Source: an uncultured virus (IMG/VR IMGVR_UViG_3300020469_000045) (lineage: Duplodnaviria > Heunggongvirae > Uroviricota > Caudoviricetes). Taken from it: a stretch of DNA of 64,000 nucleotides. The notes under the pieces were generated by a model. That model was not told the DNA's origin. It did not search any database and saw only the letters and a program-made list of their open reading frames with translations. The first letter of the stretch is position 1. Each line of letters starts with the position of its first letter. This document shows, in pieces, positions 1 to 64,000 of the stretch. The position numbers were made by a program, and so were the translations under genes. Location of the stretch: the IMG/VR virus record IMGVR_UViG_3300020469_000045; one strand, 5' to 3'.

Positions 1-2
1 TG

Positions 3-296
3 CCAACAGGCGTTACAACTACAGTTTCTTTAGGAGTTGTATCATTAGCAACACAAAATATATTTCAAGTTACAGGATTAGTTGCAACAACACAATTAGG
101 AGATGTAACACCTAAAGGTAATTCTCTTATAGTTGTTTCAGGAATTACAATTACAGTTTCTCTAGGAGATGTAAATGTATGGAGCGATGTAGATGATAAT
201 CAAAATTCAAATTTTAATCCTGTGAATGATTCACAAACTCCTAATTGGAGTACAGTCAGCGATACTCAAAATCCAGATTGGAATGAGGTCGCATAA
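3..296 (+). CDS. Virion/tail structural protein, 5'-truncated; homolog of 57718..58455
   Basis: Open frame PTGVTTTVSLG...QNPDWNEVA* matches the C-terminus of 57718..58455 (QNPNWTDVA). Confidence 0.75.
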   Translation, partial: PTGVTTTVSLGVVSLATQNIFQVTGLVATTQLGDVTPKGNSLIVVSGITITVSLGDVNVWSDVDDNQNSNFNPVNDSQTPNWSTVSDTQNPDWNEVA

Positions 297-311
297 TTAA
301 AGAGGTAAATT

Positions 312-1460
312 ATGCCAAGTTATGATAACGATTTAGTATTAACCGAACTAGCTACTGGTGAAGGTAGTGGTACATGGGGTGATACTACTAATGTAAATTT
401 AGAGTTAATAGGAGAAGCTTTCTCTTATGGCACAGGAGCAACTTTTAACTCTGATGCAAATAAAACTGTGACTGTAGACCAAGCTTCAAATTTATACAGA
501 AGAATGTTTATTGATGTGACATCTTCTGCAACATTATCTGCAACAAGAACTTTAGAAATAAATCCAACTACTATGTCAAAAACCATGGTAATTAAAAATT
601 CTACAAGTGGTAGTCAATCAATAATAATCAAACAAGGTAGTGGAGCTACTGTCACTATAGGTAATGGTTTGTCTAAAATGATTGTTCTTACAGGCTCAGG
701 TTCAGGAGCAGCAGTTATAGATGTTTTAGGCTCTATTGATTTAGGTGCAAACGCTAAAATAAATGGTGGCGGTTTTGGAATAACAGCAGACCAAACAGCA
801 ACCTTTACTAATAAAACTTTAAATGGTCCTGATAACACAATCACAAATTTAGCTGATACAAACATTGGAAGTGGTGCTGCAATAGATGCCTCTAAGATAG
901 CTAATGGTAGTGTTTCAAATACAGAGTTTCAGTATTTAAATGGTGTAACTTCTGCAATACAAACTCAATTAAATGCAGCAGTAACCTTTGCTGTAAATAG
1001 TTGGACAACTTCAAGTGAAGGCGACCAAAGATTTTATTTTACAAATAGCGGTGGAACTAATTATAAAGCAGACGGAAGCCATATTTTTCAAAATGGAGGC
1101 GGCACTAATAGAGCTTCTATTGATATTAGTGGAAATGCAATTTTTTCAGGAGATATTACAGCCTATGGCTCTCCTTCTGATATAGCTTTAAAAGAAAATG
1201 TTGATGTAATAGATAATGCCCTAGAAAAAGTGAATCAATTAAAAGGAATTACTTATGACTTAAAATCAGATGGCAATAGATTGACAGGCTTAGTTGCTCA
1301 AGATTTGCAAGAAGTTTTACCAGAAGCTGTTTACACACATAAAGATATAGAAACCAAAGAAGAACATTTAGCTATAAGATATGGCAATACTGTTGGTCTT
1401 TTAGTTGAGGCAATCAAAGAATTATCAGAAGAAGTTAAAACATTAAAGGAGAAAGATTAA
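312..1460 (+). CDS. Tail fibre protein with C-terminal intramolecular chaperone (peptidase S74-like) domain
   Basis: G/S/T-rich body; C-terminal SDIALKENVDVIDNALEKVNQLKGITYD...GLVAQDLQEVLPEAV...LLVEAIKEL; SD GAGG. Confidence 0.85.
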   Translation: MPSYDNDLVLTELATGEGSGTWGDTTNVNLELIGEAFSYGTGATFNSDANKTVTVDQASNLYRRMFIDVTSSATLSATRTLEINPTTMSKTMVIKNSTSGSQSIIIKQGSGATVTIGNGLSKMIVLTGSGSGAAVIDVLGSIDLGANAKINGGGFGITADQTATFTNKTLNGPDNTITNLADTNIGSGAAIDASKIANGSVSNTEFQYLNGVTSAIQTQLNAAVTFAVNSWTTSSEGDQRFYFTNSGGTNYKADGSHIFQNGGGTNRASIDISGNAIFSGDITAYGSPSDIALKENVDVIDNALEKVNQLKGITYDLKSDGNRLTGLVAQDLQEVLPEAVYTHKDIETKEEHLAIRYGNTVGLLVEAIKELSEEVKTLKEKD

Positions 1461-2107
1461 TGCCTTTTTGTCTAGGAACAACTTTACCTTCATCTGGCTC
1501 TATAAGTTTAAATCAAATCCATGTAGAGTCTGGCGGTACAAGCGGTAGTACAATAAATTTTAATAACCAAAGAATAAGAAACCTTACAGGATTTAAAAAA
1601 AATACGGCAGGAGCTAAAAGTTTTAGTCAATGTCATGGAGCTTATCTTGACGGACACCCGAATACATCTACTCTCAATGGACAAACTGTACTTGCTCGTA
1701 AATGTTGGGACCAACATGTTGGACAAAATCAGAATGGCGTAGGTACAAAAGAAAGAGCATATGCGGCAGGAAACGCTAATGGTGGTTCTAGCTCAGGCGC
1801 ATCTACATCTTATGCTAACAGTACTACTGTAATACAGTATATTGCTATCGCTCTTTGGATAGATGAGGGAGAAGGAGATTATGATTTTGATGGGTGGATT
1901 GCAGCAATAGCTCCGGGTGGAAGTGCAACAATTAGAGCAAATGGCAGCCATACATTTAGCAATTCTAATTTAGCAAAATTAGTTGTTTATGCAAATGGTA
2001 GCGAAGCGTCTTCTTGGGATAGCGAAGGACCTTTTGATGTAGGAACAAACTATGGAGGTAGTAACTTTGGGGGAACTATATATCCTTGGGGTATAACTGT
2101 TGATTAA
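1460..2107 (+). CDS. Putative tail-fibre tip adhesin / receptor-binding protein
   Basis: Follows an S74 fibre gene; N-terminal LPSSGSISLNQIHVE motif shared with 59843 and 54660; Gly-rich variable C-terminus. Confidence 0.6.
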   Translation: MPFCLGTTLPSSGSISLNQIHVESGGTSGSTINFNNQRIRNLTGFKKNTAGAKSFSQCHGAYLDGHPNTSTLNGQTVLARKCWDQHVGQNQNGVGTKERAYAAGNANGGSSSGASTSYANSTTVIQYIAIALWIDEGEGDYDFDGWIAAIAPGGSATIRANGSHTFSNSNLAKLVVYANGSEASSWDSEGPFDVGTNYGGSNFGGTIYPWGITVD

Positions 2108-2655
2108 TGGAAAAGTTATTTTCTGTTGATGCAGATAACTTTGTGGAAAAATTAAATCCTATTACTCAAGCTAGATGGGAAGTTTGGACTAAACGCAGAG
2201 GCGGTTGCCATGAAGATACTCGTTGCATACCTCTTAAGTGGGCAGCAAATAAAGTAAAGTTTGAGCCAAACGAAACTAATGAATTTAATCAAATAGAATA
2301 TCATCAAGAATATATTTTATTTGCTAATGAACTAGATGATATAAATAGAAAGCTAGATAGTATTCATGGACCTGCAAAATTAATTAACGCTGTGTTTATA
2401 AAACTTTTATCAGGTTGTAGTGTTCCAGAACATCAAGATACGCCAAGTGGCAGAGAAAATATTTTTTCTAAAACTAGAAGATATCACATACCAATTATTA
2501 CTAATCCACAGGTTTATATGAAATGTTTAGATACAGACTATTATCTTGAAAAAGGTAATGTTTATGAATTAGAAAATACAAAAAATCATGGCGTTAGAAA
2601 CGAAAGCAAAATGGATAGAATACATTTAGTAATAGATAGATTACCTTACAAATAA
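2107..2655 (+). CDS. Aspartyl/asparaginyl beta-hydroxylase-like 2OG-Fe(II) oxygenase
   Basis: HQD iron ligand, RYHIPIITNP, HGVRNE..DRIHLVID motifs. Confidence 0.8.
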   Translation: MEKLFSVDADNFVEKLNPITQARWEVWTKRRGGCHEDTRCIPLKWAANKVKFEPNETNEFNQIEYHQEYILFANELDDINRKLDSIHGPAKLINAVFIKLLSGCSVPEHQDTPSGRENIFSKTRRYHIPIITNPQVYMKCLDTDYYLEKGNVYELENTKNHGVRNESKMDRIHLVIDRLPYK

Positions 2656-2657
2656 AT

Positions 2658-2834
2658 ATGAAAAACGAAGCACTTAATAAAATACATTCACACGAAAGAG
2701 AATGTTCAATTAGATACGAAAACATAGAGAAAAGACTTGATGAGGGCAATAAAAGGTTTGTTCGAATTGAACTTTTAATATATGGACTATATGCAGGAAT
2801 GGCAACAATAGAAGTTGCTTCAAGAATAATATGA
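2658..2834 (+). CDS. Small coiled-coil protein with C-terminal TM segment (58 aa)
   Basis: MKNEALNKIHSHERECSIRYENIEKRL...; conserved in second copy 60516..60692. Confidence 0.75.
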   Translation: MKNEALNKIHSHERECSIRYENIEKRLDEGNKRFVRIELLIYGLYAGMATIEVASRII

Positions 2835-3010
2835 GAATTTTTTTAACAGAGTTTATTTATAAAGAACAAGTTTATGATGGACCAGACATCATTGCAGAAA
2901 ACAGAGAGATAGCAGAAGAAACTGCTAAAAGAAAAGGAGTCACAGTTATTGGAGAGTTAGACTCTCTTCTAGCAATAGAAGATGACAATATAGAAGTCTC
3001 TATGCACTAA
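2831..3010 (+). CDS. Hypothetical protein (59 aa)
   Basis: MRIFLTEFIYKEQVYDGPDIIAE...; homolog at 60689..60883; ATGA overlap. Confidence 0.75.
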   Translation: MRIFLTEFIYKEQVYDGPDIIAENREIAEETAKRKGVTVIGELDSLLAIEDDNIEVSMH

Positions 3011-3159
3011 TGGACAATGACTTGCTTTTAGGCTTAGGTATTAATCTTTTGTTTTTATTAGGTCTAGTAAGTTTGAAACTGCACGCTGATAGAAGAGTTA
3101 AAAGAAATATGAAAGCTTATTTAAAATATTTAAAAGAAAAAAGGAAATACGATGTATGA
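3010..3159 (+). CDS. Small membrane protein (49 aa)
   Basis: MDNDLLLGLGINLLFLLGLVSLKL...NMKAYLKYLK; homolog at 60880..61035. Confidence 0.65.
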   Translation: MDNDLLLGLGINLLFLLGLVSLKLHADRRVKRNMKAYLKYLKEKRKYDV

Positions 3160-3577
3160 ATATAAATGCACAGTAGATAGAGTTGTTGATGGAGATACTA
3201 TTGATGTAACTCTTGATTTAGGATTTTCTGTCTTACATAAAACTAGAGTAAGGTTATATGGAATAGATACTCCAGAGTCTAGAACTCGTGATAAAGATGA
3301 AAAGGCTAGAGGAAAAATGTCTGCATTATTTTTAAAGATGGCTATAGACGATGCTACTACAGTAGTAATCAGAACAGAGTTAAGAGACTCAAGAGGAAAG
3401 TTTGGTAGAGTATTAGGCACAGTAGTTTGCGATGGAGAAAATGTTAATGAAGCTATGATTGAGGGGTTCTTAGCTGCTAAATACTTTGGTCAAAATAAAG
3501 CTGCAATAGAAGCAGTACATTTAGCTAACAGAACTAAACTTATAGAAATGGGTTTATTTGAGCCAGTTGATGGATGA
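3152..3577 (+). CDS. Thermonuclease (SNase-like) family nuclease
   Basis: VVDGDTID...RVRLYGIDTPES...GKFGRVLG motifs. Confidence 0.85.
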   Translation: MYEYKCTVDRVVDGDTIDVTLDLGFSVLHKTRVRLYGIDTPESRTRDKDEKARGKMSALFLKMAIDDATTVVIRTELRDSRGKFGRVLGTVVCDGENVNEAMIEGFLAAKYFGQNKAAIEAVHLANRTKLIEMGLFEPVDG

Positions 3578-3920
3578 TATTGTACGACTTATAACAGAGT
3601 TAGGTTTTCCAGTAGCTGCAGCATTAGGACTAGGAATTTTTGTATGGAAATTAATTAATAGAATTATTGATGGCATGGAATCTAAGATAGATGTAGTTGA
3701 TGACAAAGTTAATGAACAGTTAAAAGCTATGGAAGGCAGGCTAGATGCAAAGCTAGAAGCACAGCATGGCATATTAATATCATTAATAGATAGAGTTAGA
3801 AGTGTTGATAATGAAATTATTAGACAAGATACTTTATTAAAAACAATGTTAGGAGTTCCTAATTTAGTTCAAAGAGAAAAAATAGCAAAGGCAGAAAGAG
3901 ATGACCAAAGAAAAGATTAA
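3558..3920 (+). CDS. Single-TM protein, holin-like
   Basis: ITELGFPVAAALGLGIFVWKLI TM followed by coiled coil; likely start at the MDDIV Met (~3570). Confidence 0.55.
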   Translation: MSQLMDDIVRLITELGFPVAAALGLGIFVWKLINRIIDGMESKIDVVDDKVNEQLKAMEGRLDAKLEAQHGILISLIDRVRSVDNEIIRQDTLLKTMLGVPNLVQREKIAKAERDDQRKD

Positions 3921-4443
3921 AAGAAAAAGAGGTAGACCCTCTAATGCAGAATTAGCAGAAAGAAAAAAAGCAAAAGACAAAGATTTAGCTTTGATAATAA
4001 GTATGTTTGTTGGAATGTTTCTTATATTTTCTTTATGTATAAATATTGCTTTAGCTAGTGAAATGACATTTAAGTTTAAATCTCCTAGCTTTTCAGGTTT
4101 AAATACTTCGCAACATTATTTAACAATAGAAAATCAAGAGCATACAAGATATAAGACTTTGGAAGAAGAAGTAGAAGCTTTAGTAGAACAAGCTGAAAGA
4201 GATGAACAGAATACGACAACAGCAAGGTTTATAAGAAATTTTGAAACTAGAGTTTATGCTAAATTATCACAACAACTTGTAGAAAAGTTATTTGGTGATA
4301 TTGCACAAGATAATGGAACAATAGAATTAGAAGGGAATACTATTGACTATAAGGTTGATGAAACTAATATAACACTTACAGTTACAAATGAAGCTGATAA
4401 AAAAACAGTTATTACTTTTCCTCTCAATAGTTTTACTTTCTAG
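3901..4443 (+). CDS. csgF: Curli assembly protein CsgF-like, with N-terminal AT-hook-like extension
   Basis: After signal/TM segment, SEMTFKFKSPSFSG resembles the CsgF mature N-terminus (MTFQFRNPNFGG); adjacent to csgG. Confidence 0.8.
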   Translation: MTKEKIKRKRGRPSNAELAERKKAKDKDLALIISMFVGMFLIFSLCINIALASEMTFKFKSPSFSGLNTSQHYLTIENQEHTRYKTLEEEVEALVEQAERDEQNTTTARFIRNFETRVYAKLSQQLVEKLFGDIAQDNGTIELEGNTIDYKVDETNITLTVTNEADKKTVITFPLNSFTF

Positions 4444-5191
4444 CTGTACTTTATTTTATGACGATGCTTTGCCTAATCAAGAGATTTCAAAGTATCCTCA
4501 AAGAATTAGCGTTGTAAATAATAAAATTATTGAAACTCTTCCTGCTAAAACAAAACCTGTAATAGCTGTTTATCCTTCTTCTTTTACAGACCAAACAGGA
4601 CAAAGAAGAAGTAATAATAGTTTTGCAACTTTCAGCACAGCAGTTACACAAGCTCCTTATGTACTGCTAATAAAAACATTAAAAGCAGTTTCAGATGGTA
4701 ATTTTTTTGAAGTTGTTGAAAGAGTTGGTTTAGATAATCTCACAAAAGAAAGACAACTTATTAGAAGCACAAGAGAATCTTTTGATGACCCACAAAAATT
4801 AAAACCTTTAATGTTTGCTGGTTTAATAATGGAAGGCGCAATTATAGGCTATGAAACAAATACAAGAAGCGGTGGAAGAGGAGCTAGATTACTAGGCATT
4901 GGAGCTTCTAAAGAATATAAACAAGATACAGTAACATTATCTTTAAGAACAGTATCAGTATTAACAGGCAGAATATTAATGGAAGTTACAATATCAAAAA
5001 GTATTTTAAGTGTAGGTACAAATCAAGATGGTTTTAGATTTTTACAAAATAGAACCGAACTTATAGAAATAGAAAATGGCGATGTAGAAAATGAAAGCGT
5101 AACGATAGCTTTGCAAGCAGCTATAGAAGAAGCAATATTACAAACCATAGAAAAAGGAATTACAAAAAACTATTGGAGTTATAAAAAATGA
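4388..5191 (+). CDS. csgG: Curli secretion channel CsgG-like lipoprotein
   Basis: Lipobox LLSSC; IAVY..FTDQTGQR..FSTAVTQ..VVERVGLDNLTKERQLIRS..EGAIIGYETN motifs. Confidence 0.9.
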   Translation: MKLIKKQLLLFLSIVLLSSCTLFYDDALPNQEISKYPQRISVVNNKIIETLPAKTKPVIAVYPSSFTDQTGQRRSNNSFATFSTAVTQAPYVLLIKTLKAVSDGNFFEVVERVGLDNLTKERQLIRSTRESFDDPQKLKPLMFAGLIMEGAIIGYETNTRSGGRGARLLGIGASKEYKQDTVTLSLRTVSVLTGRILMEVTISKSILSVGTNQDGFRFLQNRTELIEIENGDVENESVTIALQAAIEEAILQTIEKGITKNYWSYKK

Positions 5192-5895
5192 TAAAAATAT
5201 TACTAGTTATATTTTTGTTTTCAATAAATATTTTTGTTGCAGATAACGAAATATCTATTGACCAAACAGGAGCAACAGCTAATCTTGACATAGAACAATT
5301 AGGTTCTGGTAACTTAATTGGTGGTGCAACTGCAGCAGCAGGTTCTATGACAGCTTTAGATTTAGATGGAGCTACAATGACCTTAGATATAAATCAGTTA
5401 GGAAATTCTAATTTATTTAAAGGTGATATATATGCGGATAGCTATACAGGATTTTTTGAATTTACAGGAGATTCTAATACTTTCAATATACAAACTGACC
5501 CTAACAATACTTATAGCGCAGATAGTTCTAATGTAAATGTACAGGTATCAGGTTCTTCAAACACTTTTACTTATACTCAAGCTACAGCAGCTATGGCTTC
5601 TACGCTTGATTTAGATTGGACAATTAATGGTTCTAATAACACAATAACATCTGCAATAGACCAAGATTTAGCCACTAACTATATGAACATAAGTGGCTCA
5701 GATAACACAGTTACATTTGATGGAGATGGTTATCAAGGTGCATACTTTCATATGACACATACTGGAGGCTCAAGAACAATCAATGTTACACAACAAAGTA
5801 CACTTGATAATGACTGGCTTAAGATTACTTCTGCTGGTTCTAGTGGTACTTTCTGTGTCAATCAAAACGACCAAGGCACAAGCACAAGTTGTTGA
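5188..5895 (+). CDS. Curlin-like beta-repeat secreted protein (CsgA/CsgB-like)
   Basis: Signal peptide; repeats such as IEQLGSGN, INQLGNSN, VSGSSN, INGSNN, ISGSDN; follows csgG. Confidence 0.65.
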   Translation: MIKILLVIFLFSINIFVADNEISIDQTGATANLDIEQLGSGNLIGGATAAAGSMTALDLDGATMTLDINQLGNSNLFKGDIYADSYTGFFEFTGDSNTFNIQTDPNNTYSADSSNVNVQVSGSSNTFTYTQATAAMASTLDLDWTINGSNNTITSAIDQDLATNYMNISGSDNTVTFDGDGYQGAYFHMTHTGGSRTINVTQQSTLDNDWLKITSAGSSGTFCVNQNDQGTSTSC

Positions 5896-6931
5896 TATAG
5901 GAACTGTAGAACAAGTTTCTGGATATGCCAGAATAGAAAGAGATAAGAATTATAATGTAGTTACTGACTTTGGTATTCAGTCTTACGATAAAGCACAAAC
6001 AGAAGCTGGTCGTATGGGAATAAGATTTTTAGATGATACAACTATTAGAATTACTGAACACTCAATGGTTGTTATAGATGAATTTGTTTTTGACCCAAAT
6101 CCAGATAATTCAAAACTAGCTTTAAATTTTATAAAAGGTACAGCAAGATTTACCTCAAGTCTTACAAATAAAATATCAAAAAAAAATATTACCTTAAAAA
6201 CTAATTCAGCTATTGTAGGTATAAGAGGAACTGATTTTACTATTACAGTAGAACCTGATACTGGTAAGAGTTTGTTTATATTATTACCAGATGAAAATGG
6301 GAATCCTTCTGGAGAAATATCTGTAACTACAGCAATAGGAACTGTAATATTAAATAAATCATATCAAGCTACAACAACAAGAGTTTACGAAGCTATGCCT
6401 AGTAAACCTGTAATCTTAGATTTATCTCTAGATTTTATAAACAATATGTTGTTGATTGCACCGCCTGAAGAAGACAAAGAACAAGAAGAAGAACAATCAG
6501 AAAAAAAAGATGATAATAATTTATTAGACTTTGGCGAATTAGATATAGATTATTTAGCAGATGATTCTTTAGATAAAGATGAATTAGAATTTACAGAGCT
6601 TGATTACGATGCTTTAAATGTAAATTTTTTAGAAGACTTATTAGATATAATAACTGAATTAGATATTTTAGATAATGAAAAAGAATTAACACAAACTATA
6701 TCTGCAGTAAATATTGAAGGTACAAACATAGGACAAGACCAAAAAACACAGATAACTACTGTAGTATCTGGTCAAGAAATTAAACTAACTAGAGATGTTG
6801 CACAATCTACATCTATACAAATAGATAGCGGTGAAAGTTATTTAGTTGTTTTAGAACAAGATGGAGTAATGAATCAAGTAAAAGTGAATGGCGGAGGGTC
6901 ATCAGTAATAGTTATAAAACAAAGTCAATGA
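5783..6931 (+). CDS. FecR-domain secreted protein
   Basis: Signal peptide; IRFLDDTTIRITEHS...GTARF...TNSAIVGIRGTDF FecR-type motifs; acidic C-terminal half. Confidence 0.8.
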   Translation: MLHNKVHLIMTGLRLLLLVLVVLSVSIKTTKAQAQVVDIGTVEQVSGYARIERDKNYNVVTDFGIQSYDKAQTEAGRMGIRFLDDTTIRITEHSMVVIDEFVFDPNPDNSKLALNFIKGTARFTSSLTNKISKKNITLKTNSAIVGIRGTDFTITVEPDTGKSLFILLPDENGNPSGEISVTTAIGTVILNKSYQATTTRVYEAMPSKPVILDLSLDFINNMLLIAPPEEDKEQEEEQSEKKDDNNLLDFGELDIDYLADDSLDKDELEFTELDYDALNVNFLEDLLDIITELDILDNEKELTQTISAVNIEGTNIGQDQKTQITTVVSGQEIKLTRDVAQSTSIQIDSGESYLVVLEQDGVMNQVKVNGGGSSVIVIKQSQ

Positions 6932-7119
6932 AAAAAATATTTTTAACAATTTTAATTACAATCTCTACAGTAAGCTGTGCAAAAACAATAATAGCTTACG
7001 ATGAAGAATTAAAGCATTTTGTAACAAAAAAAGGTAAAGAAGTAAAAGGTACTATAATTGTAAATAAAGGAGATACCTGTCAAGTTGTAGATAATATTTT
7101 TGTGGTTTGCAGTCAATGA
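6928..7119 (+). CDS. Small putative lipoprotein
   Basis: MKKIFLTILITISTVSC signal/lipobox. Confidence 0.6.
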   Translation: MKKIFLTILITISTVSCAKTIIAYDEELKHFVTKKGKEVKGTIIVNKGDTCQVVDNIFVVCSQ

Positions 7120-7508
7120 GTAAAATTTTATTAGGTGTAATAGCAGTTTTGATTTCTATATGTGGATTTTTGTATTGGCAAAATTCTTCTTTGCAATCTT
7201 TAAATAAAGCTTATGAGCTAAGAAATCAAGAACAAAAAGAAGCTATTGAAAGTATGCAACAAGATTTTGAAATGCAAACAAAAGGATTAGTAGAACTACA
7301 ATCCAGAAATCAAGAGATTCAACAAGAAATGAATAGGTATCTTGATATTTTTAAACGACATAATCTTAGCAAGTTAGCAGCAGCTAAACCGGGGTTAATA
7401 GAAAAGAGGGTAAACAATGGAACTAAAGAAGTATTTAATGGCATTGAAGCAGATAGTCGTATCATTGATAGTCTTGATGACGGCTTACAGTTGCAGTCTA
7501 ATCCCTAA
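7107..7508 (+). CDS. Putative i-spanin (Rz-like)
   Basis: N-terminal TM plus coiled coil, overlapping a downstream lipoprotein, next to endolysin. Confidence 0.6.
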   Translation: MQSMSKILLGVIAVLISICGFLYWQNSSLQSLNKAYELRNQEQKEAIESMQQDFEMQTKGLVELQSRNQEIQQEMNRYLDIFKRHNLSKLAAAKPGLIEKRVNNGTKEVFNGIEADSRIIDSLDDGLQLQSNP

Positions 7509-7791
7509 ACAAGTAGATGTAATTAGTAAACCTTTAAAAAGAACAATAGCTCAACCGGTCATGCCGAGAGAGATAAATCTTAATGAGCCATATTGGTTTG
7601 TAGTTTCTGAACTTAATGTAGATGAATTTTTAAAAAGAGTTAAAAAAGAAGAAGGTCGAATAGTCTTTGTAGCAATGTCAATTCCTGACTATGAATTGAT
7701 GTCTTACAATATGCAAGAACTAAAGAGGTATATAAATGAACTTAAAGAAGTGGTGGTCTACTATAGAAAAGTCACTACCTATGAGGAGTAA
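7417..7791 (+). CDS. Putative o-spanin (Rz1-like lipoprotein)
   Basis: Lipobox-like LMTAYSC, Pro-rich, overlaps the preceding gene. Confidence 0.55.
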   Translation: MELKKYLMALKQIVVSLIVLMTAYSCSLIPKQVDVISKPLKRTIAQPVMPREINLNEPYWFVVSELNVDEFLKRVKKEEGRIVFVAMSIPDYELMSYNMQELKRYINELKEVVVYYRKVTTYEE

Positions 7792-7795
7792 GAAA

Positions 7796-8239
7796 ATGAA
7801 AATATCTAAAGAGGGTATTGCCCTTATAAAGAAGTTTGAAGGCTTAGAACTTACAGCATATCAAGATAGTGTTGGAGTTTGGACTATAGGTTGGGGTCAT
7901 ACTAAAGAAGTATTTGAAGGCATGGAAATATCTAAAGAAGAAGCAGAAGCATTTTTAGAAATAGAACTTGAAGAATTTGAAAGCTATGTAGAAGATTTAG
8001 TAGATGTAGAATTAGAACAATGTCAGTTTGATGCACTAGTATGTTGGACATATAACTTAGGACCAACAAATTTATCTAGTTCTACAATGCTTAAAGTTTT
8101 AAATAAAGGTATGTATGAAGAAGTTCCATATCAAATTAAAAGATGGAATAAAGCAGGAGGAGAAGTGCTTAACGGATTAGTAAGAAGGCGAGAAGCAGAA
8201 GCTCTTTTATTTCAAGGAGAGCAATGGCATGAGGTATAA
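7796..8239 (+). CDS. Endolysin, GH24 phage lysozyme
   Basis: IKKFEGLELTAYQDSVGVWTIGWGHT...QFDALV...GLVRRREAE; SD GAGGAG before ATG 7796. Confidence 0.95.
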   Translation: MKISKEGIALIKKFEGLELTAYQDSVGVWTIGWGHTKEVFEGMEISKEEAEAFLEIELEEFESYVEDLVDVELEQCQFDALVCWTYNLGPTNLSSSTMLKVLNKGMYEEVPYQIKRWNKAGGEVLNGLVRRREAEALLFQGEQWHEV

Positions 8240-10093
8240 ATGGCATTAGTAAAGTTTCAATTTAAACCCGGAATAAACAAAGAGTCTACAGCCTATGCTG
8301 CAGATGGTGGTTATGTTGACTCAGAAAAAATAAGATTTAGAAAAGGCGTTCCTGAAAAAATTAATGGCTGGACAAAAAATAGTACAAATACTTTTATTGG
8401 AACTTGCAGAAAAATACACAACTATAGTGATACCGGTTTAACAAACTATACAATTCTTGGAACACATCAAAAGCTTTATATTAAAGAAGGTAATGCTTTT
8501 AATGATATTACTCCTATACGATTAACTACTGCTGCAGGAGATGTCACATTTGCAGCGACAGAAAATTCAAGCACTCTTACTGTAACAGATGCAAACCATG
8601 GAGCTAATCCGGGAGACTTTGTTACCTTTAGTGGTGCACAAAGTTTAGGTGGCAATATAACAGCAGCAGTTTTAAATAAAGAATATCAAATTCAAACAAC
8701 ACCAACTGCAAATACATATACTATTACAGCTACAGTAACAGCTTCTGCAAATGATGTAGGGCAGTCAGGTGGAAGTAATACTGTTGGTACATATCAAATA
8801 ACCGGTGGCTTAGATGTTTTTGTTTCAGGTTCAGGTTGGGGGTCAGGTGTATGGGGTGCAGGTGGTTTTGGAAGTACAAATCCAATTGCATTAAACAGCC
8901 AATTAAGAATTTGGACAATAGATAATTTTGGAGAAGATACTTTAGCAGCACCTAGAGGTGGTCCACTTTATTTGTGGGACGAAAGCAATGGAACTACAAC
9001 TCGTGCAGTTCTTGCTAGTTCTTTAGGGGGTGCTAGTGATATACCTACTTCAATACTACAAGTAATGATTTCTGATGTGGATAGGCATTGTGTTGCTTTT
9101 GGAGCTAACCCTATAGGCTCTGCTGTAGTAGACCCATTATTTGTTAGATGGTCAGACTCTGAGTCTTTTTTAGATTGGACACCTAAAGCAACTAATAGTG
9201 CCGGTGGAGTAAAACTTTCTTCAGGTAGTCAGATTATTGGAGCCATACCTACTAGACAAGAAACTTTAGTATTTACAGATACAAGTGTAGTTTCTATGAG
9301 ATTTGTTGGCTCACCTTTTTATTTTTCTTTTAATGAAGTTGCTACAGGATTAGGCATGATTGGACCTAATGCAGGTATAGCTATAGGAACTGCAGTATAT
9401 TTTATGGACGATGGTGCTTTCTATAAAGCTGAAGGTAGTGTAGGAAAACTGCCATGTACAGTTTTAGATTATGTATTTAGTGACTTCAATCAATCACAAA
9501 AATATAAAGTTTTTGCAGCAAACAATTCTGCTTACAATGAAATAATTTGGTTTTATCCTTCTTCAGGAAGCAATGAAATAGATAGATATGTTTCTTATAA
9601 TTATTTAGAAAATGCTTGGGCAGTTGGTACAACAACAGATGGTTATACGAGAACAGCTTGGTCACAAGCTCCTACCCTAGATTTTCCTTTAGCTGCAGGT
9701 AAGTTAGACAATACAAATCTTAATTATTTATACAATCAAGAAGATGGCAATTTAGCAGATGGCTCAGGTTTTACATCATATGTAGAAACTGCAGATTTTG
9801 ATTTAGACCCTGCCGGAGAACAGCTTATGTTTATTTCAAAAGTTATACCAGACTTAAAATTTTTACAATCAAGCAGTACTAATGACACAGTAAGTTTTAT
9901 TCTAAGAGGAAGAAAATATCCTTTAGAAGATTTAGCTACTCTTTCAACTTCTAACGTAACTCCATCTACTACTTTTGTAAGTACACGAGGAAGGTCAAGA
10001 CAAACTGCACTTAAAATACAATCTACATCAGGAGACTTTGGTTGGCGACTTGGTGATTTAAGATTAGATATAAGAGCTGACGGAGAAAAATAA
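8240..10093 (+). CDS. Tail tubular/nozzle (stabilisation) protein
   Basis: 617 aa, beta-rich, FVRWSDSE and FYPS..SNEIDRYV motifs, upstream of ejection genes. Confidence 0.65.
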   Translation: MALVKFQFKPGINKESTAYAADGGYVDSEKIRFRKGVPEKINGWTKNSTNTFIGTCRKIHNYSDTGLTNYTILGTHQKLYIKEGNAFNDITPIRLTTAAGDVTFAATENSSTLTVTDANHGANPGDFVTFSGAQSLGGNITAAVLNKEYQIQTTPTANTYTITATVTASANDVGQSGGSNTVGTYQITGGLDVFVSGSGWGSGVWGAGGFGSTNPIALNSQLRIWTIDNFGEDTLAAPRGGPLYLWDESNGTTTRAVLASSLGGASDIPTSILQVMISDVDRHCVAFGANPIGSAVVDPLFVRWSDSESFLDWTPKATNSAGGVKLSSGSQIIGAIPTRQETLVFTDTSVVSMRFVGSPFYFSFNEVATGLGMIGPNAGIAIGTAVYFMDDGAFYKAEGSVGKLPCTVLDYVFSDFNQSQKYKVFAANNSAYNEIIWFYPSSGSNEIDRYVSYNYLENAWAVGTTTDGYTRTAWSQAPTLDFPLAAGKLDNTNLNYLYNQEDGNLADGSGFTSYVETADFDLDPAGEQLMFISKVIPDLKFLQSSSTNDTVSFILRGRKYPLEDLATLSTSNVTPSTTFVSTRGRSRQTALKIQSTSGDFGWRLGDLRLDIRADGEK

Positions 10094-10299
10094 TGGCTAA
10101 TAAATCTTCCATACCTTTACCTATACCAACACCTGAATATGTAATGGATAATGAATTAATTACACGCAGAACTATTGAGCAAATAATTCAAGACATACAT
10201 AGTGATATAGGTTTGATAGATGAATTGAAGTCAACGATAGTTTCTAAGGCTATGCGAAGACATCAGTTTTTATTAATGGGGTCTAAAGGAAATGTCTGA
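10093..10299 (+). CDS. Hypothetical virion protein
   Basis: Translationally coupled ORF in the tail module. Confidence 0.6.
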   Translation: MANKSSIPLPIPTPEYVMDNELITRRTIEQIIQDIHSDIGLIDELKSTIVSKAMRRHQFLLMGSKGNV

Positions 10300-10627
10300 T
10301 AGTTTAAAAGTTTTAGGACAGTCAGCACCTAGTGCAACTACAGAAACAGATTTTTATACAGTACCTTCTCAAACACAAACAACTGTAAGTTCTATAGTAG
10401 TTTGTAATAGAGGTAGTACAGGAACTTATAGAATATCTGTGGCAGTAGCAGGAGCGACAACTGCTAATCCACAGTATTTATTTTATGACAAATCGGTGAA
10501 CGCAAATACTTCCGATACTATTGTTATTGGCATAACTCTTAATGAGGCTGATAAAATAAGAGTATACGCAAGTACAGCAGACTTTAGCTTTAATGCGTTT
10601 GGTTGCGAAACAACAGAGGAAAGATAA
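10292..10627 (+). CDS. Hypothetical virion protein
   Basis: Coupled beta-rich ORF (YTVPSQTQTTVSSIVVCN). Confidence 0.65.
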   Translation: MSDSLKVLGQSAPSATTETDFYTVPSQTQTTVSSIVVCNRGSTGTYRISVAVAGATTANPQYLFYDKSVNANTSDTIVIGITLNEADKIRVYASTADFSFNAFGCETTEER

Positions 10628-12345
10628 TGACTATACAAAATCAAGTAAAGAGCATAGCTCAACAAGGAAGATATGGAGACAGTACATTAGTACATATGGC
10701 TCCATCTGAAGTTGCAGGGTTAGCACAAATGGGTCAGATGACAATTAATCCACAAACAGGATTGCCTGAAGCATTTGGTTTAAGGGACGCAATACCTATT
10801 GCAGCAAGTATCGTAGGTGGTGTGTTTGGTGGACCTGTAGGTGCAGGTCTTGGCTCAGGTCTTGCAACCGGAATACTAGAAGGTGATTTGAAAAAAGGTT
10901 TAATGGCAGGTCTTACAAGTTATGGTTTAGGCTCAATACTTCAAGGAGCAAATGTTGCTGCTAAAGGAGCACAAGCTGCTACAGACGCAACAGCTAGTGT
11001 TGCTAATGAAGCAATTTTAAAAGCCGGTATGGATACAACTACTGACTTAGTCACTAAAGAAGCTTTACAACAAGCTGCAGGTGAAGCATTAGCTGATGCC
11101 GGTAATCAGGCATTTATACAAGGAGCAGAAACTGCAGTAACTTCAGCAGCAGAAGCTGCATTACCTACATTAACTAATCCTGCTTCTTCGTTTGCTAGTG
11201 GTGCTAAAGATTTATTTGCCACTCCATTTGAAGGTGGAGCTAGAGCAAGTTTTGATGCTCTTGCAGCAGGAGCTTCCCAACCCGGAGCATACATTCCTCT
11301 TACTATTGGTGGTGGTGGATTAGCTATAACACAAGCACAAGAAGCTTTTGAAAGAGATGTTCTTGCTAGAGATATGGCAGCAGAAGAAGAAAGAAGAATG
11401 AACTATCTTAATAATCCTGAGCCAATTTTATACTCAGCTATTGGTGGACTTACAGGATATAACGAAGGTGGAGAAGTAGTAAGGACTGCACCACAAAGAA
11501 AAACTGTACCGGTTAATCCAGAGTTTATTCCGGGAATAAATGCTGAAGCTTTATACTTTGACCCAAGCACTCTTAATGTTCCTATAAGCGAACAAGTTGC
11601 AACAAACTTTAACCCTAATGATATTATTGACCCTTTTCAAAATTTAGGAACACCAACTGACTCTGCAATAAATCAAGGACCAGAAGTATCAAATAGAGAA
11701 TTAGCTATGACACCTCAAAATTCTTTAGGTGGATTTGGTGCTCCAATGAATACACCAACTACGCCACAGACTATTGACCCTTTTAAAGCATATACAGGTA
11801 TTGCACCCCCTATGTTAGAACAAGTTAATACAGCAGAAGCTTCATATAATTTTACTCCTGACATAAGTTCATCAGTAGCAAGTTTTGCAAATATGCCTGT
11901 TCTTGGCTCAATGCAATTTAATGCAGGTGGGATTACTGACCTAGAGTTAATGAATAAAGTTAGAGATTACATTGAAGGTAGGTCAGAAGATGATAGCGTT
12001 GTAGCTGAGTTTATAGATAAATATGGAGCTGAAGCTTATAGTGCTTTTAGACAATCTGTACTTTTAGAAAACACACCTTCAGCAGAATTAGTAGAAGGTA
12101 AAATAGAAGGTAATAACTTAGGTGGTCAAGCTGATGATGTCATGGCTGATATGGGTGGTGAAACTGTAGCTGTATCACAAGGAGAATTTATTATACCTGC
12201 AGATGTAGTTTCTATTGCAGGTGGTGGAGATACTGACTCTGGTGCTGCTAAGTTTTATGACATGATGGACAAGATAAGACAAAAAGGAACAGGCACAACA
12301 AAACAAGTAAACCCAATAAACTTTAATGAGGTATTTCCTGTATGA
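10627..12345 (+). CDS. Putative internal virion/ejection protein
   Basis: GRYGDSTLVHM...INPQTGLPEAF N-terminus, Gly/Ala-rich TM-like segments, C-terminal GEFIIPADVVS. Confidence 0.65.
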   Translation: MTIQNQVKSIAQQGRYGDSTLVHMAPSEVAGLAQMGQMTINPQTGLPEAFGLRDAIPIAASIVGGVFGGPVGAGLGSGLATGILEGDLKKGLMAGLTSYGLGSILQGANVAAKGAQAATDATASVANEAILKAGMDTTTDLVTKEALQQAAGEALADAGNQAFIQGAETAVTSAAEAALPTLTNPASSFASGAKDLFATPFEGGARASFDALAAGASQPGAYIPLTIGGGGLAITQAQEAFERDVLARDMAAEEERRMNYLNNPEPILYSAIGGLTGYNEGGEVVRTAPQRKTVPVNPEFIPGINAEALYFDPSTLNVPISEQVATNFNPNDIIDPFQNLGTPTDSAINQGPEVSNRELAMTPQNSLGGFGAPMNTPTTPQTIDPFKAYTGIAPPMLEQVNTAEASYNFTPDISSSVASFANMPVLGSMQFNAGGITDLELMNKVRDYIEGRSEDDSVVAEFIDKYGAEAYSAFRQSVLLENTPSAELVEGKIEGNNLGGQADDVMADMGGETVAVSQGEFIIPADVVSIAGGGDTDSGAAKFYDMMDKIRQKGTGTTKQVNPINFNEVFPV

Positions 12346-12821
12346 CAAACGTAGCACTAAATCAAGAGCCTTCGGGTGAATATGATTTTTCTATAGTAAA
12401 CAATGACCAACTTATATTAATTTGGGAAGGAGCTAAAAAGTATTTAGAAAAATCTTGTAAGCGTTCTAATGGTCGCATTAGACCAGAAGATATTTTTTAT
12501 GATTGTTTAAATGGCAGTCATAGACTTTGGATTGTCTATGATACAGGCTCATTTGATATACGTGGTATTGCAGTTACACAAAAAATAGTTTATCCAACAG
12601 GCAAGACTATGTTGAGCGTAGAGCATATAACAGGTAATAACATGGAAGGTTGGGCATCAACTGTTCTTGATGCCTTAGAAGAAGTTGGCAAAAAAGATGG
12701 TTGTGATGGCATTGAAGGTATAGGTCGTGCAGGTTTTTGGAATTGGGTTAAAGATAGAGATTGGTCTAAATTAGCAATTTTCATTGAATATAATTTTGAG
12801 GTAGAAGATGAGAAGATTTAA
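12342..12821 (+). CDS. Hypothetical protein, possible GNAT-like acetyltransferase fold
   Basis: Position among ejection genes; GCDGIEGIGRAGF C-terminal motif. Confidence 0.45.
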   Translation: MTNVALNQEPSGEYDFSIVNNDQLILIWEGAKKYLEKSCKRSNGRIRPEDIFYDCLNGSHRLWIVYDTGSFDIRGIAVTQKIVYPTGKTMLSVEHITGNNMEGWASTVLDALEEVGKKDGCDGIEGIGRAGFWNWVKDRDWSKLAIFIEYNFEVEDEKI

Positions 12822-13845
12822 AGGTGGTGGTGGTACTCCTGCCAAACAAGAGATTGTACAAACTAAACTGCCCTCTTATGCAGAGCCTTATTTTACTAGG
12901 CTATTAGGTAGAGCTGAAGGCGAAAGTTTACAAGGATACACTCCTTACGGAGGACAAAGATTAGCAGGATTTGGTGAAGACGAAGGATTAGCACAAGCTA
13001 TGACAAGAGGGTTTGCTACACAAGGAACGCCTGATTTATATAATCAAGCTGCACAAAATTTATCTGCAATGGACCCAACTGCTTTTCAAAGAGGAGACTC
13101 TATGTATGACAGAAGATTTTCTGTTGACCCATATCAAAGAGTATCTTTTGAAGAAGGTGTAAATAGATTTACTAATCCTTTTCAACAAGGTGTAACAGAC
13201 ATTGCTAAACGAGAGGCAAGAAGAGACTCAGAAATTTTAGCTAATCAAATAGAGTCTAAAGCTGCACAGTCTGGTGGATTAGGTGGTTATCGAGAAGCAA
13301 TCTTACAAGCTGAACGTGAAAGAGGATTAGGTCAAAGACTAGATGATATACAACTTAAAGGTAGTAACTTAGCTTTCCAAAATGCTATGAAACAATTACA
13401 GTCAGAAAGACAAACCGGTTTAGCAGAGCAACAATTGTTTGAACAGTTAGGTATGAAACAAGAAGAACTTGCACAAAAAGCATCGCTAGTTGACCAAGGT
13501 GCAGGTAAATTAGGATTACAACAACAACAGTTACTGACTGATGTAGGTAGTACAATTCAAGATGATGCTTTAAGAAGAATAGCTTCATTGGCTTCACTTG
13601 GTGAACAAGAAAGAGCTATGCGTCAAGCAGGTTTAGATATTGGTTATGATGATTTTACTCGTCAAAGAGATTACACTAAAGACCAACTTAACTATTTAAG
13701 TTCTGTATTACAAGGTGTTCCTATTAAACCCGACCAATCAGTTAGTACGTATACACAACAACCCGGACTTTTCCAATCTGCTTTATCTGCAGGATTAGGT
13801 GGTCTTGGTTTGTATAGAGCTACACAAGGAAGAGGTACAGCATAA
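12808..13845 (+). CDS. Putative DNA ejection (pilot) protein
   Basis: KGGGG N-terminus, Q/A/G-rich helices, C-terminal LSAGLGGLGLY. Confidence 0.6.
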   Translation: MRRFKGGGGTPAKQEIVQTKLPSYAEPYFTRLLGRAEGESLQGYTPYGGQRLAGFGEDEGLAQAMTRGFATQGTPDLYNQAAQNLSAMDPTAFQRGDSMYDRRFSVDPYQRVSFEEGVNRFTNPFQQGVTDIAKREARRDSEILANQIESKAAQSGGLGGYREAILQAERERGLGQRLDDIQLKGSNLAFQNAMKQLQSERQTGLAEQQLFEQLGMKQEELAQKASLVDQGAGKLGLQQQQLLTDVGSTIQDDALRRIASLASLGEQERAMRQAGLDIGYDDFTRQRDYTKDQLNYLSSVLQGVPIKPDQSVSTYTQQPGLFQSALSAGLGGLGLYRATQGRGTA

Positions 13846-15257
13846 TGTCAAACTTAGTACAAGCAGCAGAAGAATTAGAATATGTGCCTAAACAAGATTT
13901 AGTACGCATGATGGAACAAGGAGATATGAAATATCCTCCTTATTTAGTGTTGTCTGAAATACAAAGAAGAACACAATTAGAGAACATGGTGGTACAATCT
14001 AAACCTAATACTACTATTGCACAGGAAGTAGTATCAGAGTTTGCACAACCACAAGGCTTGGCAGGTATGCCTCAAGGAATGTCAACAGATATTCCTCTCC
14101 CCCCCTCCTCCCAAACTGTATATGAGGATAGAGGAATACCTGCCTCCGGTATGGCTGCCGGTGGCTACTTAGGTGGTGGTCAAATGAGATATACCGGACC
14201 AATAATCTATGACGAAGAAGGCAATGAACTCGATGGTTTGGAAGCATTAAGGCAGTCTGGTGGATTAAAGCAATTTGTTAGAGCTATTGCTATGAATGAA
14301 GGAGGTCTGACCGGTTATAACATGGGTGGTCCACTTGAACAACCTTCCCCCGGATTAATAGAAAGTATAGCTAATAAATACAGAAAACCAGATGGTAGCT
14401 TTGATACTTCAAGAGCTATATATGATGGTATTGATGGAAGTTTATTAGCTGCAGCAACAGCTTTAACTGTTGTTCCTACACCTGCGACTCAATTTGGTGG
14501 CAGAATATTAGGAGGTTTAAGAGGTGCTTTGCCTTTATTAAAAAATATTAAAATTCCTAAATTTTTAAAAGGTCCCGAAGGAAGTCTTCTTAAAAATCCT
14601 AGAACATATGGACTAGGATTTTTAGGAGCAAATTATTTATTAGGAGGCTCTGATGAAAATGCAACACCTAATCCTCCTCTTGATACTGATGGCAATGCAG
14701 GTGATGCTGATGGCAAAGATAAATTTGTAATAAAAGAAGGAGATACACAACCACCTCCTAATTCTTCTAACAAAGATTTATCAGAAATTATAAGAAGTCA
14801 AATGGGAACACTTGGTTTACCACCTACGGCTATTGAAGCACCAACTAAAGAACAAAGAGATTCTGAAAAAGACGCTTTAATTTTTTCTACTCTTGCAAAA
14901 CAAATAGGTAGTGCTACAGATTTATCTGGCATAGGTCAGGGATTAGCTGACGCTACATCAGCAGTAATAGGTCAGACTCGTGCTAATAGAGCAGAAGATA
15001 TAGAACTTGCTAAATCTGGACGTGCAGATGTTATTAGTGAAATACAACTTCTTTCAAGCTTACAAGATATACAAGCTAGATTAGAAAGTAATGACCTTAA
15101 ACAAAAATCTATTGGTCAAGACCAATTAAATACAATGGTTAATTATTTAACAAATAATTTTGCGACTATGACTCCTGAAGTTAAAGAACAGTTAACACGA
15201 GAAATTGAAAGAAGGTTTGGAATTACAATTCCTTCTAAACTTCCATCAACTAAATAA
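13845..15257 (+). CDS. Putative internal virion/ejection protein
   Basis: Position between pilot and large ejection protein; repeated xxGG motifs. Confidence 0.55.
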   Translation: MSNLVQAAEELEYVPKQDLVRMMEQGDMKYPPYLVLSEIQRRTQLENMVVQSKPNTTIAQEVVSEFAQPQGLAGMPQGMSTDIPLPPSSQTVYEDRGIPASGMAAGGYLGGGQMRYTGPIIYDEEGNELDGLEALRQSGGLKQFVRAIAMNEGGLTGYNMGGPLEQPSPGLIESIANKYRKPDGSFDTSRAIYDGIDGSLLAAATALTVVPTPATQFGGRILGGLRGALPLLKNIKIPKFLKGPEGSLLKNPRTYGLGFLGANYLLGGSDENATPNPPLDTDGNAGDADGKDKFVIKEGDTQPPPNSSNKDLSEIIRSQMGTLGLPPTAIEAPTKEQRDSEKDALIFSTLAKQIGSATDLSGIGQGLADATSAVIGQTRANRAEDIELAKSGRADVISEIQLLSSLQDIQARLESNDLKQKSIGQDQLNTMVNYLTNNFATMTPEVKEQLTREIERRFGITIPSKLPSTK

Positions 15258-15259
15258 AT

Positions 15260-18200
15260 ATGCAAAGATTTAATTTGCCAGATGGAAAATATATTCAGAT
15301 AGAAGATAATCCTTCTAGAGAATATGCAATTGATTTGCAAAACTTTTTAGCAGAACAATATCCAGATTATTATTCTCCATACAAAGAAGAAATAGACCCA
15401 ACGATTTCTGGCAGAGTACGTGAAACTAGCAAAGGTTTTGTAAAAGGCGTTGGTGGAGGGATACTTGGTGGTGCAGAAGGTTTAGTTAATTACTTTGATA
15501 GTGGCAATGATAGTGCTATAGGTGATGGACTAAGGGGTATGCAAAGATATCTAAATGAAACTTTGCTACCAACAGAAGAAGGCTATGAAGATTTATATAC
15601 TACTAAATTAGGACAGGGTTTAGGTAGTTTTGCTTCTTTCTTTGTTCCGGGTTTTGGTGCATCAAAAGTTTTTGGAACACAACAAAAATTAGAAAGACTA
15701 GCCAAAGTTAAGCAGGGAGCAAGAACTCAAACACAACGAGATGCTATAGATAAAATGATAAGGTCTGTACAAAGACAGCCTTTAATTGCTAGTGCTTCAT
15801 TAGCTGTACCATTAGGTGTATCTGGACAAGGAGATAGATTAGAACAAGCTAGAGTTTTAGGGGAAGAGGTTAGTCCATTCCAAGAATTTTTAGCAGAAAC
15901 TGCAGGTGGTTTAATAGGTCTTTCAGAACTATATGCACCTGACAGACTTTTAAGAAAAATTACTAAAGCTGATGGAGAGGTGTTAGATGTAGCTGCTCGT
16001 ATAAGGTCAGCATTAACTACAGGTACTGCAGAAGCTATTCAAGAAACTATGGCAAGTATTGCACAAGACGCTGTAGCACGTGGAGTTTATAGTGATGAAG
16101 TCCCTATTGGTGAAAGTATGTATGACGACTTTACTGTAGGTGGTGGTACAGGAGCAATAGCTGATTTATTAATAAGAGGTTTTGTAGGTAGACGACCTAT
16201 TGCAAATAAGTATGCACTCGATTTAGAAACTGAAGCTGTAGAAGAAAGCAACGAAAAAGAAATTTTTGAAAAAAGAAAAGAACTAGATGAAGAGATACAA
16301 ACTACAGGTCCTGCAATAGTTCGTGAAGAAGATTTATTTGAAGAATACGAAGAAACAAAACAACCAGAAGTAAAAAAAGAATTACAAGTTATTGAAGAAC
16401 TTAAAATAGAAAGACAAGAAGATGATACTGTACTTGTTGTTGGCGTAGATACAGGAAAAATATACAGCACACATAAGGTTGAAGTTGCTTCAGGTTTTCA
16501 AGAAGATGCTAATGGAAATCCTCTTTTAGATGAACAAGGTGAGCGTATACAAAAATTTGACCTTGACCCAATAGCTACAATAAACGAGGCTGCATTATCT
16601 GCAGTAGAACAAAAAAAAATAAATAGAACAAAATTTGTTAATGATGCAATTGACAATGTATTAGATATTGGAGGTCTAAAAGAAAGTGGCTCTCTAAAAA
16701 GTTTGGGTAAAAGAGTTCTATCGCCTTTATTTAATGTAGTTGATGTTAGAACTTTGTCTGTAATGGACTCAAGAATAAATGAAACAAGACAACAACAAGC
16801 TAAAAAATTAGAAAAATTAAACAAACAAGCTGAGAAACTTAAAGCTAAACAATTAAGAGATAGAAAGGCAGGTAAAACAAGACTTACTAAAAGTGGTCAG
16901 CCAGACTTAAGATACAAACAGTTAGATACACCGGGCACTTTAGACAGCACAGAAGGAGCTTTAGATATATCTCCTCTTAAACAAATTACTTCTGAAACAC
17001 AAACTGATGAACAAAAAAGTTTGGTAGAACTTTTACAAGATAGAGCTGAACAAGTTGGATTGCCTCGTAAGAATTTTTACACTTATCAAGAAGCTCAAAA
17101 AATTCTAAAGCCTGATGACTTTAATCAATTGATGATGGAAAAAGCAAACATCATTTATAAGTATTCAGAAAAAGAAGGAGCATATTTACCTAAGGGCAGA
17201 AGAAATAGAAGGACAGGAGATAGGATAGCTTCTGGCTTAAATCCAAGAGGAGCAGGTATACAAAGATATAATTTTTCTCCTAACAAATTTCAAGACACAA
17301 GCAGACAAGCAATATACGAAGCACTTAAAAGTAAAAATCTTGAGGCTAAAATAAACAGTAAAGAGTTTCAGTATTTTGCAGAACAACTAACAGGCGAAAA
17401 AAATTACAACAAGATGAACAAAGGACAGAAGATGGTCTTGTTAAGTCGTATATATGGTATGCCTAGGTTAGATGTAAAAACTAAATTACCTTTGTTAACT
17501 CCTAGAACTTATACAGCACAGCAAATGAATTCTTTTTACGAGCTGTTTGGTTTGGCTACAGGTAAATCTATAACTGAAAATGATATAAAAACATTTTTTG
17601 ATAATCAAAATATAAAAAAGAGTCAACAAAATATAAGGCAGTTTAAAGAAGATTTAATTAATAGTGGCAGACTAAAAAAAGTAAAAGGCAAAACATTAGG
17701 CAACAGTCAATTTAAAACAGATGAAATGTCTAAGGCTTCTAGAAAAGAAGGAGAAACTGTAGAAGATTACAAAGCTAGAATATCTACTGTTTTAACTGCT
17801 GAACAAATAGCTGACCTAGGTATGACTGAAGAACAATTTGATATACCCCTATTACCTGCACCTATTACAAATGAGTCTATGCCTAATCTTGCAAAAGAAT
17901 TGCAAGGTAGATTAAACAAATTAGGTCTTAAAGATATAGCACTTAGAGTTACAAACTTTCTAAATAGTTCACAAAACATAAAACGTGATGGCACAGGAAG
18001 ATTGGTTTACGTTGCCGACCCAAATCGTAATGACAAAATGAGTTTGATTGATAAAGAAGCTGTGGGTTTATATGACAGAGCTTTGAATACTATCTTATTA
18101 AAACTAGAAAGTATCGACCCTAACAATCAACTATCTGAAGCAGAGTTAATAGACGCTTTGAGTGGCAGAATAGACCACGAAGCTATACACGCTATGATGC

Positions 18201-21200
18201 AATTAGATTTAATAACTGAAGATGAGTTTTTAAATCTTGTTAGATATGCAAAAAAAGCTTTGCCTTCAGATATGCAACAAGAGATGGCTAAATCATATGG
18301 ACTAGGTCAATCCGGTGGTATAACAGCTAGAGGTTTTGAAGAAGAACTTGTAGCAGAATTGTTTAGACTTTACAGAAAAAATCCAAAAGGAATTATTGGT
18401 AAGCCTAGAAGTTTAATTGAAAGAATATTAAATTTTTTACAAGAGTTTTTATTTTCAATAAATGCTTCTGAGTTTGGTAGTCCTACTGTTTTATTAGAAA
18501 GGATTGCGTCAGGAGAAATAGGCAGTAGAGAAAGAGGTGTAAAAAGAAACTTGCGTATGACAGCAAGTAATCAGTCTAGATTTTTACAAGCTGCAGTTGA
18601 AGTAGAAGAGCCGACAGAAGGTGGGACTCAAGGCAGACCTTCTGCTCAAGATATTTTAGCCGGAGAGAATCCTGACCCACAAATGCGAGAAGTTGTAAGC
18701 GAAGATGAGATAAATCGTTCAGCTATATTTGAGGAGCTTGAAAATACTTTGGTACAAAAAGGAGATATATCTTCTGCAGAAATGAGAAGTATATTCAAAC
18801 AGTTTGCTCCACAGTCTAGAAAGTTTTTACCTATACCTTCATATAAAGAATTAAAAAAGAAAGTTGCTGAAGCTGCACGTATGGGATATGACCATTTATG
18901 GTATACAAGATGGGCACAAAAAGTTCCTTTATTAATTGGTGACGCAAACATGACAGAGTTTAGTGCTGTCTTTGGAATAACATCTGCACAACAAACTCCT
19001 GAAAAAAATTATCAAGATACTTTAAATACAATGATAATTGCTAGGAAGATAGACCCTATTAAAAGTCCTAAAAGATTTATAAATGCTATAGCAAAAAAAA
19101 ATGTTGGTATGAAAAATCCAACTCGATTAAAACAAATACAAGAGTTTTATAAGACAGGTTTATTTCAGAATAAAGATACAGGAGCTAAGACAGCTTTTTA
19201 TGCTAATCAAATATTTGAAGCAAGTCAGGGTAGGTTTACTCCGTTTACAGTTAACGACATTCATATGAGAAGGCAGTTTGGAATGATAGACCCAAACAAA
19301 CCAGAAAAAAATCAAGAGAGTCCTACTGCTATCGAGTATCAATTTCAAAATGATTTAATGAGATTGTTAAGCACAGAAGTTTATAACGTCAATGGAGTGC
19401 GTAGAAAATATCAAGAGCCATCAGAAATCCAAGCTATGTTGTGGGGATTGCAAAGATATGAAGGAGGAACTAATCCTACTAATGAAGGTAGTTATGCTTC
19501 AGCAGAAGCAGCAGCACAAGAACAAATAGCTGAAATACAAGAAATGCAAAGGGAAGGTAAGTTTGATACTGCTACTCCATTAACAGATAGAATGATTAAC
19601 TCGCCACAAAACATTGCATATCAAAATGTTAAAGGCACATATGGAAGTGTGACACAAAGAAACTTTCAAGAAGCTATTGCAGAACAGTCTCCTGTAATTG
19701 AAGTAAGTGTTATGCCCGGAACTGAGATACGTGGTGTTTGGTCTGAGTCTAAATTAATTCCTTATAGAAAAAAAATACAATATTTTAATTCTGTTTTTCG
19801 TGCGATAACAGAAGGCAATCAATTAAAGTTTTTAAAATTTTTAAAGATACCTCACTCAATAACTCTTAATGCAGGAACATACAATGGTGGATACCTGACT
19901 CCGGGATTTAATTTATCTATGCCTAATGCAAGTGAAGCAACACTCAGAGGAGTTGCACAGTTTTTAACTGATGCTTTGTATTTAGACTCTACGTTGATAA
20001 CAACCCCTACAGCACAAGGAGCTAAAAGACAGGCTGCTGTATTAACAAAGCCTGATAATGAAGGCTTTACTATTGATGAAATAAAATCTATTCAAGAAAG
20101 AATACAGAGGAACGACCCTAACGGAGACATAGGAGAGTTTGTTTTACAGTCAACAGGTAATGCTTTAACTTTCACAGACAAAAAAGAATTCAATGGATTG
20201 CCATATACAAAAGAACTTTATCAAACTTACATAAACTTCTTACGTGATATGTTTGCTAATACAGGATACAATCTAAATACTTATGGACAAAAATCAGAAC
20301 TCATCAGCTACGGACCAACAAGAGATGACAGAACAGGAACAAGAGGAGGTATTGAAAACCTTAGGGATTACACCTCTACCTTCAACGCACCCGATATACG
20401 GAGAGCCCTCCTCAGTAATCTCTACCTCCCTGCCCTTAGAGCCTTCCAAAGTTTCCAAAAAGAACTAGGAGTAAGCGTACCAACACAAGGCAGAAGCAGA
20501 AATTTTGCCATGCCTAACTCTGCTTTTAATCCACAAACTACTACTAATAAACCTACCAAAGATGAACTTGCAGATGCAGAGGCTATAGCTTTTGCAAAGG
20601 CAGAAGCAGAAAATTATACAGCCGGAGCCGTGCCTTTAATAAATCCTAATGCTAGTGGACTAGCAATACGTACTGCATTACAAGTAAGAGATGGATTGAA
20701 GCCAGAAAATATATTACCTGAAGACCCATACATGAGAGGGTCAGGAACAATACCTTCTAAGTTTGAAAATGTTGTAAACAAAACCGGAGGCAAAACTAAA
20801 GGAAAAGAGAAAGGTGGTTTCTTTGATGCACTTAATAATGTTACAAATGCAAACGAAAGTGCACGTGCTTTTATAAATAGATTCAGACAAAATCTTATAG
20901 ATAACAAACAAATGTTATTAACAGGTGTAAAGATTTTAGCAGGAGACTCTAGTCAAGTACTTGAATTTGAAAGACGTGCTTCTACCGGAGCAATCCAAGC
21001 TTTAAGATTTGTAGATAATGCTAGAGGTGTCCTTGCTTCTATGATGAAAGATGGACCCGTAACTCTACGTGATGGTTTGACTGCCACAATCAAAGACCCC
21101 CAACTTAATTTAATAAAAATATTTGCTCCTATTTATCAAAACTCAGCAGAGTATGGTATAGATTTTGAGTCTTTAGTTAAGGCTTATTTTATAGCTAGAA

Positions 21201-23566
21201 GAGGTAGTAGATTAGTAGAAAAGAAAATAAATGTTAAGCAGAAAGACGGAACATTTACAGAAGAAAGAGTTATAGAAATACCTTTGACTGACCAAGAGAT
21301 ACAAGATGGTTTGCAAATAGGGGAAGACTATCAATGGATAAAAAAAGTATTTGACGACTATCAAAAGTTTAATGAGTACACAATTAATTTTGGAGTAGAC
21401 TCTGGCATACTTCAGGAAGAAAGAAGTGATAATGAATTTAGAGTTGAGTTAAATAAAGTTGGGTTTACTGATGTAGCTAAATCAGGAAACAGAGAGGCAT
21501 TACTTAAAGCAGTTAAGATATATAACTCACGTGCTAAAGAAGGAGAGCTTATTGAAACTAGAGGTACTGCACAAATATGGCGAGAAAACGCAGACCACTT
21601 TCCTTTCTATAGAGAAATGGAAAACGCTAGTAGAGAAATGTCTGCTCCTAGAATTGGCTCTGGATTACTTGCAGGTAATCCATTAGGTATAGAACTTAAA
21701 GGAAGTACTAAAGAGATAGATGTAGATTTCTTAGACGCTATATTAAGAAATCAACTTGCTATTATTACTGCAGGAATGAAGAACGATGGTTTATCTAAAC
21801 TAGCTAGAAACTTTGTAGTGAGTGGTAGAGGTAGATTTATTAGACCTGATGAAGTTAAAGGCAGAATAGGTAAAGAAGTTATACCTGTTCATGTACAAGG
21901 AGTCCGAAGATTTTTAGAAATAGACGCAGAGCTTGGTCCATACCTTGAAGGTTTAAATAATATAGGTGTAACTGATGATGGATTTTTATTAAAAGCTTTA
22001 GCAATACCGGCTTCATTACTTCGTGAGACTGTCACAAGAGACCCCGGATTTATGATGGTCAATATGTTTAGAGACACAATGTCAGCCTTCGTTACAAGTG
22101 GAGCAGACTTCACACCTATATTAGATACAGCTAAAGGCTTTGCTTCTGATATGTATGAACTAGAAAGATTTGGTGTACTTGGTGGTTATGATTATTCAAA
22201 TGACGCAATGAGTATTTCATCTTTCTTAAAGAAACAATACAGACTTCAAGGCTTAGGTAAGAATGGGTCACTCAATCCTATAGACGCTACTGTTAAATTA
22301 TGGGATTGGTTAGGACAACAAACATATAAATCAGATGGAGCAACAAGGTTAGCTGTTTACAATTCGGTCTTAAAAGAAACCGGTGATGTGGCAGAAGCAG
22401 CTTATCAAGCTAAAGAAATAATTAACTTTTCAAGAAGAGGAGCTAGTCCTATATTTAGAATTGTGACGACTGCCATACCTTTTATGAACGCAAGGATACA
22501 AGGACTTGATGTTCTTTGGAGGTCTGGTACAGGTCAGTATTCAGCAAAAGAGTTTGATGCCGGTATTAGAAACGACCCTGAGTTGCAGAGAAAAGTTATA
22601 AAAAGTTTTGTAGCAAATGGAGCCTTGCTTACTTTTGTTACGGCTATGTATTATCTAATGGTTGGAGATACAGACGAATACAGAGCAAGACGAAGAGAAG
22701 AGAGAGATAACAATTGGTTGATTTTCACAGGTAAAGACCTTCCTCCTCTCAAGCTACCTATTCCATTTGAAGTTGGTGTCATGTTTAAAGTAATTCCTGA
22801 AAGGACTATGGACTTTGTAGTCGGTGGAGCAAGTGGCGAAGAAACATTAGAGTCATTTACAAGGGCAACAAAAGATACTTTAAAATTCAACCCTCTCTCA
22901 TTCCAAGTATTAAAACCATTCATGGAAGCTTTTGTTTACAATCGCAGTAGCTTTACCGGAAGTCCTATTGTGCCTCCATACATGGAGCAAACCATTGAAG
23001 AAGGACTTCAATATAGAGAAACCACAAGTGAGTTAGCTAAGATTGTCGGAGAGCAATTCGGTATAAGTCCTTTGAAGTTAGAGTATATGTTGAATGGTTA
23101 TTTAGGTACCCTTGGTGGGTATGGTCTGAGCCTCGTAGACACAGTTCTAAAAGGTCTTACCGGCAGAGACTTCATCAGACCTAGGGTAGACCAATTACCC
23201 CTCTTAAAACGTTTCTTTGGCAGTCCTTTGGGTGGTGGTTTACAACAGCAGTATTACGAAATGAGAGAAGAGAGCAACAAAGTGATAGCAACTATGAACA
23301 AACTCAAAGATGAAGGTAGAGTAGACGAGTATCAATCCTATGCAAATAACAATCAAGGATACTTACAAACTAGAGGACAAGTATTAGCAATAGATAGAAG
23401 TTTGAAAGCTATTACAAAACAAGTGAACGCAGTTTACCAAAGCAAAGTTTTAAATCCTGAGCAGAAAAGAGTAGCACTTAGAAGTTTAGAGGAAAGACGC
23501 AACCAAGTTTTACAGTACATTCCTGATATGAGAAGGCAACAAGAAACATATTTAGGATTGCAATAG
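15260..23566 (+). CDS. Large polyvalent internal virion protein (HExxH metallopeptidase-like region; C-terminal LPD38-like domain)
   Basis: 2768 aa; DHEAIHAM...EELVAE; C-terminal INFSRRG...PFMNARIQG...LKLPIPFEVGVMFKVIPER. Confidence 0.75.
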   Translation: MQRFNLPDGKYIQIEDNPSREYAIDLQNFLAEQYPDYYSPYKEEIDPTISGRVRETSKGFVKGVGGGILGGAEGLVNYFDSGNDSAIGDGLRGMQRYLNETLLPTEEGYEDLYTTKLGQGLGSFASFFVPGFGASKVFGTQQKLERLAKVKQGARTQTQRDAIDKMIRSVQRQPLIASASLAVPLGVSGQGDRLEQARVLGEEVSPFQEFLAETAGGLIGLSELYAPDRLLRKITKADGEVLDVAARIRSALTTGTAEAIQETMASIAQDAVARGVYSDEVPIGESMYDDFTVGGGTGAIADLLIRGFVGRRPIANKYALDLETEAVEESNEKEIFEKRKELDEEIQTTGPAIVREEDLFEEYEETKQPEVKKELQVIEELKIERQEDDTVLVVGVDTGKIYSTHKVEVASGFQEDANGNPLLDEQGERIQKFDLDPIATINEAALSAVEQKKINRTKFVNDAIDNVLDIGGLKESGSLKSLGKRVLSPLFNVVDVRTLSVMDSRINETRQQQAKKLEKLNKQAEKLKAKQLRDRKAGKTRLTKSGQPDLRYKQLDTPGTLDSTEGALDISPLKQITSETQTDEQKSLVELLQDRAEQVGLPRKNFYTYQEAQKILKPDDFNQLMMEKANIIYKYSEKEGAYLPKGRRNRRTGDRIASGLNPRGAGIQRYNFSPNKFQDTSRQAIYEALKSKNLEAKINSKEFQYFAEQLTGEKNYNKMNKGQKMVLLSRIYGMPRLDVKTKLPLLTPRTYTAQQMNSFYELFGLATGKSITENDIKTFFDNQNIKKSQQNIRQFKEDLINSGRLKKVKGKTLGNSQFKTDEMSKASRKEGETVEDYKARISTVLTAEQIADLGMTEEQFDIPLLPAPITNESMPNLAKELQGRLNKLGLKDIALRVTNFLNSSQNIKRDGTGRLVYVADPNRNDKMSLIDKEAVGLYDRALNTILLKLESIDPNNQLSEAELIDALSGRIDHEAIHAMMQLDLITEDEFLNLVRYAKKALPSDMQQEMAKSYGLGQSGGITARGFEEELVAELFRLYRKNPKGIIGKPRSLIERILNFLQEFLFSINASEFGSPTVLLERIASGEIGSRERGVKRNLRMTASNQSRFLQAAVEVEEPTEGGTQGRPSAQDILAGENPDPQMREVVSEDEINRSAIFEELENTLVQKGDISSAEMRSIFKQFAPQSRKFLPIPSYKELKKKVAEAARMGYDHLWYTRWAQKVPLLIGDANMTEFSAVFGITSAQQTPEKNYQDTLNTMIIARKIDPIKSPKRFINAIAKKNVGMKNPTRLKQIQEFYKTGLFQNKDTGAKTAFYANQIFEASQGRFTPFTVNDIHMRRQFGMIDPNKPEKNQESPTAIEYQFQNDLMRLLSTEVYNVNGVRRKYQEPSEIQAMLWGLQRYEGGTNPTNEGSYASAEAAAQEQIAEIQEMQREGKFDTATPLTDRMINSPQNIAYQNVKGTYGSVTQRNFQEAIAEQSPVIEVSVMPGTEIRGVWSESKLIPYRKKIQYFNSVFRAITEGNQLKFLKFLKIPHSITLNAGTYNGGYLTPGFNLSMPNASEATLRGVAQFLTDALYLDSTLITTPTAQGAKRQAAVLTKPDNEGFTIDEIKSIQERIQRNDPNGDIGEFVLQSTGNALTFTDKKEFNGLPYTKELYQTYINFLRDMFANTGYNLNTYGQKSELISYGPTRDDRTGTRGGIENLRDYTSTFNAPDIRRALLSNLYLPALRAFQSFQKELGVSVPTQGRSRNFAMPNSAFNPQTTTNKPTKDELADAEAIAFAKAEAENYTAGAVPLINPNASGLAIRTALQVRDGLKPENILPEDPYMRGSGTIPSKFENVVNKTGGKTKGKEKGGFFDALNNVTNANESARAFINRFRQNLIDNKQMLLTGVKILAGDSSQVLEFERRASTGAIQALRFVDNARGVLASMMKDGPVTLRDGLTATIKDPQLNLIKIFAPIYQNSAEYGIDFESLVKAYFIARRGSRLVEKKINVKQKDGTFTEERVIEIPLTDQEIQDGLQIGEDYQWIKKVFDDYQKFNEYTINFGVDSGILQEERSDNEFRVELNKVGFTDVAKSGNREALLKAVKIYNSRAKEGELIETRGTAQIWRENADHFPFYREMENASREMSAPRIGSGLLAGNPLGIELKGSTKEIDVDFLDAILRNQLAIITAGMKNDGLSKLARNFVVSGRGRFIRPDEVKGRIGKEVIPVHVQGVRRFLEIDAELGPYLEGLNNIGVTDDGFLLKALAIPASLLRETVTRDPGFMMVNMFRDTMSAFVTSGADFTPILDTAKGFASDMYELERFGVLGGYDYSNDAMSISSFLKKQYRLQGLGKNGSLNPIDATVKLWDWLGQQTYKSDGATRLAVYNSVLKETGDVAEAAYQAKEIINFSRRGASPIFRIVTTAIPFMNARIQGLDVLWRSGTGQYSAKEFDAGIRNDPELQRKVIKSFVANGALLTFVTAMYYLMVGDTDEYRARRREERDNNWLIFTGKDLPPLKLPIPFEVGVMFKVIPERTMDFVVGGASGEETLESFTRATKDTLKFNPLSFQVLKPFMEAFVYNRSSFTGSPIVPPYMEQTIEEGLQYRETTSELAKIVGEQFGISPLKLEYMLNGYLGTLGGYGLSLVDTVLKGLTGRDFIRPRVDQLPLLKRFFGSPLGGGLQQQYYEMREESNKVIATMNKLKDEGRVDEYQSYANNNQGYLQTRGQVLAIDRSLKAITKQVNAVYQSKVLNPEQKRVALRSLEERRNQVLQYIPDMRRQQETYLGLQ

Positions 23567-23600
23567 GTGATAGTCCGGGCTGTATCCATGATACAGACAT

Positions 23601-23626
23601 AAAATATTTACCGGTAAATACTTTCT
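23601..23626. promoter_or_regulatory. Palindromic operator-like motif copy
   Basis: AAAATATTTACCGGTAAATACTTTCT. Confidence 0.6.
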
Positions 23627-23689
23627 CTAGCTAGGGTCTGAAAGTTTTTTAGGACACAACGTCCCACCTGCGAATCAGATTTTTTCAGG

Positions 23690-24037
23690 CTAGTATATTT
23701 CAGCAACAACTAATCTTTCGATTAGCTTTTCTTCTTTGAATGGTTTAGTTCTGAAGAAGCCTTCATACTGTGGATACCTAACATGAAAGAGTCTAGCGTA
23801 GAAAGATATGTAATCATTGCTTATCTTGAAGTCCCCACCTTTTGTTTCGACCTCAGCGTTCCACCTTATACGATTGATGATTGCCCATTGAGAATAGTTC
23901 TTTCTCCCTGAGGCTATCGCTTGTAAGGTGTACTCTTCAAACTTCTCCCATACCTGAGGGTTTTTCTTATGCCATTCCCACCAAGCCTTCTTCCGTTCTT
24001 TCAACTCTTCTTGTAATTGTTCTACCAACATAGACAT
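23690..24037 (-). CDS. Hypothetical phage protein
   Basis: Coupled ORF; WHKKNPQVWEKFE...IINRIRW...FKISND..FYARLF. Confidence 0.7.
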   Translation of the reverse strand: MSMLVEQLQEELKERKKAWWEWHKKNPQVWEKFEEYTLQAIASGRKNYSQWAIINRIRWNAEVETKGGDFKISNDYISFYARLFHVRYPQYEGFFRTKPFKEEKLIERLVVAEIY

Positions 24038-24390
24038 TACTCTTCCTCCTCCTCAACTAATATACCTATAAATCTAATAAACTTTTCAGCGTCAATAACC
24101 AACAAAGGTTTAGTCTTGTTTCTTTTGATTACGACTATAGGCTCATAGCCTTTACAATTCTCCTCAGCTTGTTCGTAAGCTTTCCAAATGTTCAGAGCCT
24201 CTTGGTTTTTACACTCAATACTGAAGGGAAACTTCTCTCTTGATTGCTTACCCATTATCACATCTTCCCCTTGGCTTCCCATAGGTCGAGACTCTATATC
24301 CTCAGGGTCTAGTTTCAATATCTCTATCAACTTTTCTACTACCCACTTCTGTAGTTTCCTTCCTTTTGCTTTTGCAGATTGTGTTTTCAT
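24037..24390 (-). CDS. PD-(D/E)XK nuclease, Holliday junction resolvase-like
   Basis: SAKAKGRKLQ...GEDV...SIECKNQE...PIVVIKRN. Confidence 0.7.
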   Translation of the reverse strand: MKTQSAKAKGRKLQKWVVEKLIEILKLDPEDIESRPMGSQGEDVIMGKQSREKFPFSIECKNQEALNIWKAYEQAEENCKGYEPIVVIKRNKTKPLLVIDAEKFIRFIGILVEEEEE

Positions 24391-24433
24391 ACCTTAAAAC
24401 TTACCATCATTTTTTTCCATCTCATTTCGCTGC

Positions 24434-24464
24434 GAGAAAATATTTACTAGTAAAACCTTTTCTC
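24434..24464. promoter_or_regulatory. Palindromic operator-like motif copy
   Basis: GAGAAAATATTTACTAGTAAAACCTTTTCTC. Confidence 0.6.
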
Positions 24465-24771
24465 ATGGTAGTTCTCTTGGCTCTTTAAGTAAATGCTCTA
24501 CCTGTTCTAGCAGTTCTTCTTCCGTGCCATAAGCTTCTTCAAATCTTTTCTTGTTGGGGTGTCTGCTTATTGGTCTTTTGTGACTGCCGTTTCTATGATG
24601 AATGTCACAGAGAGGTAATACTCTCATGTGATTTCTTTTTTCTTTTCCTACAATGTGATGTATCTCTGCCGGAACATACGGATAACCATTGTTATAACAG
24701 ACGATACACCCAATGCCACGGACTAAGTCCATGTGTTCTTGCTCTTCTTTTGTGGGGGGTTTGCCTTTCAT
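24463..24771 (-). CDS. Ref-like HNH recombination-enhancement nuclease
   Basis: GCIVC...AEIHH...VLPLCDIHHR...FEEAYGTEEELL. Confidence 0.8.
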   Translation of the reverse strand: MKGKPPTKEEQEHMDLVRGIGCIVCYNNGYPYVPAEIHHIVGKEKRNHMRVLPLCDIHHRNGSHKRPISRHPNKKRFEEAYGTEEELLEQVEHLLKEPRELP

Positions 24772-24814
24772 CTAGCAAGGACTAGGTATGAAGATAGCAA
24801 AGTACCAATTAAGT

Positions 24815-25156
24815 CTATGCTCCATACCTAGCTTGTTCTCTTCTCTGAGAGACTTCTCTTGTTCGCCAAACCTCGTAGCCTATCTCTAAGCTTTTGAGTT
24901 TAACTCGTATTGCCTCAAGAGTTCCTTTTGCAACTCCAACTTTCAGCCTAGCTTTGTGTAAATCTTCTGAAGCTTCGGCATGAGTTTCTTGCCCTGAGTT
25001 TGTTTTGATACCCATATCAATGGCTCTGAGTTTCAAGGTTGCTTGTAGTTTCTTAACATCAGCCTCCTTCTCATGTACCTGATACATAGCTTGTTCAATT
25101 AACGGAGCAAGTTTTCTAATCTCATGTTGCCAATTCTCAATTAGTTCTTCTGACAT
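24815..25156 (-). CDS. Helical coiled-coil protein (possibly a recombination mediator)
   Basis: All-helical ORF within the recombination cluster. Confidence 0.5.
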   Translation of the reverse strand: MSEELIENWQHEIRKLAPLIEQAMYQVHEKEADVKKLQATLKLRAIDMGIKTNSGQETHAEASEDLHKARLKVGVAKGTLEAIRVKLKSLEIGYEVWRTREVSQRREQARYGA

Positions 25157-25383
25157 CAGCTATCTTCCTCCCTCTTATATGTATCAAAGACATTCAATAC
25201 CTCTTTGGTTTTAGAAACTGAGAGTGCAGTTCTATCTCCGTAGAGTTCATCAAACTTTGCTTCAGCCAAAGGTCGAGGGTCTATATTATCTTTCCACATA
25301 TAACGTTCTCTACTCTGCATACGATACCAACGTTCAAAGTTCTCTTCGTATGTTTCATCATTAGACCAAACAAATTCTTCCAT
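25156..25383 (-). CDS. Hypothetical protein
   Basis: Coupled ORF with SD GAGG. Confidence 0.65.
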   Translation of the reverse strand: MEEFVWSNDETYEENFERWYRMQSRERYMWKDNIDPRPLAEAKFDELYGDRTALSVSKTKEVLNVFDTYKREEDS

Positions 25384-25385
25384 AT

Positions 25386-25652
25386 CTATTTCTCAGCCTC
25401 CTCCAACTCACGTAAGTCAAAGTTCCCGTTGACTCTGCCCAAGCCTACGATACTGCCAAGATAGATAGACATAAGAACATCAGGGTCTAAAACTTCTACA
25501 CCCTTAACATTTAATGTGCCTTCTTCTACTGCCTTGTTCATCAATTCAATAATCCTAGCAAACTCTCGGAGCAAAGCGTTTCTATGGTCTACCCAATTAA
25601 CAAGGACATTGTTATCAATCTCCATATCCACAAAATTTACAATGTTATCCAT
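25386..25652 (-). CDS. Hypothetical protein
   Basis: Coupled ORF. Confidence 0.65.
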   Translation of the reverse strand: MDNIVNFVDMEIDNNVLVNWVDHRNALLREFARIIELMNKAVEEGTLNVKGVEVLDPDVLMSIYLGSIVGLGRVNGNFDLRELEEAEK

Positions 25653-25978
25653 TAGAAAGGCACCTCAATATCATCTTCTCCATAAGGGTCAAAGCTAGAG
25701 ACAGCTTTCTTTTCCGGCTGTGGCTCAGGCTTTGTCTCAGGCTTTGGTTGTGCTACGTCAACTCTTGCATACATATAAGGGTTGTCATTCTTACTTACCC
25801 TATCCCATAAAGCCACCCTAAGGATAGGCTCTTTACCGGCTTTGATTTCTTCAACAAGTTCTTTCATCAAGTTCTTGTTGAGTTCTATCTTACCGGTATG
25901 GTCAGGTTGGTTTTGTGCTTTCTTAAAGCTGTTAGGATAGATTGCTCCGTCCGATTGTGGTTTATTTTCATTCGTCAT
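25652..25978 (-). CDS. Single-stranded DNA-binding protein-like
   Basis: KKAQNQPDHTGKIE...VALW; acidic tail EDDIEVPF typical of SSBs. Confidence 0.7.
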   Translation of the reverse strand: MTNENKPQSDGAIYPNSFKKAQNQPDHTGKIELNKNLMKELVEEIKAGKEPILRVALWDRVSKNDNPYMYARVDVAQPKPETKPEPQPEKKAVSSFDPYGEDDIEVPF

Positions 25979-25988
25979 TTTTACCTCG

Positions 25989-26480
25989 CTATATTAGAAA
26001 TGAATTACAATGAGGACAAACGTTATGCTCGTCCGTTAGTTCCGTCCAATCTTTTCCTTCGTAAAAGAAAAGAATGTTGTCTTCAAGATATCCGTACCTT
26101 GAGGGATTAAGTTTTATCTCAGGGGATAGATTGTCATAGTATTGCCAACTGTCGTGTCCGTACTTGAGAATAGAGTAATTGCTTATGTGTTTCTTGAGAG
26201 TCAGCTTTTCTTGTATCTTGTCAAGCTCTTCTCTTTCGTTGTTAGTCAAAGTGTTCTTGTGATAGACAACTACCTTGACCATTTCCCACTTACAATCTGT
26301 ATCGGTAGAGCCTACCGGTATGTCGACAATGCGACAAGCGATAGGCAAATCTTCCTTGATACAAGTCTGTATGTGATTAGCCTCATGTTCATCAAGCATA
26401 GACCAAAGTATCCAATTGGTATGACCCTCGGTCTTCATAACATATCTATCTATAGTAGCTTTCTTGATGTCGTCAATCAT
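25989..26480 (-). CDS. Hypothetical protein with C-terminal CxxC
   Basis: Coupled ORF ending in CPHC. Confidence 0.6.
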   Translation of the reverse strand: MIDDIKKATIDRYVMKTEGHTNWILWSMLDEHEANHIQTCIKEDLPIACRIVDIPVGSTDTDCKWEMVKVVVYHKNTLTNNEREELDKIQEKLTLKKHISNYSILKYGHDSWQYYDNLSPEIKLNPSRYGYLEDNILFFYEGKDWTELTDEHNVCPHCNSFLI

Positions 26481-27262
26481 TGAGCGTTCCTTTCAACAGA
26501 GTCAGCCGGTAGAGTTTCTGCGTACTTTACAAACCTTTGGTCAAGTTCAACTTTCATCTCTGGAAACTTCTCGCCTAAGATACCTATGTCTTTTGCATTA
26601 GCCTTGTAGTAGTTAGTCAACTGTTGCTTGGTTTGACATAAAGGGGAGTGCATAAACGTATCAACTCCTTCAAGAAAAACCTTCGCCCAATCTTCATCAT
26701 ACTCAACTTGATTTTCTGAGTCAGCAGGAGAAACTTCTTTACTAGGAATATTTTTCTCCTCATCACCACTAGCCTCAGTCTGCTCAGGCTCTTTTGCTTT
26801 AACGGGATTTTTCTTGCGTGTTTTTTCTGACACCTTATCTTTGTCCTCGTCAGGTAAGTCGTCACTTAATCCCATGTAAAGACCTATGCCTAATCCAAAC
26901 ATAGCCATGTTCTTAACAAGACATCTCATTCTGTTATCAGATACTTGCCTAGAGTCAGGTGTTATTATTGGTTGATTTTTATAGTCCATGATTGGTAATG
27001 ACATCATACGTACACATTCGCCAATCCTAATTGAAGTACAAACTTCCATGGTGTTATCGTCCATTTTAATTGACGGCATGAATTCATACTCAGCCTCAGG
27101 ATACTTCTCGCAAAGTAGAAACCATGCTCTACTCCAACTGAGATAATCCAAGTTCATCTTAGTCTCTTTGAATTCAGACACATCAACTTTCGATAATGTG
27201 TTCCATATTTCACGAAACTTCTCTGCTTTTATTTCTAATAAATTATCCATATTTTTCTCCAT
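26477..27262 (-). CDS. Sak/Rad52-like single-strand annealing protein (DUF1071-like)
   Basis: LDYLSWSRAW...LPIMDYKNQ...MRCLVKNMAMFGLGIGLY..DDLP. Confidence 0.85.
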   Translation of the reverse strand: MEKNMDNLLEIKAEKFREIWNTLSKVDVSEFKETKMNLDYLSWSRAWFLLCEKYPEAEYEFMPSIKMDDNTMEVCTSIRIGECVRMMSLPIMDYKNQPIITPDSRQVSDNRMRCLVKNMAMFGLGIGLYMGLSDDLPDEDKDKVSEKTRKKNPVKAKEPEQTEASGDEEKNIPSKEVSPADSENQVEYDEDWAKVFLEGVDTFMHSPLCQTKQQLTNYYKANAKDIGILGEKFPEMKVELDQRFVKYAETLPADSVERNAQ

Positions 27263-27268
27263 TGATAA

Positions 27269-27439
27269 TTAAATCCAACATTTATATCCACTACACTTAT
27301 CAGCTTGTATGCCGTGTGTAATAGACAATTCTTTTATTTCTTGTTCGTCCACGTCAGGTAAGAAACCCCCACAGACATCACATAGTTTTTCCTCAGATAC
27401 TTTCTCGTACTGAATATCAATCTTGTAATCTCTACTCAT
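27269..27439 (-). CDS. Small Cys-rich hypothetical protein (56 aa)
   Basis: MSRDYKIDIQYEKVSEEKLCDVCGG...KCSGYKCWI; fills the gap and overlaps the upstream stop. Confidence 0.6.
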   Translation of the reverse strand: MSRDYKIDIQYEKVSEEKLCDVCGGFLPDVDEQEIKELSITHGIQADKCSGYKCWI

Positions 27440-27648
27440 TGAATTACCCCCTTGGCGAACAAAGATTTACTTCCAAAGATTGCTCTTCTTGAATACACAA
27501 CTTTGTGACCGGACTCCTCAAGTCTTGCAACTTCTTTATCCATGTCTCTATCAAATTGAATATCGCCTTCGACAATCTTCGACCATACAAATTGTTTAGA
27601 GCCGTCAGGCAATTCAATCTGTATCTTAAACATACTATAGTCTTTCAT
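27436..27648 (-). CDS. Hypothetical protein
   Basis: Strong SD AGGAGGT upstream. Confidence 0.7.
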   Translation of the reverse strand: MKDYSMFKIQIELPDGSKQFVWSKIVEGDIQFDRDMDKEVARLEESGHKVVYSRRAIFGSKSLFAKGVIQ

Positions 27649-28531
27649 TGGCTACCTCCTTTTGGTACTGTTCGCAAAATTGTGCCACATCACAATAGTC
27701 TTTACACTTGATTGACTCTCCCTTTGCAAACTCTATAGTTAAGTTATTATCACTACTCTTAGCAATGTAATCATCAGCCTTTGACTGAGTATCCAAAACT
27801 CTAAGTGCAGTCTTTCTACCCTTCTTCATTACTCTGAAAGAGTCCGGTCTTTTCCAACGTTCCTCCTCTGAGCATAAAGGTAGTTCCCTATTTATTAGAA
27901 AGTCAGCCTCAGCTTCTTGATGTAGCTTGACTCTTTCTTCTATAAATTCTTTTTGTGTCTCGGTATCCCATACCGGTATATCTATAACTGAGATAGGCGA
28001 GTCCGGATAATCACTACCCATTCTCTTCTTCTGACTCTTATTCCAATCTCTGTTTACTGTAATAATCTGTAGCTTATCTATGGTCTTGCCTATGTTGTGT
28101 TGATACAGCCAAGCATAGCAGTTCAATTGTGCCTCCCACGAGTCGTCTCCTTCCTTCTGAGCCTTCATAACTTTGTAGACGGACGTGACCTTATAATCTT
28201 TTAAAGTGTTCTCCTCAAGGCTAATAGAGTCCGTCTGACCGGATATAGTCCACCCCAATACAGAGGCATACATTCTTTCCTCAATCATAGTGTCTTCATA
28301 GCCTTCGTTTGCCCTCTCTAAGATAGAGTGTGTAGCCGTGCCTAATATCTTCCACACTTGGTCTACTGCGTCCACAACTATACTGTCTTGATATTCAACT
28401 CCAAGTATTCTTGGACGAGGAGCAGACAATAATCCTGACACAGAAATAGTAGACTCTCCCTTCGAGTAAGTATCATTACTTATGGCACGTATTATTTCTT
28501 TGGGTAGTTTGTTTTTGTTAGTAAGTTTCAT
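27635..28531 (-). CDS. PD-(D/E)XK (Cas4/RecB-like) exonuclease
   Basis: GTATHSILE...ISGQTD...LKDYKVT...QLNCY...C..YCDV..FC; likely start MKLTNK. Confidence 0.8.
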   Translation of the reverse strand: MKLTNKNKLPKEIIRAISNDTYSKGESTISVSGLLSAPRPRILGVEYQDSIVVDAVDQVWKILGTATHSILERANEGYEDTMIEERMYASVLGWTISGQTDSISLEENTLKDYKVTSVYKVMKAQKEGDDSWEAQLNCYAWLYQHNIGKTIDKLQIITVNRDWNKSQKKRMGSDYPDSPISVIDIPVWDTETQKEFIEERVKLHQEAEADFLINRELPLCSEEERWKRPDSFRVMKKGRKTALRVLDTQSKADDYIAKSSDNNLTIEFAKGESIKCKDYCDVAQFCEQYQKEVANERL

Positions 28532-28598
28532 CTTGTGTATGCAATGATAATGACAATAGCGACAATCAGAGTCGTTCCCACAACTGCGTAATAATAAT

Positions 28599-29123
28599 CT
28601 AGAAATCCCAAAGCTTTCTTTCCTCCTCGTTGCCACAATGATATATGGCTCTACCAATTCTGCAAATCAATCCTTGAGCAGACAGAACAGTATGAGTATA
28701 CATATTGTAAGACTCCTTCCTAAGTTCATAGACACTTATGTTGTTGTCCCTAAATCTATCAAGACATTGTTGAGCAACTAACTCAGCCTTTGCGTTCATA
28801 GGTCTTCTTGTAACTGTTGCTAAAAACCAATCAGCGTCTTTGTAGATAGAGGCAATGATGTCTAGTTCTGAGTATTTGCAATGACCAATCCTTTTTAAAA
28901 TCTCTCTTGGGTTGTGAGGTATAACTACTACCTCTTCTTGTGGTTTTTCTTCTACGACAATTGGTTTAGTGTTTCCAACAACAGCTAATCTTTTTCGTGT
29001 TGTCTGTTGTACTTCTTTGACACTAACTACCTTTTCTTTCAACTGACTTTTCAAGTCGTCTATCTCTAGCTTGAGAGATACAACGTAGCTTTGTAGTGCC
29101 TCTATTAATATCTTGTCTTTCAT
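28599..29123 (-). CDS. Hypothetical protein
   Basis: Coupled ORF with N-terminal coiled coil. Confidence 0.6.
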   Translation of the reverse strand: MKDKILIEALQSYVVSLKLEIDDLKSQLKEKVVSVKEVQQTTRKRLAVVGNTKPIVVEEKPQEEVVVIPHNPREILKRIGHCKYSELDIIASIYKDADWFLATVTRRPMNAKAELVAQQCLDRFRDNNISVYELRKESYNMYTHTVLSAQGLICRIGRAIYHCGNEEERKLWDF

Positions 29124-29371
29124 TTAGTCCTCCATATTCCTACCCCTGAGTTATCTGAAAGTTTCATAACACTAAAATTAGTATCAAGTCTTTTGGCTTT
29201 GTATCTATCAACTGCGTTTCGCAAGATTTTTATTTCTACTGCTAGGTCTTTCTTTGATATCGGTATCTCAATGCTGTCTCCAACTTTCATATCTTCGAGA
29301 GGAAGGTTGTATTTAGAGGGTCTACCTTTGTTGCGTGGCAAGGGTATCCCCTTCTTGATTTCAAATTCCAT
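29120..29371 (-). CDS. Small putative DNA-binding protein
   Basis: IKKGIPLP..GRPSKY.LPLEDMKVGDS...VGIWR; SD GAGG. Confidence 0.6.
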   Translation of the reverse strand: MEFEIKKGIPLPRNKGRPSKYNLPLEDMKVGDSIEIPISKKDLAVEIKILRNAVDRYKAKRLDTNFSVMKLSDNSGVGIWRTK

Positions 29372-29403
29372 ATAATACCTCGTGGTTTACTGTATATGAT
29401 GTA

Positions 29404-29432
29404 ATTATGAGGGATAAAAAAAGTTTTTACAA
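29404..29432 (-). promoter_or_regulatory. Sigma70-like promoter for the leftward recombination operon
   Basis: TTGTAA-17 bp-CATAAT on the minus strand. Confidence 0.6.
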
Positions 29433-29446
29433 GTGTAAATGAGGTA

Positions 29447-29475
29447 TTGAATTGTGTTTTTTGTTCGGCTACAAT
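29447..29475 (+). promoter_or_regulatory. Sigma70-like promoter for the rightward replication operon
   Basis: TTGAAT-17 bp-TACAAT; predicted +1 coincides with ATG 29482. Confidence 0.65.
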
Positions 29476-29481
29476 CGAGCC

Positions 29482-29733
29482 ATGGATTTTTCAAGGGCGT
29501 TAGATAAGAAAGTTTTACAACAAGCAGTCAGAGATATCGCAAGTAAAAATCCAAGAACATCTACCGAGGCAAAAGCCTACTTTCTTTCTCAGGATTTTGA
29601 GAAACTTTGCACAAGAAATTCTATAGACTCAGACACAGTTAAGTTAGCAGTCATTGAATTGAATGAGTACCCAATCGTTTCAAAGAAAAAGTTAGCTAAT
29701 AAAATTAGTAAGCTTATTGAGGTAGAGAAGTAG
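29482..29733 (+). CDS. Hypothetical protein, probably leaderless
   Basis: MDFSRALDKKVLQQAVRD...; no SD; ATG 7 nt after the -10 box. Confidence 0.6.
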   Translation: MDFSRALDKKVLQQAVRDIASKNPRTSTEAKAYFLSQDFEKLCTRNSIDSDTVKLAVIELNEYPIVSKKKLANKISKLIEVEK

Positions 29734-29804
29734 ATACTAGGTAGTATGTACTAAGTAATTTATTTAGGAAGTATATACATTAGTAAGTATATACTAAGTA
29801 TATA
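29731..29804. repeat. AT-rich AGTATATAC/TACTA iteron-like cluster; candidate replication origin
   Basis: tagatactaggtagtatgtactaagta...aagtatatacattagtaagtatatactaagtatata directly upstream of the primase-helicase. Confidence 0.45.
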
Positions 29805-29813
29805 GGAGGAAAA

Positions 29814-31577
29814 ATGATTAGCCAAGAATTAAATGAAAAATTAGACCGGCATACGTCAGGTCTGAGTCACGGACAAAGAAAAATCTCATGTCCGAATTGC
29901 CAAGATAAGAGAACAAAAAACAAACATGACACACCATTGAGCGTAAAGATTGACGAATACAAAGTCGTTTACCATTGTCATCATTGCAACATCAAGGGAG
30001 TTATAAACAGATACCAAAGTGCTATCAAAAAGGGAGGAGTTATGAAAGTAGTTAAGGCAGAAAAGCCACAGAAGAAAATAGTTTTAGCAGATAAGCAAGA
30101 AGAGAAAGCAAACAAGTGGTTGCTTGATAGAAAGATTAGTTTAGAAACAGCAGATAAATTTCGTGTAGCACGGGAAAAGAGAAAATATTTACCGGTAATA
30201 GGTTTCTCTTTCTACAATCCTGACGGAGAAGTTGAAGCTGTGAAGTTCAGGAAAGCCAATGGCGACAAGGATTTTTGGTGGGAGAACAATGCAAAAAGGT
30301 TTTGGGGAGAGCATGAATTCGATAGCAACAAAGAAACTATAGAGGATACAGTTGTTATTACCGAAGGGGAAATGGACGTATTAGCTATAGCAGAAGCTTT
30401 CAAAGACTACAACATAGCTGTTTACTCTGTGCCAAATGGAAGTCCAAACAAGATTACTGAGGGTAAGGTTGACCCAAGCGAGGACGGAAGGTTTGCTTAT
30501 GTGTGGGAAGATAGAGATAAGTTCCTTGATGTGAAGAAAGTTATCTTAGCTACTGACCAAGACTCAGCCGGAGATGTATTGACCCATGAGTTGAGCCGTA
30601 GGATAGGGAAAGCAAAGTGCTATCGCATGGATTACAAAGGATACAAGGACGCAAATGAATTGCTTATTGAGACAGACGAGGAGACAGTACGTAAGCAAGT
30701 GATTAATGCAGAGCCAATACCTTTGCATGGTCTAAACGATATAAGTTTTTACACAGATGAATTCCAAAGTTTGTATGATGAAGGCAAACCTCAGGGCATA
30801 AACACCGGATATGAGTCTGTTGATAAGGTATTTAATCTACAAACCGGATTGCTTTATGTAGTGACCGGCTATGCCGGAGAAGGTAAGAGTGCTTTCATAG
30901 ACCAATTAGTAGTCAATGCCGGTAAGAATTACAATTGGAAAACTTGTTATGCTAGTTTCGAGAAAAACCCTAGCTATCATTCGGTACAGTTAGCACAAAT
31001 AATAACCGGTAAACCTTTCTTTAAAACCAATGGGCATGAGCGTATGAGCCAAGAGGAGAAGGACGAAGCAGAGGCATGGATAGGAGAACACGTACTGTTC
31101 CAAGACTATTTAGACGGAGGGTTGCCAACGATTGAGAACGTGCTTGAGAAGTTTCATCATTCCATAATGAGAAACTCAGTAAAGATTTGTGTGATTGACC
31201 CCTTTAATTTTATCCATACTGATAGGACTAGCGGTCTAGAAACCCACATGATTTCAGATATGTTAAGCAAAGTTCAATTGTTTTGTAAGCAACATGACGT
31301 ATTGTGTATCTTCATAGCACACCCACAGAAACCACAAGACAGAAGTAAAAAGAATGTCTGTAACCTCATGGATATATCAGGCAGTATCTCGTGGAGTACG
31401 AAGGCAGATGTAGGCTTGACAGTATACAGAGGGTCGGATAATGTAGAAGTCCATTGTACCAAAGCGAGGTGGAATTGGAACGCACAGTTAGGCAAGGCAG
31501 ACTTATCATTCAATCCAACCAATGGAAGATACTCTGAAACTCAAGAAGAAACTGACGACTACGATTGGGATTTCTAA
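29814..31577 (+). CDS. Bifunctional primase-helicase (T7 gp4/Twinkle-like)
   Basis: Zn finger CPNC/CHHC, TOPRIM ITEGEMD..ATDQDSAG..KDANE, Walker A GYAGEGKS, IAHPQK, ISGS. Confidence 0.92.
   Translation: MISQELNEKLDRHTSGLSHGQRKISCPNCQDKRTKNKHDTPLSVKIDEYKVVYHCHHCNIKGVINRYQSAIKKGGVMKVVKAEKPQKKIVLADKQEEKANKWLLDRKISLETADKFRVAREKRKYLPVIGFSFYNPDGEVEAVKFRKANGDKDFWWENNAKRFWGEHEFDSNKETIEDTVVITEGEMDVLAIAEAFKDYNIAVYSVPNGSPNKITEGKVDPSEDGRFAYVWEDRDKFLDVKKVILATDQDSAGDVLTHELSRRIGKAKCYRMDYKGYKDANELLIETDEETVRKQVINAEPIPLHGLNDISFYTDEFQSLYDEGKPQGINTGYESVDKVFNLQTGLLYVVTGYAGEGKSAFIDQLVVNAGKNYNWKTCYASFEKNPSYHSVQLAQIITGKPFFKTNGHERMSQEEKDEAEAWIGEHVLFQDYLDGGLPTIENVLEKFHHSIMRNSVKICVIDPFNFIHTDRTSGLETHMISDMLSKVQLFCKQHDVLCIFIAHPQKPQDRSKKNVCNLMDISGSISWSTKADVGLTVYRGSDNVEVHCTKARWNWNAQLGKADLSFNPTNGRYSETQEETDDYDWDF
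30178..30209. promoter_or_regulatory. Palindromic operator-like motif copy (intragenic)
   Basis: AGAGAAAATATTTACCGGTAATAGGTTTCTCT. Confidence 0.5.
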
Positions 31578-32079
31578 AGAGGAAGTCTACGTCAATGATG
31601 TAGGCAATCCTTACTTACACAAGAGACACAAAGTCCAAGTCCAAAAGATAGACAACTCTCGCATAGGTCAGGCGATTGTCTTTGACCAACACATGATAGA
31701 CAAGCTTTATATCCAAGATTATCTGAACGAAAGACAACACATGGTGTGTGATAAATACCTTAATCTGTTGACCAAGTCAGGCTGTTTTGCGTCAGCTCCA
31801 CCCTCCATGGAGAAAATATTTACTAGTAATTACTTTCTGCAAAGGGCAATGCCACGCTCCATTGTACTTTCTCCCCCTGTGAAACAACTTCAGGAGTTAT
31901 GTGGAAATGAAAAAGAGAAAGCGTTCTATAAAATAATGACCGGTAATCCTAAAAGAATTACCGAGTCAGAATATAATGTGATTGTTGATTGTGCCGAAGC
32001 TTTACTTCAACTGTGGTATGTCAACGAGACTAGTCCGGTTTCGTTATTTCAGAGAGCCTTTCTAAAGGAGACTTCATAG
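31522..32079 (+). CDS. Hypothetical protein
   Basis: 185-aa ORF after the helicase. Confidence 0.65.
   Translation: MEDTLKLKKKLTTTIGISKEEVYVNDVGNPYLHKRHKVQVQKIDNSRIGQAIVFDQHMIDKLYIQDYLNERQHMVCDKYLNLLTKSGCFASAPPSMEKIFTSNYFLQRAMPRSIVLSPPVKQLQELCGNEKEKAFYKIMTGNPKRITESEYNVIVDCAEALLQLWYVNETSPVSLFQRAFLKETS
31811..31838. promoter_or_regulatory. Palindromic operator-like motif copy (intragenic)
   Basis: AGAAAATATTTACTAGTAATTACTTTCT. Confidence 0.55.
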
Positions 32080-32311
32080 AGTCAGTCATAGGTTGTGCAA
32101 CTGTGTTAGGGTTGTACTCTTCTACTTCAAATTCTTCTTGTACTTCCTCAGGTTGATTGTCAGCCTCAGTCAATACAATGCCTCGCCTTTCTGCTTCTTG
32201 ATGTATTAGATGAATGACTTGCTTGTTCAAAGAACGAGAGTCCTTCTCTGCTATTTTGTTAGCAAGTTTCCAAGTGTCCTCACTACATCTTATAAAAATA
32301 CTATTAGCCAT
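32030..32311 (-). CDS. Arc/ribbon-helix-helix family DNA-binding protein
   Basis: IFIRCSEDTWKLANKIAEKDSRSLNKQVIHLI fits the Arc pattern (RSxN). Confidence 0.75.
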   Translation of the reverse strand: MANSIFIRCSEDTWKLANKIAEKDSRSLNKQVIHLIHQEAERRGIVLTEADNQPEEVQEEFEVEEYNPNTVAQPMTDSMKSPLERLSEITKPD

Positions 32312-32601
32312 TAGGTATCCTCACTTGTAATTTTATCTTCTACTTCTGCTATCGCTATGCTTTCTTTACCCAAGGTATAGTATCCATTCTCGGCAAGAGA
32401 ATTCATTGCGTTGTGATACGATTGCTCGTCATACCTAAGTAATGGCTCTACTAATAAAAGTTTAAATGCAAACTTACTAGCCTCCTCATAGGTATCAAAC
32501 GTCCACACTTTATATTTCCAATCCCCAAAACTTTTCTGAGAAGACTTAACAAAAGGCTCAGGGATAGTTAACTCAAAGGTGTGTCTGACAACTGCATACA
32601 T
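32311..32601 (-). CDS. Hypothetical protein, probably leaderless
   Basis: ATG 7 nt downstream of the extended -10 TGATATAAT (32608-32616). Confidence 0.65.
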   Translation of the reverse strand: MYAVVRHTFELTIPEPFVKSSQKSFGDWKYKVWTFDTYEEASKFAFKLLLVEPLLRYDEQSYHNAMNSLAENGYYTLGKESIAIAEVEDKITSEDT

Positions 32602-32639
32602 CAGATGATTATATCATATAGATAGCAAGGGACTAGCAT

Positions 32640-32703
32640 AAAAAAAAGGAGACAGACTTAATAGATTACTTTGGAGAATTATCTATGGCTCAAGTCTGCC
32701 TCC
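32640..32703 (-). terminator. Intrinsic terminator of the candidate sRNA
   Basis: GGAGGCAGACTT...AAGTCTGTCTCC-T8 on the minus strand; G-U pair only on this strand. Confidence 0.7.
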
Positions 32704-32787
32704 AATCTTATTAAACTTCAAAGACTTTTAGCCTAAGCCTTTGATTTCTTAGGAGGTTGTTCACGCTATGAAAGAACATGAACAATT
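32640..32787 (-). ncRNA. Candidate ~150-nt trans-acting anti-Shine-Dalgarno small RNA
   Basis: Own promoter; three hairpins (32757-32785, 32718-32744, 32648-32703) plus U8 tail; single-stranded linker CCUCCUAAGAAAU. Confidence 0.65.
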
Positions 32788-32793
32788 ACTTTT

Positions 32794-32823
32794 ATTATAT
32801 AGCATAGTGATATGACATGACAA
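32794..32823 (-). promoter_or_regulatory. Sigma70-like promoter of the candidate sRNA
   Basis: TTGTCA-18 bp-TATAAT on the minus strand. Confidence 0.65.
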
Positions 32824-32910
32824 GCATACGTCAGCCACTTAATAATCAATCTACTGTTGATTTTTTTTCTAAAGTTTGTTGTATTCAGACGCTGTGTTTT
32901 CAGGCACGTA

Positions 32911-32936
32911 AAAATATTTCCTAGTAAATACTTTCT
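32911..32936. promoter_or_regulatory. Palindromic operator-like motif copy
   Basis: AAAATATTTCCTAGTAAATACTTTCT. Confidence 0.6.
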
Positions 32937-33017
32937 TCACAAGGGATTGTCATAAGATAAAGTAATATGAGGGATTACAAACCAAAAAAATGTCATCATG
33001 TTTAGAAATTTTGAGCC

Positions 33018-33064
33018 AAAAAAAAACCGAGACTATGCAGTAAATTAATACCACATAGCCTCGG
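33018..33064 (-). terminator. Intrinsic terminator ending the leftward 33-39 kb operon
   Basis: CCGAGGCTATGTGGTA...TACTGCATAGTCTCGG-T9 just after the stop of 33071..33640. Confidence 0.8.
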
Positions 33065-33070
33065 CTAATT

Positions 33071-33640
33071 TTAAGCAGACTGTTTTATATTTTTTAATCT
33101 ATATCTAATACTTTTCTCAAACTGTTCAGTCGGAGTATACATATTGCTATGATGTAAAAAATTATCTAGAACTTTCAAATCTTCTTCCGTTCCAAACTTG
33201 TCAATCCACTTTAGAAACAACTCAGCAATAGGAGAATGAGTTATTGTGAAGTGAGTATTGCTATAGCGAAACAACTCAATATCTTTTTTGTTCTTTTTAT
33301 TATTCAAGAACTTGTGATACTTCCTGTCTATCTGTGCAATAGAAAGGTCAGAGTCATAACAACCGGCTTGTCTTATCATTGCGAAGTGACGAAAGACCAT
33401 TCTGAAAGACATAGGTTTATCGGAACGAGACGTGAACTTTGAAACCTCACTAGCGATTTCAAACTCTCCACTTCTGAAGTCGTCCTTGAACACAAAGTAT
33501 TTCCCATAAGGCATTGACTCTGACCACATGACTTCACAAACCTGAGGAATTAACTCGGCAAAGCTTTCGCCATGGATAATACCGGCTCTGACATTCAACC
33601 CACTACGAGGGTAATACTTAAATCTAAGTAGTCTTTTCAT
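33071..33640 (-). CDS. Hypothetical early protein
   Basis: SD GGAGGT; 189 aa. Confidence 0.7.
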   Translation of the reverse strand: MKRLLRFKYYPRSGLNVRAGIIHGESFAELIPQVCEVMWSESMPYGKYFVFKDDFRSGEFEIASEVSKFTSRSDKPMSFRMVFRHFAMIRQAGCYDSDLSIAQIDRKYHKFLNNKKNKKDIELFRYSNTHFTITHSPIAELFLKWIDKFGTEEDLKVLDNFLHHSNMYTPTEQFEKSIRYRLKNIKQSA

Positions 33641-33860
33641 ACTCCACCTCCGAGACTTTTACTTTTCCTTTGTCGAATGAATCCAAAGCTTGATTGCAAA
33701 TCTCTATCACTTTTTCATCACTAGCACACTTGATTAAGTCCTCAAGAATTGTTGCTATTGCTAGAGCCTCTTCCACCGGAAGTGTGAGCAGAACTTCAAC
33801 CTTCCTTGCAGAGTGCAACTCCTTAGCAAAAGTCATTCTTTCTTTAAAGTATTTACTCAT
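33624..33860 (-). CDS. Hypothetical early protein
   Basis: SD AGGAGGT; coupled. Confidence 0.7.
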   Translation of the reverse strand: MSKYFKERMTFAKELHSARKVEVLLTLPVEEALAIATILEDLIKCASDEKVIEICNQALDSFDKGKVKVSEVEYEKTT

Positions 33861-34162
33861 GCTACACCTCCTGACTTTCTGTTGTCTTTGATAGCAACAA
33901 CCAAGTCTGATAAATGGTCGGCTCCTTGTTGAAAGTCGTCAATGCTTTCCACGGACAACCTAAGAATAGAGTCAAGATAGTCTCGAATAGACTCAACCTC
34001 ACTTAGACTTATAGCGTCTAGTCTTTGGACATTGTCTACTCGATAAGACAATTGTTTACTTAACCTCTGAATGATATCAACTGCTGATACCAAGTCGTTG
34101 ACTATATCTTTCAGAACTATACGTTCATCTATATATAACATCTTTTCTTTAACTTCTGTCAT
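33857..34162 (-). CDS. Hypothetical early protein (helical)
   Basis: SD AGGAGGT; coupled. Confidence 0.7.
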   Translation of the reverse strand: MTEVKEKMLYIDERIVLKDIVNDLVSAVDIIQRLSKQLSYRVDNVQRLDAISLSEVESIRDYLDSILRLSVESIDDFQQGADHLSDLVVAIKDNRKSGGVA

Positions 34163-34887
34163 GCTACACCTCCTTGCATTTCAAATTGTTTTTTAGTCGG
34201 ATACGTTAACTGATACTTCTTAGCACAATGCTTTCCATATCCGTACGCTTTCGAGATATCGTCAGACAATCTCCTCTTGCAGAAAGAACATTGACCGGTC
34301 AACTGTCCGAACTCTCGGACAACTTTCTCAGGGTCAAGGGCAATTGCATTTAGAGTATTGACTGCTTCGTCTTTGATTGCTTGTTTCTCAAAGTCCAACT
34401 GAACATTAGAGTATCTAAAGTGAGGAAAGAACAATCCGTTCAAGTCCACCCTACCAAGATACTCTTTGCCATATTGAAAGTCAGGGTCACAACTGACGAG
34501 CAACTGCAACTGACCTTCAAACTTTGACTTGTCAGTAGCAACGTACATCTTCAGAAACCAATCAGCATTTCCGGAACTACCTCCGGCAATTGGAACTGAC
34601 ATAGCAACTCTGATAGATGAAAAGTTAGGAACTCTGTTTAGGAACTCCAACACTTTGCTTATCTCATTGACTTGAATAGTCTCTTTAGGTTTTGGAGGAG
34701 CAAGAACTTTGTCTCGTATCTTCGCAACCATAGTCCATTGTTTCTCGGACAAGTTACCCTTCATGTCTAATTGATGTCTGACACTTCTTAAAAAAGAAAC
34801 GTCCCATTTTGTGTGGTCGTCATGCTTACAGACCTCTGTAAACATTCCGTCTTTGGCTAACCACAACTGTAGTTTTAAATCTTCCAT
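34159..34887 (-). CDS. Early protein with C-terminal Zn-binding motif (DUF6011-like)
   Basis: GQCSFCKRRLSDDISKAYGYGKHCAKK; N-terminal LSEKQW motif; SD AGGAGGT. Confidence 0.7.
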   Translation of the reverse strand: MEDLKLQLWLAKDGMFTEVCKHDDHTKWDVSFLRSVRHQLDMKGNLSEKQWTMVAKIRDKVLAPPKPKETIQVNEISKVLEFLNRVPNFSSIRVAMSVPIAGGSSGNADWFLKMYVATDKSKFEGQLQLLVSCDPDFQYGKEYLGRVDLNGLFFPHFRYSNVQLDFEKQAIKDEAVNTLNAIALDPEKVVREFGQLTGQCSFCKRRLSDDISKAYGYGKHCAKKYQLTYPTKKQFEMQGGVA

Positions 34888-34914
34888 AGTACCTCCTATA
34901 AAGATTAAGTTAAT

Positions 34915-34972
34915 AAACTGATTTCATACTTTTGTAATCATTCAGACCAAGCACACACTTGATTATCAGTTT
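34915..34972 (-). ncRNA. Type III hammerhead ribozyme (HH-C)
   Basis: Minus: AAACUGA-UA|AUCAAG-UGUGUG-CUUGGU-CUGAAUGA-UUAC-AAAA-GUAU-GAAA-UCAGUUU; core has one extra A; predicted cut between 34964 and 34963. Confidence 0.8.
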
Positions 34973-35008
34973 TTTTAGAAGTGAAAATTTGCGTCCCGTG
35001 ACCAACAT

Positions 35009-35042
35009 TAGAGAAAATATTTACTAGTAAATACTTTCTCTA
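35009..35042. promoter_or_regulatory. Palindromic operator-like motif copy (best copy)
   Basis: TAGAGAAAATATTTACTAGTAAATACTTTCTCTA, further flanked by CGTGACC/GGTCACG. Confidence 0.65.
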
Positions 35043-35100
35043 CAAGGGTCACGAAACACAAACTGTTACACATGGTGTAAAACTTTCGGGGAAAAGGTGT

Positions 35101-36543
35101 TCACTTGATGAACACCCTCTCGCCAAAAGGCATATCCTTTTTTGGATTAGAGAAGCCGTAGCTACCTTCAACAGTAAAGACGTGAATGACCGGTAGATTG
35201 TCCGGCATAGGCTCGTCCAACTCTTCCATTTCAAAGTCGTCCTCTCCGTCCGAGAAGTGAATAAGCAAGTCGACCTCGTCTCTCTCTTCAAGCTTAGAAA
35301 GGAAAGCATTGAAACCGGCAACACCATAAGTACCACCGGAGCCATGACAAGGGAACGTATCTTTGTCCGGCATACAATCTCCTTGAGTCGTGTCGAACAA
35401 GTCGAAGTATTCTCCTTGCTCATTTCTAAAATGGTTAGAGGCATACCTTCCGACCCACAGTTTCTCAACTGCAAACTCCTCAAGCAACGTCATGGTTTCT
35501 GTAATGAATTCATCACGACACCATTCGGTACTGCCTGATACGTCATTGAGAATGACAACGTTTTTTATTTCGTTCTCACGTTTCTTTGACGGCAAGATTA
35601 GTCCGGAGTGTTGATACTTTTTATTGAGTCGAGCGTAAGACCTCTTGTTGGATTTACGAGAGGTTAGTATCTCTCTCAAGTAATCATTCCATGCAACCTG
35701 AGGTCTTTTGATTTCTCCGGCTCTGCCTCCAAGGTAGTCAACGTTGCCTGAGTCTCCTTTCATTCCTTCAAGTTTCTCTGCCATAAGAACTTGTTGGTCA
35801 AGTCTCGTCTGCTCCTCTCGTACTTCTTGAGGAGTGAGGTCTTGTCCTTCTTCGCCCTTCATGTCAATGACACCACCAACCGGCTGAGGTAAGTCGTCAA
35901 GATTGACTCCACCTTGTCCGGACATTTGTCCTTCGGCTTCGTCCTCGTCCTGACTTTCGCCCTGACCCTGACCCTGACCTTCGCCCTCGCCTGAATCAGA
36001 CTCGTCTTGCTCAGACTCGCCTTGCTCGTCCGACTCTTGACCTAGTCCTTTCTCAACCTGAGACTTTGCCTTCTCCAACTCCTCGTCATTCGCATACAAG
36101 AAGTCATAGATTGCATTAGCCGACCATGACTGATACTTCCTATCAAGTAGACCACCTTCCGGTAAATCTAAATTCAAGTCATACACAATGTATGAATTGA
36201 TTGCATAGTCAGTAGCAATGTTCCAAAGCTTAGGGTGTCTTTCAAGACCACCTTCGCACCTTCGTATATGGTGTCCCCAAACAACGTGAAGAGCCTCGTG
36301 AATTAAGACTCCTTTTATTTGGTCGAACTTCATAGACAAAGTGAAATCCGGAGAGTAAATAATACTCTTGCCGTCCGTAGCCATTGTCCCAATGGACTCG
36401 TCCTCTATGAGGTCAAGTCCTAAGAGAATAGAAGTCATGCCGGTAGCTGAGTCCATTAACTGTGACTTAGCTTTTGTTATGACTTGCTCTGCCGTTTGAC
36501 CCATATACTCAGGTCGTCTTTGTGCAACGTTGTACTCACTCAT
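35101..36543 (-). CDS. DUF2201-like metallopeptidase plus VWA domain protein
   Basis: TMATDG..HEALHVVWGH..WNIATDYAIN; acidic Q/E/G linker; MIDAS DVSGS; FSDG. Confidence 0.85.
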   Translation of the reverse strand: MSEYNVAQRRPEYMGQTAEQVITKAKSQLMDSATGMTSILLGLDLIEDESIGTMATDGKSIIYSPDFTLSMKFDQIKGVLIHEALHVVWGHHIRRCEGGLERHPKLWNIATDYAINSYIVYDLNLDLPEGGLLDRKYQSWSANAIYDFLYANDEELEKAKSQVEKGLGQESDEQGESEQDESDSGEGEGQGQGQGESQDEDEAEGQMSGQGGVNLDDLPQPVGGVIDMKGEEGQDLTPQEVREEQTRLDQQVLMAEKLEGMKGDSGNVDYLGGRAGEIKRPQVAWNDYLREILTSRKSNKRSYARLNKKYQHSGLILPSKKRENEIKNVVILNDVSGSTEWCRDEFITETMTLLEEFAVEKLWVGRYASNHFRNEQGEYFDLFDTTQGDCMPDKDTFPCHGSGGTYGVAGFNAFLSKLEERDEVDLLIHFSDGEDDFEMEELDEPMPDNLPVIHVFTVEGSYGFSNPKKDMPFGERVFIK

Positions 36544-37492
36544 TGTCGCCTCCCATTAGTCCACCGAAGATAGAGTCGTTGAGACTTTTCTTCGCTGTAG
36601 TTATTTCTTCTTTCATAGACTCTCGGTTTTCAACCGCAAGGTCGTCCTTGCCTTTGAGAGACTCTATGCCGTTTGATACTTTGGTTAAGGTCGCAGTCAC
36701 TTGAGATATCACACCGGACAATTTCTTACTGTTAAGAAGCTTGTCATTGATACTCTGAGCATTTTCAACTTTAGCCTTGAGGTTATCAAAGACTGCACGT
36801 TTAAAGAACGACCCTTTGTTGCCTTCCTTTTCCATTGCAACTAAGACATTGTCTAGAGCCTCAGTCAGTCCGGCTATTTGCTCTTTGGCAATCATGTTGT
36901 GAGTATCTTTGAAATTACTCGCAACTTGACTCTCAATCATTGAACGTTGCTCGGCTGACAATTGAACTCTAGCGTCATTAGAAAATGACACAGACTCGAA
37001 GGCTCCAAACTGTATTTCAAATTTGCACTTCGCTCTGAAAGTTTCTACATCATCATAGTTATTGATGTCGAAAGCTTCGCCCAATTTCTTCTTAGCATTT
37101 TCAATATGCCAATCATAATTTGAACAAAACGAGTCAACTGCTTTTTCAAACATTGCCTTGTGTTGCTTGTAGAGTTTCTCTAACTGAGTCACTTTGTCGT
37201 TAGGAATAATTCTCCATTGTGAAGAGTTAGTATCTCCGTCCGACCAAGGATAAGACAACGGCTTAAACACAGTCGTCTCAAACGCTACAAAGTATTTCCT
37301 AAAATAGGAATTGATTTTCTCCGGAAACAAATAGTCCGAAGCTGTGTGCATAGAAGGGTCAGAGTCAAACAACTTTGCTAACTCCTTCTTGCTCCTAGGA
37401 TTGACCTTTTGGTCAGAGGGTAAACCTCTGCGAAAGACCACCTTAACAAACGAGTCTGAAAAGACAGACTCTAACGTTTTATTTTTATTCAT
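36536..37492 (-). CDS. Hypothetical helical protein (DUF3150-like) in the AAA/VWA cluster
   Basis: Lies between AAA ATPase and VWA genes; PWSD...RIIP...KLGEAFDINNY; SD GGAGGT. Confidence 0.6.
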   Translation of the reverse strand: MNKNKTLESVFSDSFVKVVFRRGLPSDQKVNPRSKKELAKLFDSDPSMHTASDYLFPEKINSYFRKYFVAFETTVFKPLSYPWSDGDTNSSQWRIIPNDKVTQLEKLYKQHKAMFEKAVDSFCSNYDWHIENAKKKLGEAFDINNYDDVETFRAKCKFEIQFGAFESVSFSNDARVQLSAEQRSMIESQVASNFKDTHNMIAKEQIAGLTEALDNVLVAMEKEGNKGSFFKRAVFDNLKAKVENAQSINDKLLNSKKLSGVISQVTATLTKVSNGIESLKGKDDLAVENRESMKEEITTAKKSLNDSIFGGLMGGDNE

Positions 37493-37519
37493 TTATACCT
37501 CCATGAAATAAAAAATTTA

Positions 37520-37579
37520 ATAAACTGATTTCATACTCTCGTAATCGTCAGACCGAGTCACACTCGATTATCAGTTTAT
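37520..37579 (-). ncRNA. Type III hammerhead ribozyme (HH-B)
   Basis: Minus: AUAAACUGA-UA|AUCGAG-UGUGA-CUCGGU-CUGACGA-UUAC-GAGA-GUAU-GAAA-UCAGUUUAU; predicted cut between 37569 and 37568. Confidence 0.88.
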
Positions 37580-37585
37580 GGCAGC

Positions 37586-37620
37586 GAGAGAAAATATCTT
37601 ACTAGTAAAATATTTCTCTC
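37586..37620. promoter_or_regulatory. Palindromic operator-like motif copy
   Basis: GAGAGAAAATATCTTACTAGTAAAATATTTCTCTC. Confidence 0.6.
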
Positions 37621-37640
37621 ACTTCCAAAAAAACCAAGAC

Positions 37641-38747
37641 CTACAGAATTAGGTTTTGATTATCCACACGGAATTGTCCGAACGCCTTGCTCTTCTCCAA
37701 CTCCGGTCTTGCTCCAACACAAGAGCGAACGAAGTAGATACCGAACTCAGCCGTTGGGAACTTCTCAACATACTTGAGAGCATTTTCCCAATAGGAAACC
37801 AAGTCCTTGTCCTTGCACTCAGACAAGACCTTAACGAGTCCACAGCAAGTCGCATATTGAAGACCAACTCCTTCCGGAACTTCCACGTCCTCGCCACTCA
37901 CAATGTCGTCAAGGGACGGAACATTTTGCATGAGGTTAACGAACGTTAAGAACTCAGCCGTACTCTCTGAGCCGATACAACCACTCATAAGCTTTCCGAA
38001 CATTGAGTTAGTCAAATCGTTCTCAAATCTTTGAACTATCGGACTAGCCATTGACCAAGTCCTTGAGGAACTCTGACTCTCTTTCAACTTAGGGTCAAAG
38101 TGATTTAAGAACTGAGGCTGATAGTTTATGAACGAAGTTATCAGAGGGTGTACATCATTCTTCGTTGCCCACGCTAACCAAGAATTAGTATCGCCTTCCA
38201 CGTGCATTTCTATCACTCTGTCTAACAAGTGAGAGAGGATAGAATTTGCTCCGGCTCTATCGGTCTGTCTATTACCGGCTAAAACAATTTTAAATCCGTC
38301 AGAGATTTTTGTTTCGCCAATAATCCTTTCACGCACACCACGTCCGGCAATCTTTTGCATTTCCGGAGTAGCTTGTGCGAACTCGTCAAGAAACAAAACT
38401 CCACTTCCTGAGATAGGCAAGTTTTGTAATTGAGCGAGTCTTTGTACCGGCTCTCCTTCGACCATGTCGACCACCGGAACACCTCTCGTGTCCTCCGGCT
38501 CCAAGTCTGCAATCCTCAAGTCAATGAGAGAGAACTCGTCCTCGCTCGGATTTATTTTTCCGTAGACAAGCTTTCGACCATTAGCGAGAGTCTTAGCATA
38601 TTGTTCGACTAGAGAGGACTTACCGATACCTACTCCACCGAGTAAGCAAGGAACTAAGTCCGTTCCGTCTGCACTAACCATTGGAGTAATTTCCAACATA
38701 CCTTCGATAGCTTCCGAAGGAGTATAAGTTTTATCTTTGGCACTCAT
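37641..38747 (-). CDS. AAA+ ATPase (MoxR/CobS-like)
   Basis: Walker A GGVGIGKS, Walker B LFLDE, IVLAGNR..DRAG, SSRTW. Confidence 0.9.
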   Translation of the reverse strand: MSAKDKTYTPSEAIEGMLEITPMVSADGTDLVPCLLGGVGIGKSSLVEQYAKTLANGRKLVYGKINPSEDEFSLIDLRIADLEPEDTRGVPVVDMVEGEPVQRLAQLQNLPISGSGVLFLDEFAQATPEMQKIAGRGVRERIIGETKISDGFKIVLAGNRQTDRAGANSILSHLLDRVIEMHVEGDTNSWLAWATKNDVHPLITSFINYQPQFLNHFDPKLKESQSSSRTWSMASPIVQRFENDLTNSMFGKLMSGCIGSESTAEFLTFVNLMQNVPSLDDIVSGEDVEVPEGVGLQYATCCGLVKVLSECKDKDLVSYWENALKYVEKFPTAEFGIYFVRSCVGARPELEKSKAFGQFRVDNQNLIL

Positions 38748-38872
38748 TAGTACACCTCCTTAGATACGAGAATTTCATTGTCGAACTTCTCAAATTTAAA
38801 TTTCGCAATAGGTTTCTTTCTACTACGTCTGTTCAGTTTAGAGACATGAACGTCTGTCATTTGTATTTTCAT
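38747..38872 (-). CDS. Small basic protein (41 aa), first gene of the leftward operon
   Basis: MKIQMTDVHVSKLNRRSRKKPIAKFKFEKFDNEILVSKEVY*; SD AGGAGG; TAATG coupling to the ATPase. Confidence 0.75.
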   Translation of the reverse strand: MKIQMTDVHVSKLNRRSRKKPIAKFKFEKFDNEILVSKEVY

Positions 38873-38900
38873 ATTTCCTCCTAAGAAATATATTAAGTTA

Positions 38901-38949
38901 ACTGTTTCTGCTTTCGCTTCCTCAGACTAGGCACACACCTAGTGACAGT
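38901..38949 (-). ncRNA. Type III hammerhead ribozyme (HH-A)
   Basis: Minus: ACUG-UC|ACUAGG-UGUGUG-CCUAGU-CUGAGGA-AGC-GAAA-GCA-GAAA-CAGU; GUC triplet; predicted cut between 38944 and 38943. Confidence 0.85.
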
Positions 38950-39374
38950 AAGAAATTCGAAAGGGATAACAAAACGCTATCCCTCTCAAATAATTTGGTT
39001 AGGAATTTCTGTCGCAAAGAAAATTATTTAGGGTCTGTTTATTTAACATCAAGACTCGGTCTCGTTGGAGCAATTGCTGTCACTTTGCTTTCGAGACCTA
39101 CTGCTTTCGTATCTGTTTCAATACTCCATATAGCATTTAGGTAAGGGTGTTTGAGGTACGGCTAAAATTGTTCCACCAATTTATCATCACGACCTGACCT
39201 AGTTTTTGGGTAATAAAGAATACTAGGACGACCTCCACGGAGTCTGTACGAATAGACTACCGATAAAAATTAAAACTACTTTTCTATAGACACCTCCTCA
39301 AAAATTATGACGAGTTTGAGCCTCAAGTCCTTGCTTGATTTTTGGGTACAGAAAAACGTCATTGCCATAAGAGG

Positions 39375-39383
39375 ATTATAGCA
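39375..39383 (-). promoter_or_regulatory. Extended -10 promoter for the leftward operon
   Basis: TGCTATAAT on the minus strand; predicted +1 ~39368. Confidence 0.55.
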
Positions 39384-39438
39384 AAATGTACCCTTAAATA
39401 TACCTCTATTTAGCTATCAGTCTGTGGTCATTACGTGG

Positions 39439-39464
39439 GAAAAGGTTTACCGGTAAAATGTTTT
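39439..39464. promoter_or_regulatory. Palindromic operator-like motif copy at the terS start
   Basis: GAAAAGGTTTACCGGTAAAATGTTTT. Confidence 0.5.
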
Positions 39465-39970
39465 GTATGAGTGATGAGAAAAAACCCAACCTAAAAATAG
39501 TCGGCACGAAACCGAAACCAGAAACAGACCTTACTCCTAAACAGAGAGCCTTCATTGAAGAGATAGTAAAAGGTAAAACAACTTACAAAGAAGCATACGC
39601 AAAAGTCTATGACGTGAAGTTAAACAAGAACGGCTCCATTCCTAAATGGGTAAATGTAGAAGCTTCCAAGATGTTAGCTAACCCTAAGATTTCCCTAAGC
39701 ATACAACGTGCTATCAGTAAGCGAGAGGAGGGAGTAGTAGCTTCCTCTATCCGTACGAGGAGTTATGTTTTAGAAAGGCTCCATGCAGAGAGTCGAGGAG
39801 ACAACGAGGATTCTACTCCGGCAAGTAGGGTTAGGTCTTTGGAACTACTAGGAAAAACTTCCGGTATGTTTACCGATACAGTCGAAGTAAAAGAACAGAG
39901 AGACTCCTCAACAATTGAGGCAGAGATACTTAGACTGCTAGAGAACGAAGCAGTAGACGACCACCACTAA
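39458..39970 (+). CDS. terS: Terminase small subunit
   Basis: LTPKQRAFIEEI..YKEAY..ASKMLANPKI...RVRSLELLGKTSGMF; upstream of terL; likely start 39467. Confidence 0.85.
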   Translation: MFCMSDEKKPNLKIVGTKPKPETDLTPKQRAFIEEIVKGKTTYKEAYAKVYDVKLNKNGSIPKWVNVEASKMLANPKISLSIQRAISKREEGVVASSIRTRSYVLERLHAESRGDNEDSTPASRVRSLELLGKTSGMFTDTVEVKEQRDSSTIEAEILRLLENEAVDDHH

Positions 39971-40288
39971 TAAGAGATAGCACTAGGCTATCATCATCTG
40001 AATTCTCAGATCATATTGAATTATGCTTTGCCCAGTAATTGGGAAAGATAGGTACCACTTGAGCAAAATCAAAGTGAGAAATCTAGGCGACCCACACCCC
40101 CATTGAGTAATTGGCAACTTGCTTGTCACTCTATACATAGTGATTCACTCATTCGATACCCAACTTTGGTATACCCCCCCCTATTATATAGCAAAGTGAT
40201 AGCTTTTTTTGTTTGATATATATAATCGAATGTGGATAAAGGGTAGGAGTCCCATACCCCCCATAGTATATTTTTTTTTAATAAGTTA

Positions 40289-40317
40289 TTGCGTTGAATG
40301 TGAAGAGGGTATATTAT
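40289..40317 (+). promoter_or_regulatory. Sigma70-like promoter upstream of terL
   Basis: TTGCGT-17 bp-TATTAT. Confidence 0.5.
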
Positions 40318-40324
40318 GTTAAAG

Positions 40325-40420
40325 TCTAGCAGTAGATATACCTCCTATATAGTATATACCTAGTGGTATATATACCCATTAAGTTTTTTTAATAAGTAGA
40401 TACTTACCTAGTAGATACTA
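40325..40420. repeat. AGTAGATA/AGTATATAC repeat cluster; candidate packaging or origin site
   Basis: cagtagatatacct, agtatatacctagt, ggtatatatacc, agtagatact x2 between terS and terL. Confidence 0.45.
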
Positions 40421-40424
40421 TGGA

Positions 40425-41921
40425 TTGTTTATGAATATATTAAATCAAGTGAAGAATTTAGACTCTGATAGTAAGTTAGAGCTTCTTGATTTGCTTGAGG
40501 AGTTAGAGTCTGCGAAGAAACGTGAGCTATCTCAAAACAATTTTATGAATTTTGTTGGAGAGATGTGGTCAGCGTTTATTCATGGTAAACATCACGAGAT
40601 AATGGCTGAAGCGTTCGAGAAGGTCGCTAGAGGCGATTTAAAGCGTTTAATTGTTAATATGCCTCCTAGACACACCAAGAGTGAGTTTGCGTCTTATCTG
40701 CTCCCTGCGTGGTTTCTAGGGCAATATCCTGATAAGAAGATAATCCAGACTGCCCATACTGCAGAGTTAGCTGTCGGTTTTGGTAGGAAGGTAAGAAACC
40801 TAGTTAACAGTAAAGACTATAAAGCTATCTACCCTGATATCAGTTTGCAATCAGATAGTAAAGCTGCCGGACGTTGGAATACCAATAAGGGTGGCGAATA
40901 CTTTGCGATAGGTGTTGGTGGTGCTGTAACCGGTAAAGGTGCAGACCTATTGATTATTGATGACCCACACTCTGAACAAGAAGGTGCGAGTGGCGATGTT
41001 AATGTTTTTAATCGTACCTATGAGTGGTATACCTCAGGACCAAGACAACGTTTGCAACCGAATGGCTCAATCATTATGGTAATGACAAGATGGCATCAAA
41101 GGGATTTAACCGGTCAAGTTGTTGACGCAAGTATTAAACGTGGTGGTGCAGACCAATGGGAAGTAATAGAACTCCCTGCTATCTTGCCTTCAGGTAATCC
41201 ATTATGGGAAGAGTTTTGGTCATTAGAAGAATTATCTGCTTTAAAAGCAGAGTTACCTAATAGCAAATGGCAATCACAATACCAACAAGACCCTACCTCC
41301 GAAGAAGGAGCTTTGATAAAAAGGGAATGGTGGAATGTGTGGGAAGGTAGAAATCCACCGGATTGCGAGTTTATTATTCAGTCTTGGGATACAGCTTTTA
41401 TGAAAAATCAAAGAGCTGACTTCTCTGCCTGTACTACTTGGGGTGTTTTCTACAACGAAGATGATGAAGGTAAGTTTGTACCTAATCTTATTTTGTTAGA
41501 CGCTTACCAAGAAAGATTAGAGTTTCCTGAGTTGAAACGAAAGGCTCAAGATAAATACAATGAATATAAACCTGATGCTTTTATAGTTGAGGCTAAGGCT
41601 GCAGGTATGCCTCTGATATTTGAGCTACGTGCTATAGGTATTCCGGTACAAGAATACACACCTAGCAGAGGTAATGATAAGATTTCAAGAGTAAATGCTG
41701 TTTCAGATTTATTCAGTTCTGGTGTAGTATGGTGTCCTGAAACAAGGTGGGGAGAAGAAGTGATAGAACAATTCGCAGGGTTTCCTAATATGGAACATGA
41801 TGATTTAGTTGATAGCAGTACACAAGCATTACTAAGATTTAGACAAGGTGGGTTTATTCCTTTAGAGAGTGACGAGGAAGATGAGCCTTTAGAACATAAT
41901 AAAGTCGCAGACTATTACTGA
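40425..41921 (+). CDS. terL: Terminase large subunit
   Basis: MPPRHTKS Walker A, GADLLIIDDP, MTRW, QSWDTA, HDDLVDS. Confidence 0.95.
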   Translation: MFMNILNQVKNLDSDSKLELLDLLEELESAKKRELSQNNFMNFVGEMWSAFIHGKHHEIMAEAFEKVARGDLKRLIVNMPPRHTKSEFASYLLPAWFLGQYPDKKIIQTAHTAELAVGFGRKVRNLVNSKDYKAIYPDISLQSDSKAAGRWNTNKGGEYFAIGVGGAVTGKGADLLIIDDPHSEQEGASGDVNVFNRTYEWYTSGPRQRLQPNGSIIMVMTRWHQRDLTGQVVDASIKRGGADQWEVIELPAILPSGNPLWEEFWSLEELSALKAELPNSKWQSQYQQDPTSEEGALIKREWWNVWEGRNPPDCEFIIQSWDTAFMKNQRADFSACTTWGVFYNEDDEGKFVPNLILLDAYQERLEFPELKRKAQDKYNEYKPDAFIVEAKAAGMPLIFELRAIGIPVQEYTPSRGNDKISRVNAVSDLFSSGVVWCPETRWGEEVIEQFAGFPNMEHDDLVDSSTQALLRFRQGGFIPLESDEEDEPLEHNKVADYY

Positions 41922-41929
41922 GGTATTAA

Positions 41930-44410
41930 GTGGCAATAGAAAGAAACACTCCGGCTACTCCTATCGAGGGTACGGACGCACTTCCAGAACAAGAAGAATT
42001 ATCAATCTCCATAGATAATCCTGACTCCGTAGCAATAGCTACGGAAGATGGAGGAATGATTATTGATTTTGACCCTGAGTCTGAAAACTCAATTGAATCT
42101 GGTTTCAATTCAAACCTTGCAGACTTAATGTCTGAAGATGACTTAAATGTTTTAGGTGGTGATTTGATTTCCCAATATCAAGCAGACAAAGACTCACGTT
42201 CTGATTGGGAAGAAACTTATGTTAAAGGTTTAGACCAATTAGGTTTGAAGATAGAGGAAAGAACTACACCATGGGCAGGAGCTTGTGGAGTATTTCACCC
42301 TATGCTAAGTGAAGCAGTAATAAGGTTTCAATCGCAATCTATTGCTGAAATGTTTCCGGCACAAGGACCTGTAAGAACAAAGATTGTTGGAAAGATGACA
42401 GAAGATAAAACCAAACAAGCAGGTCGAGTACAAGATTATCTGAACTTCTTGTTGACATACCAGATGTCAGAATACAGGACAGAAACAGAAAAGATGTTAT
42501 TCTCTTTGCCACTTGCCGGTTCTGCTTTTAGAAAAGTTTATTATGACCCGAACTTAGAAAGACCTGCTTCTTTATTTGTTCCGGCTGAAGATGTGGTAGT
42601 TAATTATGGAGCAAGTGATTTAGAAACTTGTCAACGTGCAACTCATGTAATGCACAAGTCTACAAATGAAATTAGAAAAAATCAGGTTGCAGGATTTTAT
42701 CGTGACATAGATATACCTGAGCCGTCTGATAATCAATCCGATATACGCAAGAAGTATGACGAGATGACAGGCGAGAGTAATACTTACAACTTTGATGATA
42801 GGCATACTCTTTTAGAAATGCAGGTAGACCTTGATTTAGAAGGGTTTGAAGACATGGCTAATGGTGAAAAGACCGGAATAGCTTTGCCTTATGTGGTCAC
42901 AATAGATTTTCCAAGTGGAACAATACTTAGCATCAGAAGAAACTATTACGAGAATGACCCTAAGAAACTAAGACGTATGCACTTCGTACACTACCAATAC
43001 TTGCCGGGTCTAGGGTTTTATGGCTTTGGTTTGATACACATGGTTGGTGGTTTAGCTAAGTCAGCAACTTCAATACTAAGACAATTAGTTGATGCCGGTA
43101 CTTTATCTAACTTGCCGGGTGGTCTGAAAGCTAGAGGCTTAAGAGTTAAAGGAGATGATACTCCTATCATGCCCGGAGAGTTTAGAGATGTTGATGTTCC
43201 CGGTGGTGCGATTAGAGATAACATTACTTTCTTACCATACAAAGAGCCTTCTCAAACGCTATATCAATTACTACAGAATATAGTTGAAGAAGGCAGAAGG
43301 TTTGCAAGTATGAATGATATGAAAGTATCTGACATGAATAATCAAGCTCCGGTTGGAACTACTTTAGCTTTGTTAGAAAGAAACATGAAAGTTATGTCAG
43401 CAGTACAAGCAAGACTTCATGCTTCCATGAGAAAAGAATTTGAAATTTTAGTTGGCATTGTAAAAGACTTTACCGAGCCTTCGTACCCATATGAAATGGA
43501 CGAAGAAGAATTTATAAAGGTTGAAGACTTTGATGAAAGAATAGATGTATTGCCGGTTTCTGACCCTAATGCTTCAACTATGGCACAAAGAATTATGCAG
43601 TATCAAGCTGCAATGCAGTTAGCTACTACAGCTCCACAAATTTATAATATGCCTGAGCTACATAGACAAATGCTCGAAACACTTGGCATAAGAAATGTAG
43701 AAGATATTATTCCTGATACAGATGATATAAAACCTGTAGACCCTGTGACTGCAGTACAGAATTTAATTAATGGTCAGCCGGTCAAAGCATTTCCATTTCA
43801 AGACCATGAAGCTCATATTGAAACTATTGTTGCAGCTCAACAAAACCCTGAGGTTGCTGCAAGTATTGAGCAAAGTCCTAATGCACAAAGTATTGTGGCT
43901 AATGCTTCAGCATATGTTAATCAGCATTTAACTATGAAGTTTAGAAAACAAGTAGAAAGAGAAATGGGTATTGAGCTACCACCAGAAGGTCAGCCTATTC
44001 CACCAGATGTTGAAAAGCGTATATCTGAATTAGTAGCCGAAGCTGCACAAAGAGTTGCAATAACTTCTCAGGCTAAAGAGCAACAAGAAAGAATTGCACA
44101 GCAACAGCAAGACCCATTACTGCAAATGAAAGATAGAGAGATTGCAATTAAAGAAGCTGAAGTACAAAGAAAGATTGCAGAGAGTTCTGCAAGACTACAA
44201 CTTGATTCAGAGAAAGCAATAAACAGAGATGAAATTGAAAGAGAAAGAATACAATCTCAAGAACAAATAGCAGGAGCTAAATTAGGACAGCAAGTTGCTA
44301 GTGATTTGCTAGATGTTGAAGAAAGCAGAAAGGCAGAGGCAAGAGAAGATTTCCAAAAAGGTATTGACATAGCTAGACAAATAGTCGAAGATGTCAATAA
44401 GAATGAGTAA
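41930..44410 (+). CDS. Portal protein
   Basis: 826 aa directly after terL; PWAGACGVFHPMLSEAVIRFQ, GSAFRKVYYD, YGFGL. Confidence 0.9.
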   Translation: MAIERNTPATPIEGTDALPEQEELSISIDNPDSVAIATEDGGMIIDFDPESENSIESGFNSNLADLMSEDDLNVLGGDLISQYQADKDSRSDWEETYVKGLDQLGLKIEERTTPWAGACGVFHPMLSEAVIRFQSQSIAEMFPAQGPVRTKIVGKMTEDKTKQAGRVQDYLNFLLTYQMSEYRTETEKMLFSLPLAGSAFRKVYYDPNLERPASLFVPAEDVVVNYGASDLETCQRATHVMHKSTNEIRKNQVAGFYRDIDIPEPSDNQSDIRKKYDEMTGESNTYNFDDRHTLLEMQVDLDLEGFEDMANGEKTGIALPYVVTIDFPSGTILSIRRNYYENDPKKLRRMHFVHYQYLPGLGFYGFGLIHMVGGLAKSATSILRQLVDAGTLSNLPGGLKARGLRVKGDDTPIMPGEFRDVDVPGGAIRDNITFLPYKEPSQTLYQLLQNIVEEGRRFASMNDMKVSDMNNQAPVGTTLALLERNMKVMSAVQARLHASMRKEFEILVGIVKDFTEPSYPYEMDEEEFIKVEDFDERIDVLPVSDPNASTMAQRIMQYQAAMQLATTAPQIYNMPELHRQMLETLGIRNVEDIIPDTDDIKPVDPVTAVQNLINGQPVKAFPFQDHEAHIETIVAAQQNPEVAASIEQSPNAQSIVANASAYVNQHLTMKFRKQVEREMGIELPPEGQPIPPDVEKRISELVAEAAQRVAITSQAKEQQERIAQQQQDPLLQMKDREIAIKEAEVQRKIAESSARLQLDSEKAINRDEIERERIQSQEQIAGAKLGQQVASDLLDVEESRKAEAREDFQKGIDIARQIVEDVNKNE

Positions 44411-44609
44411 TGATGTCAAAGAGCAATCACTTTCACAGTTTTTAAAGAGAAGGCTAAATGATATCGTTAGGGAGCATGAACAACATATAGCAACAGGCAA
44501 TCTAAAAGATTATCCTGACTATAAAAGATTATGTGGAATTATCGAGGGGTTATCCCTCGCAGAGCGTGAGATGTCGGATTGGAAGAAAAGACATGAAGAA
44601 CGTGAATAG
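44403..44609 (+). CDS. Hypothetical protein after portal
   Basis: DYPDYKRLCGIIEGL helical motif. Confidence 0.7.
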   Translation: MSNDVKEQSLSQFLKRRLNDIVREHEQHIATGNLKDYPDYKRLCGIIEGLSLAEREMSDWKKRHEERE

Positions 44610-44638
44610 GTACTCGACTCCTAAAGTCGTGCAAATAT

Positions 44639-45043
44639 ATGAGTGAAGTAAAACTAGAAAATATCCCAGACCCAGAGAGTGTAAAAGCTCCACCCGTAAA
44701 TGAAGATGTTAAGACACAGCTACCTGACCCTAAAGGTTGGAAGATATTAGTAGCTATGCCACAAGCAGATGAAAAGACGGAAGGTGGTATTATCAAAGCC
44801 TCACAAACAATCAAAGACGAAGAAGTATCTAATATATGTGGATATGTCTTAAAGATTGGACCTGAAGCTTATAAAGATGAACAAAGATTTCCTTCAGGAC
44901 CTTGGTGTCAAAAAGGAGATTGGGTAATCTTTAGAGCCTACTCAGGTACTCGTATGGTCATGTATGGACAAGAGTTTCGTTTAATTAATGACGATACTGT
45001 GGAAGCAGTCGTTGATGACCCAACAGGAGTAGTAAGAGCATGA
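44639..45043 (+). CDS. groES: Co-chaperonin GroES-like
   Basis: PKGWKILV...EKTEGGII...VLKIGPEAY...GDWVIF..YSG...LINDD. Confidence 0.85.
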   Translation: MSEVKLENIPDPESVKAPPVNEDVKTQLPDPKGWKILVAMPQADEKTEGGIIKASQTIKDEEVSNICGYVLKIGPEAYKDEQRFPSGPWCQKGDWVIFRAYSGTRMVMYGQEFRLINDDTVEAVVDDPTGVVRA

Positions 45044-46068
45044 GTAATACAGAGATTATAAATGAAGAGCCGATTATAGATAATCAGCCTACAACGTCTG
45101 AAGAAGAAAAATTCTTTGGCAAAACAATGGAAGTTGATAATACAGTTCCAGAAGATTTATCTGTTGAAATTGTAGATGATGTTCCTACAGAAGATAGAAG
45201 ACCTCCACGAGATGAAAGCGTTGCAGAAACAGAAGTTGATGATGATACTTTAGACGCAGAAATTACCGACTATTCAAAGAGAGCCGGTGACAGAATTAAT
45301 AAATTAAAATACGATTACCATGAGGAGCGTAGAGCTAAAGAACAAGCTGCTAGAGAGTCTCAAGAAGCAATACAAAGACTGTCTTCTCTTATTGACGAGA
45401 ATAAAAAGCTACAAGCTTTAGTAGACCAAGGTGGAGAAGTATTAAATAAACAAGCAGCTAACAATGCTTTGTGGGCAAAACAAAATGCACAAGCAATGTA
45501 TAAGTCTGCTTATGAAGCAGGTGATGCAGATAAAATGGCTGAGGCTCAAGAACAACTTTCAAAAGCAGTTCTTGCAGAGCAAACAGCTAACAATATGTCT
45601 CAGCAAGTACAAACACAAATACTAAATGACTTGCCGGTTGAGGAAACGCCTGAACAACAACCTCAACAAATAGATGAAGATTTACAAAAGTGGGCAGCTA
45701 AAAACCCATGGTTTATGGGTACTGAGCCAATCCACAAAGAAATGTCATCATATGCTATGTATGTTGACAACGCATTAAGAACTAATGGCATAGACCCTGC
45801 TAAAGAATCAGGTAAGTATTATGCAGAAGTAGATAAAGAAATGCGTAATAAGTTCCCGAATTTTTTTGGTATTCAACAAACAGCTTCGGAAGAAGTAGTT
45901 GAAACAAAAAATAAACAACCTCAAACAGTTGTTGCCGGTGCCACGAGGAACACCGGAAACTCTAAACCCTCGCAAGTACGTCTGACCCAGACTCAAGTTA
46001 AGATAGCTCGACAACTTGGTATAAGTCCGGAGCAGTATGCAAATCAATTATTAAAGGAGCAAGTATGA
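45040..46068 (+). CDS. Capsid scaffolding protein
   Basis: Acidic coiled coil, WAAKNPWF, C-terminal RLTQTQVKIARQLGISPEQYA; upstream of capsid genes. Confidence 0.7.
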   Translation: MSNTEIINEEPIIDNQPTTSEEEKFFGKTMEVDNTVPEDLSVEIVDDVPTEDRRPPRDESVAETEVDDDTLDAEITDYSKRAGDRINKLKYDYHEERRAKEQAARESQEAIQRLSSLIDENKKLQALVDQGGEVLNKQAANNALWAKQNAQAMYKSAYEAGDADKMAEAQEQLSKAVLAEQTANNMSQQVQTQILNDLPVEETPEQQPQQIDEDLQKWAAKNPWFMGTEPIHKEMSSYAMYVDNALRTNGIDPAKESGKYYAEVDKEMRNKFPNFFGIQQTASEEVVETKNKQPQTVVAGATRNTGNSKPSQVRLTQTQVKIARQLGISPEQYANQLLKEQV

Positions 46069-46589
46069 CAGAGCAAGATAACACATCAAATGAAAATGAA
46101 GTGGAGGAAAGTTCTGTGAACTCCTCTGACCAAGAGCGTTCCCCTAGGGGATTAGATAGCCGAGAGGCTACCCAACGTTATCAGAATTGGGAAAACACAG
46201 CCAATTTACCTGACCCAGACCCACAAGAAGGGTGGGTTTTCAGATGGGTAAGAACTTCCTTAGTTGGAAATTCAGACAACCCTAATGTATCTAAAAGTTT
46301 TCGAGATGGTTGGTCACCTTGTCGTTTAGAAGACCACCCAGAACTACAGATACATATGCAAGACCATAATTCAGAATGGGCAGCAAAAGGTAATATAGAA
46401 GTTGGTGGATTGCTATTATGCAAAATGCCTGAAGAACGAGCAAAAGCACGTGAAAAGCATTTTTCAGATATGGCACAACAACAGGTTGAAACTGTTGATA
46501 ACACTTACTTCAAAGACCAAGATAGTAGAATGGCAACTAAACAAGTTTACGAACGCAAATCAAAAACGACTTTTGGTAAAGACTCATAG
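46065..46589 (+). CDS. Head-module hypothetical protein
   Basis: GWVFRWVR...GGLLLCKMP; between scaffold and capsid. Confidence 0.65.
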   Translation: MTEQDNTSNENEVEESSVNSSDQERSPRGLDSREATQRYQNWENTANLPDPDPQEGWVFRWVRTSLVGNSDNPNVSKSFRDGWSPCRLEDHPELQIHMQDHNSEWAAKGNIEVGGLLLCKMPEERAKAREKHFSDMAQQQVETVDNTYFKDQDSRMATKQVYERKSKTTFGKDS

Positions 46590-46643
46590 AGTCTTTTAAT
46601 TAATAATTTTTTTCTGCAACTATTTGCAGAGGAGTAAACAATT

Positions 46644-47231
46644 ATGGCTTCAACAGCTTCACCTATGGGTGCAAGACCAATGGGGTCGTTAGTATCGTGT
46701 GCTTACAATGCGAAGATTACTCACTATAAAATTAACAATGGCTTTGCTACTGATATTTTTTATGGTGACTTTGTTAAGTGGGCAGACAACAACCCAAACA
46801 CTACAATCCAAAAGGATACAGGAACTACTTCCTTGACTCCTATTGGTGTATTCTTAGGTTGTTCATATACTGACCCCTCAACCGGTCAAACTACTTTTAA
46901 TCAATATTATCCTGCTAATACAGCAGCCGATGATATTATGGCATATGTTGCTTCTGACCCTTTTCTGATTATGCAAATGCAATCAGACGAGGCTTTAGAC
47001 CAAGATGACTTAGGCAAGAACGTAGCAGTTATACAAACTGCAGGGTCTACTTCTATTGGCACAAGCAAAAATGCAGTAGACGGGAGTACAGCTAACACTA
47101 CCAATACACTACCTTTAAAGATTATCGACTTTGTCGATGGTCCTGATAGTACAATTGGTGATGCAAAAACAGATGTACTTGTAATGTTTAACGTAGGACA
47201 TCAGTTGCTTAATGCAACGGGTATCGGATAA
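46644..47231 (+). CDS. Capsid decoration/cement protein
   Basis: Immediately upstream of the MCP; beta-rich; SD GAGGAG. Confidence 0.6.
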   Translation: MASTASPMGARPMGSLVSCAYNAKITHYKINNGFATDIFYGDFVKWADNNPNTTIQKDTGTTSLTPIGVFLGCSYTDPSTGQTTFNQYYPANTAADDIMAYVASDPFLIMQMQSDEALDQDDLGKNVAVIQTAGSTSIGTSKNAVDGSTANTTNTLPLKIIDFVDGPDSTIGDAKTDVLVMFNVGHQLLNATGIG

Positions 47232-47243
47232 GGAGAATAAATT

Positions 47244-48155
47244 ATGGCTGCTATATCAAGAGCAAATGAGCTTAAACAGCTCCTACCGGGTCTTAACGCA
47301 TTATTTGGCGAAGAGTACAACAACTACGAAAATGAGCACGAAGATATCTACGTGACTGAAAACTCTGAAAGAAGTTTCGAGGAAGAGTTAAAGTTATCAG
47401 GTTTCGGAGCTGCTCCTGTAAAAGATGAGGGTGCTGCTATCAGTTATGACACAGCTCAAGAATCTTTCGTAGCTCGTTACACTCACGAAACTATTGCAAT
47501 GGGATATGCTATCACTGAAGAAGCAATGGAGGATAACCTCTATGTTTCGCTTTCAGCTAGATACACTAAAGCCTTAGCTAGAGCTATGGCTTACACCAAA
47601 CAAGTAAAAAGTGTTGTTCCTTTGAACAATGGTTTTACTTCGTTTAATGGTGGTGATGGTGTAACTTTATTTAGTACAGCACACCCATTAGTTAATGGTG
47701 GTACAAATAGTAATAGACCTGCCACAGGTGCTGATTTGAACGAAGTATCTTTAGAAGATGCAATTATTCAAATCGGTGGATACACAGACGAAAGAGGTCT
47801 GAAAATCGCTGCCAGAGCAAGAAAGTTAATCATACCTTCTGCTCTTCAGTTTGTAGCAACTAGACTGCTACAAAGTGACTACCGAGTAGGAACAGCAGAT
47901 AATGACATTAACGCTATTAAAACTAATGGCGTTATTCCAGAAGGTTTTTCAGTTAATCATTATTTAACTGACCCTAATGCCTTCTTCATTACTACTGACA
48001 TTCCTGACGGAATGAAGCACTTTGTAAGAAGTCCAATGACTACAAGCATGGACGGGGATTTTGACACAGGAAACGTTAGATACAAGGCTAGAGAAAGATA
48101 TTCCTTTGGAGTATCAGACCCTCTAGGTATCTTCGGCTCTCCGGGGTCAAGCTAA
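47244..48155 (+). CDS. Major capsid protein
   Basis: ISRANELKQLLPGLNALFGEEY...DFDTGNVRYKARERYSFG; strong SD; followed by terminator. Confidence 0.88.
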   Translation: MAAISRANELKQLLPGLNALFGEEYNNYENEHEDIYVTENSERSFEEELKLSGFGAAPVKDEGAAISYDTAQESFVARYTHETIAMGYAITEEAMEDNLYVSLSARYTKALARAMAYTKQVKSVVPLNNGFTSFNGGDGVTLFSTAHPLVNGGTNSNRPATGADLNEVSLEDAIIQIGGYTDERGLKIAARARKLIIPSALQFVATRLLQSDYRVGTADNDINAIKTNGVIPEGFSVNHYLTDPNAFFITTDIPDGMKHFVRSPMTTSMDGDFDTGNVRYKARERYSFGVSDPLGIFGSPGSS

Positions 48156-48160
48156 GAATT

Positions 48161-48187
48161 AAGGGAGGACTTCGGTCCTCCCTTTTT
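48161..48187 (+). terminator. Intrinsic terminator after the MCP
   Basis: AAGGGAGGAC-TTCG-GTCCTCCCTTTTT. Confidence 0.9.
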
Positions 48188-48193
48188 CTACAT

Positions 48194-48250
48194 CTAGGAT
48201 TAATTAACTTCTCTATCAACTGACCTAGCAGACAACCCAAGATGATAGAG
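48194..48250 (+). ncRNA. Candidate pseudoknotted cis-regulatory RNA
   Basis: CTCTATCA/TGATAGAG stem; inner CTG-ACCTAG-CAG loop complementary to upstream CTAGG. Confidence 0.4.
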
Positions 48251-48272
48251 TTTTTCCTTTAAGGAGGGAATA

Positions 48273-48728
48273 ATGGGAACTACAACATTCTCAGGACCTG
48301 TTAAAGCAGGGACTATCAAAGACACAACCGGAACTACTGTAGGTACTGATGTCGCTAATACCGGCTCAGTTGTTATGGCACAATCTGCAGTTGTAGATAT
48401 TATTGGTGCAAGTCACTTAAACCAAGTAATAGCTACTGTACCGGCTAATTCACAAATTATTGATGTCGTATTAAACGTTACTGTCGTTAATAACGATGGT
48501 GGTGCAGCTACTGTATCAGTTGGTACAGCAGCAGACGGAAATGCTTTTATTAATGCACAAAATGTAAAAGCACTTGCAACAACAAGAGGTACTTTAGATA
48601 CTGAAGCTACTGATGTTGGAACATCTGACATTCAAGTTCTAGCCGACTTTACCGGAGCAAATGGTGATGCAACCACCGGAGCTGCTACGGCAACAGTCTT
48701 ATATATCCAAAACAACAATTTAAGTTAA
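48273..48728 (+). CDS. Minor head/virion structural protein
   Basis: MGTTTFSGPVK; T/A/V-rich; SD AAGGAGG. Confidence 0.7.
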   Translation: MGTTTFSGPVKAGTIKDTTGTTVGTDVANTGSVVMAQSAVVDIIGASHLNQVIATVPANSQIIDVVLNVTVVNNDGGAATVSVGTAADGNAFINAQNVKALATTRGTLDTEATDVGTSDIQVLADFTGANGDATTGAATATVLYIQNNNLS

Positions 48729-48737
48729 AGGTAAATT

Positions 48738-49139
48738 ATGGCAGATGCAGTCACAAGCCAGACTATTATAGATGGCGACAGAAACTGTGTTATGAAATTT
48801 ACCAATGTAAGTGATGGTACGGGCGAAAGTGCTGTAGCTAAAGTAGATGTTTCTGCTTTATCTGCTAACTCTGCAGGAACAGCTTGTTCCGGAGTTAGAA
48901 TAGTACGAGTAAGCCATGCCATTGTTGGTATGTCTGTTCAATTATTTTTTAATGCTAACGCTAATGTTTTAATCATGGAGTTAGCTGAAAGTAGTAATGG
49001 ACATATGGACTTTTCGGATTTTGGTGGTATTCCTAATAATGCAGGAACAGGAAAGAATGGTGACGTTCTTTTCACAACTAAGGGTGCTAGTAATGGGGAT
49101 ACCTATTCTGTTACTCTTGAAATGATAAAAACGTATTAA
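48738..49139 (+). CDS. Virion structural protein
   Basis: Beta-rich ORF in the head-tail region. Confidence 0.65.
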   Translation: MADAVTSQTIIDGDRNCVMKFTNVSDGTGESAVAKVDVSALSANSAGTACSGVRIVRVSHAIVGMSVQLFFNANANVLIMELAESSNGHMDFSDFGGIPNNAGTGKNGDVLFTTKGASNGDTYSVTLEMIKTY

Positions 49140-49148
49140 GGAGTTAAT

Positions 49149-49448
49149 ATGGCAAGTAAGAAAGCAATAATTTCTACAAGTGGTTTTCCCCCACAGTATT
49201 TTGTTTTACAAGCAAATGATGAAGGTATTTTTGAAGTTGTATTTGGACCTGACCCTGATTTAGTTGATGCTCAAAGAAAAGCAGATGAACTAAATGGTGT
49301 CAGAGCTAGAACAACAAAAGGTCACTATGTGGCTGATGACCCTTCAACACCTGATGTAAATGAAGCATATGTAGGTGGAAAAACACCAAAGAAAAAAACA
49401 ACTAAGAAAAAACCCGTAGCTAAGAAAAAAGCTACTACAAAAAAGTGA
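49149..49448 (+). CDS. Small protein with Lys-rich tail
   Basis: RARTTKGHYVADDPSTPDVNEAY motif plus KKKTTKKK tail. Confidence 0.7.
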   Translation: MASKKAIISTSGFPPQYFVLQANDEGIFEVVFGPDPDLVDAQRKADELNGVRARTTKGHYVADDPSTPDVNEAYVGGKTPKKKTTKKKPVAKKKATTKK

Positions 49449-49455
49449 GGTAATA

Positions 49456-49611
49456 ATGCCGGGTACAATGAAAAAAGATAAAAAAGGCATGGCTTATGGT
49501 CATGGTGGTGGTCTTAAAAAAAATAAACATCAAACCTATATGGGTGGTGGTGTTATGAAAAAGAAAGCACCTATGTCTGCAATGTTCCGTGGTGGTAAAA
49601 CAGGCAAATAA
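49456..49611 (+). CDS. Small Lys/Gly/Met-rich protein (51 aa)
   Basis: MPGTMKKDKKGMAYGHGGGLKK...YMGGGVMKK...FRGGKTGK; SD GAGG. Confidence 0.65.
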   Translation: MPGTMKKDKKGMAYGHGGGLKKNKHQTYMGGGVMKKKAPMSAMFRGGKTGK

Positions 49612-49904
49612 TGTCAGGAGCTAAGAAGGACTCTCGTTTAAAAAGAGCAGGAGTATCAGGTTATAACAAACCAAAGCGTACTCCTAGCCACCCTAAGAAG
49701 TCTCATATTGTTGTTGCCAAAGAAGGTAGCAAAGTAAAAACCATTAGGTTTGGACAGAAAGGTGCTAAGACTGCAGGTAAACCTAAAGCAGGAGAGTCTG
49801 CAAGAATGAAAGCAAAACGAAAATCCTTCAAAGCTCGTCATGCAAAGAATATTAAAAAAGGTAAGATGTCAGCAGCTTATTGGGCAGATAAGGTGAAGTG
49901 GTGA
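49611..49904 (+). CDS. Small basic protein
   Basis: KTIRFGQKG...RKSFKARH...SAAYWADKVKW. Confidence 0.75.
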   Translation: MSGAKKDSRLKRAGVSGYNKPKRTPSHPKKSHIVVAKEGSKVKTIRFGQKGAKTAGKPKAGESARMKAKRKSFKARHAKNIKKGKMSAAYWADKVKW

Positions 49905-50089
49905 GTAGAGCAAAAAAATCAAAATCAAAAGTCAATGAGGCAGGAAACTATACTAAACCTACTATGCGTAAAAATTTATTCAACAGAATTAAAGCAGGTG
50001 GTAAAGGTGGTAAGCCGGGTCAATGGTCTGCACGTAAAGCTCAGATGTTAGCTAAACAATATAAAGCAAAAGGTGGTGGATATAAATGA
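49901..50089 (+). CDS. Small basic protein
   Basis: GGKPGQWSARKAQMLAKQYKAKGGGYK. Confidence 0.7.
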   Translation: MSRAKKSKSKVNEAGNYTKPTMRKNLFNRIKAGGKGGKPGQWSARKAQMLAKQYKAKGGGYK

Positions 50090-50346
50090 ATAAAAAACTT
50101 AGAGAAGTACCTGATAGCAATTCAGGATTAAAAAAACTTCCTTCTGATGTAAGAAATAAAATGGGATTTATGAAAGCAGGTGGTAAGACACCTTCTCAAA
50201 AAGGAGTTAAAGCTCCAGAAGGATTTCATTTTATGAAACAAGAAGGTGGTGGATATAAATTAATGAAACATGAAGGAAAGTTTAAATCTCATAAGGGAGC
50301 TACATTAGTAGCAAAGTTTGATATTCAAGAAAAACATAAAGCTTAA
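50086..50346 (+). CDS. Small basic protein
   Basis: GLKKLPSDVRNKMGFMKAGG. Confidence 0.7.
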   Translation: MNKKLREVPDSNSGLKKLPSDVRNKMGFMKAGGKTPSQKGVKAPEGFHFMKQEGGGYKLMKHEGKFKSHKGATLVAKFDIQEKHKA

Positions 50347-50585
50347 TGCCTTTAAAAAAATCACAAAGGTCTTTAAAAAATTGGACTAAACAAAAATGGA
50401 GAACAAAGTCTGGGAAGCCTTCAGGTAAAACCGGAGAGCGATATCTTCCAGAAAAAGCAATCAAAGCTTTATCTTCTTCAGAGTATGCAGCTACAACTAA
50501 AGCTAAAAGAAAAGGAACTAAAAAAGGCAAACAGTTTGTTAAACAACCAAAGAACATTGCAAAAAAAACAGCGAGGTACAGATGA
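50346..50585 (+). CDS. Small basic protein
   Basis: SLKNWTKQKWRTKSGKPS..TGERYLP. Confidence 0.7.
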   Translation: MPLKKSQRSLKNWTKQKWRTKSGKPSGKTGERYLPEKAIKALSSSEYAATTKAKRKGTKKGKQFVKQPKNIAKKTARYR

Positions 50586-50704
50586 CAATAGCTAGAACTA
50601 ATATGCGTGAACAGATTGACAAGTCTGGTAAAAAAAAACAAAAAATAGTAACCCAAGAAAAACGAGGAGACATAACAGTTATAAGAGTTAGATATGGCGA
50701 CTAG
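50582..50704 (+). CDS. Small basic protein (40 aa)
   Basis: MTIARTNMREQIDKSGKKK...; coupled at both ends. Confidence 0.55.
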   Translation: MTIARTNMREQIDKSGKKKQKIVTQEKRGDITVIRVRYGD

Positions 50705-51383
50705 TGGAACTTACGGATTTAATTTAGACATTACAGAACTTATGGAAGAGGCATTTGACCTCTGTGGTTTATCTATAATGTCAGGTGGAGACTACAACAC
50801 AGCAAAACGTGCATTGGATTTAATTTTTTTGGAATGGCAAAACAAAGGACTTAATCTTTGGAAAGTAGAACAAGGCAGTATAACTTTGACTGCAGGTACT
50901 AATATATATGATGCAGATAGTACAGCATTAGAAATAGTTGATGCTGTAGTAAGGACTGATGCAGGAGATGTATCAGAACAATTTGACCAACGACTTACAA
51001 GAATAAGTAGAACTGAATACAATCATCAAGCTAAAAAACTTTTACAATCTAAGCCAACACAATACTATGTTGATAAAGGATTAACATTAAAGATAGGGAT
51101 TTGGGCAACACCTGACTCACAACAAACTTATACTTTAATATATGATTACATAAAAAGAATTGAAGATGCAGGAGTTAATGCAAGTATAAATCCAGATGTT
51201 CCTGCTAGATACTTACCATGTTTAACTTATGCTTTGGCATACAACATAGCTTGTAAGAATGACCAATCACAAAGTCGCATACCTATGATAAAGCAAAGGT
51301 ATGATGAATTATGGAAAGAAGTATCAGAAGCAGATAGAGAAAGAGCTGCTATAAGATTTGTACCTAATACTAATAGTTATTAA
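50694..51383 (+). CDS. Head-tail adaptor / tail tubular protein
   Basis: MEEAFDLCG...ALDLIFLEWQNKGLNLW...ISRTEY...PTQYY. Confidence 0.7.
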   Translation: MATSGTYGFNLDITELMEEAFDLCGLSIMSGGDYNTAKRALDLIFLEWQNKGLNLWKVEQGSITLTAGTNIYDADSTALEIVDAVVRTDAGDVSEQFDQRLTRISRTEYNHQAKKLLQSKPTQYYVDKGLTLKIGIWATPDSQQTYTLIYDYIKRIEDAGVNASINPDVPARYLPCLTYALAYNIACKNDQSQSRIPMIKQRYDELWKEVSEADRERAAIRFVPNTNSY

Positions 51384-51385
51384 AT

Positions 51386-52162
51386 ATGGCATATGCAGCA
51401 GGTAAAAAAGCAATTGGTATCTGTGACAGATGTGGTTTCACTTATAAATTAAGAGATTTAAAATACGAAGTACAAGACCAAAAAAAAACAGGTAGTAGAA
51501 TATGCCCGTCTTGTATAGACCCAGACCAACCTCAGTATAGAGTAGGAGAGGTTGATACTTCAGATAATATAGGTTTGTTTAATCCTAGACCTGACTCAGG
51601 CGAAAAGACTTCAACAACTTATTTTGGATTTAATCCATTAAATAGCACGGGTATGGTAATAAGAGGAGGTATAGGCTTTAGTAGAATTACAACAACTAAT
51701 GCACCTAGTCCTTCTCCTAGTCCTAGTCCTAGTCCTAGTCCTAGTCCTTCACCAAGTCCGGCTAATGTAGCAGTTCAATTAACACAAAATTTATTAACAA
51801 CAAGCTTAAATGCTGTTAGTACTTTAGCTGTAACAAACTATGTAGTTACAGTACAAGCTTATGGTGGAGGTAATCGTTATTATATTGACTCTGTAAGACA
51901 GCCTACATTAACTTTAGAAGAAGGTAAGACTTATAGATTTGACCAAGGTAATGCTAGTAATGGAACTCACCCATTAAGATTTTCTACAACTTCCGATGGA
52001 AATCATGGAGGAGGAAGTGAATATACAACAGGTGTGACAACAAATGGAACACCGGGTAATGCAGGAGCATATACTCAAATAACTGTAGCTGTTGGAGCAC
52101 CTACTCTTTATTATTACTGTACCAATCATAGTGGTATGGGAGGACAAGCAAACACACCATGA
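51386..52162 (+). CDS. Zn-finger virion protein fused via a (PS)n linker to a cupredoxin-like domain
   Basis: CDRCG...CPSC N-terminus; (SP)8; YRFDQ..HPLRFS...LYYYCTNHSGMG. Confidence 0.65.
   Translation: MAYAAGKKAIGICDRCGFTYKLRDLKYEVQDQKKTGSRICPSCIDPDQPQYRVGEVDTSDNIGLFNPRPDSGEKTSTTYFGFNPLNSTGMVIRGGIGFSRITTTNAPSPSPSPSPSPSPSPSPSPANVAVQLTQNLLTTSLNAVSTLAVTNYVVTVQAYGGGNRYYIDSVRQPTLTLEEGKTYRFDQGNASNGTHPLRFSTTSDGNHGGGSEYTTGVTTNGTPGNAGAYTQITVAVGAPTLYYYCTNHSGMGGQANTP
51703..51760 (+). repeat. CCTAGT hexamer tandem repeat encoding a Pro-Ser linker
   Basis: cctagtccttctcctagtcctagtcctagtcctagtcctagtccttcaccaagtccg. Confidence 0.9.
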
Positions 52163-52800
52163 CATATAGTGAATTAAAATCTTTAATACAAAATTATTTA
52201 GAAAATAACGAAACTTCGTTTGTTTCTAATCTTCCTGATATTATTAAACAAGCTGAAGAAAGAATTGTTAAATCTGTAAAACTTCCAAACTTTAGAAAAA
52301 ATGTTACAGGTCAATTAAGTGCAGGTAATGAATATTTATCAACACCTTCAGACTTTTTAGATAATTTTTCTTTAGCTGTTTTAGATGGGCAATCTCAAAA
52401 CTTTTTATATTTTCGTGATGTTAATTATATAAGAGAAGCATATCCGGATAGAACAGTAGCAGGAGCACCACAACATTATGCTCTTTATGACAATGATAGT
52501 TTTATAGTTGCACCAACACCTAATCTAAGTTTAACAGTTGAGCTACATTATTTTTATAAACCTGCTTCTATTACAGCAGGAGCAGAAGGTGGAACAACAT
52601 GGCTATCAGAAAATGCAACTAATGCTTTGTTGTATGGTTGTTTAATAGAAGGCTATGTTTATATGAAAGGAGCACAAGATATGTTAGCTGAGTATGAAAA
52701 AAGATATTTTCAAGCTATATCTAGATTAAAGAATTTAGGGGAAGCAGATAATACTATAGATACCTATGCCGAAGGTATGCTAAGACAGAAGAGGACATAA
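52159..52800 (+). CDS. Tail tubular/adaptor protein
   Basis: MTYSELKSLIQNYLE...APTP...YFYKP..TWLSENATNALLYGCL. Confidence 0.7.
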   Translation: MTYSELKSLIQNYLENNETSFVSNLPDIIKQAEERIVKSVKLPNFRKNVTGQLSAGNEYLSTPSDFLDNFSLAVLDGQSQNFLYFRDVNYIREAYPDRTVAGAPQHYALYDNDSFIVAPTPNLSLTVELHYFYKPASITAGAEGGTTWLSENATNALLYGCLIEGYVYMKGAQDMLAEYEKRYFQAISRLKNLGEADNTIDTYAEGMLRQKRT

Positions 52801-53090
52801 TGTTTACAGTTGATATAGAAACAACTACAGGTACTGTTGGAGTACAGACAACAGAAAATAAAGGTTTAAGTCCTGAATATTGGACAGATAGAATTGTTGA
52901 AAGGTTAGTTTCAATAAGTGATACAGCAGACCCTATGGTTAAGGCACAAGCTGAAGCATTTAAAGACTCTATACAACAACTTATCCTGCACTATCTAAAA
53001 CAAGCAGTAGCTAGTGATAGAAGTACAGTCGCAGGTTTATTAGAAAAACAAGGTCATAAAGATATGGCTGAAATTATAAGGAGGCTGTAA
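52800..53090 (+). CDS. Hypothetical virion-module protein
   Basis: Coupled ORF. Confidence 0.65.
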   Translation: MFTVDIETTTGTVGVQTTENKGLSPEYWTDRIVERLVSISDTADPMVKAQAEAFKDSIQQLILHYLKQAVASDRSTVAGLLEKQGHKDMAEIIRRL

Positions 53091-53518
53091 TGGCAATTTC
53101 TCAAGCAATGTGTACTTCGTTTAAAGTTGAACTTATGACAGGTACGCACAATTTTACAAACAGTAGTGGTAATGCTTTTAAGTTAGCTTTGTACACAAGC
53201 TCGGCTACACTAGGTGCAGCTACAACTGCTTTCTCAGCAACTAATGAAGTTTCTGGTACAGGTTATTCTTCTGGTGGAGGAGCATTAACAAATGTAACAC
53301 CAACCTCAAGTGGAACAACTGCATTTACTGATTTTGCTGATTTAACTTTTAGTAGTTCTACAATAACTGCTAATGGTGCTTTAATTTATAACAGCACTAA
53401 TAGTAATAAAGCTGTATGTGTATTAGCTTTTGGTGGAGATAAAAGTTCTACCAATGGTGACTTCACAATACAATTTCCTACACCTGACGCTTCAAACGCA
53501 ATTATTAGAATAGCTTAA
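53090..53518 (+). CDS. Virion structural protein
   Basis: FKLALYT...NEVSGTGY..GG; T/S-rich; SD AGGAGG. Confidence 0.7.
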   Translation: MAISQAMCTSFKVELMTGTHNFTNSSGNAFKLALYTSSATLGAATTAFSATNEVSGTGYSSGGGALTNVTPTSSGTTAFTDFADLTFSSSTITANGALIYNSTNSNKAVCVLAFGGDKSSTNGDFTIQFPTPDASNAIIRIA

Positions 53519-54660
53519 TGGCATTTGTTCTTAACGATAGAGTTAAAGAAACAACAACAACTGCAGGAACAGGCACAGTAAATTTAGCAGGTGCTGAAAC
53601 AGGTTTCGAGTCGTTTGTTGCAGGTATTGGTAATTCCAATACAACTTACTATGCTATCGTTCATCAAAGTTTAGACGAGTTTGAAGTTGGTTTAGGAACT
53701 ATAACAGACGCAAGTCCAGACACTTTAGCGAGAACTACAATAATAAGTAGTTCTAACTCTGACTCTGCAGTAAATTTTTCTGCAGGAACTAAAGATGTAT
53801 TTTGTACATTACCTGCAAGTAAAGCCATAGTAGAAGATGCTTCTGACAATGTAGCATTAGGTGCTGCACCAACGATTAGCAATGCTTCTGGAGATTTAAC
53901 TTTAGATGTTGCAGGTGTCATTAAATTAGATGCTGATGGAGCAGAAATACAAATAAAAGATGGTGGTACTGAAATAGGTGCTATAAACATGGCTAGTAGC
54001 AACTTAAACATAGATGCAAAAGTAGCTGATAAAGATATAGTATTTAGAGGAATAGATGGTTCTAGTGATGTTACTGCTCTTACTCTTGATATGTCTGATG
54101 CAGGTAGAGGAGTCTTTACTGGTGGTATTGATATAGTTGCTAATAAAGATATTGAACTTAATTATGGTACTTGGACAGGAGAAAAGTCAGCAAAAATACA
54201 AGCTCATTCTAATAATATATATGTGCAATACGTTTCAAATGTTATTTTTAGAAATAGTAGTGCAGTAGACAGGTTTTTCTGCGATGCTTCTGGTAATGGT
54301 TATTTTGACGGAAATGTTACAGCTTATTATTCAGATGAAAGATTAAAAGATAAACAGGGCAAAATAGAAAATGCTTTAGATAAAGTAGAACAAATTGAAA
54401 CTTTTTATTTTACAGAAAATGAATTAGCAAAATCTTTAGGAAATACTGTAGATAAAAAACAAGTAGGTGTATCTGCACAATCTGTTAAAGAAGTATTGCC
54501 AGAAATAGTACACTTAGCTCCTTTTGATACAGACGCAGAAACAGGCGAATCTAAATCTGGCGAAGATTACATGACTGTTGATTATGCAAAATTAACTCCA
54601 TTACTAATTGAAGCTATCAAAGAATTACAATTAAGAATAAAAGAATTAGAGGATAAGTAA
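53518..54660 (+). CDS. Tail fibre protein with C-terminal S74 chaperone domain
   Basis: DRVKETTTTAGTG N-terminus; YYSDERLK..IENALDKV...GVSAQ...LLIEAIKEL. Confidence 0.85.
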   Translation: MAFVLNDRVKETTTTAGTGTVNLAGAETGFESFVAGIGNSNTTYYAIVHQSLDEFEVGLGTITDASPDTLARTTIISSSNSDSAVNFSAGTKDVFCTLPASKAIVEDASDNVALGAAPTISNASGDLTLDVAGVIKLDADGAEIQIKDGGTEIGAINMASSNLNIDAKVADKDIVFRGIDGSSDVTALTLDMSDAGRGVFTGGIDIVANKDIELNYGTWTGEKSAKIQAHSNNIYVQYVSNVIFRNSSAVDRFFCDASGNGYFDGNVTAYYSDERLKDKQGKIENALDKVEQIETFYFTENELAKSLGNTVDKKQVGVSAQSVKEVLPEIVHLAPFDTDAETGESKSGEDYMTVDYAKLTPLLIEAIKELQLRIKELEDK

Positions 54661-55466
54661 TGGCATTTCCTTCTAGTTCAGTTTCAATGTCACAGATGAA
54701 TACAGAAAGAGGATTGCCTTCAAGTACAAGTGTTTCTATAAATAATACTGAAGTTAAACAAATGGCATATCAGTATACTCCCGGAACTACATCTGTGAAC
54801 TTTGCACAATGGCGAAGTAAGAGTGGCTTTAGTAATCAAGTAACTTTTACTATAGGATATGAACAGCAAACTACAGCATCAGGACCTCTTGTACCTGCTG
54901 CTTCTGCTTATTATTGGGGATATGGATTTGTAGGTGTAGCACCATTTCCGAGCACAGGAAACGATGCGGCTCAAGGCTCAATGGGACGTATGCCTCTAAT
55001 GTATCCGGGTGGGTTTGCTACAGGATTGTATAATGTTGCAGGAGGCACAAGAACTTCAAATCCTTTGTTATCCTTCCGTGAAATACGTTGTTTTTCACCC
55101 TCAGTACCGGGAACTTCTGCAGGACCATGGGGTCCTTCTACTCTTCAAATGGGTTTTAGACACACACTTATTAATGGTGGTGGTACATATCCTGCAACTT
55201 TTACTAATGCAGGTTGGACAACTATGAACATAACTAATCCTGCATATAATGTGAATTACCCTAGGGCATCAGCAACATTTAGTAGTTTTATGGGTCCTTT
55301 TCAAATTAGTGGAACCCCTACTCCGGGAAGTGCTAGTTGTACTTTTTCATGGACAAATCAACCAGCATGGGCAAACAACACAAGTAATATGTATCCTTTT
55401 GGTCCAACACCTAGTGGTACTTTTCCTTCAACAGGTAGTACAACAAACACTCTCACAATAACTTAA
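54660..55466 (+). CDS. Putative tail-fibre adhesin
   Basis: MAFPSSSVSMSQMNTE N-terminus; follows S74 fibre; P/G/T-rich. Confidence 0.55.
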   Translation: MAFPSSSVSMSQMNTERGLPSSTSVSINNTEVKQMAYQYTPGTTSVNFAQWRSKSGFSNQVTFTIGYEQQTTASGPLVPAASAYYWGYGFVGVAPFPSTGNDAAQGSMGRMPLMYPGGFATGLYNVAGGTRTSNPLLSFREIRCFSPSVPGTSAGPWGPSTLQMGFRHTLINGGGTYPATFTNAGWTTMNITNPAYNVNYPRASATFSSFMGPFQISGTPTPGSASCTFSWTNQPAWANNTSNMYPFGPTPSGTFPSTGSTTNTLTIT

Positions 55467-55487
55467 TGATATTGTTATAATAACAAA

Positions 55488-56396
55488 ATGGTAGCAAGTG
55501 TAAGAAAAGATATAGATGAATTTGGAAAAGAATTTTATCGTCTAAGGTTTGAAAGCACATACAATCATCAAGAAATAAATTATATTATTGAATGGAGTAA
55601 ACAGGACTCGGCTTTGCTTGTTGATGAATTTGGAAACTTTGATAAAGAAGGAGCAGAAACTTTAGAACGTTGGCATAAAGAAGCTGAAGCATATAAACAC
55701 GCTATAGGAAGAAACGACTCTTTTTTATTTAGAACAGATATATATGATGAAGTATACGTCAATCAAAAACTTGTAAGAAAAGATTGGAATATTGCAACAG
55801 GAGATGGTCCGGCTCTTTTAGAAAAAGTAAAAGCTGCATTTCCTAAAGAAGAAGAAATATGGGAGTCTGGTGCTTTAAATGTTATAGGAACTTACTATGC
55901 TCCTGATGGTGCACCTTTAAGACCTCCATACAAAAATACTAATTCTATTAGTATGTACCATGTACAAAGGGAGCCTAGTTCTTATCTTTTACAAAGTTAT
56001 GGTATAGACCCTAGCACTCATACATGGTGTCCTTGGTACGGATTAAAATACGATTTAGAAACTAAAGAGCGTATGTTAAAGATTGTTTATTATGGAATAA
56101 AACAAACTGAAAACATTCCTAGACCTGAAGGTTTGCCTGAAGATATAAACCCTTATTGGTATTTTTTTGCTGATATTTATCATGAAGATGGCAGTAAGTC
56201 TCAAGAAAGAGATATATTTTTATTTGCAACTGAAGAAATATTTCGTCCTTGGTGTGAAAAATATGGACATACTTATCCCATACCTGATGAAAAACTAAGA
56301 GACGATATATGGTGTTATGGAATAGTTTATGACTTTGAAACACTAGAAGTAAAACAAGTTAAAGGTTATATAAGATATAGAGTAGATGGAATATAA
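55488..56396 (+). CDS. Hypothetical protein, probably leaderless moron
   Basis: Extended -10 TGTTATAAT at 55473-55481; ATG 7 nt later. Confidence 0.65.
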   Translation: MVASVRKDIDEFGKEFYRLRFESTYNHQEINYIIEWSKQDSALLVDEFGNFDKEGAETLERWHKEAEAYKHAIGRNDSFLFRTDIYDEVYVNQKLVRKDWNIATGDGPALLEKVKAAFPKEEEIWESGALNVIGTYYAPDGAPLRPPYKNTNSISMYHVQREPSSYLLQSYGIDPSTHTWCPWYGLKYDLETKERMLKIVYYGIKQTENIPRPEGLPEDINPYWYFFADIYHEDGSKSQERDIFLFATEEIFRPWCEKYGHTYPIPDEKLRDDIWCYGIVYDFETLEVKQVKGYIRYRVDGI

Positions 56397-57099
56397 TTTT
56401 TTAAAAGCAGTAGAAAAAGCTGATGATAAGTTTTTTGATACTATAGAAAAAGAAAAAATTAATTTTTTACAAAACAGATTTCAAGAGCAGGGATTTGTTT
56501 TAGTTAAAAACTTTTTATCTGAAGAAGTTGCAGACTTAGTTAACGAAAGCTTTGAAATACATTACGCTAAAGCAGAATATATAGAAAAATATTTTGAAAA
56601 TACAATACCAATTAGTTTAACAAAACCTAATATGCCTTCTCCTTTTTATGGAAAGTTTGGAAAGATAGATAAAAAAATGGGATTTGCTAATAGAGATTTG
56701 CATAGTTATGCTTATAGTGTTGGAGAGGCTTTGCTAAAAAAGAAAAAAGATTTTATAGAAAAGATTTCACAACAAGAGTTAGATTTTACAAATTCTTTTT
56801 GTAGAAAATATACTGAAGGAAGTAGTTTAGGAAAACATAAAGACAGACCTGCACTTCAAGTTTCTGCTACTATTTGTCTGGGTGGAGAAAAGTGGGAGAT
56901 ATTTATAAAAGATAAGTCAGATAATACACATGGCATAACTATGAGTGCAGGTGATGCAATAGTTTATTCAGGCACAGAGCTTGAACATTGGAGAGAAAAA
57001 TTAGATAAAGGATATGTTAATATGTGCTTTATACATTATTGCAAAAAAGGCTCAGAATATAAATTAGACGGAAGAGAATTTATAGGACAGCCAAGATAA
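56386..57099 (+). CDS. 2OG-Fe(II) oxygenase
   Basis: RKY..GSSLGKHKDRPALQVSATICL...GDAIVYSG..LEHWRE. Confidence 0.8.
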   Translation: MEYNFLKAVEKADDKFFDTIEKEKINFLQNRFQEQGFVLVKNFLSEEVADLVNESFEIHYAKAEYIEKYFENTIPISLTKPNMPSPFYGKFGKIDKKMGFANRDLHSYAYSVGEALLKKKKDFIEKISQQELDFTNSFCRKYTEGSSLGKHKDRPALQVSATICLGGEKWEIFIKDKSDNTHGITMSAGDAIVYSGTELEHWREKLDKGYVNMCFIHYCKKGSEYKLDGREFIGQPR

Positions 57100-57111
57100 A
57101 CGGGGTTAAAT

Positions 57112-57711
57112 ATGTTTGGGAAAGTAGGAATGTTTCATGGAGAGCAAGGTTTGCCTCGTGATTTATGTGACGAATTGAATGAAGAAATAATGAATAAAGT
57201 TCCACCTACAGATGGAGAGATAGGAGCAGGAACAGAGGGTATAAAAGAAACTAATACTAGAAATTCAATTTTACGTTGGGTCACATCAGAAACACCTCAA
57301 CTCTGGGATAAAACACTTAACTTAATAATGCCTTATGTTGTAGGCACAAATAGAACAAACTTTGGTGTTGATATTTCTGGTGGGTGTAATGAAATACAGC
57401 ATACAGAATATCAAGAAGGACAGCATTATACTTGGCATATGGACTCAGATTTTGCACCTTTAGAAGTTGTAAAGAGTCGTATAGCATATGATAGAAAGTT
57501 AAGTGTCACAATACAACTTACGCACGAAGACAATTATGATGGAGGAGATTTAGAAATTTTTGAAAGAGAATTAAATTTACCAAAACATTTAGTAAGACAA
57601 CAAGGTACTGTAATTATATTTCCTTCTTTCATACAACATCGTGTGACACCTGTCACTTCGGGAATAAGACATTCATTGGTAACTTGGATAGAAGGTACGC
57701 CATGGAGATAA
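57112..57711 (+). CDS. 2OG-Fe(II) oxygenase (prolyl-hydroxylase/PKHD-like)
   Basis: QHTEY...HYTWHMD...RKLSVTIQL...YDGGDL...FPSF..HRVTPVTSGIRHSLVTW. Confidence 0.9.
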   Translation: MFGKVGMFHGEQGLPRDLCDELNEEIMNKVPPTDGEIGAGTEGIKETNTRNSILRWVTSETPQLWDKTLNLIMPYVVGTNRTNFGVDISGGCNEIQHTEYQEGQHYTWHMDSDFAPLEVVKSRIAYDRKLSVTIQLTHEDNYDGGDLEIFERELNLPKHLVRQQGTVIIFPSFIQHRVTPVTSGIRHSLVTWIEGTPWR

Positions 57712-57717
57712 TAAAAT

Positions 57718-58455
57718 ATGTTTGGAATAACAGCTTTTGCTCAATCGCCTTTTGCAGGTTTGGGCAGCATAACAGGAAACGCTTCTTTTGTACCGGTAGG
57801 CTTTGAACTAACCGGCTCTATCAATTCTGTCACACCTGTCATTACAGTAAATGTACCTGTAGTTAGTGGTTTTATTTTTGCAAATGTTGGTTTAGGAACA
57901 GTCACAATAAGTGGAGATGCCAACATTCACGAGTTTATTACAGGCGTACAAGGTGTTTCAGTTTTAGGAGTAATACAAAATACAGCAGGTGCAATTGTAA
58001 ATGTAACAAACACTTTTGATACTGATACTGTTACAGGAACAACAGCAGTAGGAAATGCAGTTGTATTTGGTGGCTCAGTTCAAGGAGTTTCAAGTTCAGG
58101 TAAAACTGCAGCTTTAGGAGATGAAATAATTATTGGTGACTGTAACATTACAGCAGCACAGGTTGGAGATGTAACAGCTACAACTGCGTTAAGTTCTATA
58201 AGTTTACAAACTTTTAATGTATTACCTATGACAGGCTTAAGCAGTTCTGCTTCTTTAGGCACAGTAATAGTAATTCCTGAATGTAAAGTTTCTGTAAGCT
58301 CAGTAAGTGCAAGTGGAAGCTTAGGAGTTTTAAATATTTGGAGTTTAGTTAATGATGAACAAACACCAAACTATACACCCGTTAATGATAATCAGTCTGC
58401 AGGATATTCTGAAGTTAATACAACTCAAAATCCTAATTGGACTGACGTAGCATAA
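57718..58455 (+). CDS. Virion/tail structural protein
   Basis: MFGITAFAQSPFA N-terminus; V/T/G/S-rich repeats. Confidence 0.7.
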   Translation: MFGITAFAQSPFAGLGSITGNASFVPVGFELTGSINSVTPVITVNVPVVSGFIFANVGLGTVTISGDANIHEFITGVQGVSVLGVIQNTAGAIVNVTNTFDTDTVTGTTAVGNAVVFGGSVQGVSSSGKTAALGDEIIIGDCNITAAQVGDVTATTALSSISLQTFNVLPMTGLSSSASLGTVIVIPECKVSVSSVSASGSLGVLNIWSLVNDEQTPNYTPVNDNQSAGYSEVNTTQNPNWTDVA

Positions 58456-58475
58456 TTTTTTAAAAGAGGAACAAT

Positions 58476-59843
58476 ATGGCAAGTACATATGATAACGATT
58501 TGCGTTTAAATGAAATGGCAACCGGTGACCAAAGTGGTACATGGGGTGACACTACAAACTTAAATTTACGTTTGATAGCAGAAGCTTTTTCATATCAAAC
58601 AGACGCAACATTTACAACAGATGCAAATAAACAAGTAACCATAGCAAATGGAGCTTCTGATAAATATAGAGGTATGTATATCAAAGTAACATCAACAGTA
58701 AATGGTGGTCTTACTGCTACAAAAGATTTAGAAATTTTACCTACAACTGTATCTAAAGTTTTGTTTGTAGAAAACTCAACAACAGGAGGACAATCTATTG
58801 TAGTCAAACAAGGCTCTGGAGCTTCTGTAACTATAGCTAATGGAACTTGTAAATTATTATTTTTAGATGGAGCAGGTGCAGGTGCTGCTGTTTATGATGG
58901 CTTGAATAATCTAGCTTTGAGTGGTGACCTAACTATAGAAGGTGACGATTTAAAAATGGGTACTAATACTAGTGGTCATGTATTAGTTGCAGATGGCACA
59001 AACTATAATCCTGTTGCAATTAGTGGAGACGCTACTATTGCAGCTAATGGTGCTATAACTATTGCTAATGACGCAGTAGAACAAGCTATGATTGCAGACG
59101 ATGCAGTTGGTGCAGACCAATTAGCTTCAGACGCAGTTGTCAATGCTAGTGTAGATGCTAATGCTGCTATTGCTTTTAGTAAAATGGCAAACTTAACTAC
59201 TAGTAGAGCTTTAGTATCTGATGGTAATGGAGATGTCACACCGGCAACTACAACATCTACAGAAATAGGTTATGTAAATGGAGTCACATCAGCAATACAG
59301 ACACAATTAAATACAAAACTAAGCAATGCTACTAATACATGGGTAAGCTCTTCTGATGGAATAAATAGATTTTACTTTACTAATGCAGGTGCTACGCTTT
59401 ATAAAACAGGAGCCGACCATCAATTTAGAAATGGCTCAGATGTAACAGTAGTTGAGTTTACTTCTACCGGAGTAGGAAGATTTGATAATGATGTTGTCGC
59501 TTACTACTCGTCAGATGAAAACTTAAAAGAAAATATAAAAGAATTACAAAGTCCATTGGAAAAATTAAGTCGTATTAGAGGAGTGACTTTTGATTGGAAT
59601 GATAATCAAGATACTTATGAAGGTAGCGATATAGGTGTCATTGCACAAGAAGTACAAAGACAATTTCCTGAGCTTACTACTACTCGTTCTGATGGATATA
59701 TGGCAGTAAAGTATGAAAAGCTTACTGCTGTATTGATAGCAGCAGTCAATGAGTTAGCTGATGAAGTTCGTGGCAATAGAGAATTGATAAAAGCAATGGA
59801 AGCTATTTTAATTGCAGATAAAATACCTGAGCAAACTAACTAA
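58476..59843 (+). CDS. Tail fibre with C-terminal S74 domain (diverged homolog of 312..1460)
   Basis: Shared N-terminus STYDNDL..EMATG..SGTWGDTTN; SDENLKENIK...GVIAQEV. Confidence 0.85.
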   Translation: MASTYDNDLRLNEMATGDQSGTWGDTTNLNLRLIAEAFSYQTDATFTTDANKQVTIANGASDKYRGMYIKVTSTVNGGLTATKDLEILPTTVSKVLFVENSTTGGQSIVVKQGSGASVTIANGTCKLLFLDGAGAGAAVYDGLNNLALSGDLTIEGDDLKMGTNTSGHVLVADGTNYNPVAISGDATIAANGAITIANDAVEQAMIADDAVGADQLASDAVVNASVDANAAIAFSKMANLTTSRALVSDGNGDVTPATTTSTEIGYVNGVTSAIQTQLNTKLSNATNTWVSSSDGINRFYFTNAGATLYKTGADHQFRNGSDVTVVEFTSTGVGRFDNDVVAYYSSDENLKENIKELQSPLEKLSRIRGVTFDWNDNQDTYEGSDIGVIAQEVQRQFPELTTTRSDGYMAVKYEKLTAVLIAAVNELADEVRGNRELIKAMEAILIADKIPEQTN

Positions 59844-60514
59844 TGCCATTACCTAGTTCCGGACAAATAACTTTAAATGAAATGCACGTTGAGGCTAGTG
59901 GCTCTTCTGGGACACAATCAAACGTAAACTCTGCACCAATACGTTCTTTAATAAATAAATCAGCAAGTGTACAGATGGCTTTTACAGAATGGTATGGAGC
60001 TTCTTCTGGACCTCCACCTGCAGTTGCTGCAACAGGAACAACTACACAAACACACACAATGACTTATGTTCCTTTTAATAATCCTTTTGTTAATGTAGAT
60101 GGTTATGTAAATGGACCTGTGACTCTTTCTCCTTCAGATATGGGTGGATTTAACCCTGCCGGAGTTCCTTATGGAAGCAGTACCCTTGGCTCTTTATCTC
60201 CTTCTACATATACCGGTTGGTCAGGAGCTTATTTTTCCTCATCTATTTCATATCAAAAATCAGGTTTTGGTAATGCTCGTTTAGAAGTAACATTTAGTCA
60301 AAGAAGAACTAATAGTAATTGGAATACAATGAGACATACCCAAACAACTCTTGGACAACTAACAATTCCAAGAATAAGTATGACTTATGCAACATATTGG
60401 ACGCCCGGACAACCTGCTACAACAGGTCAAACAAAGTATACATATACTGCAGCTCCTTCTGTCAATACAATTTATTTTAATAATAGTCAAACAAACTACG
60501 TACATTGGACATAG
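59843..60514 (+). CDS. Putative tail-fibre adhesin (counterpart of 1460..2107)
   Basis: MPLPSSGQITLNEMHVEASG N-terminus; C-terminus unrelated to 1460. Confidence 0.6.
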   Translation: MPLPSSGQITLNEMHVEASGSSGTQSNVNSAPIRSLINKSASVQMAFTEWYGASSGPPPAVAATGTTTQTHTMTYVPFNNPFVNVDGYVNGPVTLSPSDMGGFNPAGVPYGSSTLGSLSPSTYTGWSGAYFSSSISYQKSGFGNARLEVTFSQRRTNSNWNTMRHTQTTLGQLTIPRISMTYATYWTPGQPATTGQTKYTYTAAPSVNTIYFNNSQTNYVHWT

Positions 60515-60515
60515 C

Positions 60516-60692
60516 ATGAAAGATGAAGCTTTAAATAAAATACATTCACACGAAAGAGAATGTACTATTAGATATGAGAATTTAGAAAAAAGATTAGAGG
60601 AAGGCTCTAAAAGATTTGTACGTATTGAATTGCTTATATATGGTTTATATGCAGGTATGGCAGCAATAGAAATAACTTCGAGGTTTATATGA
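60516..60692 (+). CDS. Small coiled-coil/TM protein (homolog of 2658..2834)
   Basis: MKDEALNKIHSHERECTIRYE. Confidence 0.75.
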   Translation: MKDEALNKIHSHERECTIRYENLEKRLEEGSKRFVRIELLIYGLYAGMAAIEITSRFI

Positions 60693-60883
60693 AATTATTT
60701 TTAACAGAATTTACACATGATAAAAAAAGATACTCAGGACCTACTATAGTTGCTGAGAGTTTACAAATGGCAGAAGACTCTGCTGCAGACCTAGGTGTAG
60801 AAGTAGTAGGGGAACTAGACAGTTTAGTTTCAGTAGTTTTAGAGTCACTATGGGAAGCTGACGAAGACAAAGTCTTGCATTGA
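60689..60883 (+). CDS. Hypothetical protein (homolog of 2831..3010)
   Basis: MKLFLTEF...GPTIVAE. Confidence 0.75.
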   Translation: MKLFLTEFTHDKKRYSGPTIVAESLQMAEDSAADLGVEVVGELDSLVSVVLESLWEADEDKVLH

Positions 60884-61035
60884 ATAGCGAGTTAGTTTTT
60901 GTAATAGCTTTAAATGTAATATTCTTAATAGGATTATTAGGATTAAAATTTTATTTGAAAAGAAAAGCTGAAAAAAATATGAAAGCTTATCTTAGATATT
61001 TAAGACACAAGAGAAAATATAATGTACGAATATAA
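60880..61035 (+). CDS. Small membrane protein (homolog of 3010..3159), TTG start
   Basis: ...LNVIFLIGLLGLK...NMKAYLRYLR. Confidence 0.6.
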   Translation: MNSELVFVIALNVIFLIGLLGLKFYLKRKAEKNMKAYLRYLRHKRKYNVRI

Positions 61036-61444
61036 ATGCACAATAGATAGAGTAGTAGATGGAGATACTGTAGACGCTACTCTTGATTTAGGATTTTCTG
61101 TTTTATACAAAAGTAGAGTAAGGCTTTTTGGCATAGATACTCCTGAGTCTAGAACAAGAAATAAAGATGAAAAAGCTAGAGGTAAACTAGCTGCTAAATT
61201 TTTAAGTGATGCTATAGATAAAGCAGATACTGTAGTTATACGTACAGAACTAAGAGACTCTAGAGGAAAGTTTGGCAGAGTTTTAGGCACAATTGTTTGT
61301 GATGATATAGATATAAATAATTCTATGATAGAAAATTTTATGGCAGCAAAATATTTTGGTCAAAACAAAACTGCAATAGAAGCTGTACATCAATCTAATA
61401 GAACTAAACTTATTGAGTTAGGTTTGTTTGAGCCTGTTGAATAA
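61022..61444 (+). CDS. Thermonuclease (SNase-like), second copy
   Basis: VVDGDTVD...RLFGIDTPES. Confidence 0.85.
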   Translation: MYEYKCTIDRVVDGDTVDATLDLGFSVLYKSRVRLFGIDTPESRTRNKDEKARGKLAAKFLSDAIDKADTVVIRTELRDSRGKFGRVLGTIVCDDIDINNSMIENFMAAKYFGQNKTAIEAVHQSNRTKLIELGLFEPVE

Positions 61445-61794
61445 TGGACGATATTGTAAAGTTAATAACTGAGTTAGGATTTCCTGTTGCTGCAGCATTA
61501 GGACTAGGTGTATTTGTTTGGAAACTAATTAATAGAATTATAGACGGCATGGAATCTAAGATTGATGTTGTTGATGATAAAGTAAATGAACAATTAAAAG
61601 CTATGGAAGGTAGGCTAGATGCTAAATTAGAAGCACAACATGGAATATTGATTGCTTTGATAGACAGAGTTAGAAGTGTAGATAATGAAATTATTAGACA
61701 AGATACTTTACTTAAGACTATGTTAGGTGTACCTAATCTAGTACAGAACGATAAAATAGCAAAGGCAGATAGAGATGACCAAAGAAAAGATTAA
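61444..61794 (+). CDS. Single-TM holin-like protein, second copy
   Basis: Nearly identical in protein sequence to 3558..3920. Confidence 0.55.
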   Translation: MDDIVKLITELGFPVAAALGLGVFVWKLINRIIDGMESKIDVVDDKVNEQLKAMEGRLDAKLEAQHGILIALIDRVRSVDNEIIRQDTLLKTMLGVPNLVQNDKIAKADRDDQRKD

Positions 61795-62317
61795 AAGAAA
61801 AAGAGGCAGACCTTCTAATGCAGAACTAGTTGCTAGAAAGAAAGCAAGAGATAAAGACGTAGCTTTAATTATTTGTATGTATGTTGGTTTATTTATAGTC
61901 ATAGCATTTTGTGTAAATCTAGCATTAGCTGATGAAATGAATTTTAAATTTAAGTCACCAAGCTTTTCAGGTATCAATACATCTCAACATTATTTAACAA
62001 TAGAAAATCAAGAACATACTAGATATAAAACATTGCAAGAAGAAGTAGAAGCTTTAGTAGAACAGGCAGAAAGAGATGAACAGAATACTACAACTGCAAG
62101 ATTTATAAGAAACTTTGAAACAAGAGTTTATGCAAAATTATCTCAACAATTAGTTGATAAGTTGTTTGGAGAAACTGCACAAGATAACGGGACAATAGAA
62201 CTTGAGGGGAATACTATTGACTATAAGGTTGATGAAACCAATATAATTTTGACAGTTACTAATGAAGCTAACAAACAAACAGTTATTACTTTTCCTCTTA
62301 ATAGTTTTACTTTCTAG
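61775..62317 (+). CDS. csgF: CsgF-like protein, second copy
   Basis: KRKRGRPS...ADEMNFKFKSPSFSG. Confidence 0.8.
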   Translation: MTKEKIKRKRGRPSNAELVARKKARDKDVALIICMYVGLFIVIAFCVNLALADEMNFKFKSPSFSGINTSQHYLTIENQEHTRYKTLQEEVEALVEQAERDEQNTTTARFIRNFETRVYAKLSQQLVDKLFGETAQDNGTIELEGNTIDYKVDETNIILTVTNEANKQTVITFPLNSFTF

Positions 62318-63065
62318 CTGTACTGTCTTTTATGATGATGCTTTACAAAATCAAAAGATTTCAAAGTATGCTGAAAGAGTTGGAGTTATTAATAAAGAAA
62401 TAGAGACTATTTTACCGGCAGATAAAAAACCTATAGTAGCTATATACCCAACTTCTTTTACAGACCAAACAGGACAAAGAAGAAGTAATAGTAATTTTGC
62501 AACGTTTAGCACAGCAGTCACACAAGCACCATATGTGCTTTTGATAAAGACTTTAAAAGCTGTATCTAACGGAGAGTTTTTTGAAGTTGTAGAAAGAATA
62601 GGTTTAGATAATCTAACTAAAGAAAGACAACTAATAAGAAATACCAGAGAAACATTTGATGACCCACAAAAATTAAAACCATTAGTTTTTGCAGGTCTTA
62701 TAATGGAAGGAGCTATAGTCGGCTATGAAACCAATACAAGAAGTGGAGGTCGTGGAGCTAGACTTTTAGGTATAGGGTTATCAAAACAATATAGACAAGA
62801 TACTGTCACACTGTCTTTGAGAACTGTATCTGTTTTAACCGGTAGAGTTTTAATAGAAGTTACAGTATCAAAAACTATATTAAGTGTTGGAACTAATCAA
62901 GACGCTTTTAGATTTATAGAAAATAAAACCGAATTGATTGAAATAGAAAATGGTGATGTAGAAAATGAAAGCGTAACGATAGCTGTACAAGCAGCAATTG
63001 AAGAAGCTATTTTGTCTACAATCAAAAAAGGAATTGAAAAACAATATTGGAGCTATAAAGAATGA
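62262..63065 (+). CDS. csgG: CsgG-like lipoprotein, second copy
   Basis: Same motifs as 4388..5191. Confidence 0.9.
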   Translation: MKLTNKQLLLFLLIVLLSSCTVFYDDALQNQKISKYAERVGVINKEIETILPADKKPIVAIYPTSFTDQTGQRRSNSNFATFSTAVTQAPYVLLIKTLKAVSNGEFFEVVERIGLDNLTKERQLIRNTRETFDDPQKLKPLVFAGLIMEGAIVGYETNTRSGGRGARLLGIGLSKQYRQDTVTLSLRTVSVLTGRVLIEVTVSKTILSVGTNQDAFRFIENKTELIEIENGDVENESVTIAVQAAIEEAILSTIKKGIEKQYWSYKE

Positions 63066-63769
63066 AAAAGTATTTACCAGTAATTATTTTTTTAAGTATA
63101 AATATTTTTGCTACAGACAATGAAATATCTATAGACCAAGCAGGAGCTACGGCAAATATAGATATTGAGCAGCTTGGGTCTGGAAACTTAATCGGTGGAG
63201 CTACTGCTGTATCAGGTACTATGACACCATTAGATTTAGATGGTGCAACAATGACACTTGATGTAAACCAACTAGGTAATTCAAATATATTTAAAGGCGA
63301 TATATATGCTGATAGTTATACAGGCTTTTTTGAATTTACCGGAGACTCTAATACATTTGCCATACAGACAGACCCTAATAATACTTATGGTGCAGACAGT
63401 TCTAATATAAATGTACAAGTGTCTGGGTCATCAAATGCTTTTACTTTTAATCAGGCGACTAATGCACAAGCTTCTACATTAGATTTAGATTGGACAATAA
63501 ATGGCTCTAATAATTCAATTACATCTGCAATTGACCAAGACTTAGCTACAAACTATATGAACATAGATGGGTCTGATAATACTGTGACATTTGATGGTGA
63601 CGGGTATCAAGGAGCATATTTTCATTTGACTCATACAGGAGGGTCAAGAACAATAAATGTTACACAACAAAGCACACTTGATAATGATTGGCTTAAGATT
63701 ACTTCTAATGGCTCTAATGGTACTTTCTGTGTCAATCAAAACGACCAAGGCACTAGCACAAGCTGTTGA
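63062..63769 (+). CDS. Curlin-like secreted protein, second copy
   Basis: Homolog of 5188..5895. Confidence 0.65.
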   Translation: MKKYLPVIIFLSINIFATDNEISIDQAGATANIDIEQLGSGNLIGGATAVSGTMTPLDLDGATMTLDVNQLGNSNIFKGDIYADSYTGFFEFTGDSNTFAIQTDPNNTYGADSSNINVQVSGSSNAFTFNQATNAQASTLDLDWTINGSNNSITSAIDQDLATNYMNIDGSDNTVTFDGDGYQGAYFHLTHTGGSRTINVTQQSTLDNDWLKITSNGSNGTFCVNQNDQGTSTSC

Positions 63770-64000
63770 TATAGGAACTGTAGAACAAGTATCAGGATAT
63801 GCCAGAATAGAACGTGACAAAAATTATGATGTAATTACAGACTTTGGCATACAGTCTTACGACAAAGCACAAACAGAAGCAGGTCGTATGGGTATTAGAT
63901 TTATAGACGATACAAGTATTCGGATTACTGAACATTCAATGGTAGTCATAGATGAATTTGTATTTGATGCAAACCCAGATAATTCTAGATTAGCTTTAAA
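63657..64000 (+). CDS. FecR-domain protein, second copy, truncated by the window end
   Basis: Colinear with 5783 onward (VVDIGTVEQVSGYARIERD). Confidence 0.75.
   Translation, partial: MLHNKAHLIMIGLRLLLMALMVLSVSIKTTKALAQAVDIGTVEQVSGYARIERDKNYDVITDFGIQSYDKAQTEAGRMGIRFIDDTSIRITEHSMVVIDEFVFDANPDNSRLAL

Follow-up and report, generated by a model that had tools for sequence, protein, structure and literature searches.

A candidate trans-acting anti-Shine-Dalgarno RNA of uncultured marine phages that co-varies with mRNA leaders downstream of hammerhead-shaped elements

The 64,000-nucleotide stretch of DNA analysed here (an uncultured Caudoviricetes virus, IMG/VR IMGVR_UViG_3300020469_000045; referred to as the window) carries on its minus strand what is very likely a real and conserved small RNA (sRNA) gene, whose product probably acts in trans as a phage-encoded anti-Shine-Dalgarno (anti-SD) RNA that represses hammerhead-generated early mRNA leaders and the primase mRNA by SD occlusion. 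The preliminary description of this locus had proposed a stand-alone trans-acting sRNA directed at the hammerhead operon. The stand-alone minus-strand gene and the exposed anti-SD arm were recovered, and the target set needed widening: the gene for a 41-aa protein that had been singled out is matched, but so are all leaders downstream of hammerheads, through a second arm 3' of hairpin 2, and the ribosome binding site (RBS) of a primase/helicase gene. As far as can be judged from sequence comparison, it is the behaviour of the RNA across relatives, not the 13-nt match to the 41-aa gene, that carries the case for an sRNA.

The stretch represents a tailed phage genome of approximately 57.9 kb, as the pattern of open reading frames (ORFs) recurs at an offset of 57,874, and genes for a terminase, portal, capsid, tail fibres, a primase/helicase and a Sak-like recombinase were identified. 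The terminase and the capsid are 53–58% and 61–64% identical, respectively, to those of the pelagiphages HTVC023P/027P and of phage DSL-LC04, whose genomes are similar in size, whereas the best rows for the primase and the AAA ATPase among 50,697 phage records were only about 27–31% identical. In the same 50,697 records, no close cultured match was found for the replication and early genes, and blastn returned no DNA match to the sRNA locus. An integrase was not found among the 74 ORFs scanned against Pfam and/or PHROGs. A scan of prokaryote genomes for relatives gave two loci, a single 3.6-kb contig in a metagenome-assembled genome and one that was 28% identical, neither of which was taken as a host. 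The end of the window repeats its start (61022–63769 versus 3152–5895, offset 57,874) with only 2103/2800 ungapped identities; this non-identical second copy possibly reflects a strain chimera or indels. Auxiliary genes at 44639–45043 and 56386–57711 code for a GroES-like co-chaperonin and two proteins of the 2OG-Fe(II) oxygenase type.

The predicted sRNA of about 148 nt (32640–32787, minus strand; 5' end placed from the -10 box) is preceded by a σ70-type promoter, TTGTCA-18-TATAAT (32794–32823, minus strand; -35 at 32823–32818, -10 at 32799–32794), as the preliminary description had stated. With 11/12 consensus bases, this was the best of 34 promoter-like sites between 28000 and 44000, a class that was not enriched as such (38 in shuffled sequences), and it was conserved in all four close variants of the locus. 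The three hairpins described earlier were also borne out: the RNA folds with -46.6 kcal/mol (z = -5.98; as stable in 0/200 shuffles), while the opposite strand folds far less well (z = -2.15). Hairpin 1 (32757–32785), which would protect the 5' end and is the same in 4/4 close variants, is followed by arm 1 (32744–32756), consisting of a CCUCC anti-SD seed (32756–32752) and a clade-specific extension, by hairpin 2 (32718–32744), which loops out of the predicted duplexes, and by arm 2 (AAGUUUAAUAAG, 32704–32718), which in cofolds pairs with the U/A-rich stretch that immediately follows hammerheads B and C. The CCUCC has an unpaired probability of 0.96, and 12/13 nt of arm 1 are unpaired, the last U closing hairpin 2. 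Hairpin 3 (32703–32648) and the expected U8 tail (32647–32640) together form an intrinsic terminator (32640–32703) that a simple terminator scan did not list, probably because the stem of hairpin 3 is long and interrupted. The same scan placed a terminator at 33025–33066 (minus strand) that ends the upstream operon and separates the sRNA gene from it. In line with the earlier reading, no minus-strand ORF of at least 30 aa overlaps the sRNA. Rfam searches of the window and 13 related loci gave nothing at gathering score and chance hits only at E values up to 10. In the RNA runs (4 of 18 examined; contigs only), depth was low across the whole 12 kb and 0–0.64 in the two sRNA bins, in libraries that lose short RNAs and may contain DNA. 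The loop of hairpin 3 (32665–32685, minus strand), which contains UUCUCCAA, is invariant in the four close variants. In the L206 clade (L206, L219, L245), its motif is found again downstream of the sRNA, in a hairpin of its own approximately 55–110 nt before the downstream gene for a 96-aa protein. The loop might act as a further seed, for SDs of the GGAGA type. A GGAGG in the 5' arm of hairpin 3 could fold back onto the seed.

To place this locus among its relatives, marine metagenome and IMG/VR contigs were used, from which 200 orientable loci were obtained; 90 of these reach the downstream 96-aa or 93-aa gene and 61 are non-redundant. Taking one member each at 90% identity of the 96-aa protein gave 26 clusters, the most distant of which have AAA ATPases about 40–46% identical to that of the studied genome. 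A syntenic sRNA candidate was picked, by a loose score, in 60/61 non-redundant loci. In the census, terminators were defined without reference to CCUCC, as a guard against circularity. Of the terminators that precede the 96-aa gene, the last one had CCUCC within the 130 nt ahead of it in 23/26 representatives (0.8 expected), which made CCUCC the most enriched pentamer. A terminator was found on the sense strand of the sRNA in 23/26 representatives and on the opposite strand in 0/26, the terminator upstream of the sRNA gene was present in 26/26, and a promoter-like pattern preceded the sRNA in 13 representatives (other strand 0/26; background 5.6%) and was not found in the other 13. The family RNAs measure roughly 85 to 150 nt and have little in common beyond their layout, in which a 5' hairpin is followed by CCUCC, then by a variable arm and finally by a terminator; the L206/L219 clade has no hairpin 2, and its arm 1 runs directly into arm 2. 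CCUCC was unpaired with a mean probability of 0.77, compared to 0.41 for the whole RNA (above 0.7 in 16/26 and below 0.7 in 10/26), and in most relatives only the CCUCC is free, the next 8 nt being paired (mean unpaired probability 0.24). In the four close variants, the three helices are kept (94.5% paired); a single compensatory pair was found in these helices, which is not above shuffles. A 15-nt pattern scan of viral contigs matched at least 117 loci, with two true relatives among the matches listed and the others due to chance. At the level of sequence, the locus has the features by which a trans-acting base-pairing sRNA gene is recognised, namely a predicted promoter and terminator of its own and no conserved ORF.

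Upstream of the sRNA lies a leftward operon of eight genes (33071–38872, minus strand) coding for the 41-aa protein, a MoxR-type AAA ATPase, a DUF3150-like protein (Pfam score below cut-off), a DUF2201 metallopeptidase, a DUF6011 protein and three others. All eight have GGAGG, compared to 8/78 of the other called genes of the window, and the same bias was seen family-wide (130/183 operon genes versus 53/376 genes outside). The order of the ATPase, DUF3150-like and metallopeptidase trio (35101–38747, minus strand) is conserved across the family. A pattern search of the window detected three hammerhead-shaped elements on the minus strand and none on the plus strand: A (38900–38950, type III layout, predicted cut after 38944), B (37524–37575, cut after 37569) and C (34917–34970, one extra core base, cut after 34964). 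All three fit a type III hammerhead, with the core CUGA-N-GA and GAAA, an NUH triplet, three stems and an open stem III, and each is followed by an SD and a start codon within about 35 nt. Neither at gathering score nor at E values up to 10 did the Rfam hammerhead model match the window or any of 13 related loci; the pattern is conserved in relatives with varying stems, and the 42 loci spanning the operon contain 1–5 hammerheads each, mostly two or three. B and C are repeats that are 86% identical to each other. Several hammerheads of L177, L197, L206, L210 and L147 contain additional hairpins within their stem II region, and in some leaders (L237, L249, L254) the SD is buried in a small hairpin.

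Four target sites were predicted in the window. The leader and SD of the 41-aa gene (site 38877–38889; gene 38872–38747, minus strand) would form 12 contiguous pairs over the SD with a net energy of -13.5 kcal/mol, displacing a weak leader hairpin (-5.3). The leaders of the DUF3150-like gene (37493–37523, minus strand; 23 pairs in three segments, net -8.4 kcal/mol) and of the DUF6011 gene (34888–34916, minus strand; 22 pairs, net -6.2 kcal/mol) follow hammerheads B and C; in their predicted duplexes the seed lies on the SD and arm 2 just after the ribozyme, with hairpin 2 looped out. The fourth site is the SD of the primase/helicase gene (site 29803–29809, plus strand; gene 29814–31577), with 7 predicted pairs and a net energy of -9.3 kcal/mol; this match is modest in the studied genome and stronger in relatives. 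The 96-aa gene downstream of the sRNA starts 6 nt after a TATAAT box (32601–32613, minus strand), and its start lies 5–7 nt after the -10 box in 17/26 representatives, predicting a leaderless mRNA that would escape the sRNA. For the gene after it, language-model features alone (score 0.92, 163/256 shared) point to a likeness to Arc/ribbon-helix-helix regulators, which we regard as a lead.

The complement that had first drawn attention to the locus (32744–32756 versus 38889–38877) is exact over 13 nt and exceeds in length every other match of the locus to the window. By itself it is not telling: 994 of 2000 shuffled RNAs had a 13-nt complement somewhere in the genome, and by raw duplex energy the hammerhead A leader ranks second, not first, among 86 genes of the window. 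With CCUCC fixed and the flanks randomized, at least 8 extra pairs with any of 18 GGAGG leaders arose in 548 of 100000 trials (0.55%). What makes the match notable is therefore not its length but its place and, above all, how it behaves across relatives. Likewise, the coordinates given for five further SDs of the operon were right, but their match to the ACCUCCU core is trivial because any strong SD complements CCUCC.

Co-variation of the arm with its target RBS in related phages, proposed as a check, was assessed by folding every arm against every leader set in 58 phages with 135 leaders downstream of hammerheads (L233, which has no terminator, and L148 and L163, which have no hammerhead in the available sequence, were left out; L278, L146 and L147, without a clear terminator, were kept). 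Across the 26 clusters, hammerhead leaders paired better with their own sRNA (-20.3 kcal/mol) than with foreign ones (-16.2 kcal/mol; z -8.4 with row and column means removed), and the own sRNA ranked first in a median of 15/26 clusters. The advantage persisted with coarser clustering (14 clusters, z -6.3; 6 clusters, p at most 0.004) and when full-length sRNAs were paired with whole predicted 3' cleavage products and unfolding was charged (own -10.7 versus foreign -7.0, z -8.4), although in L147 the own pairs were weak once folding was charged (-1.3 and -3.4). By class, the own match was strongest for hammerhead leaders (z -8.1), followed by primase/helicase (z -5.8, 22 clusters), other operon genes (z -3.3) and other GGAGG genes (z -1.9). 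Most other genes of the operon had been listed as matching the core; those that no hammerhead precedes are only weakly matched. Contributions to the signal come from the bases 5' of CCUCC (z -6.4), from those immediately 3' (z -3.3) and from the distal arm taken without the SD (z about -3.0 for hammerhead leaders, about -1 for other classes), while a control piece further 5' of the arm gave no own-pairing advantage. An apparent own match of genes outside the operon (z -5.9) was discarded as a separate class, since it was traced to the primase leader and one antisense self-hit and fell to z -1.9 after their removal; it was from tracing this anomaly that the unexpected primase/helicase target emerged. 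Where the sRNA calls for A after GGAGG, A is found in 8/8 hammerhead and 5/5 primase leaders, and where it calls for U, U is found in 32/44 and 9/10, respectively; the A state may be a single clade event. The arm complement of L206 shares a 12-nt U/A-rich run with its hammerhead leaders, plus GGAGGUG at the SD, eleven bases around the SD match the arm in L221, and L210 has two 12-nt runs.

The clusters are related to each other, and a tree of the AAA ATPase with 39 rows was used to draw independent pairs. In a first test, own pairing was better in 11/17 pairs (sign test p 0.17, Wilcoxon 0.006), many of which are near-identical in the pairing region. A second pairing rule, picked afterwards and using one tip per cluster, gave a median of 9/11 (Wilcoxon p 0.012, worst 0.051; sign test p 0.033, worst 0.11), with 8/11 for other operon genes (0.05) and 4/8 for other genes (0.27); for primase, own pairing was better in 6/8 independent pairs (Wilcoxon 0.016, sign test p 0.14). 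Own pairing thus holds up on the tree in weaker form than across clusters, and there is moderate tree-based support for a predicted accessible seed that is complementary to distant mRNA sites and co-varies with them.

Taken together, the layout suggests that the sRNA is transcribed alone from a host-type promoter and bounded by its 5' hairpin and terminator. Its exposed CCUCC would seed pairing on GGAGG, and clade-specific flanks are predicted to extend the duplex and to give specificity: in the studied genome, the 13-nt arm would bind the hammerhead A leader, and the two arms bridging hairpin 2 would bind the B and C leaders. Judging from known hammerhead chemistry, self-cleavage would split the 6-kb message into units, and the main targets would be cistrons that start a transcript de novo, namely those just 3' of hammerheads and the primase/helicase gene. 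A duplex over the SD would block initiation, as C4 and NfeR1 suggest (see below). Genes outside the operon, most of which have no GGAGG, and the downstream gene, leaderless in 17/26 representatives, would escape. Its most likely role is to restrain early functions and DNA replication or to set a threshold for them. Within this role, a timer acting in the lytic cycle is a tentative suggestion that falls somewhat short of an even chance, and the maintenance of a quiescent or immune state is a less probable one. More speculative still, and in our view doubtful, is an RNA-only immunity or life-cycle switch in which the sRNA would read single-stranded 'addresses' exposed after cleavage beside the SDs, and the primase RBS, silencing early genes and replication together. 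As the arm and the addresses drift together, each clade would then silence its own kin, whether the resident genome or a superinfecting sibling, and not distant relatives. If true, this would amount to RNA-encoded immunity groups in a widespread marine phage family that has no recognisable integrase or classical repressor, and would give clustered phage hammerheads their long-missing purpose.

Pairing with the same leaders could instead serve mainly to tune hammerhead folding or cleavage, or to protect or destabilise the cut fragments. Arm 2 is predicted to bind directly 3' of the ribozyme core, where it overlaps stem III of B and C by the three outermost bases, and the distal arm on its own covaries with hammerhead leaders and not with other classes. 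However, the sole invariant element of the family is an anti-SD pentamer, and the primase leader, which has no hammerhead, also covaries, so that we consider this reading unlikely. That the pentamer is the only invariant part, and corresponds to the core anti-SD in the available part of PMC10783764, would also fit a general anti-SD RNA aimed at strong host mRNAs in host take-over, or a mimic of the 16S 3' tail, with phage leaders as side targets; at least 298/376 outside genes need no GGAGG, by which late genes would be spared. Yet in each clade the flanks follow the leaders of the phage itself, and the strongest matches are to operon and primase genes, precisely those that a host-directed RNA should avoid, making such an activity rather improbable.

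The likeness between arm and leaders might also have arisen at the DNA level, by inverted copying or conversion or through a shared protein-binding site, with the RNA, if made, not regulating by pairing. A mirror test, in which G-U pairs were swapped for A-C, gave the same result either way (z -8.3 versus -8.2), indicating that the signal is Watson-Crick and does not distinguish selection for RNA pairing from a shared sequence of the DNA, and the 86% identity of hammerheads B and C shows that copying occurs in the region. Against this, the arm matches several distinct leaders, encoded on either strand, by short interrupted stretches that surround an exposed seed, and these matches are kept between promoter and terminator across 26 clusters; copying accounts for how a match arose, not for why it was retained, and we judge this origin to be distinctly improbable. 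The alternative offered by the preliminary description itself, translation from the plus strand, assigns the plus-strand GGAGG to a small gene (MKEHEQLLLLYSIVI) as its RBS and sees no more than terminators in the hairpins. There is indeed a GGAGG 11 nt ahead of an ATG and a 15-codon ORF. This ORF is frameshifted to 13 codons in L005/L008 and different or lost in L009 and L241, however, and the ORF after the opposite-strand GGAGG is absent in 10/26 representatives and 2–43 codons long, of unrelated length, in 16/26. As all 26 also lack a promoter pattern or terminator on the plus strand, the peptide reading is largely refuted and we regard it as highly improbable.

The candidate anti-SD sRNA would work like P1 C4 or NfeR1 and is homologous to neither. 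According to the available parts of the sources cited in this paragraph and the next, C4 blocks the RBS of ant (PMC12197685), and C4 sequence differences underlie P1/P7 heteroimmunity (PMC12197685; PMC8198154). Like the studied sRNA, C4 is phage-encoded and uses short exposed segments that pair around the RBS of phage mRNAs to block translation; it is encoded, however, in the c4-icd-ant operon that it controls and targets an antirepressor, whereas the studied sRNA is a separate gene 2–6 kb from several targets on both strands, predicted to be ribozyme-generated leaders and primase. No match to icd or an antirepressor was obtained among the sRNA neighbours in Pfam/PHROGs scans, nor did the Rfam covariance model of C4 match the window or 13 related loci. 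NfeR1 (alpha-r14) and AbcR1/2 of alphaproteobacteria also present an unpaired CCUCC-type seed among diverging stems for multi-target SD occlusion, and the anti-SD seeds of NfeR1 repress reporters (PMC10746234). These are host chromosomal RNAs with CCUCCUCCC in the loops of three hairpins, whereas the studied sRNA presents a single CCUCC, placed in a linker between hairpins, whose flanks change together with the phage leaders; it gave no Rfam match.

Clustered phage hammerheads, each before a gene, were described by Perreault et al. (2011, PMC3088659) to cut polycistronic 2-kb transcripts in vitro. These prophage hammerheads resemble the operon studied here in that several lie in one polycistronic phage transcript, but the available text describes no partner sRNA for them, whereas here each is followed by an SD leader matched by the sRNA. 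Lambda PreS and VP882 VpdS are likewise stand-alone phage sRNAs and steer the lytic cycle (PMC12197685), but they are Hfq-dependent and act largely on host RNAs, PreS raising dnaN, while the studied sRNA is predicted to repress the phage's own primase. A list of phage ncRNA candidates (PMC10914365) makes no link between hammerheads and sRNAs in its available part. Our literature search, which covered main texts and few subscription journals, found no description of this sRNA family or of an sRNA targeting ribozyme-generated phage leaders; the supplementary hammerhead lists of PMC3088659 and the 38 uncharacterised sRNAs of PMC12197685 could bear on novelty. The locus adds an sRNA family that Rfam does not contain and that came to light by synteny, not sequence, among uncultured phages abundant in the sea; it also provides a predicted case of a phage restraining its own primase by RNA. 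Why phages put hammerheads before genes is given as an open question (PMC3088659; PMC6765202), for which the locus offers a concrete and cheap test, as dozens of natural sRNA-leader pairs of differing sequence are ready swap controls; these orthogonal pairs may moreover serve as compact translational switches.

Two further elements were observed around the operon and the sRNA gene. On the minus strand at 39276–39383, an extended -10 operon promoter is followed 6 nt later by a 30-codon ORF that is retained in close relatives, then by a conserved non-coding leader of about 330 nt and a terminator-like hairpin (38991–38955) abutting hammerhead A; this is a possible attenuator or further RNA. Moreover, a palindrome around TTACTAGTAA or TTACCGGTAA recurs at 30178–30209, 31809–31840, 32911–32939, 35010–35041, 37599–37619 and 39436–39467, ahead of the sRNA promoter, of terS and of hammerheads B and C and also inside two genes. 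It has the appearance of an operator, which the 93-aa Arc-like protein (32311–32030) may bind, and a related motif lies within -400 to +500 of the sRNA in 23/26 representatives.

Follow-up and report, generated by a model that had tools for sequence, protein, structure and literature searches.

Does a tailed phage from the ocean divide one of its polycistronic transcripts with ribozymes of its own? The question is raised by three small motifs in the leftward operon of an uncultured member of the Caudoviricetes (IMG/VR record IMGVR_UViG_3300020469_000045; the 64,000-nt stretch analysed is referred to as the window). The reading we favour, with a probability of roughly 0.7, is that these motifs are type III hammerheads that probably cut the operon RNA into three transcript units. 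Direct sequence reading places them on the minus strand as follows, with a slash marking the predicted cut:

38949..38901, minus strand: HH1, ACUGU C / ACUAGG-UGUGUG-CCUAGU CUGAGGA A-GC-GAAA-GC-A GAA ACAGU
37579..37520, minus strand: HH2, AUAAACUGAU A / AUCGAG-UGUGA-CUCGGU CUGACGA U-UAC-GAGA-GUA-U GAA AUCAGUUUAU
34972..34915, minus strand: HH3, AAACUGAU A / AUCAAG-UGUGUG-CUUGGU CUGAAUGA U-UAC-AAAA-GUA-U GAA AUCAGUUU

The identity, topology and strand of the three elements, and their position upstream of ribosome-binding sites, are as given in a preliminary description of this DNA. The cleavage triplets are GUC in HH1 and AUA in both HH2 and HH3. Cuts are predicted at 38944/38943, 37569/37568 and 34964/34963, respectively, and the predicted 5'-OH nucleotides (38943, 37568 and 34963) agree with those proposed earlier. 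The minimum free energy fold of each isolated element is a three-way junction. The invariant core bases (C3, U4, G5, A6, G8, A9, G12-A14, A15.1-U16.1 and a non-G H17) are intact in all copies. The earlier claim that the motifs conform to the hammerhead catalytic consensus was overstated, as all three carry variants. None has the conserved G10.1-C11.1 pair, which is replaced by A.A in HH1 and by U.U in HH2 and HH3. HH1 (core CUGAGGA) has a stem II of only 2 Watson-Crick pairs capped by a GAAA loop, and HH2 (core CUGACGA) has a 10-bp stem III. The CUGANGA core ascribed to all three copies is not found in HH3, the core of which is the 8-nt CUGAAUGA, lengthened by a single base after A6 or at N7; a plain-pattern scan therefore misses this element.

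HH1 sits in the 5' leader of the operon's first gene, HH2 between the AAA_5 and DUF3150-like genes, and HH3 between the DUF2201_N and DUF6011 genes. The genes and their Shine-Dalgarno (SD) sites are:

38882..38877 and 38872..38870, minus strand: SD AGGAGG and ATG of the 41-aa ORF, start 28 nt after HH1 stem III
37641..38872, minus strand: unit 1 genes (41-aa ORF and AAA_5 ATPase)
38747..38872, minus strand: 41-aa ORF, first gene of the leftward operon, unit 1
37641..38747, minus strand: 368-aa AAA_5 ATPase, unit 1 (E 1.3e-4, 22.4 bits, cut-off 22)
37502..37498 and 37492..37490, minus strand: SD GGAGG and ATG of the DUF3150-like gene, start 27 nt after HH2 stem III
35101..37492, minus strand: unit 2 genes (DUF3150-like and DUF2201_N)
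36536..37492, minus strand: 318-aa DUF3150-like gene, unit 2 (22.2 bits, below the 24.9 cut-off)
35101..36543, minus strand: 480-aa DUF2201_N putative metallopeptidase, unit 2
34896..34892 and 34887..34885, minus strand: SD GGAGG and ATG of the DUF6011 gene, start 27 nt after HH3 stem III
34159..34887, minus strand: 242-aa protein with a C-terminal DUF6011 domain (E 1.2e-8), first gene of unit 3

These spacings bear out the distance of about 27-28 nt, with an SD before each start codon, that had been noted earlier.

A hammerhead descriptor scan returned 3 sites in the window, compared with a mean of 0.13 and a maximum of 2 in 100 dinucleotide shuffles, none of which reached 3. A covariance model based on 5 copies gave exactly 3 matches in the window, at 66-77 bits (HH1 66.4, HH2 68.1, HH3 76.7), the next best scoring 11 bits. 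Taken in isolation, the elements have weak z-scores (-0.56, -1.88 and -1.40, respectively), and their folding energies are unexceptional.

Sequence comparisons indicate that HH1-HH3 truly belong to a type III hammerhead subfamily common in uncultured marine phages. A pattern leaving all stem positions free retrieved 97 stretches from the viral_contigs collection, and the covariance model found 52 matches in the 80 loci fetched. Covariation was assessed in 28 distinct sequences fitted to the model; conservation of loop I and the core is here partly by construction, because the selection pattern fixed both. Paired cells account for 95.4% of this alignment, versus 68.1% in shuffles and 29-42% in slid controls. 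Changes on both sides occur in 13 of 15 pairs (108 cells), and no shuffle (0/500) reaches the observed paired fraction or compensatory-change values. G.U pairs (e.g., UG in 7 sequences, columns 8-23) are compatible with the gene-sense RNA strand only. Two further features were not imposed by the pattern: U16.1-A15.1 is present in 28/28 sequences, and among 36 distinct sequences H17 is never G, being A in 25, C in 10 and U in 1. U.U at 10.1-11.1 is the majority state (24/36 distinct sequences), and the HH1 combination of A.A with a 2-bp stem II is restricted to 3 distinct sequences, in 10 of the 80 loci. L042, L062 and L053 also have the 8-nt core, combined with other stems. In all 6 distinct sequences that have it the core reads CUGAAUGA, whatever their stems, and so looks selected rather than decayed. 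Loop I is conserved as UGUG(U/C)(G/A), loop II is of the NAAA type, and most of the subfamily has a similar, ACUGU/ACAGU-like stem III.

The surroundings of the ribozyme also recur across the subfamily. Of 50 distinct contexts, 44 combine an SD and a start codon with an ORF of 35 codons or more that begins 16-39 nt (median 23.5) after stem III, and a perfect hairpin with 6 bp or more ends 0-4 nt upstream of the ribozyme in 26 of 51 contexts, versus 16 of 153 control windows. Five phage records carry 3, 3, 0, 1 and 4 copies, respectively, on one strand. The genes that follow vary, as the same subfamily sits upstream of many unrelated genes in other phages, and no hammerhead was found in L010 and L011, which carry distant homologues of the AAA gene; the specific link to an AAA+/VWA module suggested earlier is thus not supported.

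In a comparison with related genomes, proposed in the preliminary description, all close relatives (9/9) keep every hammerhead site covered by their contig, at syntenic positions. HH1 is kept in L001-L007 and L009, with the core CUGAAUGA in L005-L007. HH3 is identical in L002, L005, L007 and L008; its stem III is extended in L004 and L009. The HH2 orthologue of L005-L008 is fully canonical (CUGAUGA, G10.1-C11.1). The 5 differences between HH2 in the window and its L005 counterpart (stem I U.G to C-G, N7, both 10.1 and 11.1, and loop II) all fall at positions where the hammerhead tolerates change.

In the covariance-model check that had also been suggested, Rfam reports no hammerhead family in the window, either at gathering score or at E<=10. 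Rfam Hammerhead_3 (RF00008, clan CL00010) has the same topology and core, and canonical subfamily members align over its full model with 33.5-38.9 bits (E 7e-6 to 2.5e-4) at 4 of 8 loci tested; the HH2 orthologue of L005-L008 scores 15.4 bits (E 0.5). In contrast, HH1-HH3 fall short even of E<=10, and all tested subfamily members, canonical ones included, fail to reach the gathering score (48.5 bits).

Clustered hammerheads have precedents. Perreault et al. 2011 (PLoS Comput Biol, PMC3088659) describe tandem hammerheads that cleave in vitro in phage-like polycistronic RNAs of about 2 kb, and natural hammerheads with U10.1-U11.1, a 2-bp stem II or an insertion after A6. As in the window, the phage and prophage clusters presented there comprise several elements that share a strand, with one or two genes between neighbours, feature the same three variants and have varying flanking genes; their proposed role is to process long transcripts into gene- or operon-length mRNAs, a hypothesis also carried by the Weinberg 2019 review. 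Core variants, clustering in phage operons and the processing idea have therefore been known since that paper, and the three-hammerhead layout of this marine phage is a real but fairly ordinary example. Relative to the clusters described by Perreault et al., all three elements here are type III, belong to one marine-virome subfamily and are known from sequence; the marine subfamily conserves loops I and II, has U.U as its majority state rather than as a rarity, and features a 5'-adjoining hairpin and a tight 16-39-nt spacing to the SD and start. HHphage of haloviruses HF1/HF2 is likewise a hammerhead variant just upstream of a start codon (13 nt) and heads an early polycistronic transcript; according to the same source, a mapped 5' end lies within 3 nt of its cleavage site. 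It differs in its core insertion near C3, its archaeal host and its single copy.

A plausible mechanism, matching the published hypothesis for clustered phage hammerheads, is that polycistronic RNA processes itself into three hairpin-capped 5'-OH units. HH1-HH3 would be transcribed within the leftward operon, on the replication/recombination side; each would fold into a three-way junction and most likely cut itself after H17, creating 5'-OH ends at 38943, 37568 and 34963. The HH1 cut would strip the leader from the first gene, and the resulting units would encode the 41-aa ORF and AAA_5, DUF3150-like and DUF2201_N, and DUF6011 and onward. The stem I hairpin would open each downstream RNA, some 70-80 nt upstream of the start codon, and each upstream RNA would end in a stable hairpin followed by a 6-11-nt tail with a 2',3'-cyclic phosphate. 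Given the mismatches at 10.1-11.1 and the extra base of HH3, these copies are probably slower than canonical hammerheads. The sequences establish the motif with its topology, strand, covariation, conservation and position beside the RBS, whereas cleavage, how far it proceeds in vivo and any influence on mRNA stability or stoichiometry are inferred.

Of the competing explanations, the one that survives best, albeit an unlikely one, is that HH1-HH3 are catalytically weak or dead hammerhead derivatives whose main use is not cutting and which persist as structured spacers between cistrons. In that role they might insulate folding, bind proteins or provide standby sites for ribosomes. The non-consensus features of all three copies and the silence of Rfam fit this explanation, as does the low in vitro activity that Perreault et al. 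2011 report for an extra base after A6; by the same account, A.A should be less favourable than U.U at 10.1-11.1. In addition, contigs of RNA-labelled libraries from two runs span the HH1 cut (X2, 38851-39029, 0 differences; X4, 38715-38982, 15 differences), although these could represent uncleaved RNA or contaminating DNA. A purely structural spacer, however, would not need the invariant core bases, which are intact in HH1-HH3, nor the unimposed U16.1-A15.1 pair and non-G H17 that hold throughout the subfamily. U.U is moreover a documented active variant (Perreault et al. 2011), and the constancy of the 8-nt core over different stems looks like selection.

Strong hairpins precede each hammerhead:

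38955..38991, minus strand: hairpin of 17 pairs, ending 5 nt upstream of HH1 and followed by a U-rich stretch, a terminator-like pattern
37580..37626, minus strand: AU-rich hairpin of about 20 pairs adjoining HH2 (-19.6 kcal/mol, z -3.3)
34986..35064, minus strand: long interrupted hairpin of 37 predicted pairs, ending about 13 nt upstream of HH3

The 111-nt stretch holding the HH1 hairpin folds with z -2.9, and this hairpin also folds in context; for the HH3 hairpin the values are -49.2 kcal/mol over 133 nt and z -7.7. The centre of the HH2 hairpin and the inner part of the HH3 hairpin are copies of one palindromic element (…TTTACTAGTAA…) repeated elsewhere in the window; at gene boundaries away from hammerheads it is present in about 8 copies. 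In 8 sequences, the 20 pairs of the HH2 hairpin show 0 compensatory changes and one-sided changes in 2 pairs, and 4 of the 37 pairs of the HH3 hairpin are changed on both sides yet still paired in L004/L009. It is conceivable that such hairpins, as terminators or RNase III/E sites, define the transcript units and that the hammerheads are incidental passengers. We consider this quite improbable: hairpin and hammerhead co-occur in unrelated phages despite differing hairpin sequences, which argues for a joint module, most subfamily hairpins lack a U-tract, and conservation of the hammerhead core does not depend on the hairpins.

Still less credible is cleavage followed by ligation, in which the 2,605-nt HH2-HH3 RNA would be circularised by the ribozyme reverse reaction or a host RtcB-type ligase. 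The resulting circular mRNA, carrying the DUF3150-like and DUF2201_N genes, would resist exonucleases. Hammerhead cleavage ends have the chemistry needed for joining. HH2 and HH3 have the same stem III strands (AAACUGAU/AUCAGUUU), so the 3' tail of this RNA could form an 8-bp hybrid with the HH2 body at the 5' end of the same molecule. HH1 and HH2 are unable to form such a hybrid, however, and most of the subfamily resembles them in stem III, so that its sharing by HH2 and HH3 is a default state. No joints were found in contigs of 4 RNA runs, weak evidence given the low depth and the use of contigs only. Perreault et al. 2011 raise circular or spliced products as a possibility, but the searches reported there detected none.

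Chance resemblance, for which the weak isolated-fold z-scores and the silence of Rfam might speak, is effectively refuted by the shuffles, the subfamily covariation and the syntenic conservation.

Self-cutting hammerheads would have counterparts in known systems. Early mRNA of phage T7 is processed by RNase III, a host protein that acts on double-stranded RNA hairpins and leaves 5'-phosphate and 3'-OH ends. Both systems would involve intercistronic cuts in early polycistronic RNA and hairpin-bearing ends, but the cut proposed here would be RNA-autocatalytic, leaving a 5'-OH and a 2',3'-cyclic phosphate. RiboJ is an engineered ribozyme insulator derived from a plant satellite RNA. As in insulators of this type, a hammerhead between upstream sequence and the RBS would give the mRNA a defined 5' end, whereas the element described here is natural and its hairpin lies upstream of the ribozyme rather than downstream, where RiboJ has its helper hairpin. 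This analysis adds that across the subfamily a hairpin often adjoins the 5' side of the ribozyme, with the SD and start codon 16-39 nt on its 3' side. If the ribozymes cut, the downstream mRNA would begin at a defined, hairpin-capped 5'-OH end.

Three elements on the minus strand of the window, in the leftward operon, have the organization of type III hammerhead ribozymes. Direct sequence reading places them, and the nucleotide predicted to carry a 5'-OH after cleavage, as follows.

38949..38901, minus strand: HH1, hammerhead element, predicted 5'-OH nucleotide 38943
37579..37520, minus strand: HH2, hammerhead element, predicted 5'-OH nucleotide 37568
34972..34915, minus strand: HH3, hammerhead element, predicted 5'-OH nucleotide 34963

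Each element reads, in order, as the 5' strand of stem III, U-H, the stem I hairpin, CUGA..GA, the stem II hairpin, GAA and the 3' strand of stem III, which begins at A15.1. Three helices surround the core; stems I and II are closed by loops and stem III is open, which defines the type III form. RNAfold minimum-energy structures are three-way junctions for all three elements, and the junction is also formed in the context folds (about 140 nt) of HH1 and HH2. The context fold of HH3 was uninformative, as the segment ends cut through a long upstream hairpin. Folding energies alone are unremarkable (z from -0.6 to -1.9 for the isolated elements). An ATG with an AGGAGG or GGAGG Shine-Dalgarno (SD) sequence lies 27-28 nt past the end of each element, and the genes thus preceded are a 41-aa ORF (HH1), a DUF3150-like gene (HH2) and a DUF6011 gene (HH3). 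The reading of the locus in the preliminary description, as three minus-strand type III hammerheads each placed before a ribosome-binding site, is thereby upheld. The copies are spaced by 1,375 and 2,605 nt on the gene strand and lie between co-directional genes or before the first gene. This is the arrangement of clustered phage hammerheads, where two or more copies in the same orientation border individual genes, or blocks of a few genes, within a phage transcript.

When HH1 is folded in context, the AGGAGG of the 41-aa ORF is enclosed in a small, AU-rich hairpin (38870-38892, minus strand); this may be incidental. A 585-bp stretch free of genes (38873-39457) separates the leftward operon from the terminase genes, which run rightward. 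A promoter scan of 34000-40000 returned 7 sites versus 8.2 expected, which is chance level, and no promoter could be assigned, including in 38873-39457.

The three elements stand out from the background of the window. A descriptor script found exactly 3 sites in the 64 kb, whereas 100 dinucleotide shuffles searched with the same script gave a mean of 0.13 and a maximum of 2 (0/100 at 3). R1, a covariance model that we built from five copies and ran with filters off, scored HH1-HH3 at 66-77 bits and everything else in the window at no more than about 11 bits. The weak R1 match at 39450-39515 on the plus strand (11.2 bits) was rejected, as the core is missing (UUUGUAUGA). A plain CTGANGA...GAAA pattern occurs 13 times versus 5.6 expected; two of these occurrences, at 34232-34265 and 26824-26853, were discarded because they fall within coding sequence and have no stems.

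Departures from the hammerhead consensus are found in every copy. The core C3 U4 G5 A6 N7 G8 A9 is matched by HH1 (CUGAGGA) and HH2 (CUGACGA), for which the CUGANGA core reported earlier holds; it does not hold for HH3, which reads CUGAAUGA, an 8-nt strand with one base more than the C3-A9 strand. G12 A13 A14, the A15.1-U16.1 pair and a non-G H17 are present in all three. The first pair of stem II, G10.1-C11.1, is a strongly conserved, yet not absolute, hammerhead feature; it is missing in all three, being replaced by A.A in HH1 and by U.U in HH2 and HH3. Past its A.A, stem II of HH1 continues with just two Watson-Crick pairs, closed by a GAAA loop. The earlier statement that the elements show the hammerhead catalytic consensus is therefore too strong. 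Because the cores are non-consensus, their sequences suggest that cleavage would be slow or partial.

The curated models, which had been put forward as a check, call none of HH1-HH3 at either threshold. Rfam at gathering score (48.5 bits for RF00008) gave no match in the whole window, and at E<=10 it gave no hammerhead in 34700-39200, nor in loci with copies of the window type. The matches of miRNA or snoRNA type returned at E<=10 for 34700-39200, and likewise for those loci, are spurious, being due to long hairpins.

Conservation was examined in nine close relatives found via the AAA protein of the operon (93-100% identity). All nine retain every hammerhead site covered by their contig, in agreement with the expectation of a conserved core in syntenic position. 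In four of them (L005-L008; AAA protein 93% identical), HH2 is fully canonical, with CUGAUGA, a G-C pair at 10.1-11.1 and a 4-bp stem II; the best Rfam match of this orthologue is Hammerhead_3, but at only 15.4 bits. The two HH2 versions differ at five positions, all of which are sites where hammerheads tolerate change: N7, loop II, position 10.1 together with its partner 11.1, and a stem I U.G that becomes C-G. In L005-L007, HH1 has the 8-nt core CUGAAUGA instead of the 7-nt CUGAGGA of the window. Two distant relatives, whose AAA protein is 28% identical, have no hammerhead. The nearest cultured relatives by large terminase, namely phage DSL-LC04, phage 023Pt_psg01 and Pelagibacter phage HTVC027P, are each about 58% identical; R1 found copies in neither HTVC027P nor DSL-LC04 (0/2), and none in the nearest record, the 58%-complete fragment G001. 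Searches of GenBank phages by blastn, with the operon and two hammerheads as queries, returned nothing meaningful. HH1-HH3 very probably belong to the hammerhead class.

The window itself contains direct repeats (2658-4840 versus 60516-62714, 71-86% identity) at a spacing of about 57.87 kb, which is near the 58,982-bp length of G002, a complete viral record that is related. The window apparently extends beyond a single genome length and enters a second, diverged copy, which might reflect a concatemer or a wrap-around assembly of mixed strains.

Similar elements are found in other uncultured marine viral contigs. A pattern in which loop I (GUGUG), the core and GAAA were fixed and all stem positions were free retrieved 97 stretches from IMG/VR viral contigs, and R1 gave 52 matches in the 80 loci fetched. 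We refer to these type III elements as a subfamily. In an alignment of 32 matches (28 distinct), which was fitted to the model, standard pairs occupy 95.4% of cells versus 68.1% after shuffling and 29-42% after sliding of the partners. Changes on both sides occur in 13 of the 15 pairs, across stems I, II and III, and the observed covariation was reached by 0/500 shuffles. Conservation of loop I and of the core is partly imposed by the pattern. Features that it did not impose nevertheless obey hammerhead rules: the U16.1-A15.1 pair (28/28 sequences), H17 (A in 25, C in 10, U in 1 and G in none of 36 distinct sequences) and stem III, which is found throughout. G.U pairs are possible on the gene-sense RNA only.

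The variants seen in the window recur within this subfamily. Among the 36 distinct sequences, U.U is the majority state at 10.1-11.1 (24), followed by G-C (9) and A.A (3), and the 8-nt cores, present in 6 sequences with differing stems, always read CUGAAUGA. Canonical members in 4 of 8 loci match Rfam Hammerhead_3 (RF00008, clan CL00010) over the whole model (33.5-38.9 bits, E from 7e-6 to 2.5e-4). The subfamily is thereby linked with the curated family, even though none of the canonical members tested attains the 48.5-bit gathering score. A scan for HH1-type elements, which have a 10-nt stem II, gave 83 stretches; of 80 loci examined, only 10 contained a hammerhead, as 3 distinct sequences, of which one (L160) stems from an unrelated contig and has a different stem I. 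Whole-record searches of five records found 3, 3, 0, 1 and 4 copies, on one strand per phage. Weak Rfam RAGATH-1-hammerhead matches were noted at L033:736-808 (31.4 bits; also Hammerhead_1, 23.4 bits) and L082:746-817 (26.2 bits), about 350 nt downstream of a type III hammerhead; some phages of the group may mix hammerhead types.

The flanks of the elements are regular too. In 44 of 50 distinct contexts, stem III is followed at 16-39 nt (median 23.5) by an SD sequence with a start codon and an ORF of 35 codons or more, and the ribozyme usually lies 27-107 nt after the stop codon of the upstream ORF. The 70 nt upstream fold with z < -2 in 38/48 contexts versus 14/48 coding controls, and in 26/51 contexts versus 16/153 control windows the hammerhead is preceded, at a distance of 0-4 nt, by a perfect hairpin of 6 bp or more. 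Most of these hairpins are rich in GC and without a U-tract, and their sequences differ. The hairpins of the window are the following.

38991..38955, minus strand: hairpin before HH1, 17 pairs, U-rich 3' flank
about 37626..37580, minus strand: hairpin before HH2, built round a palindromic element
about 35064..34986, minus strand: hairpin before HH3, interrupted, 37 predicted pairs, built round a palindromic element

In two close relatives (L004 and L009), 4 of the 37 pairs of the HH3 hairpin are changed on both sides and still paired. The predicted hairpin would be long enough for an RNase III-type substrate. The AT-rich palindromic element (about 22-34 bp, …AAATATTTAC(T/C)(A/G)GTAAATATTT…) is present in about 8 copies in the window versus 0 expected by chance.

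23602-23623, 24438-24459, 30176-30211, 31808-31841, 32912-32933, 35009-35042, 37592-37615 and 63068-63089: copies of the palindromic element

The hairpins preceding HH2 and HH3 each have one copy at their core; some copies lie away from hammerheads, and several coincide with boundaries of genes or operons, one of them being the convergent junction at 23.6 kb. The palindrome might serve as a terminator of the phage, as a hairpin for processing or as the target of a regulator that binds as a dimer.

The operon RNA most likely cuts itself at the HH1, HH2 and HH3 sites. Cleavage at HH1 would remove the leader, and cleavage at HH2 and HH3 would yield three units, encoding the 41-aa ORF and AAA_5, the DUF3150-like and DUF2201_N proteins, and DUF6011 onward. 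Each downstream RNA would start with a 5'-OH and the stem I hairpin, while each upstream RNA would end in a stable hairpin and a short tail with a cyclic phosphate. From what is generally known of bacterial mRNA decay, both ends would be protected from exonucleases and from 5'-end-dependent decay. We put at roughly 0.7 the probability of this reading as a whole, i.e., hammerheads with a biologically relevant cleavage that is predicted from sequence.

Four contig sets from runs labelled RNA (X1-X4) are assembled contigs, by nature incapable of showing RNA ends; on the window they are short, low-depth pieces, with no joints or pile-ups of molecule ends listed, and gaps in their coverage carry no information. 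Two contigs of such libraries bridge the HH1 site (X2, 38851-39029; X4, 38715-38982, from a relative), and they may be either uncleaved RNA or DNA carry-over.

In the boldest reading, a very improbable one, the 2,605-nt HH2-HH3 RNA encoding the DUF3150-like and DUF2201_N proteins is circularised, since HH2 and HH3 have one stem III sequence and the 3' tail of the released RNA could pair with the 5' end of that RNA into a hybrid hammerhead and undergo ligation; if so, it would be a natural, translatable circular phage mRNA. In a milder version of this reading, the succession of hairpin, hammerhead and SD would be a natural insulator cassette; the 'slow' variants (U.U, A.A and the extra A) would set partial cleavage and, through it, the ratio of the protein units.

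The proposed self-processing of the operon has a published precedent. The portion of Perreault et al. 2011 (PMC3088659) drawn on here describes prophage genes flanked by multiple hammerheads, three tandem arrangements of which cleave in vitro in polycistronic constructs of about 2 kb, and proposes that long phage transcripts are thereby converted into gene- or operon-length mRNAs. The same portion lists U10.1-U11.1, a 2-bp stem II and an insertion after A6 as natural variants; U.U is an active exception, other 10.1-11.1 mispairs are worse, and the insertion, the kind of variant seen in HH3, is reported to have low activity in vitro. It also includes a halovirus hammerhead for which a 5' end has been mapped and which is followed by a start codon after 13 nt. 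The window resembles these clusters in having several hammerheads on one strand with similar core variants. The processing and stability hypothesis is repeated in the part used of the review by Weinberg, Weinberg and Hammann 2019 (PMC6765202), where the roles of bacterial ribozymes, including the many hammerheads of bacterial and phage genomes, are called largely elusive. The analogy drawn in the preliminary description with RNase III processing of T7 RNA fits the way in which the locus may work; the idea is not new. A specific tie to the AAA+/VWA genes finds no support, because downstream genes vary across the subfamily and the distant AAA homologues lack ribozymes.

The picture established in 2011 is unchanged by this locus, and the additions are modest: a type III subfamily of marine viromes that normally has U.U, a recurrent CUGAAUGA core, and the hairpin-hammerhead-SD layout. 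No description of this layout was found in the open-access and bioRxiv literature searched; the supplements of Perreault et al. 2011, outside that scope, may include members of the subfamily. The locus is a clean, conserved example with three copies in one operon, and it belongs to a coherent marine-phage subfamily of regular layout (hairpin, ribozyme, spacer of 16-39 nt, SD and start codon). Natural 'allelic' pairs, i.e., HH2 with U.U in the window or G-C where the AAA protein of the relative is 93% identical, and HH1 with a 7-nt or an 8-nt core in the same comparison, lend themselves to the question of whether the slow variants have been tuned or are in decay. The layout itself leads to a testable model, in which self-cleavage could fix both where one message stops (3') and where the following one starts (5').
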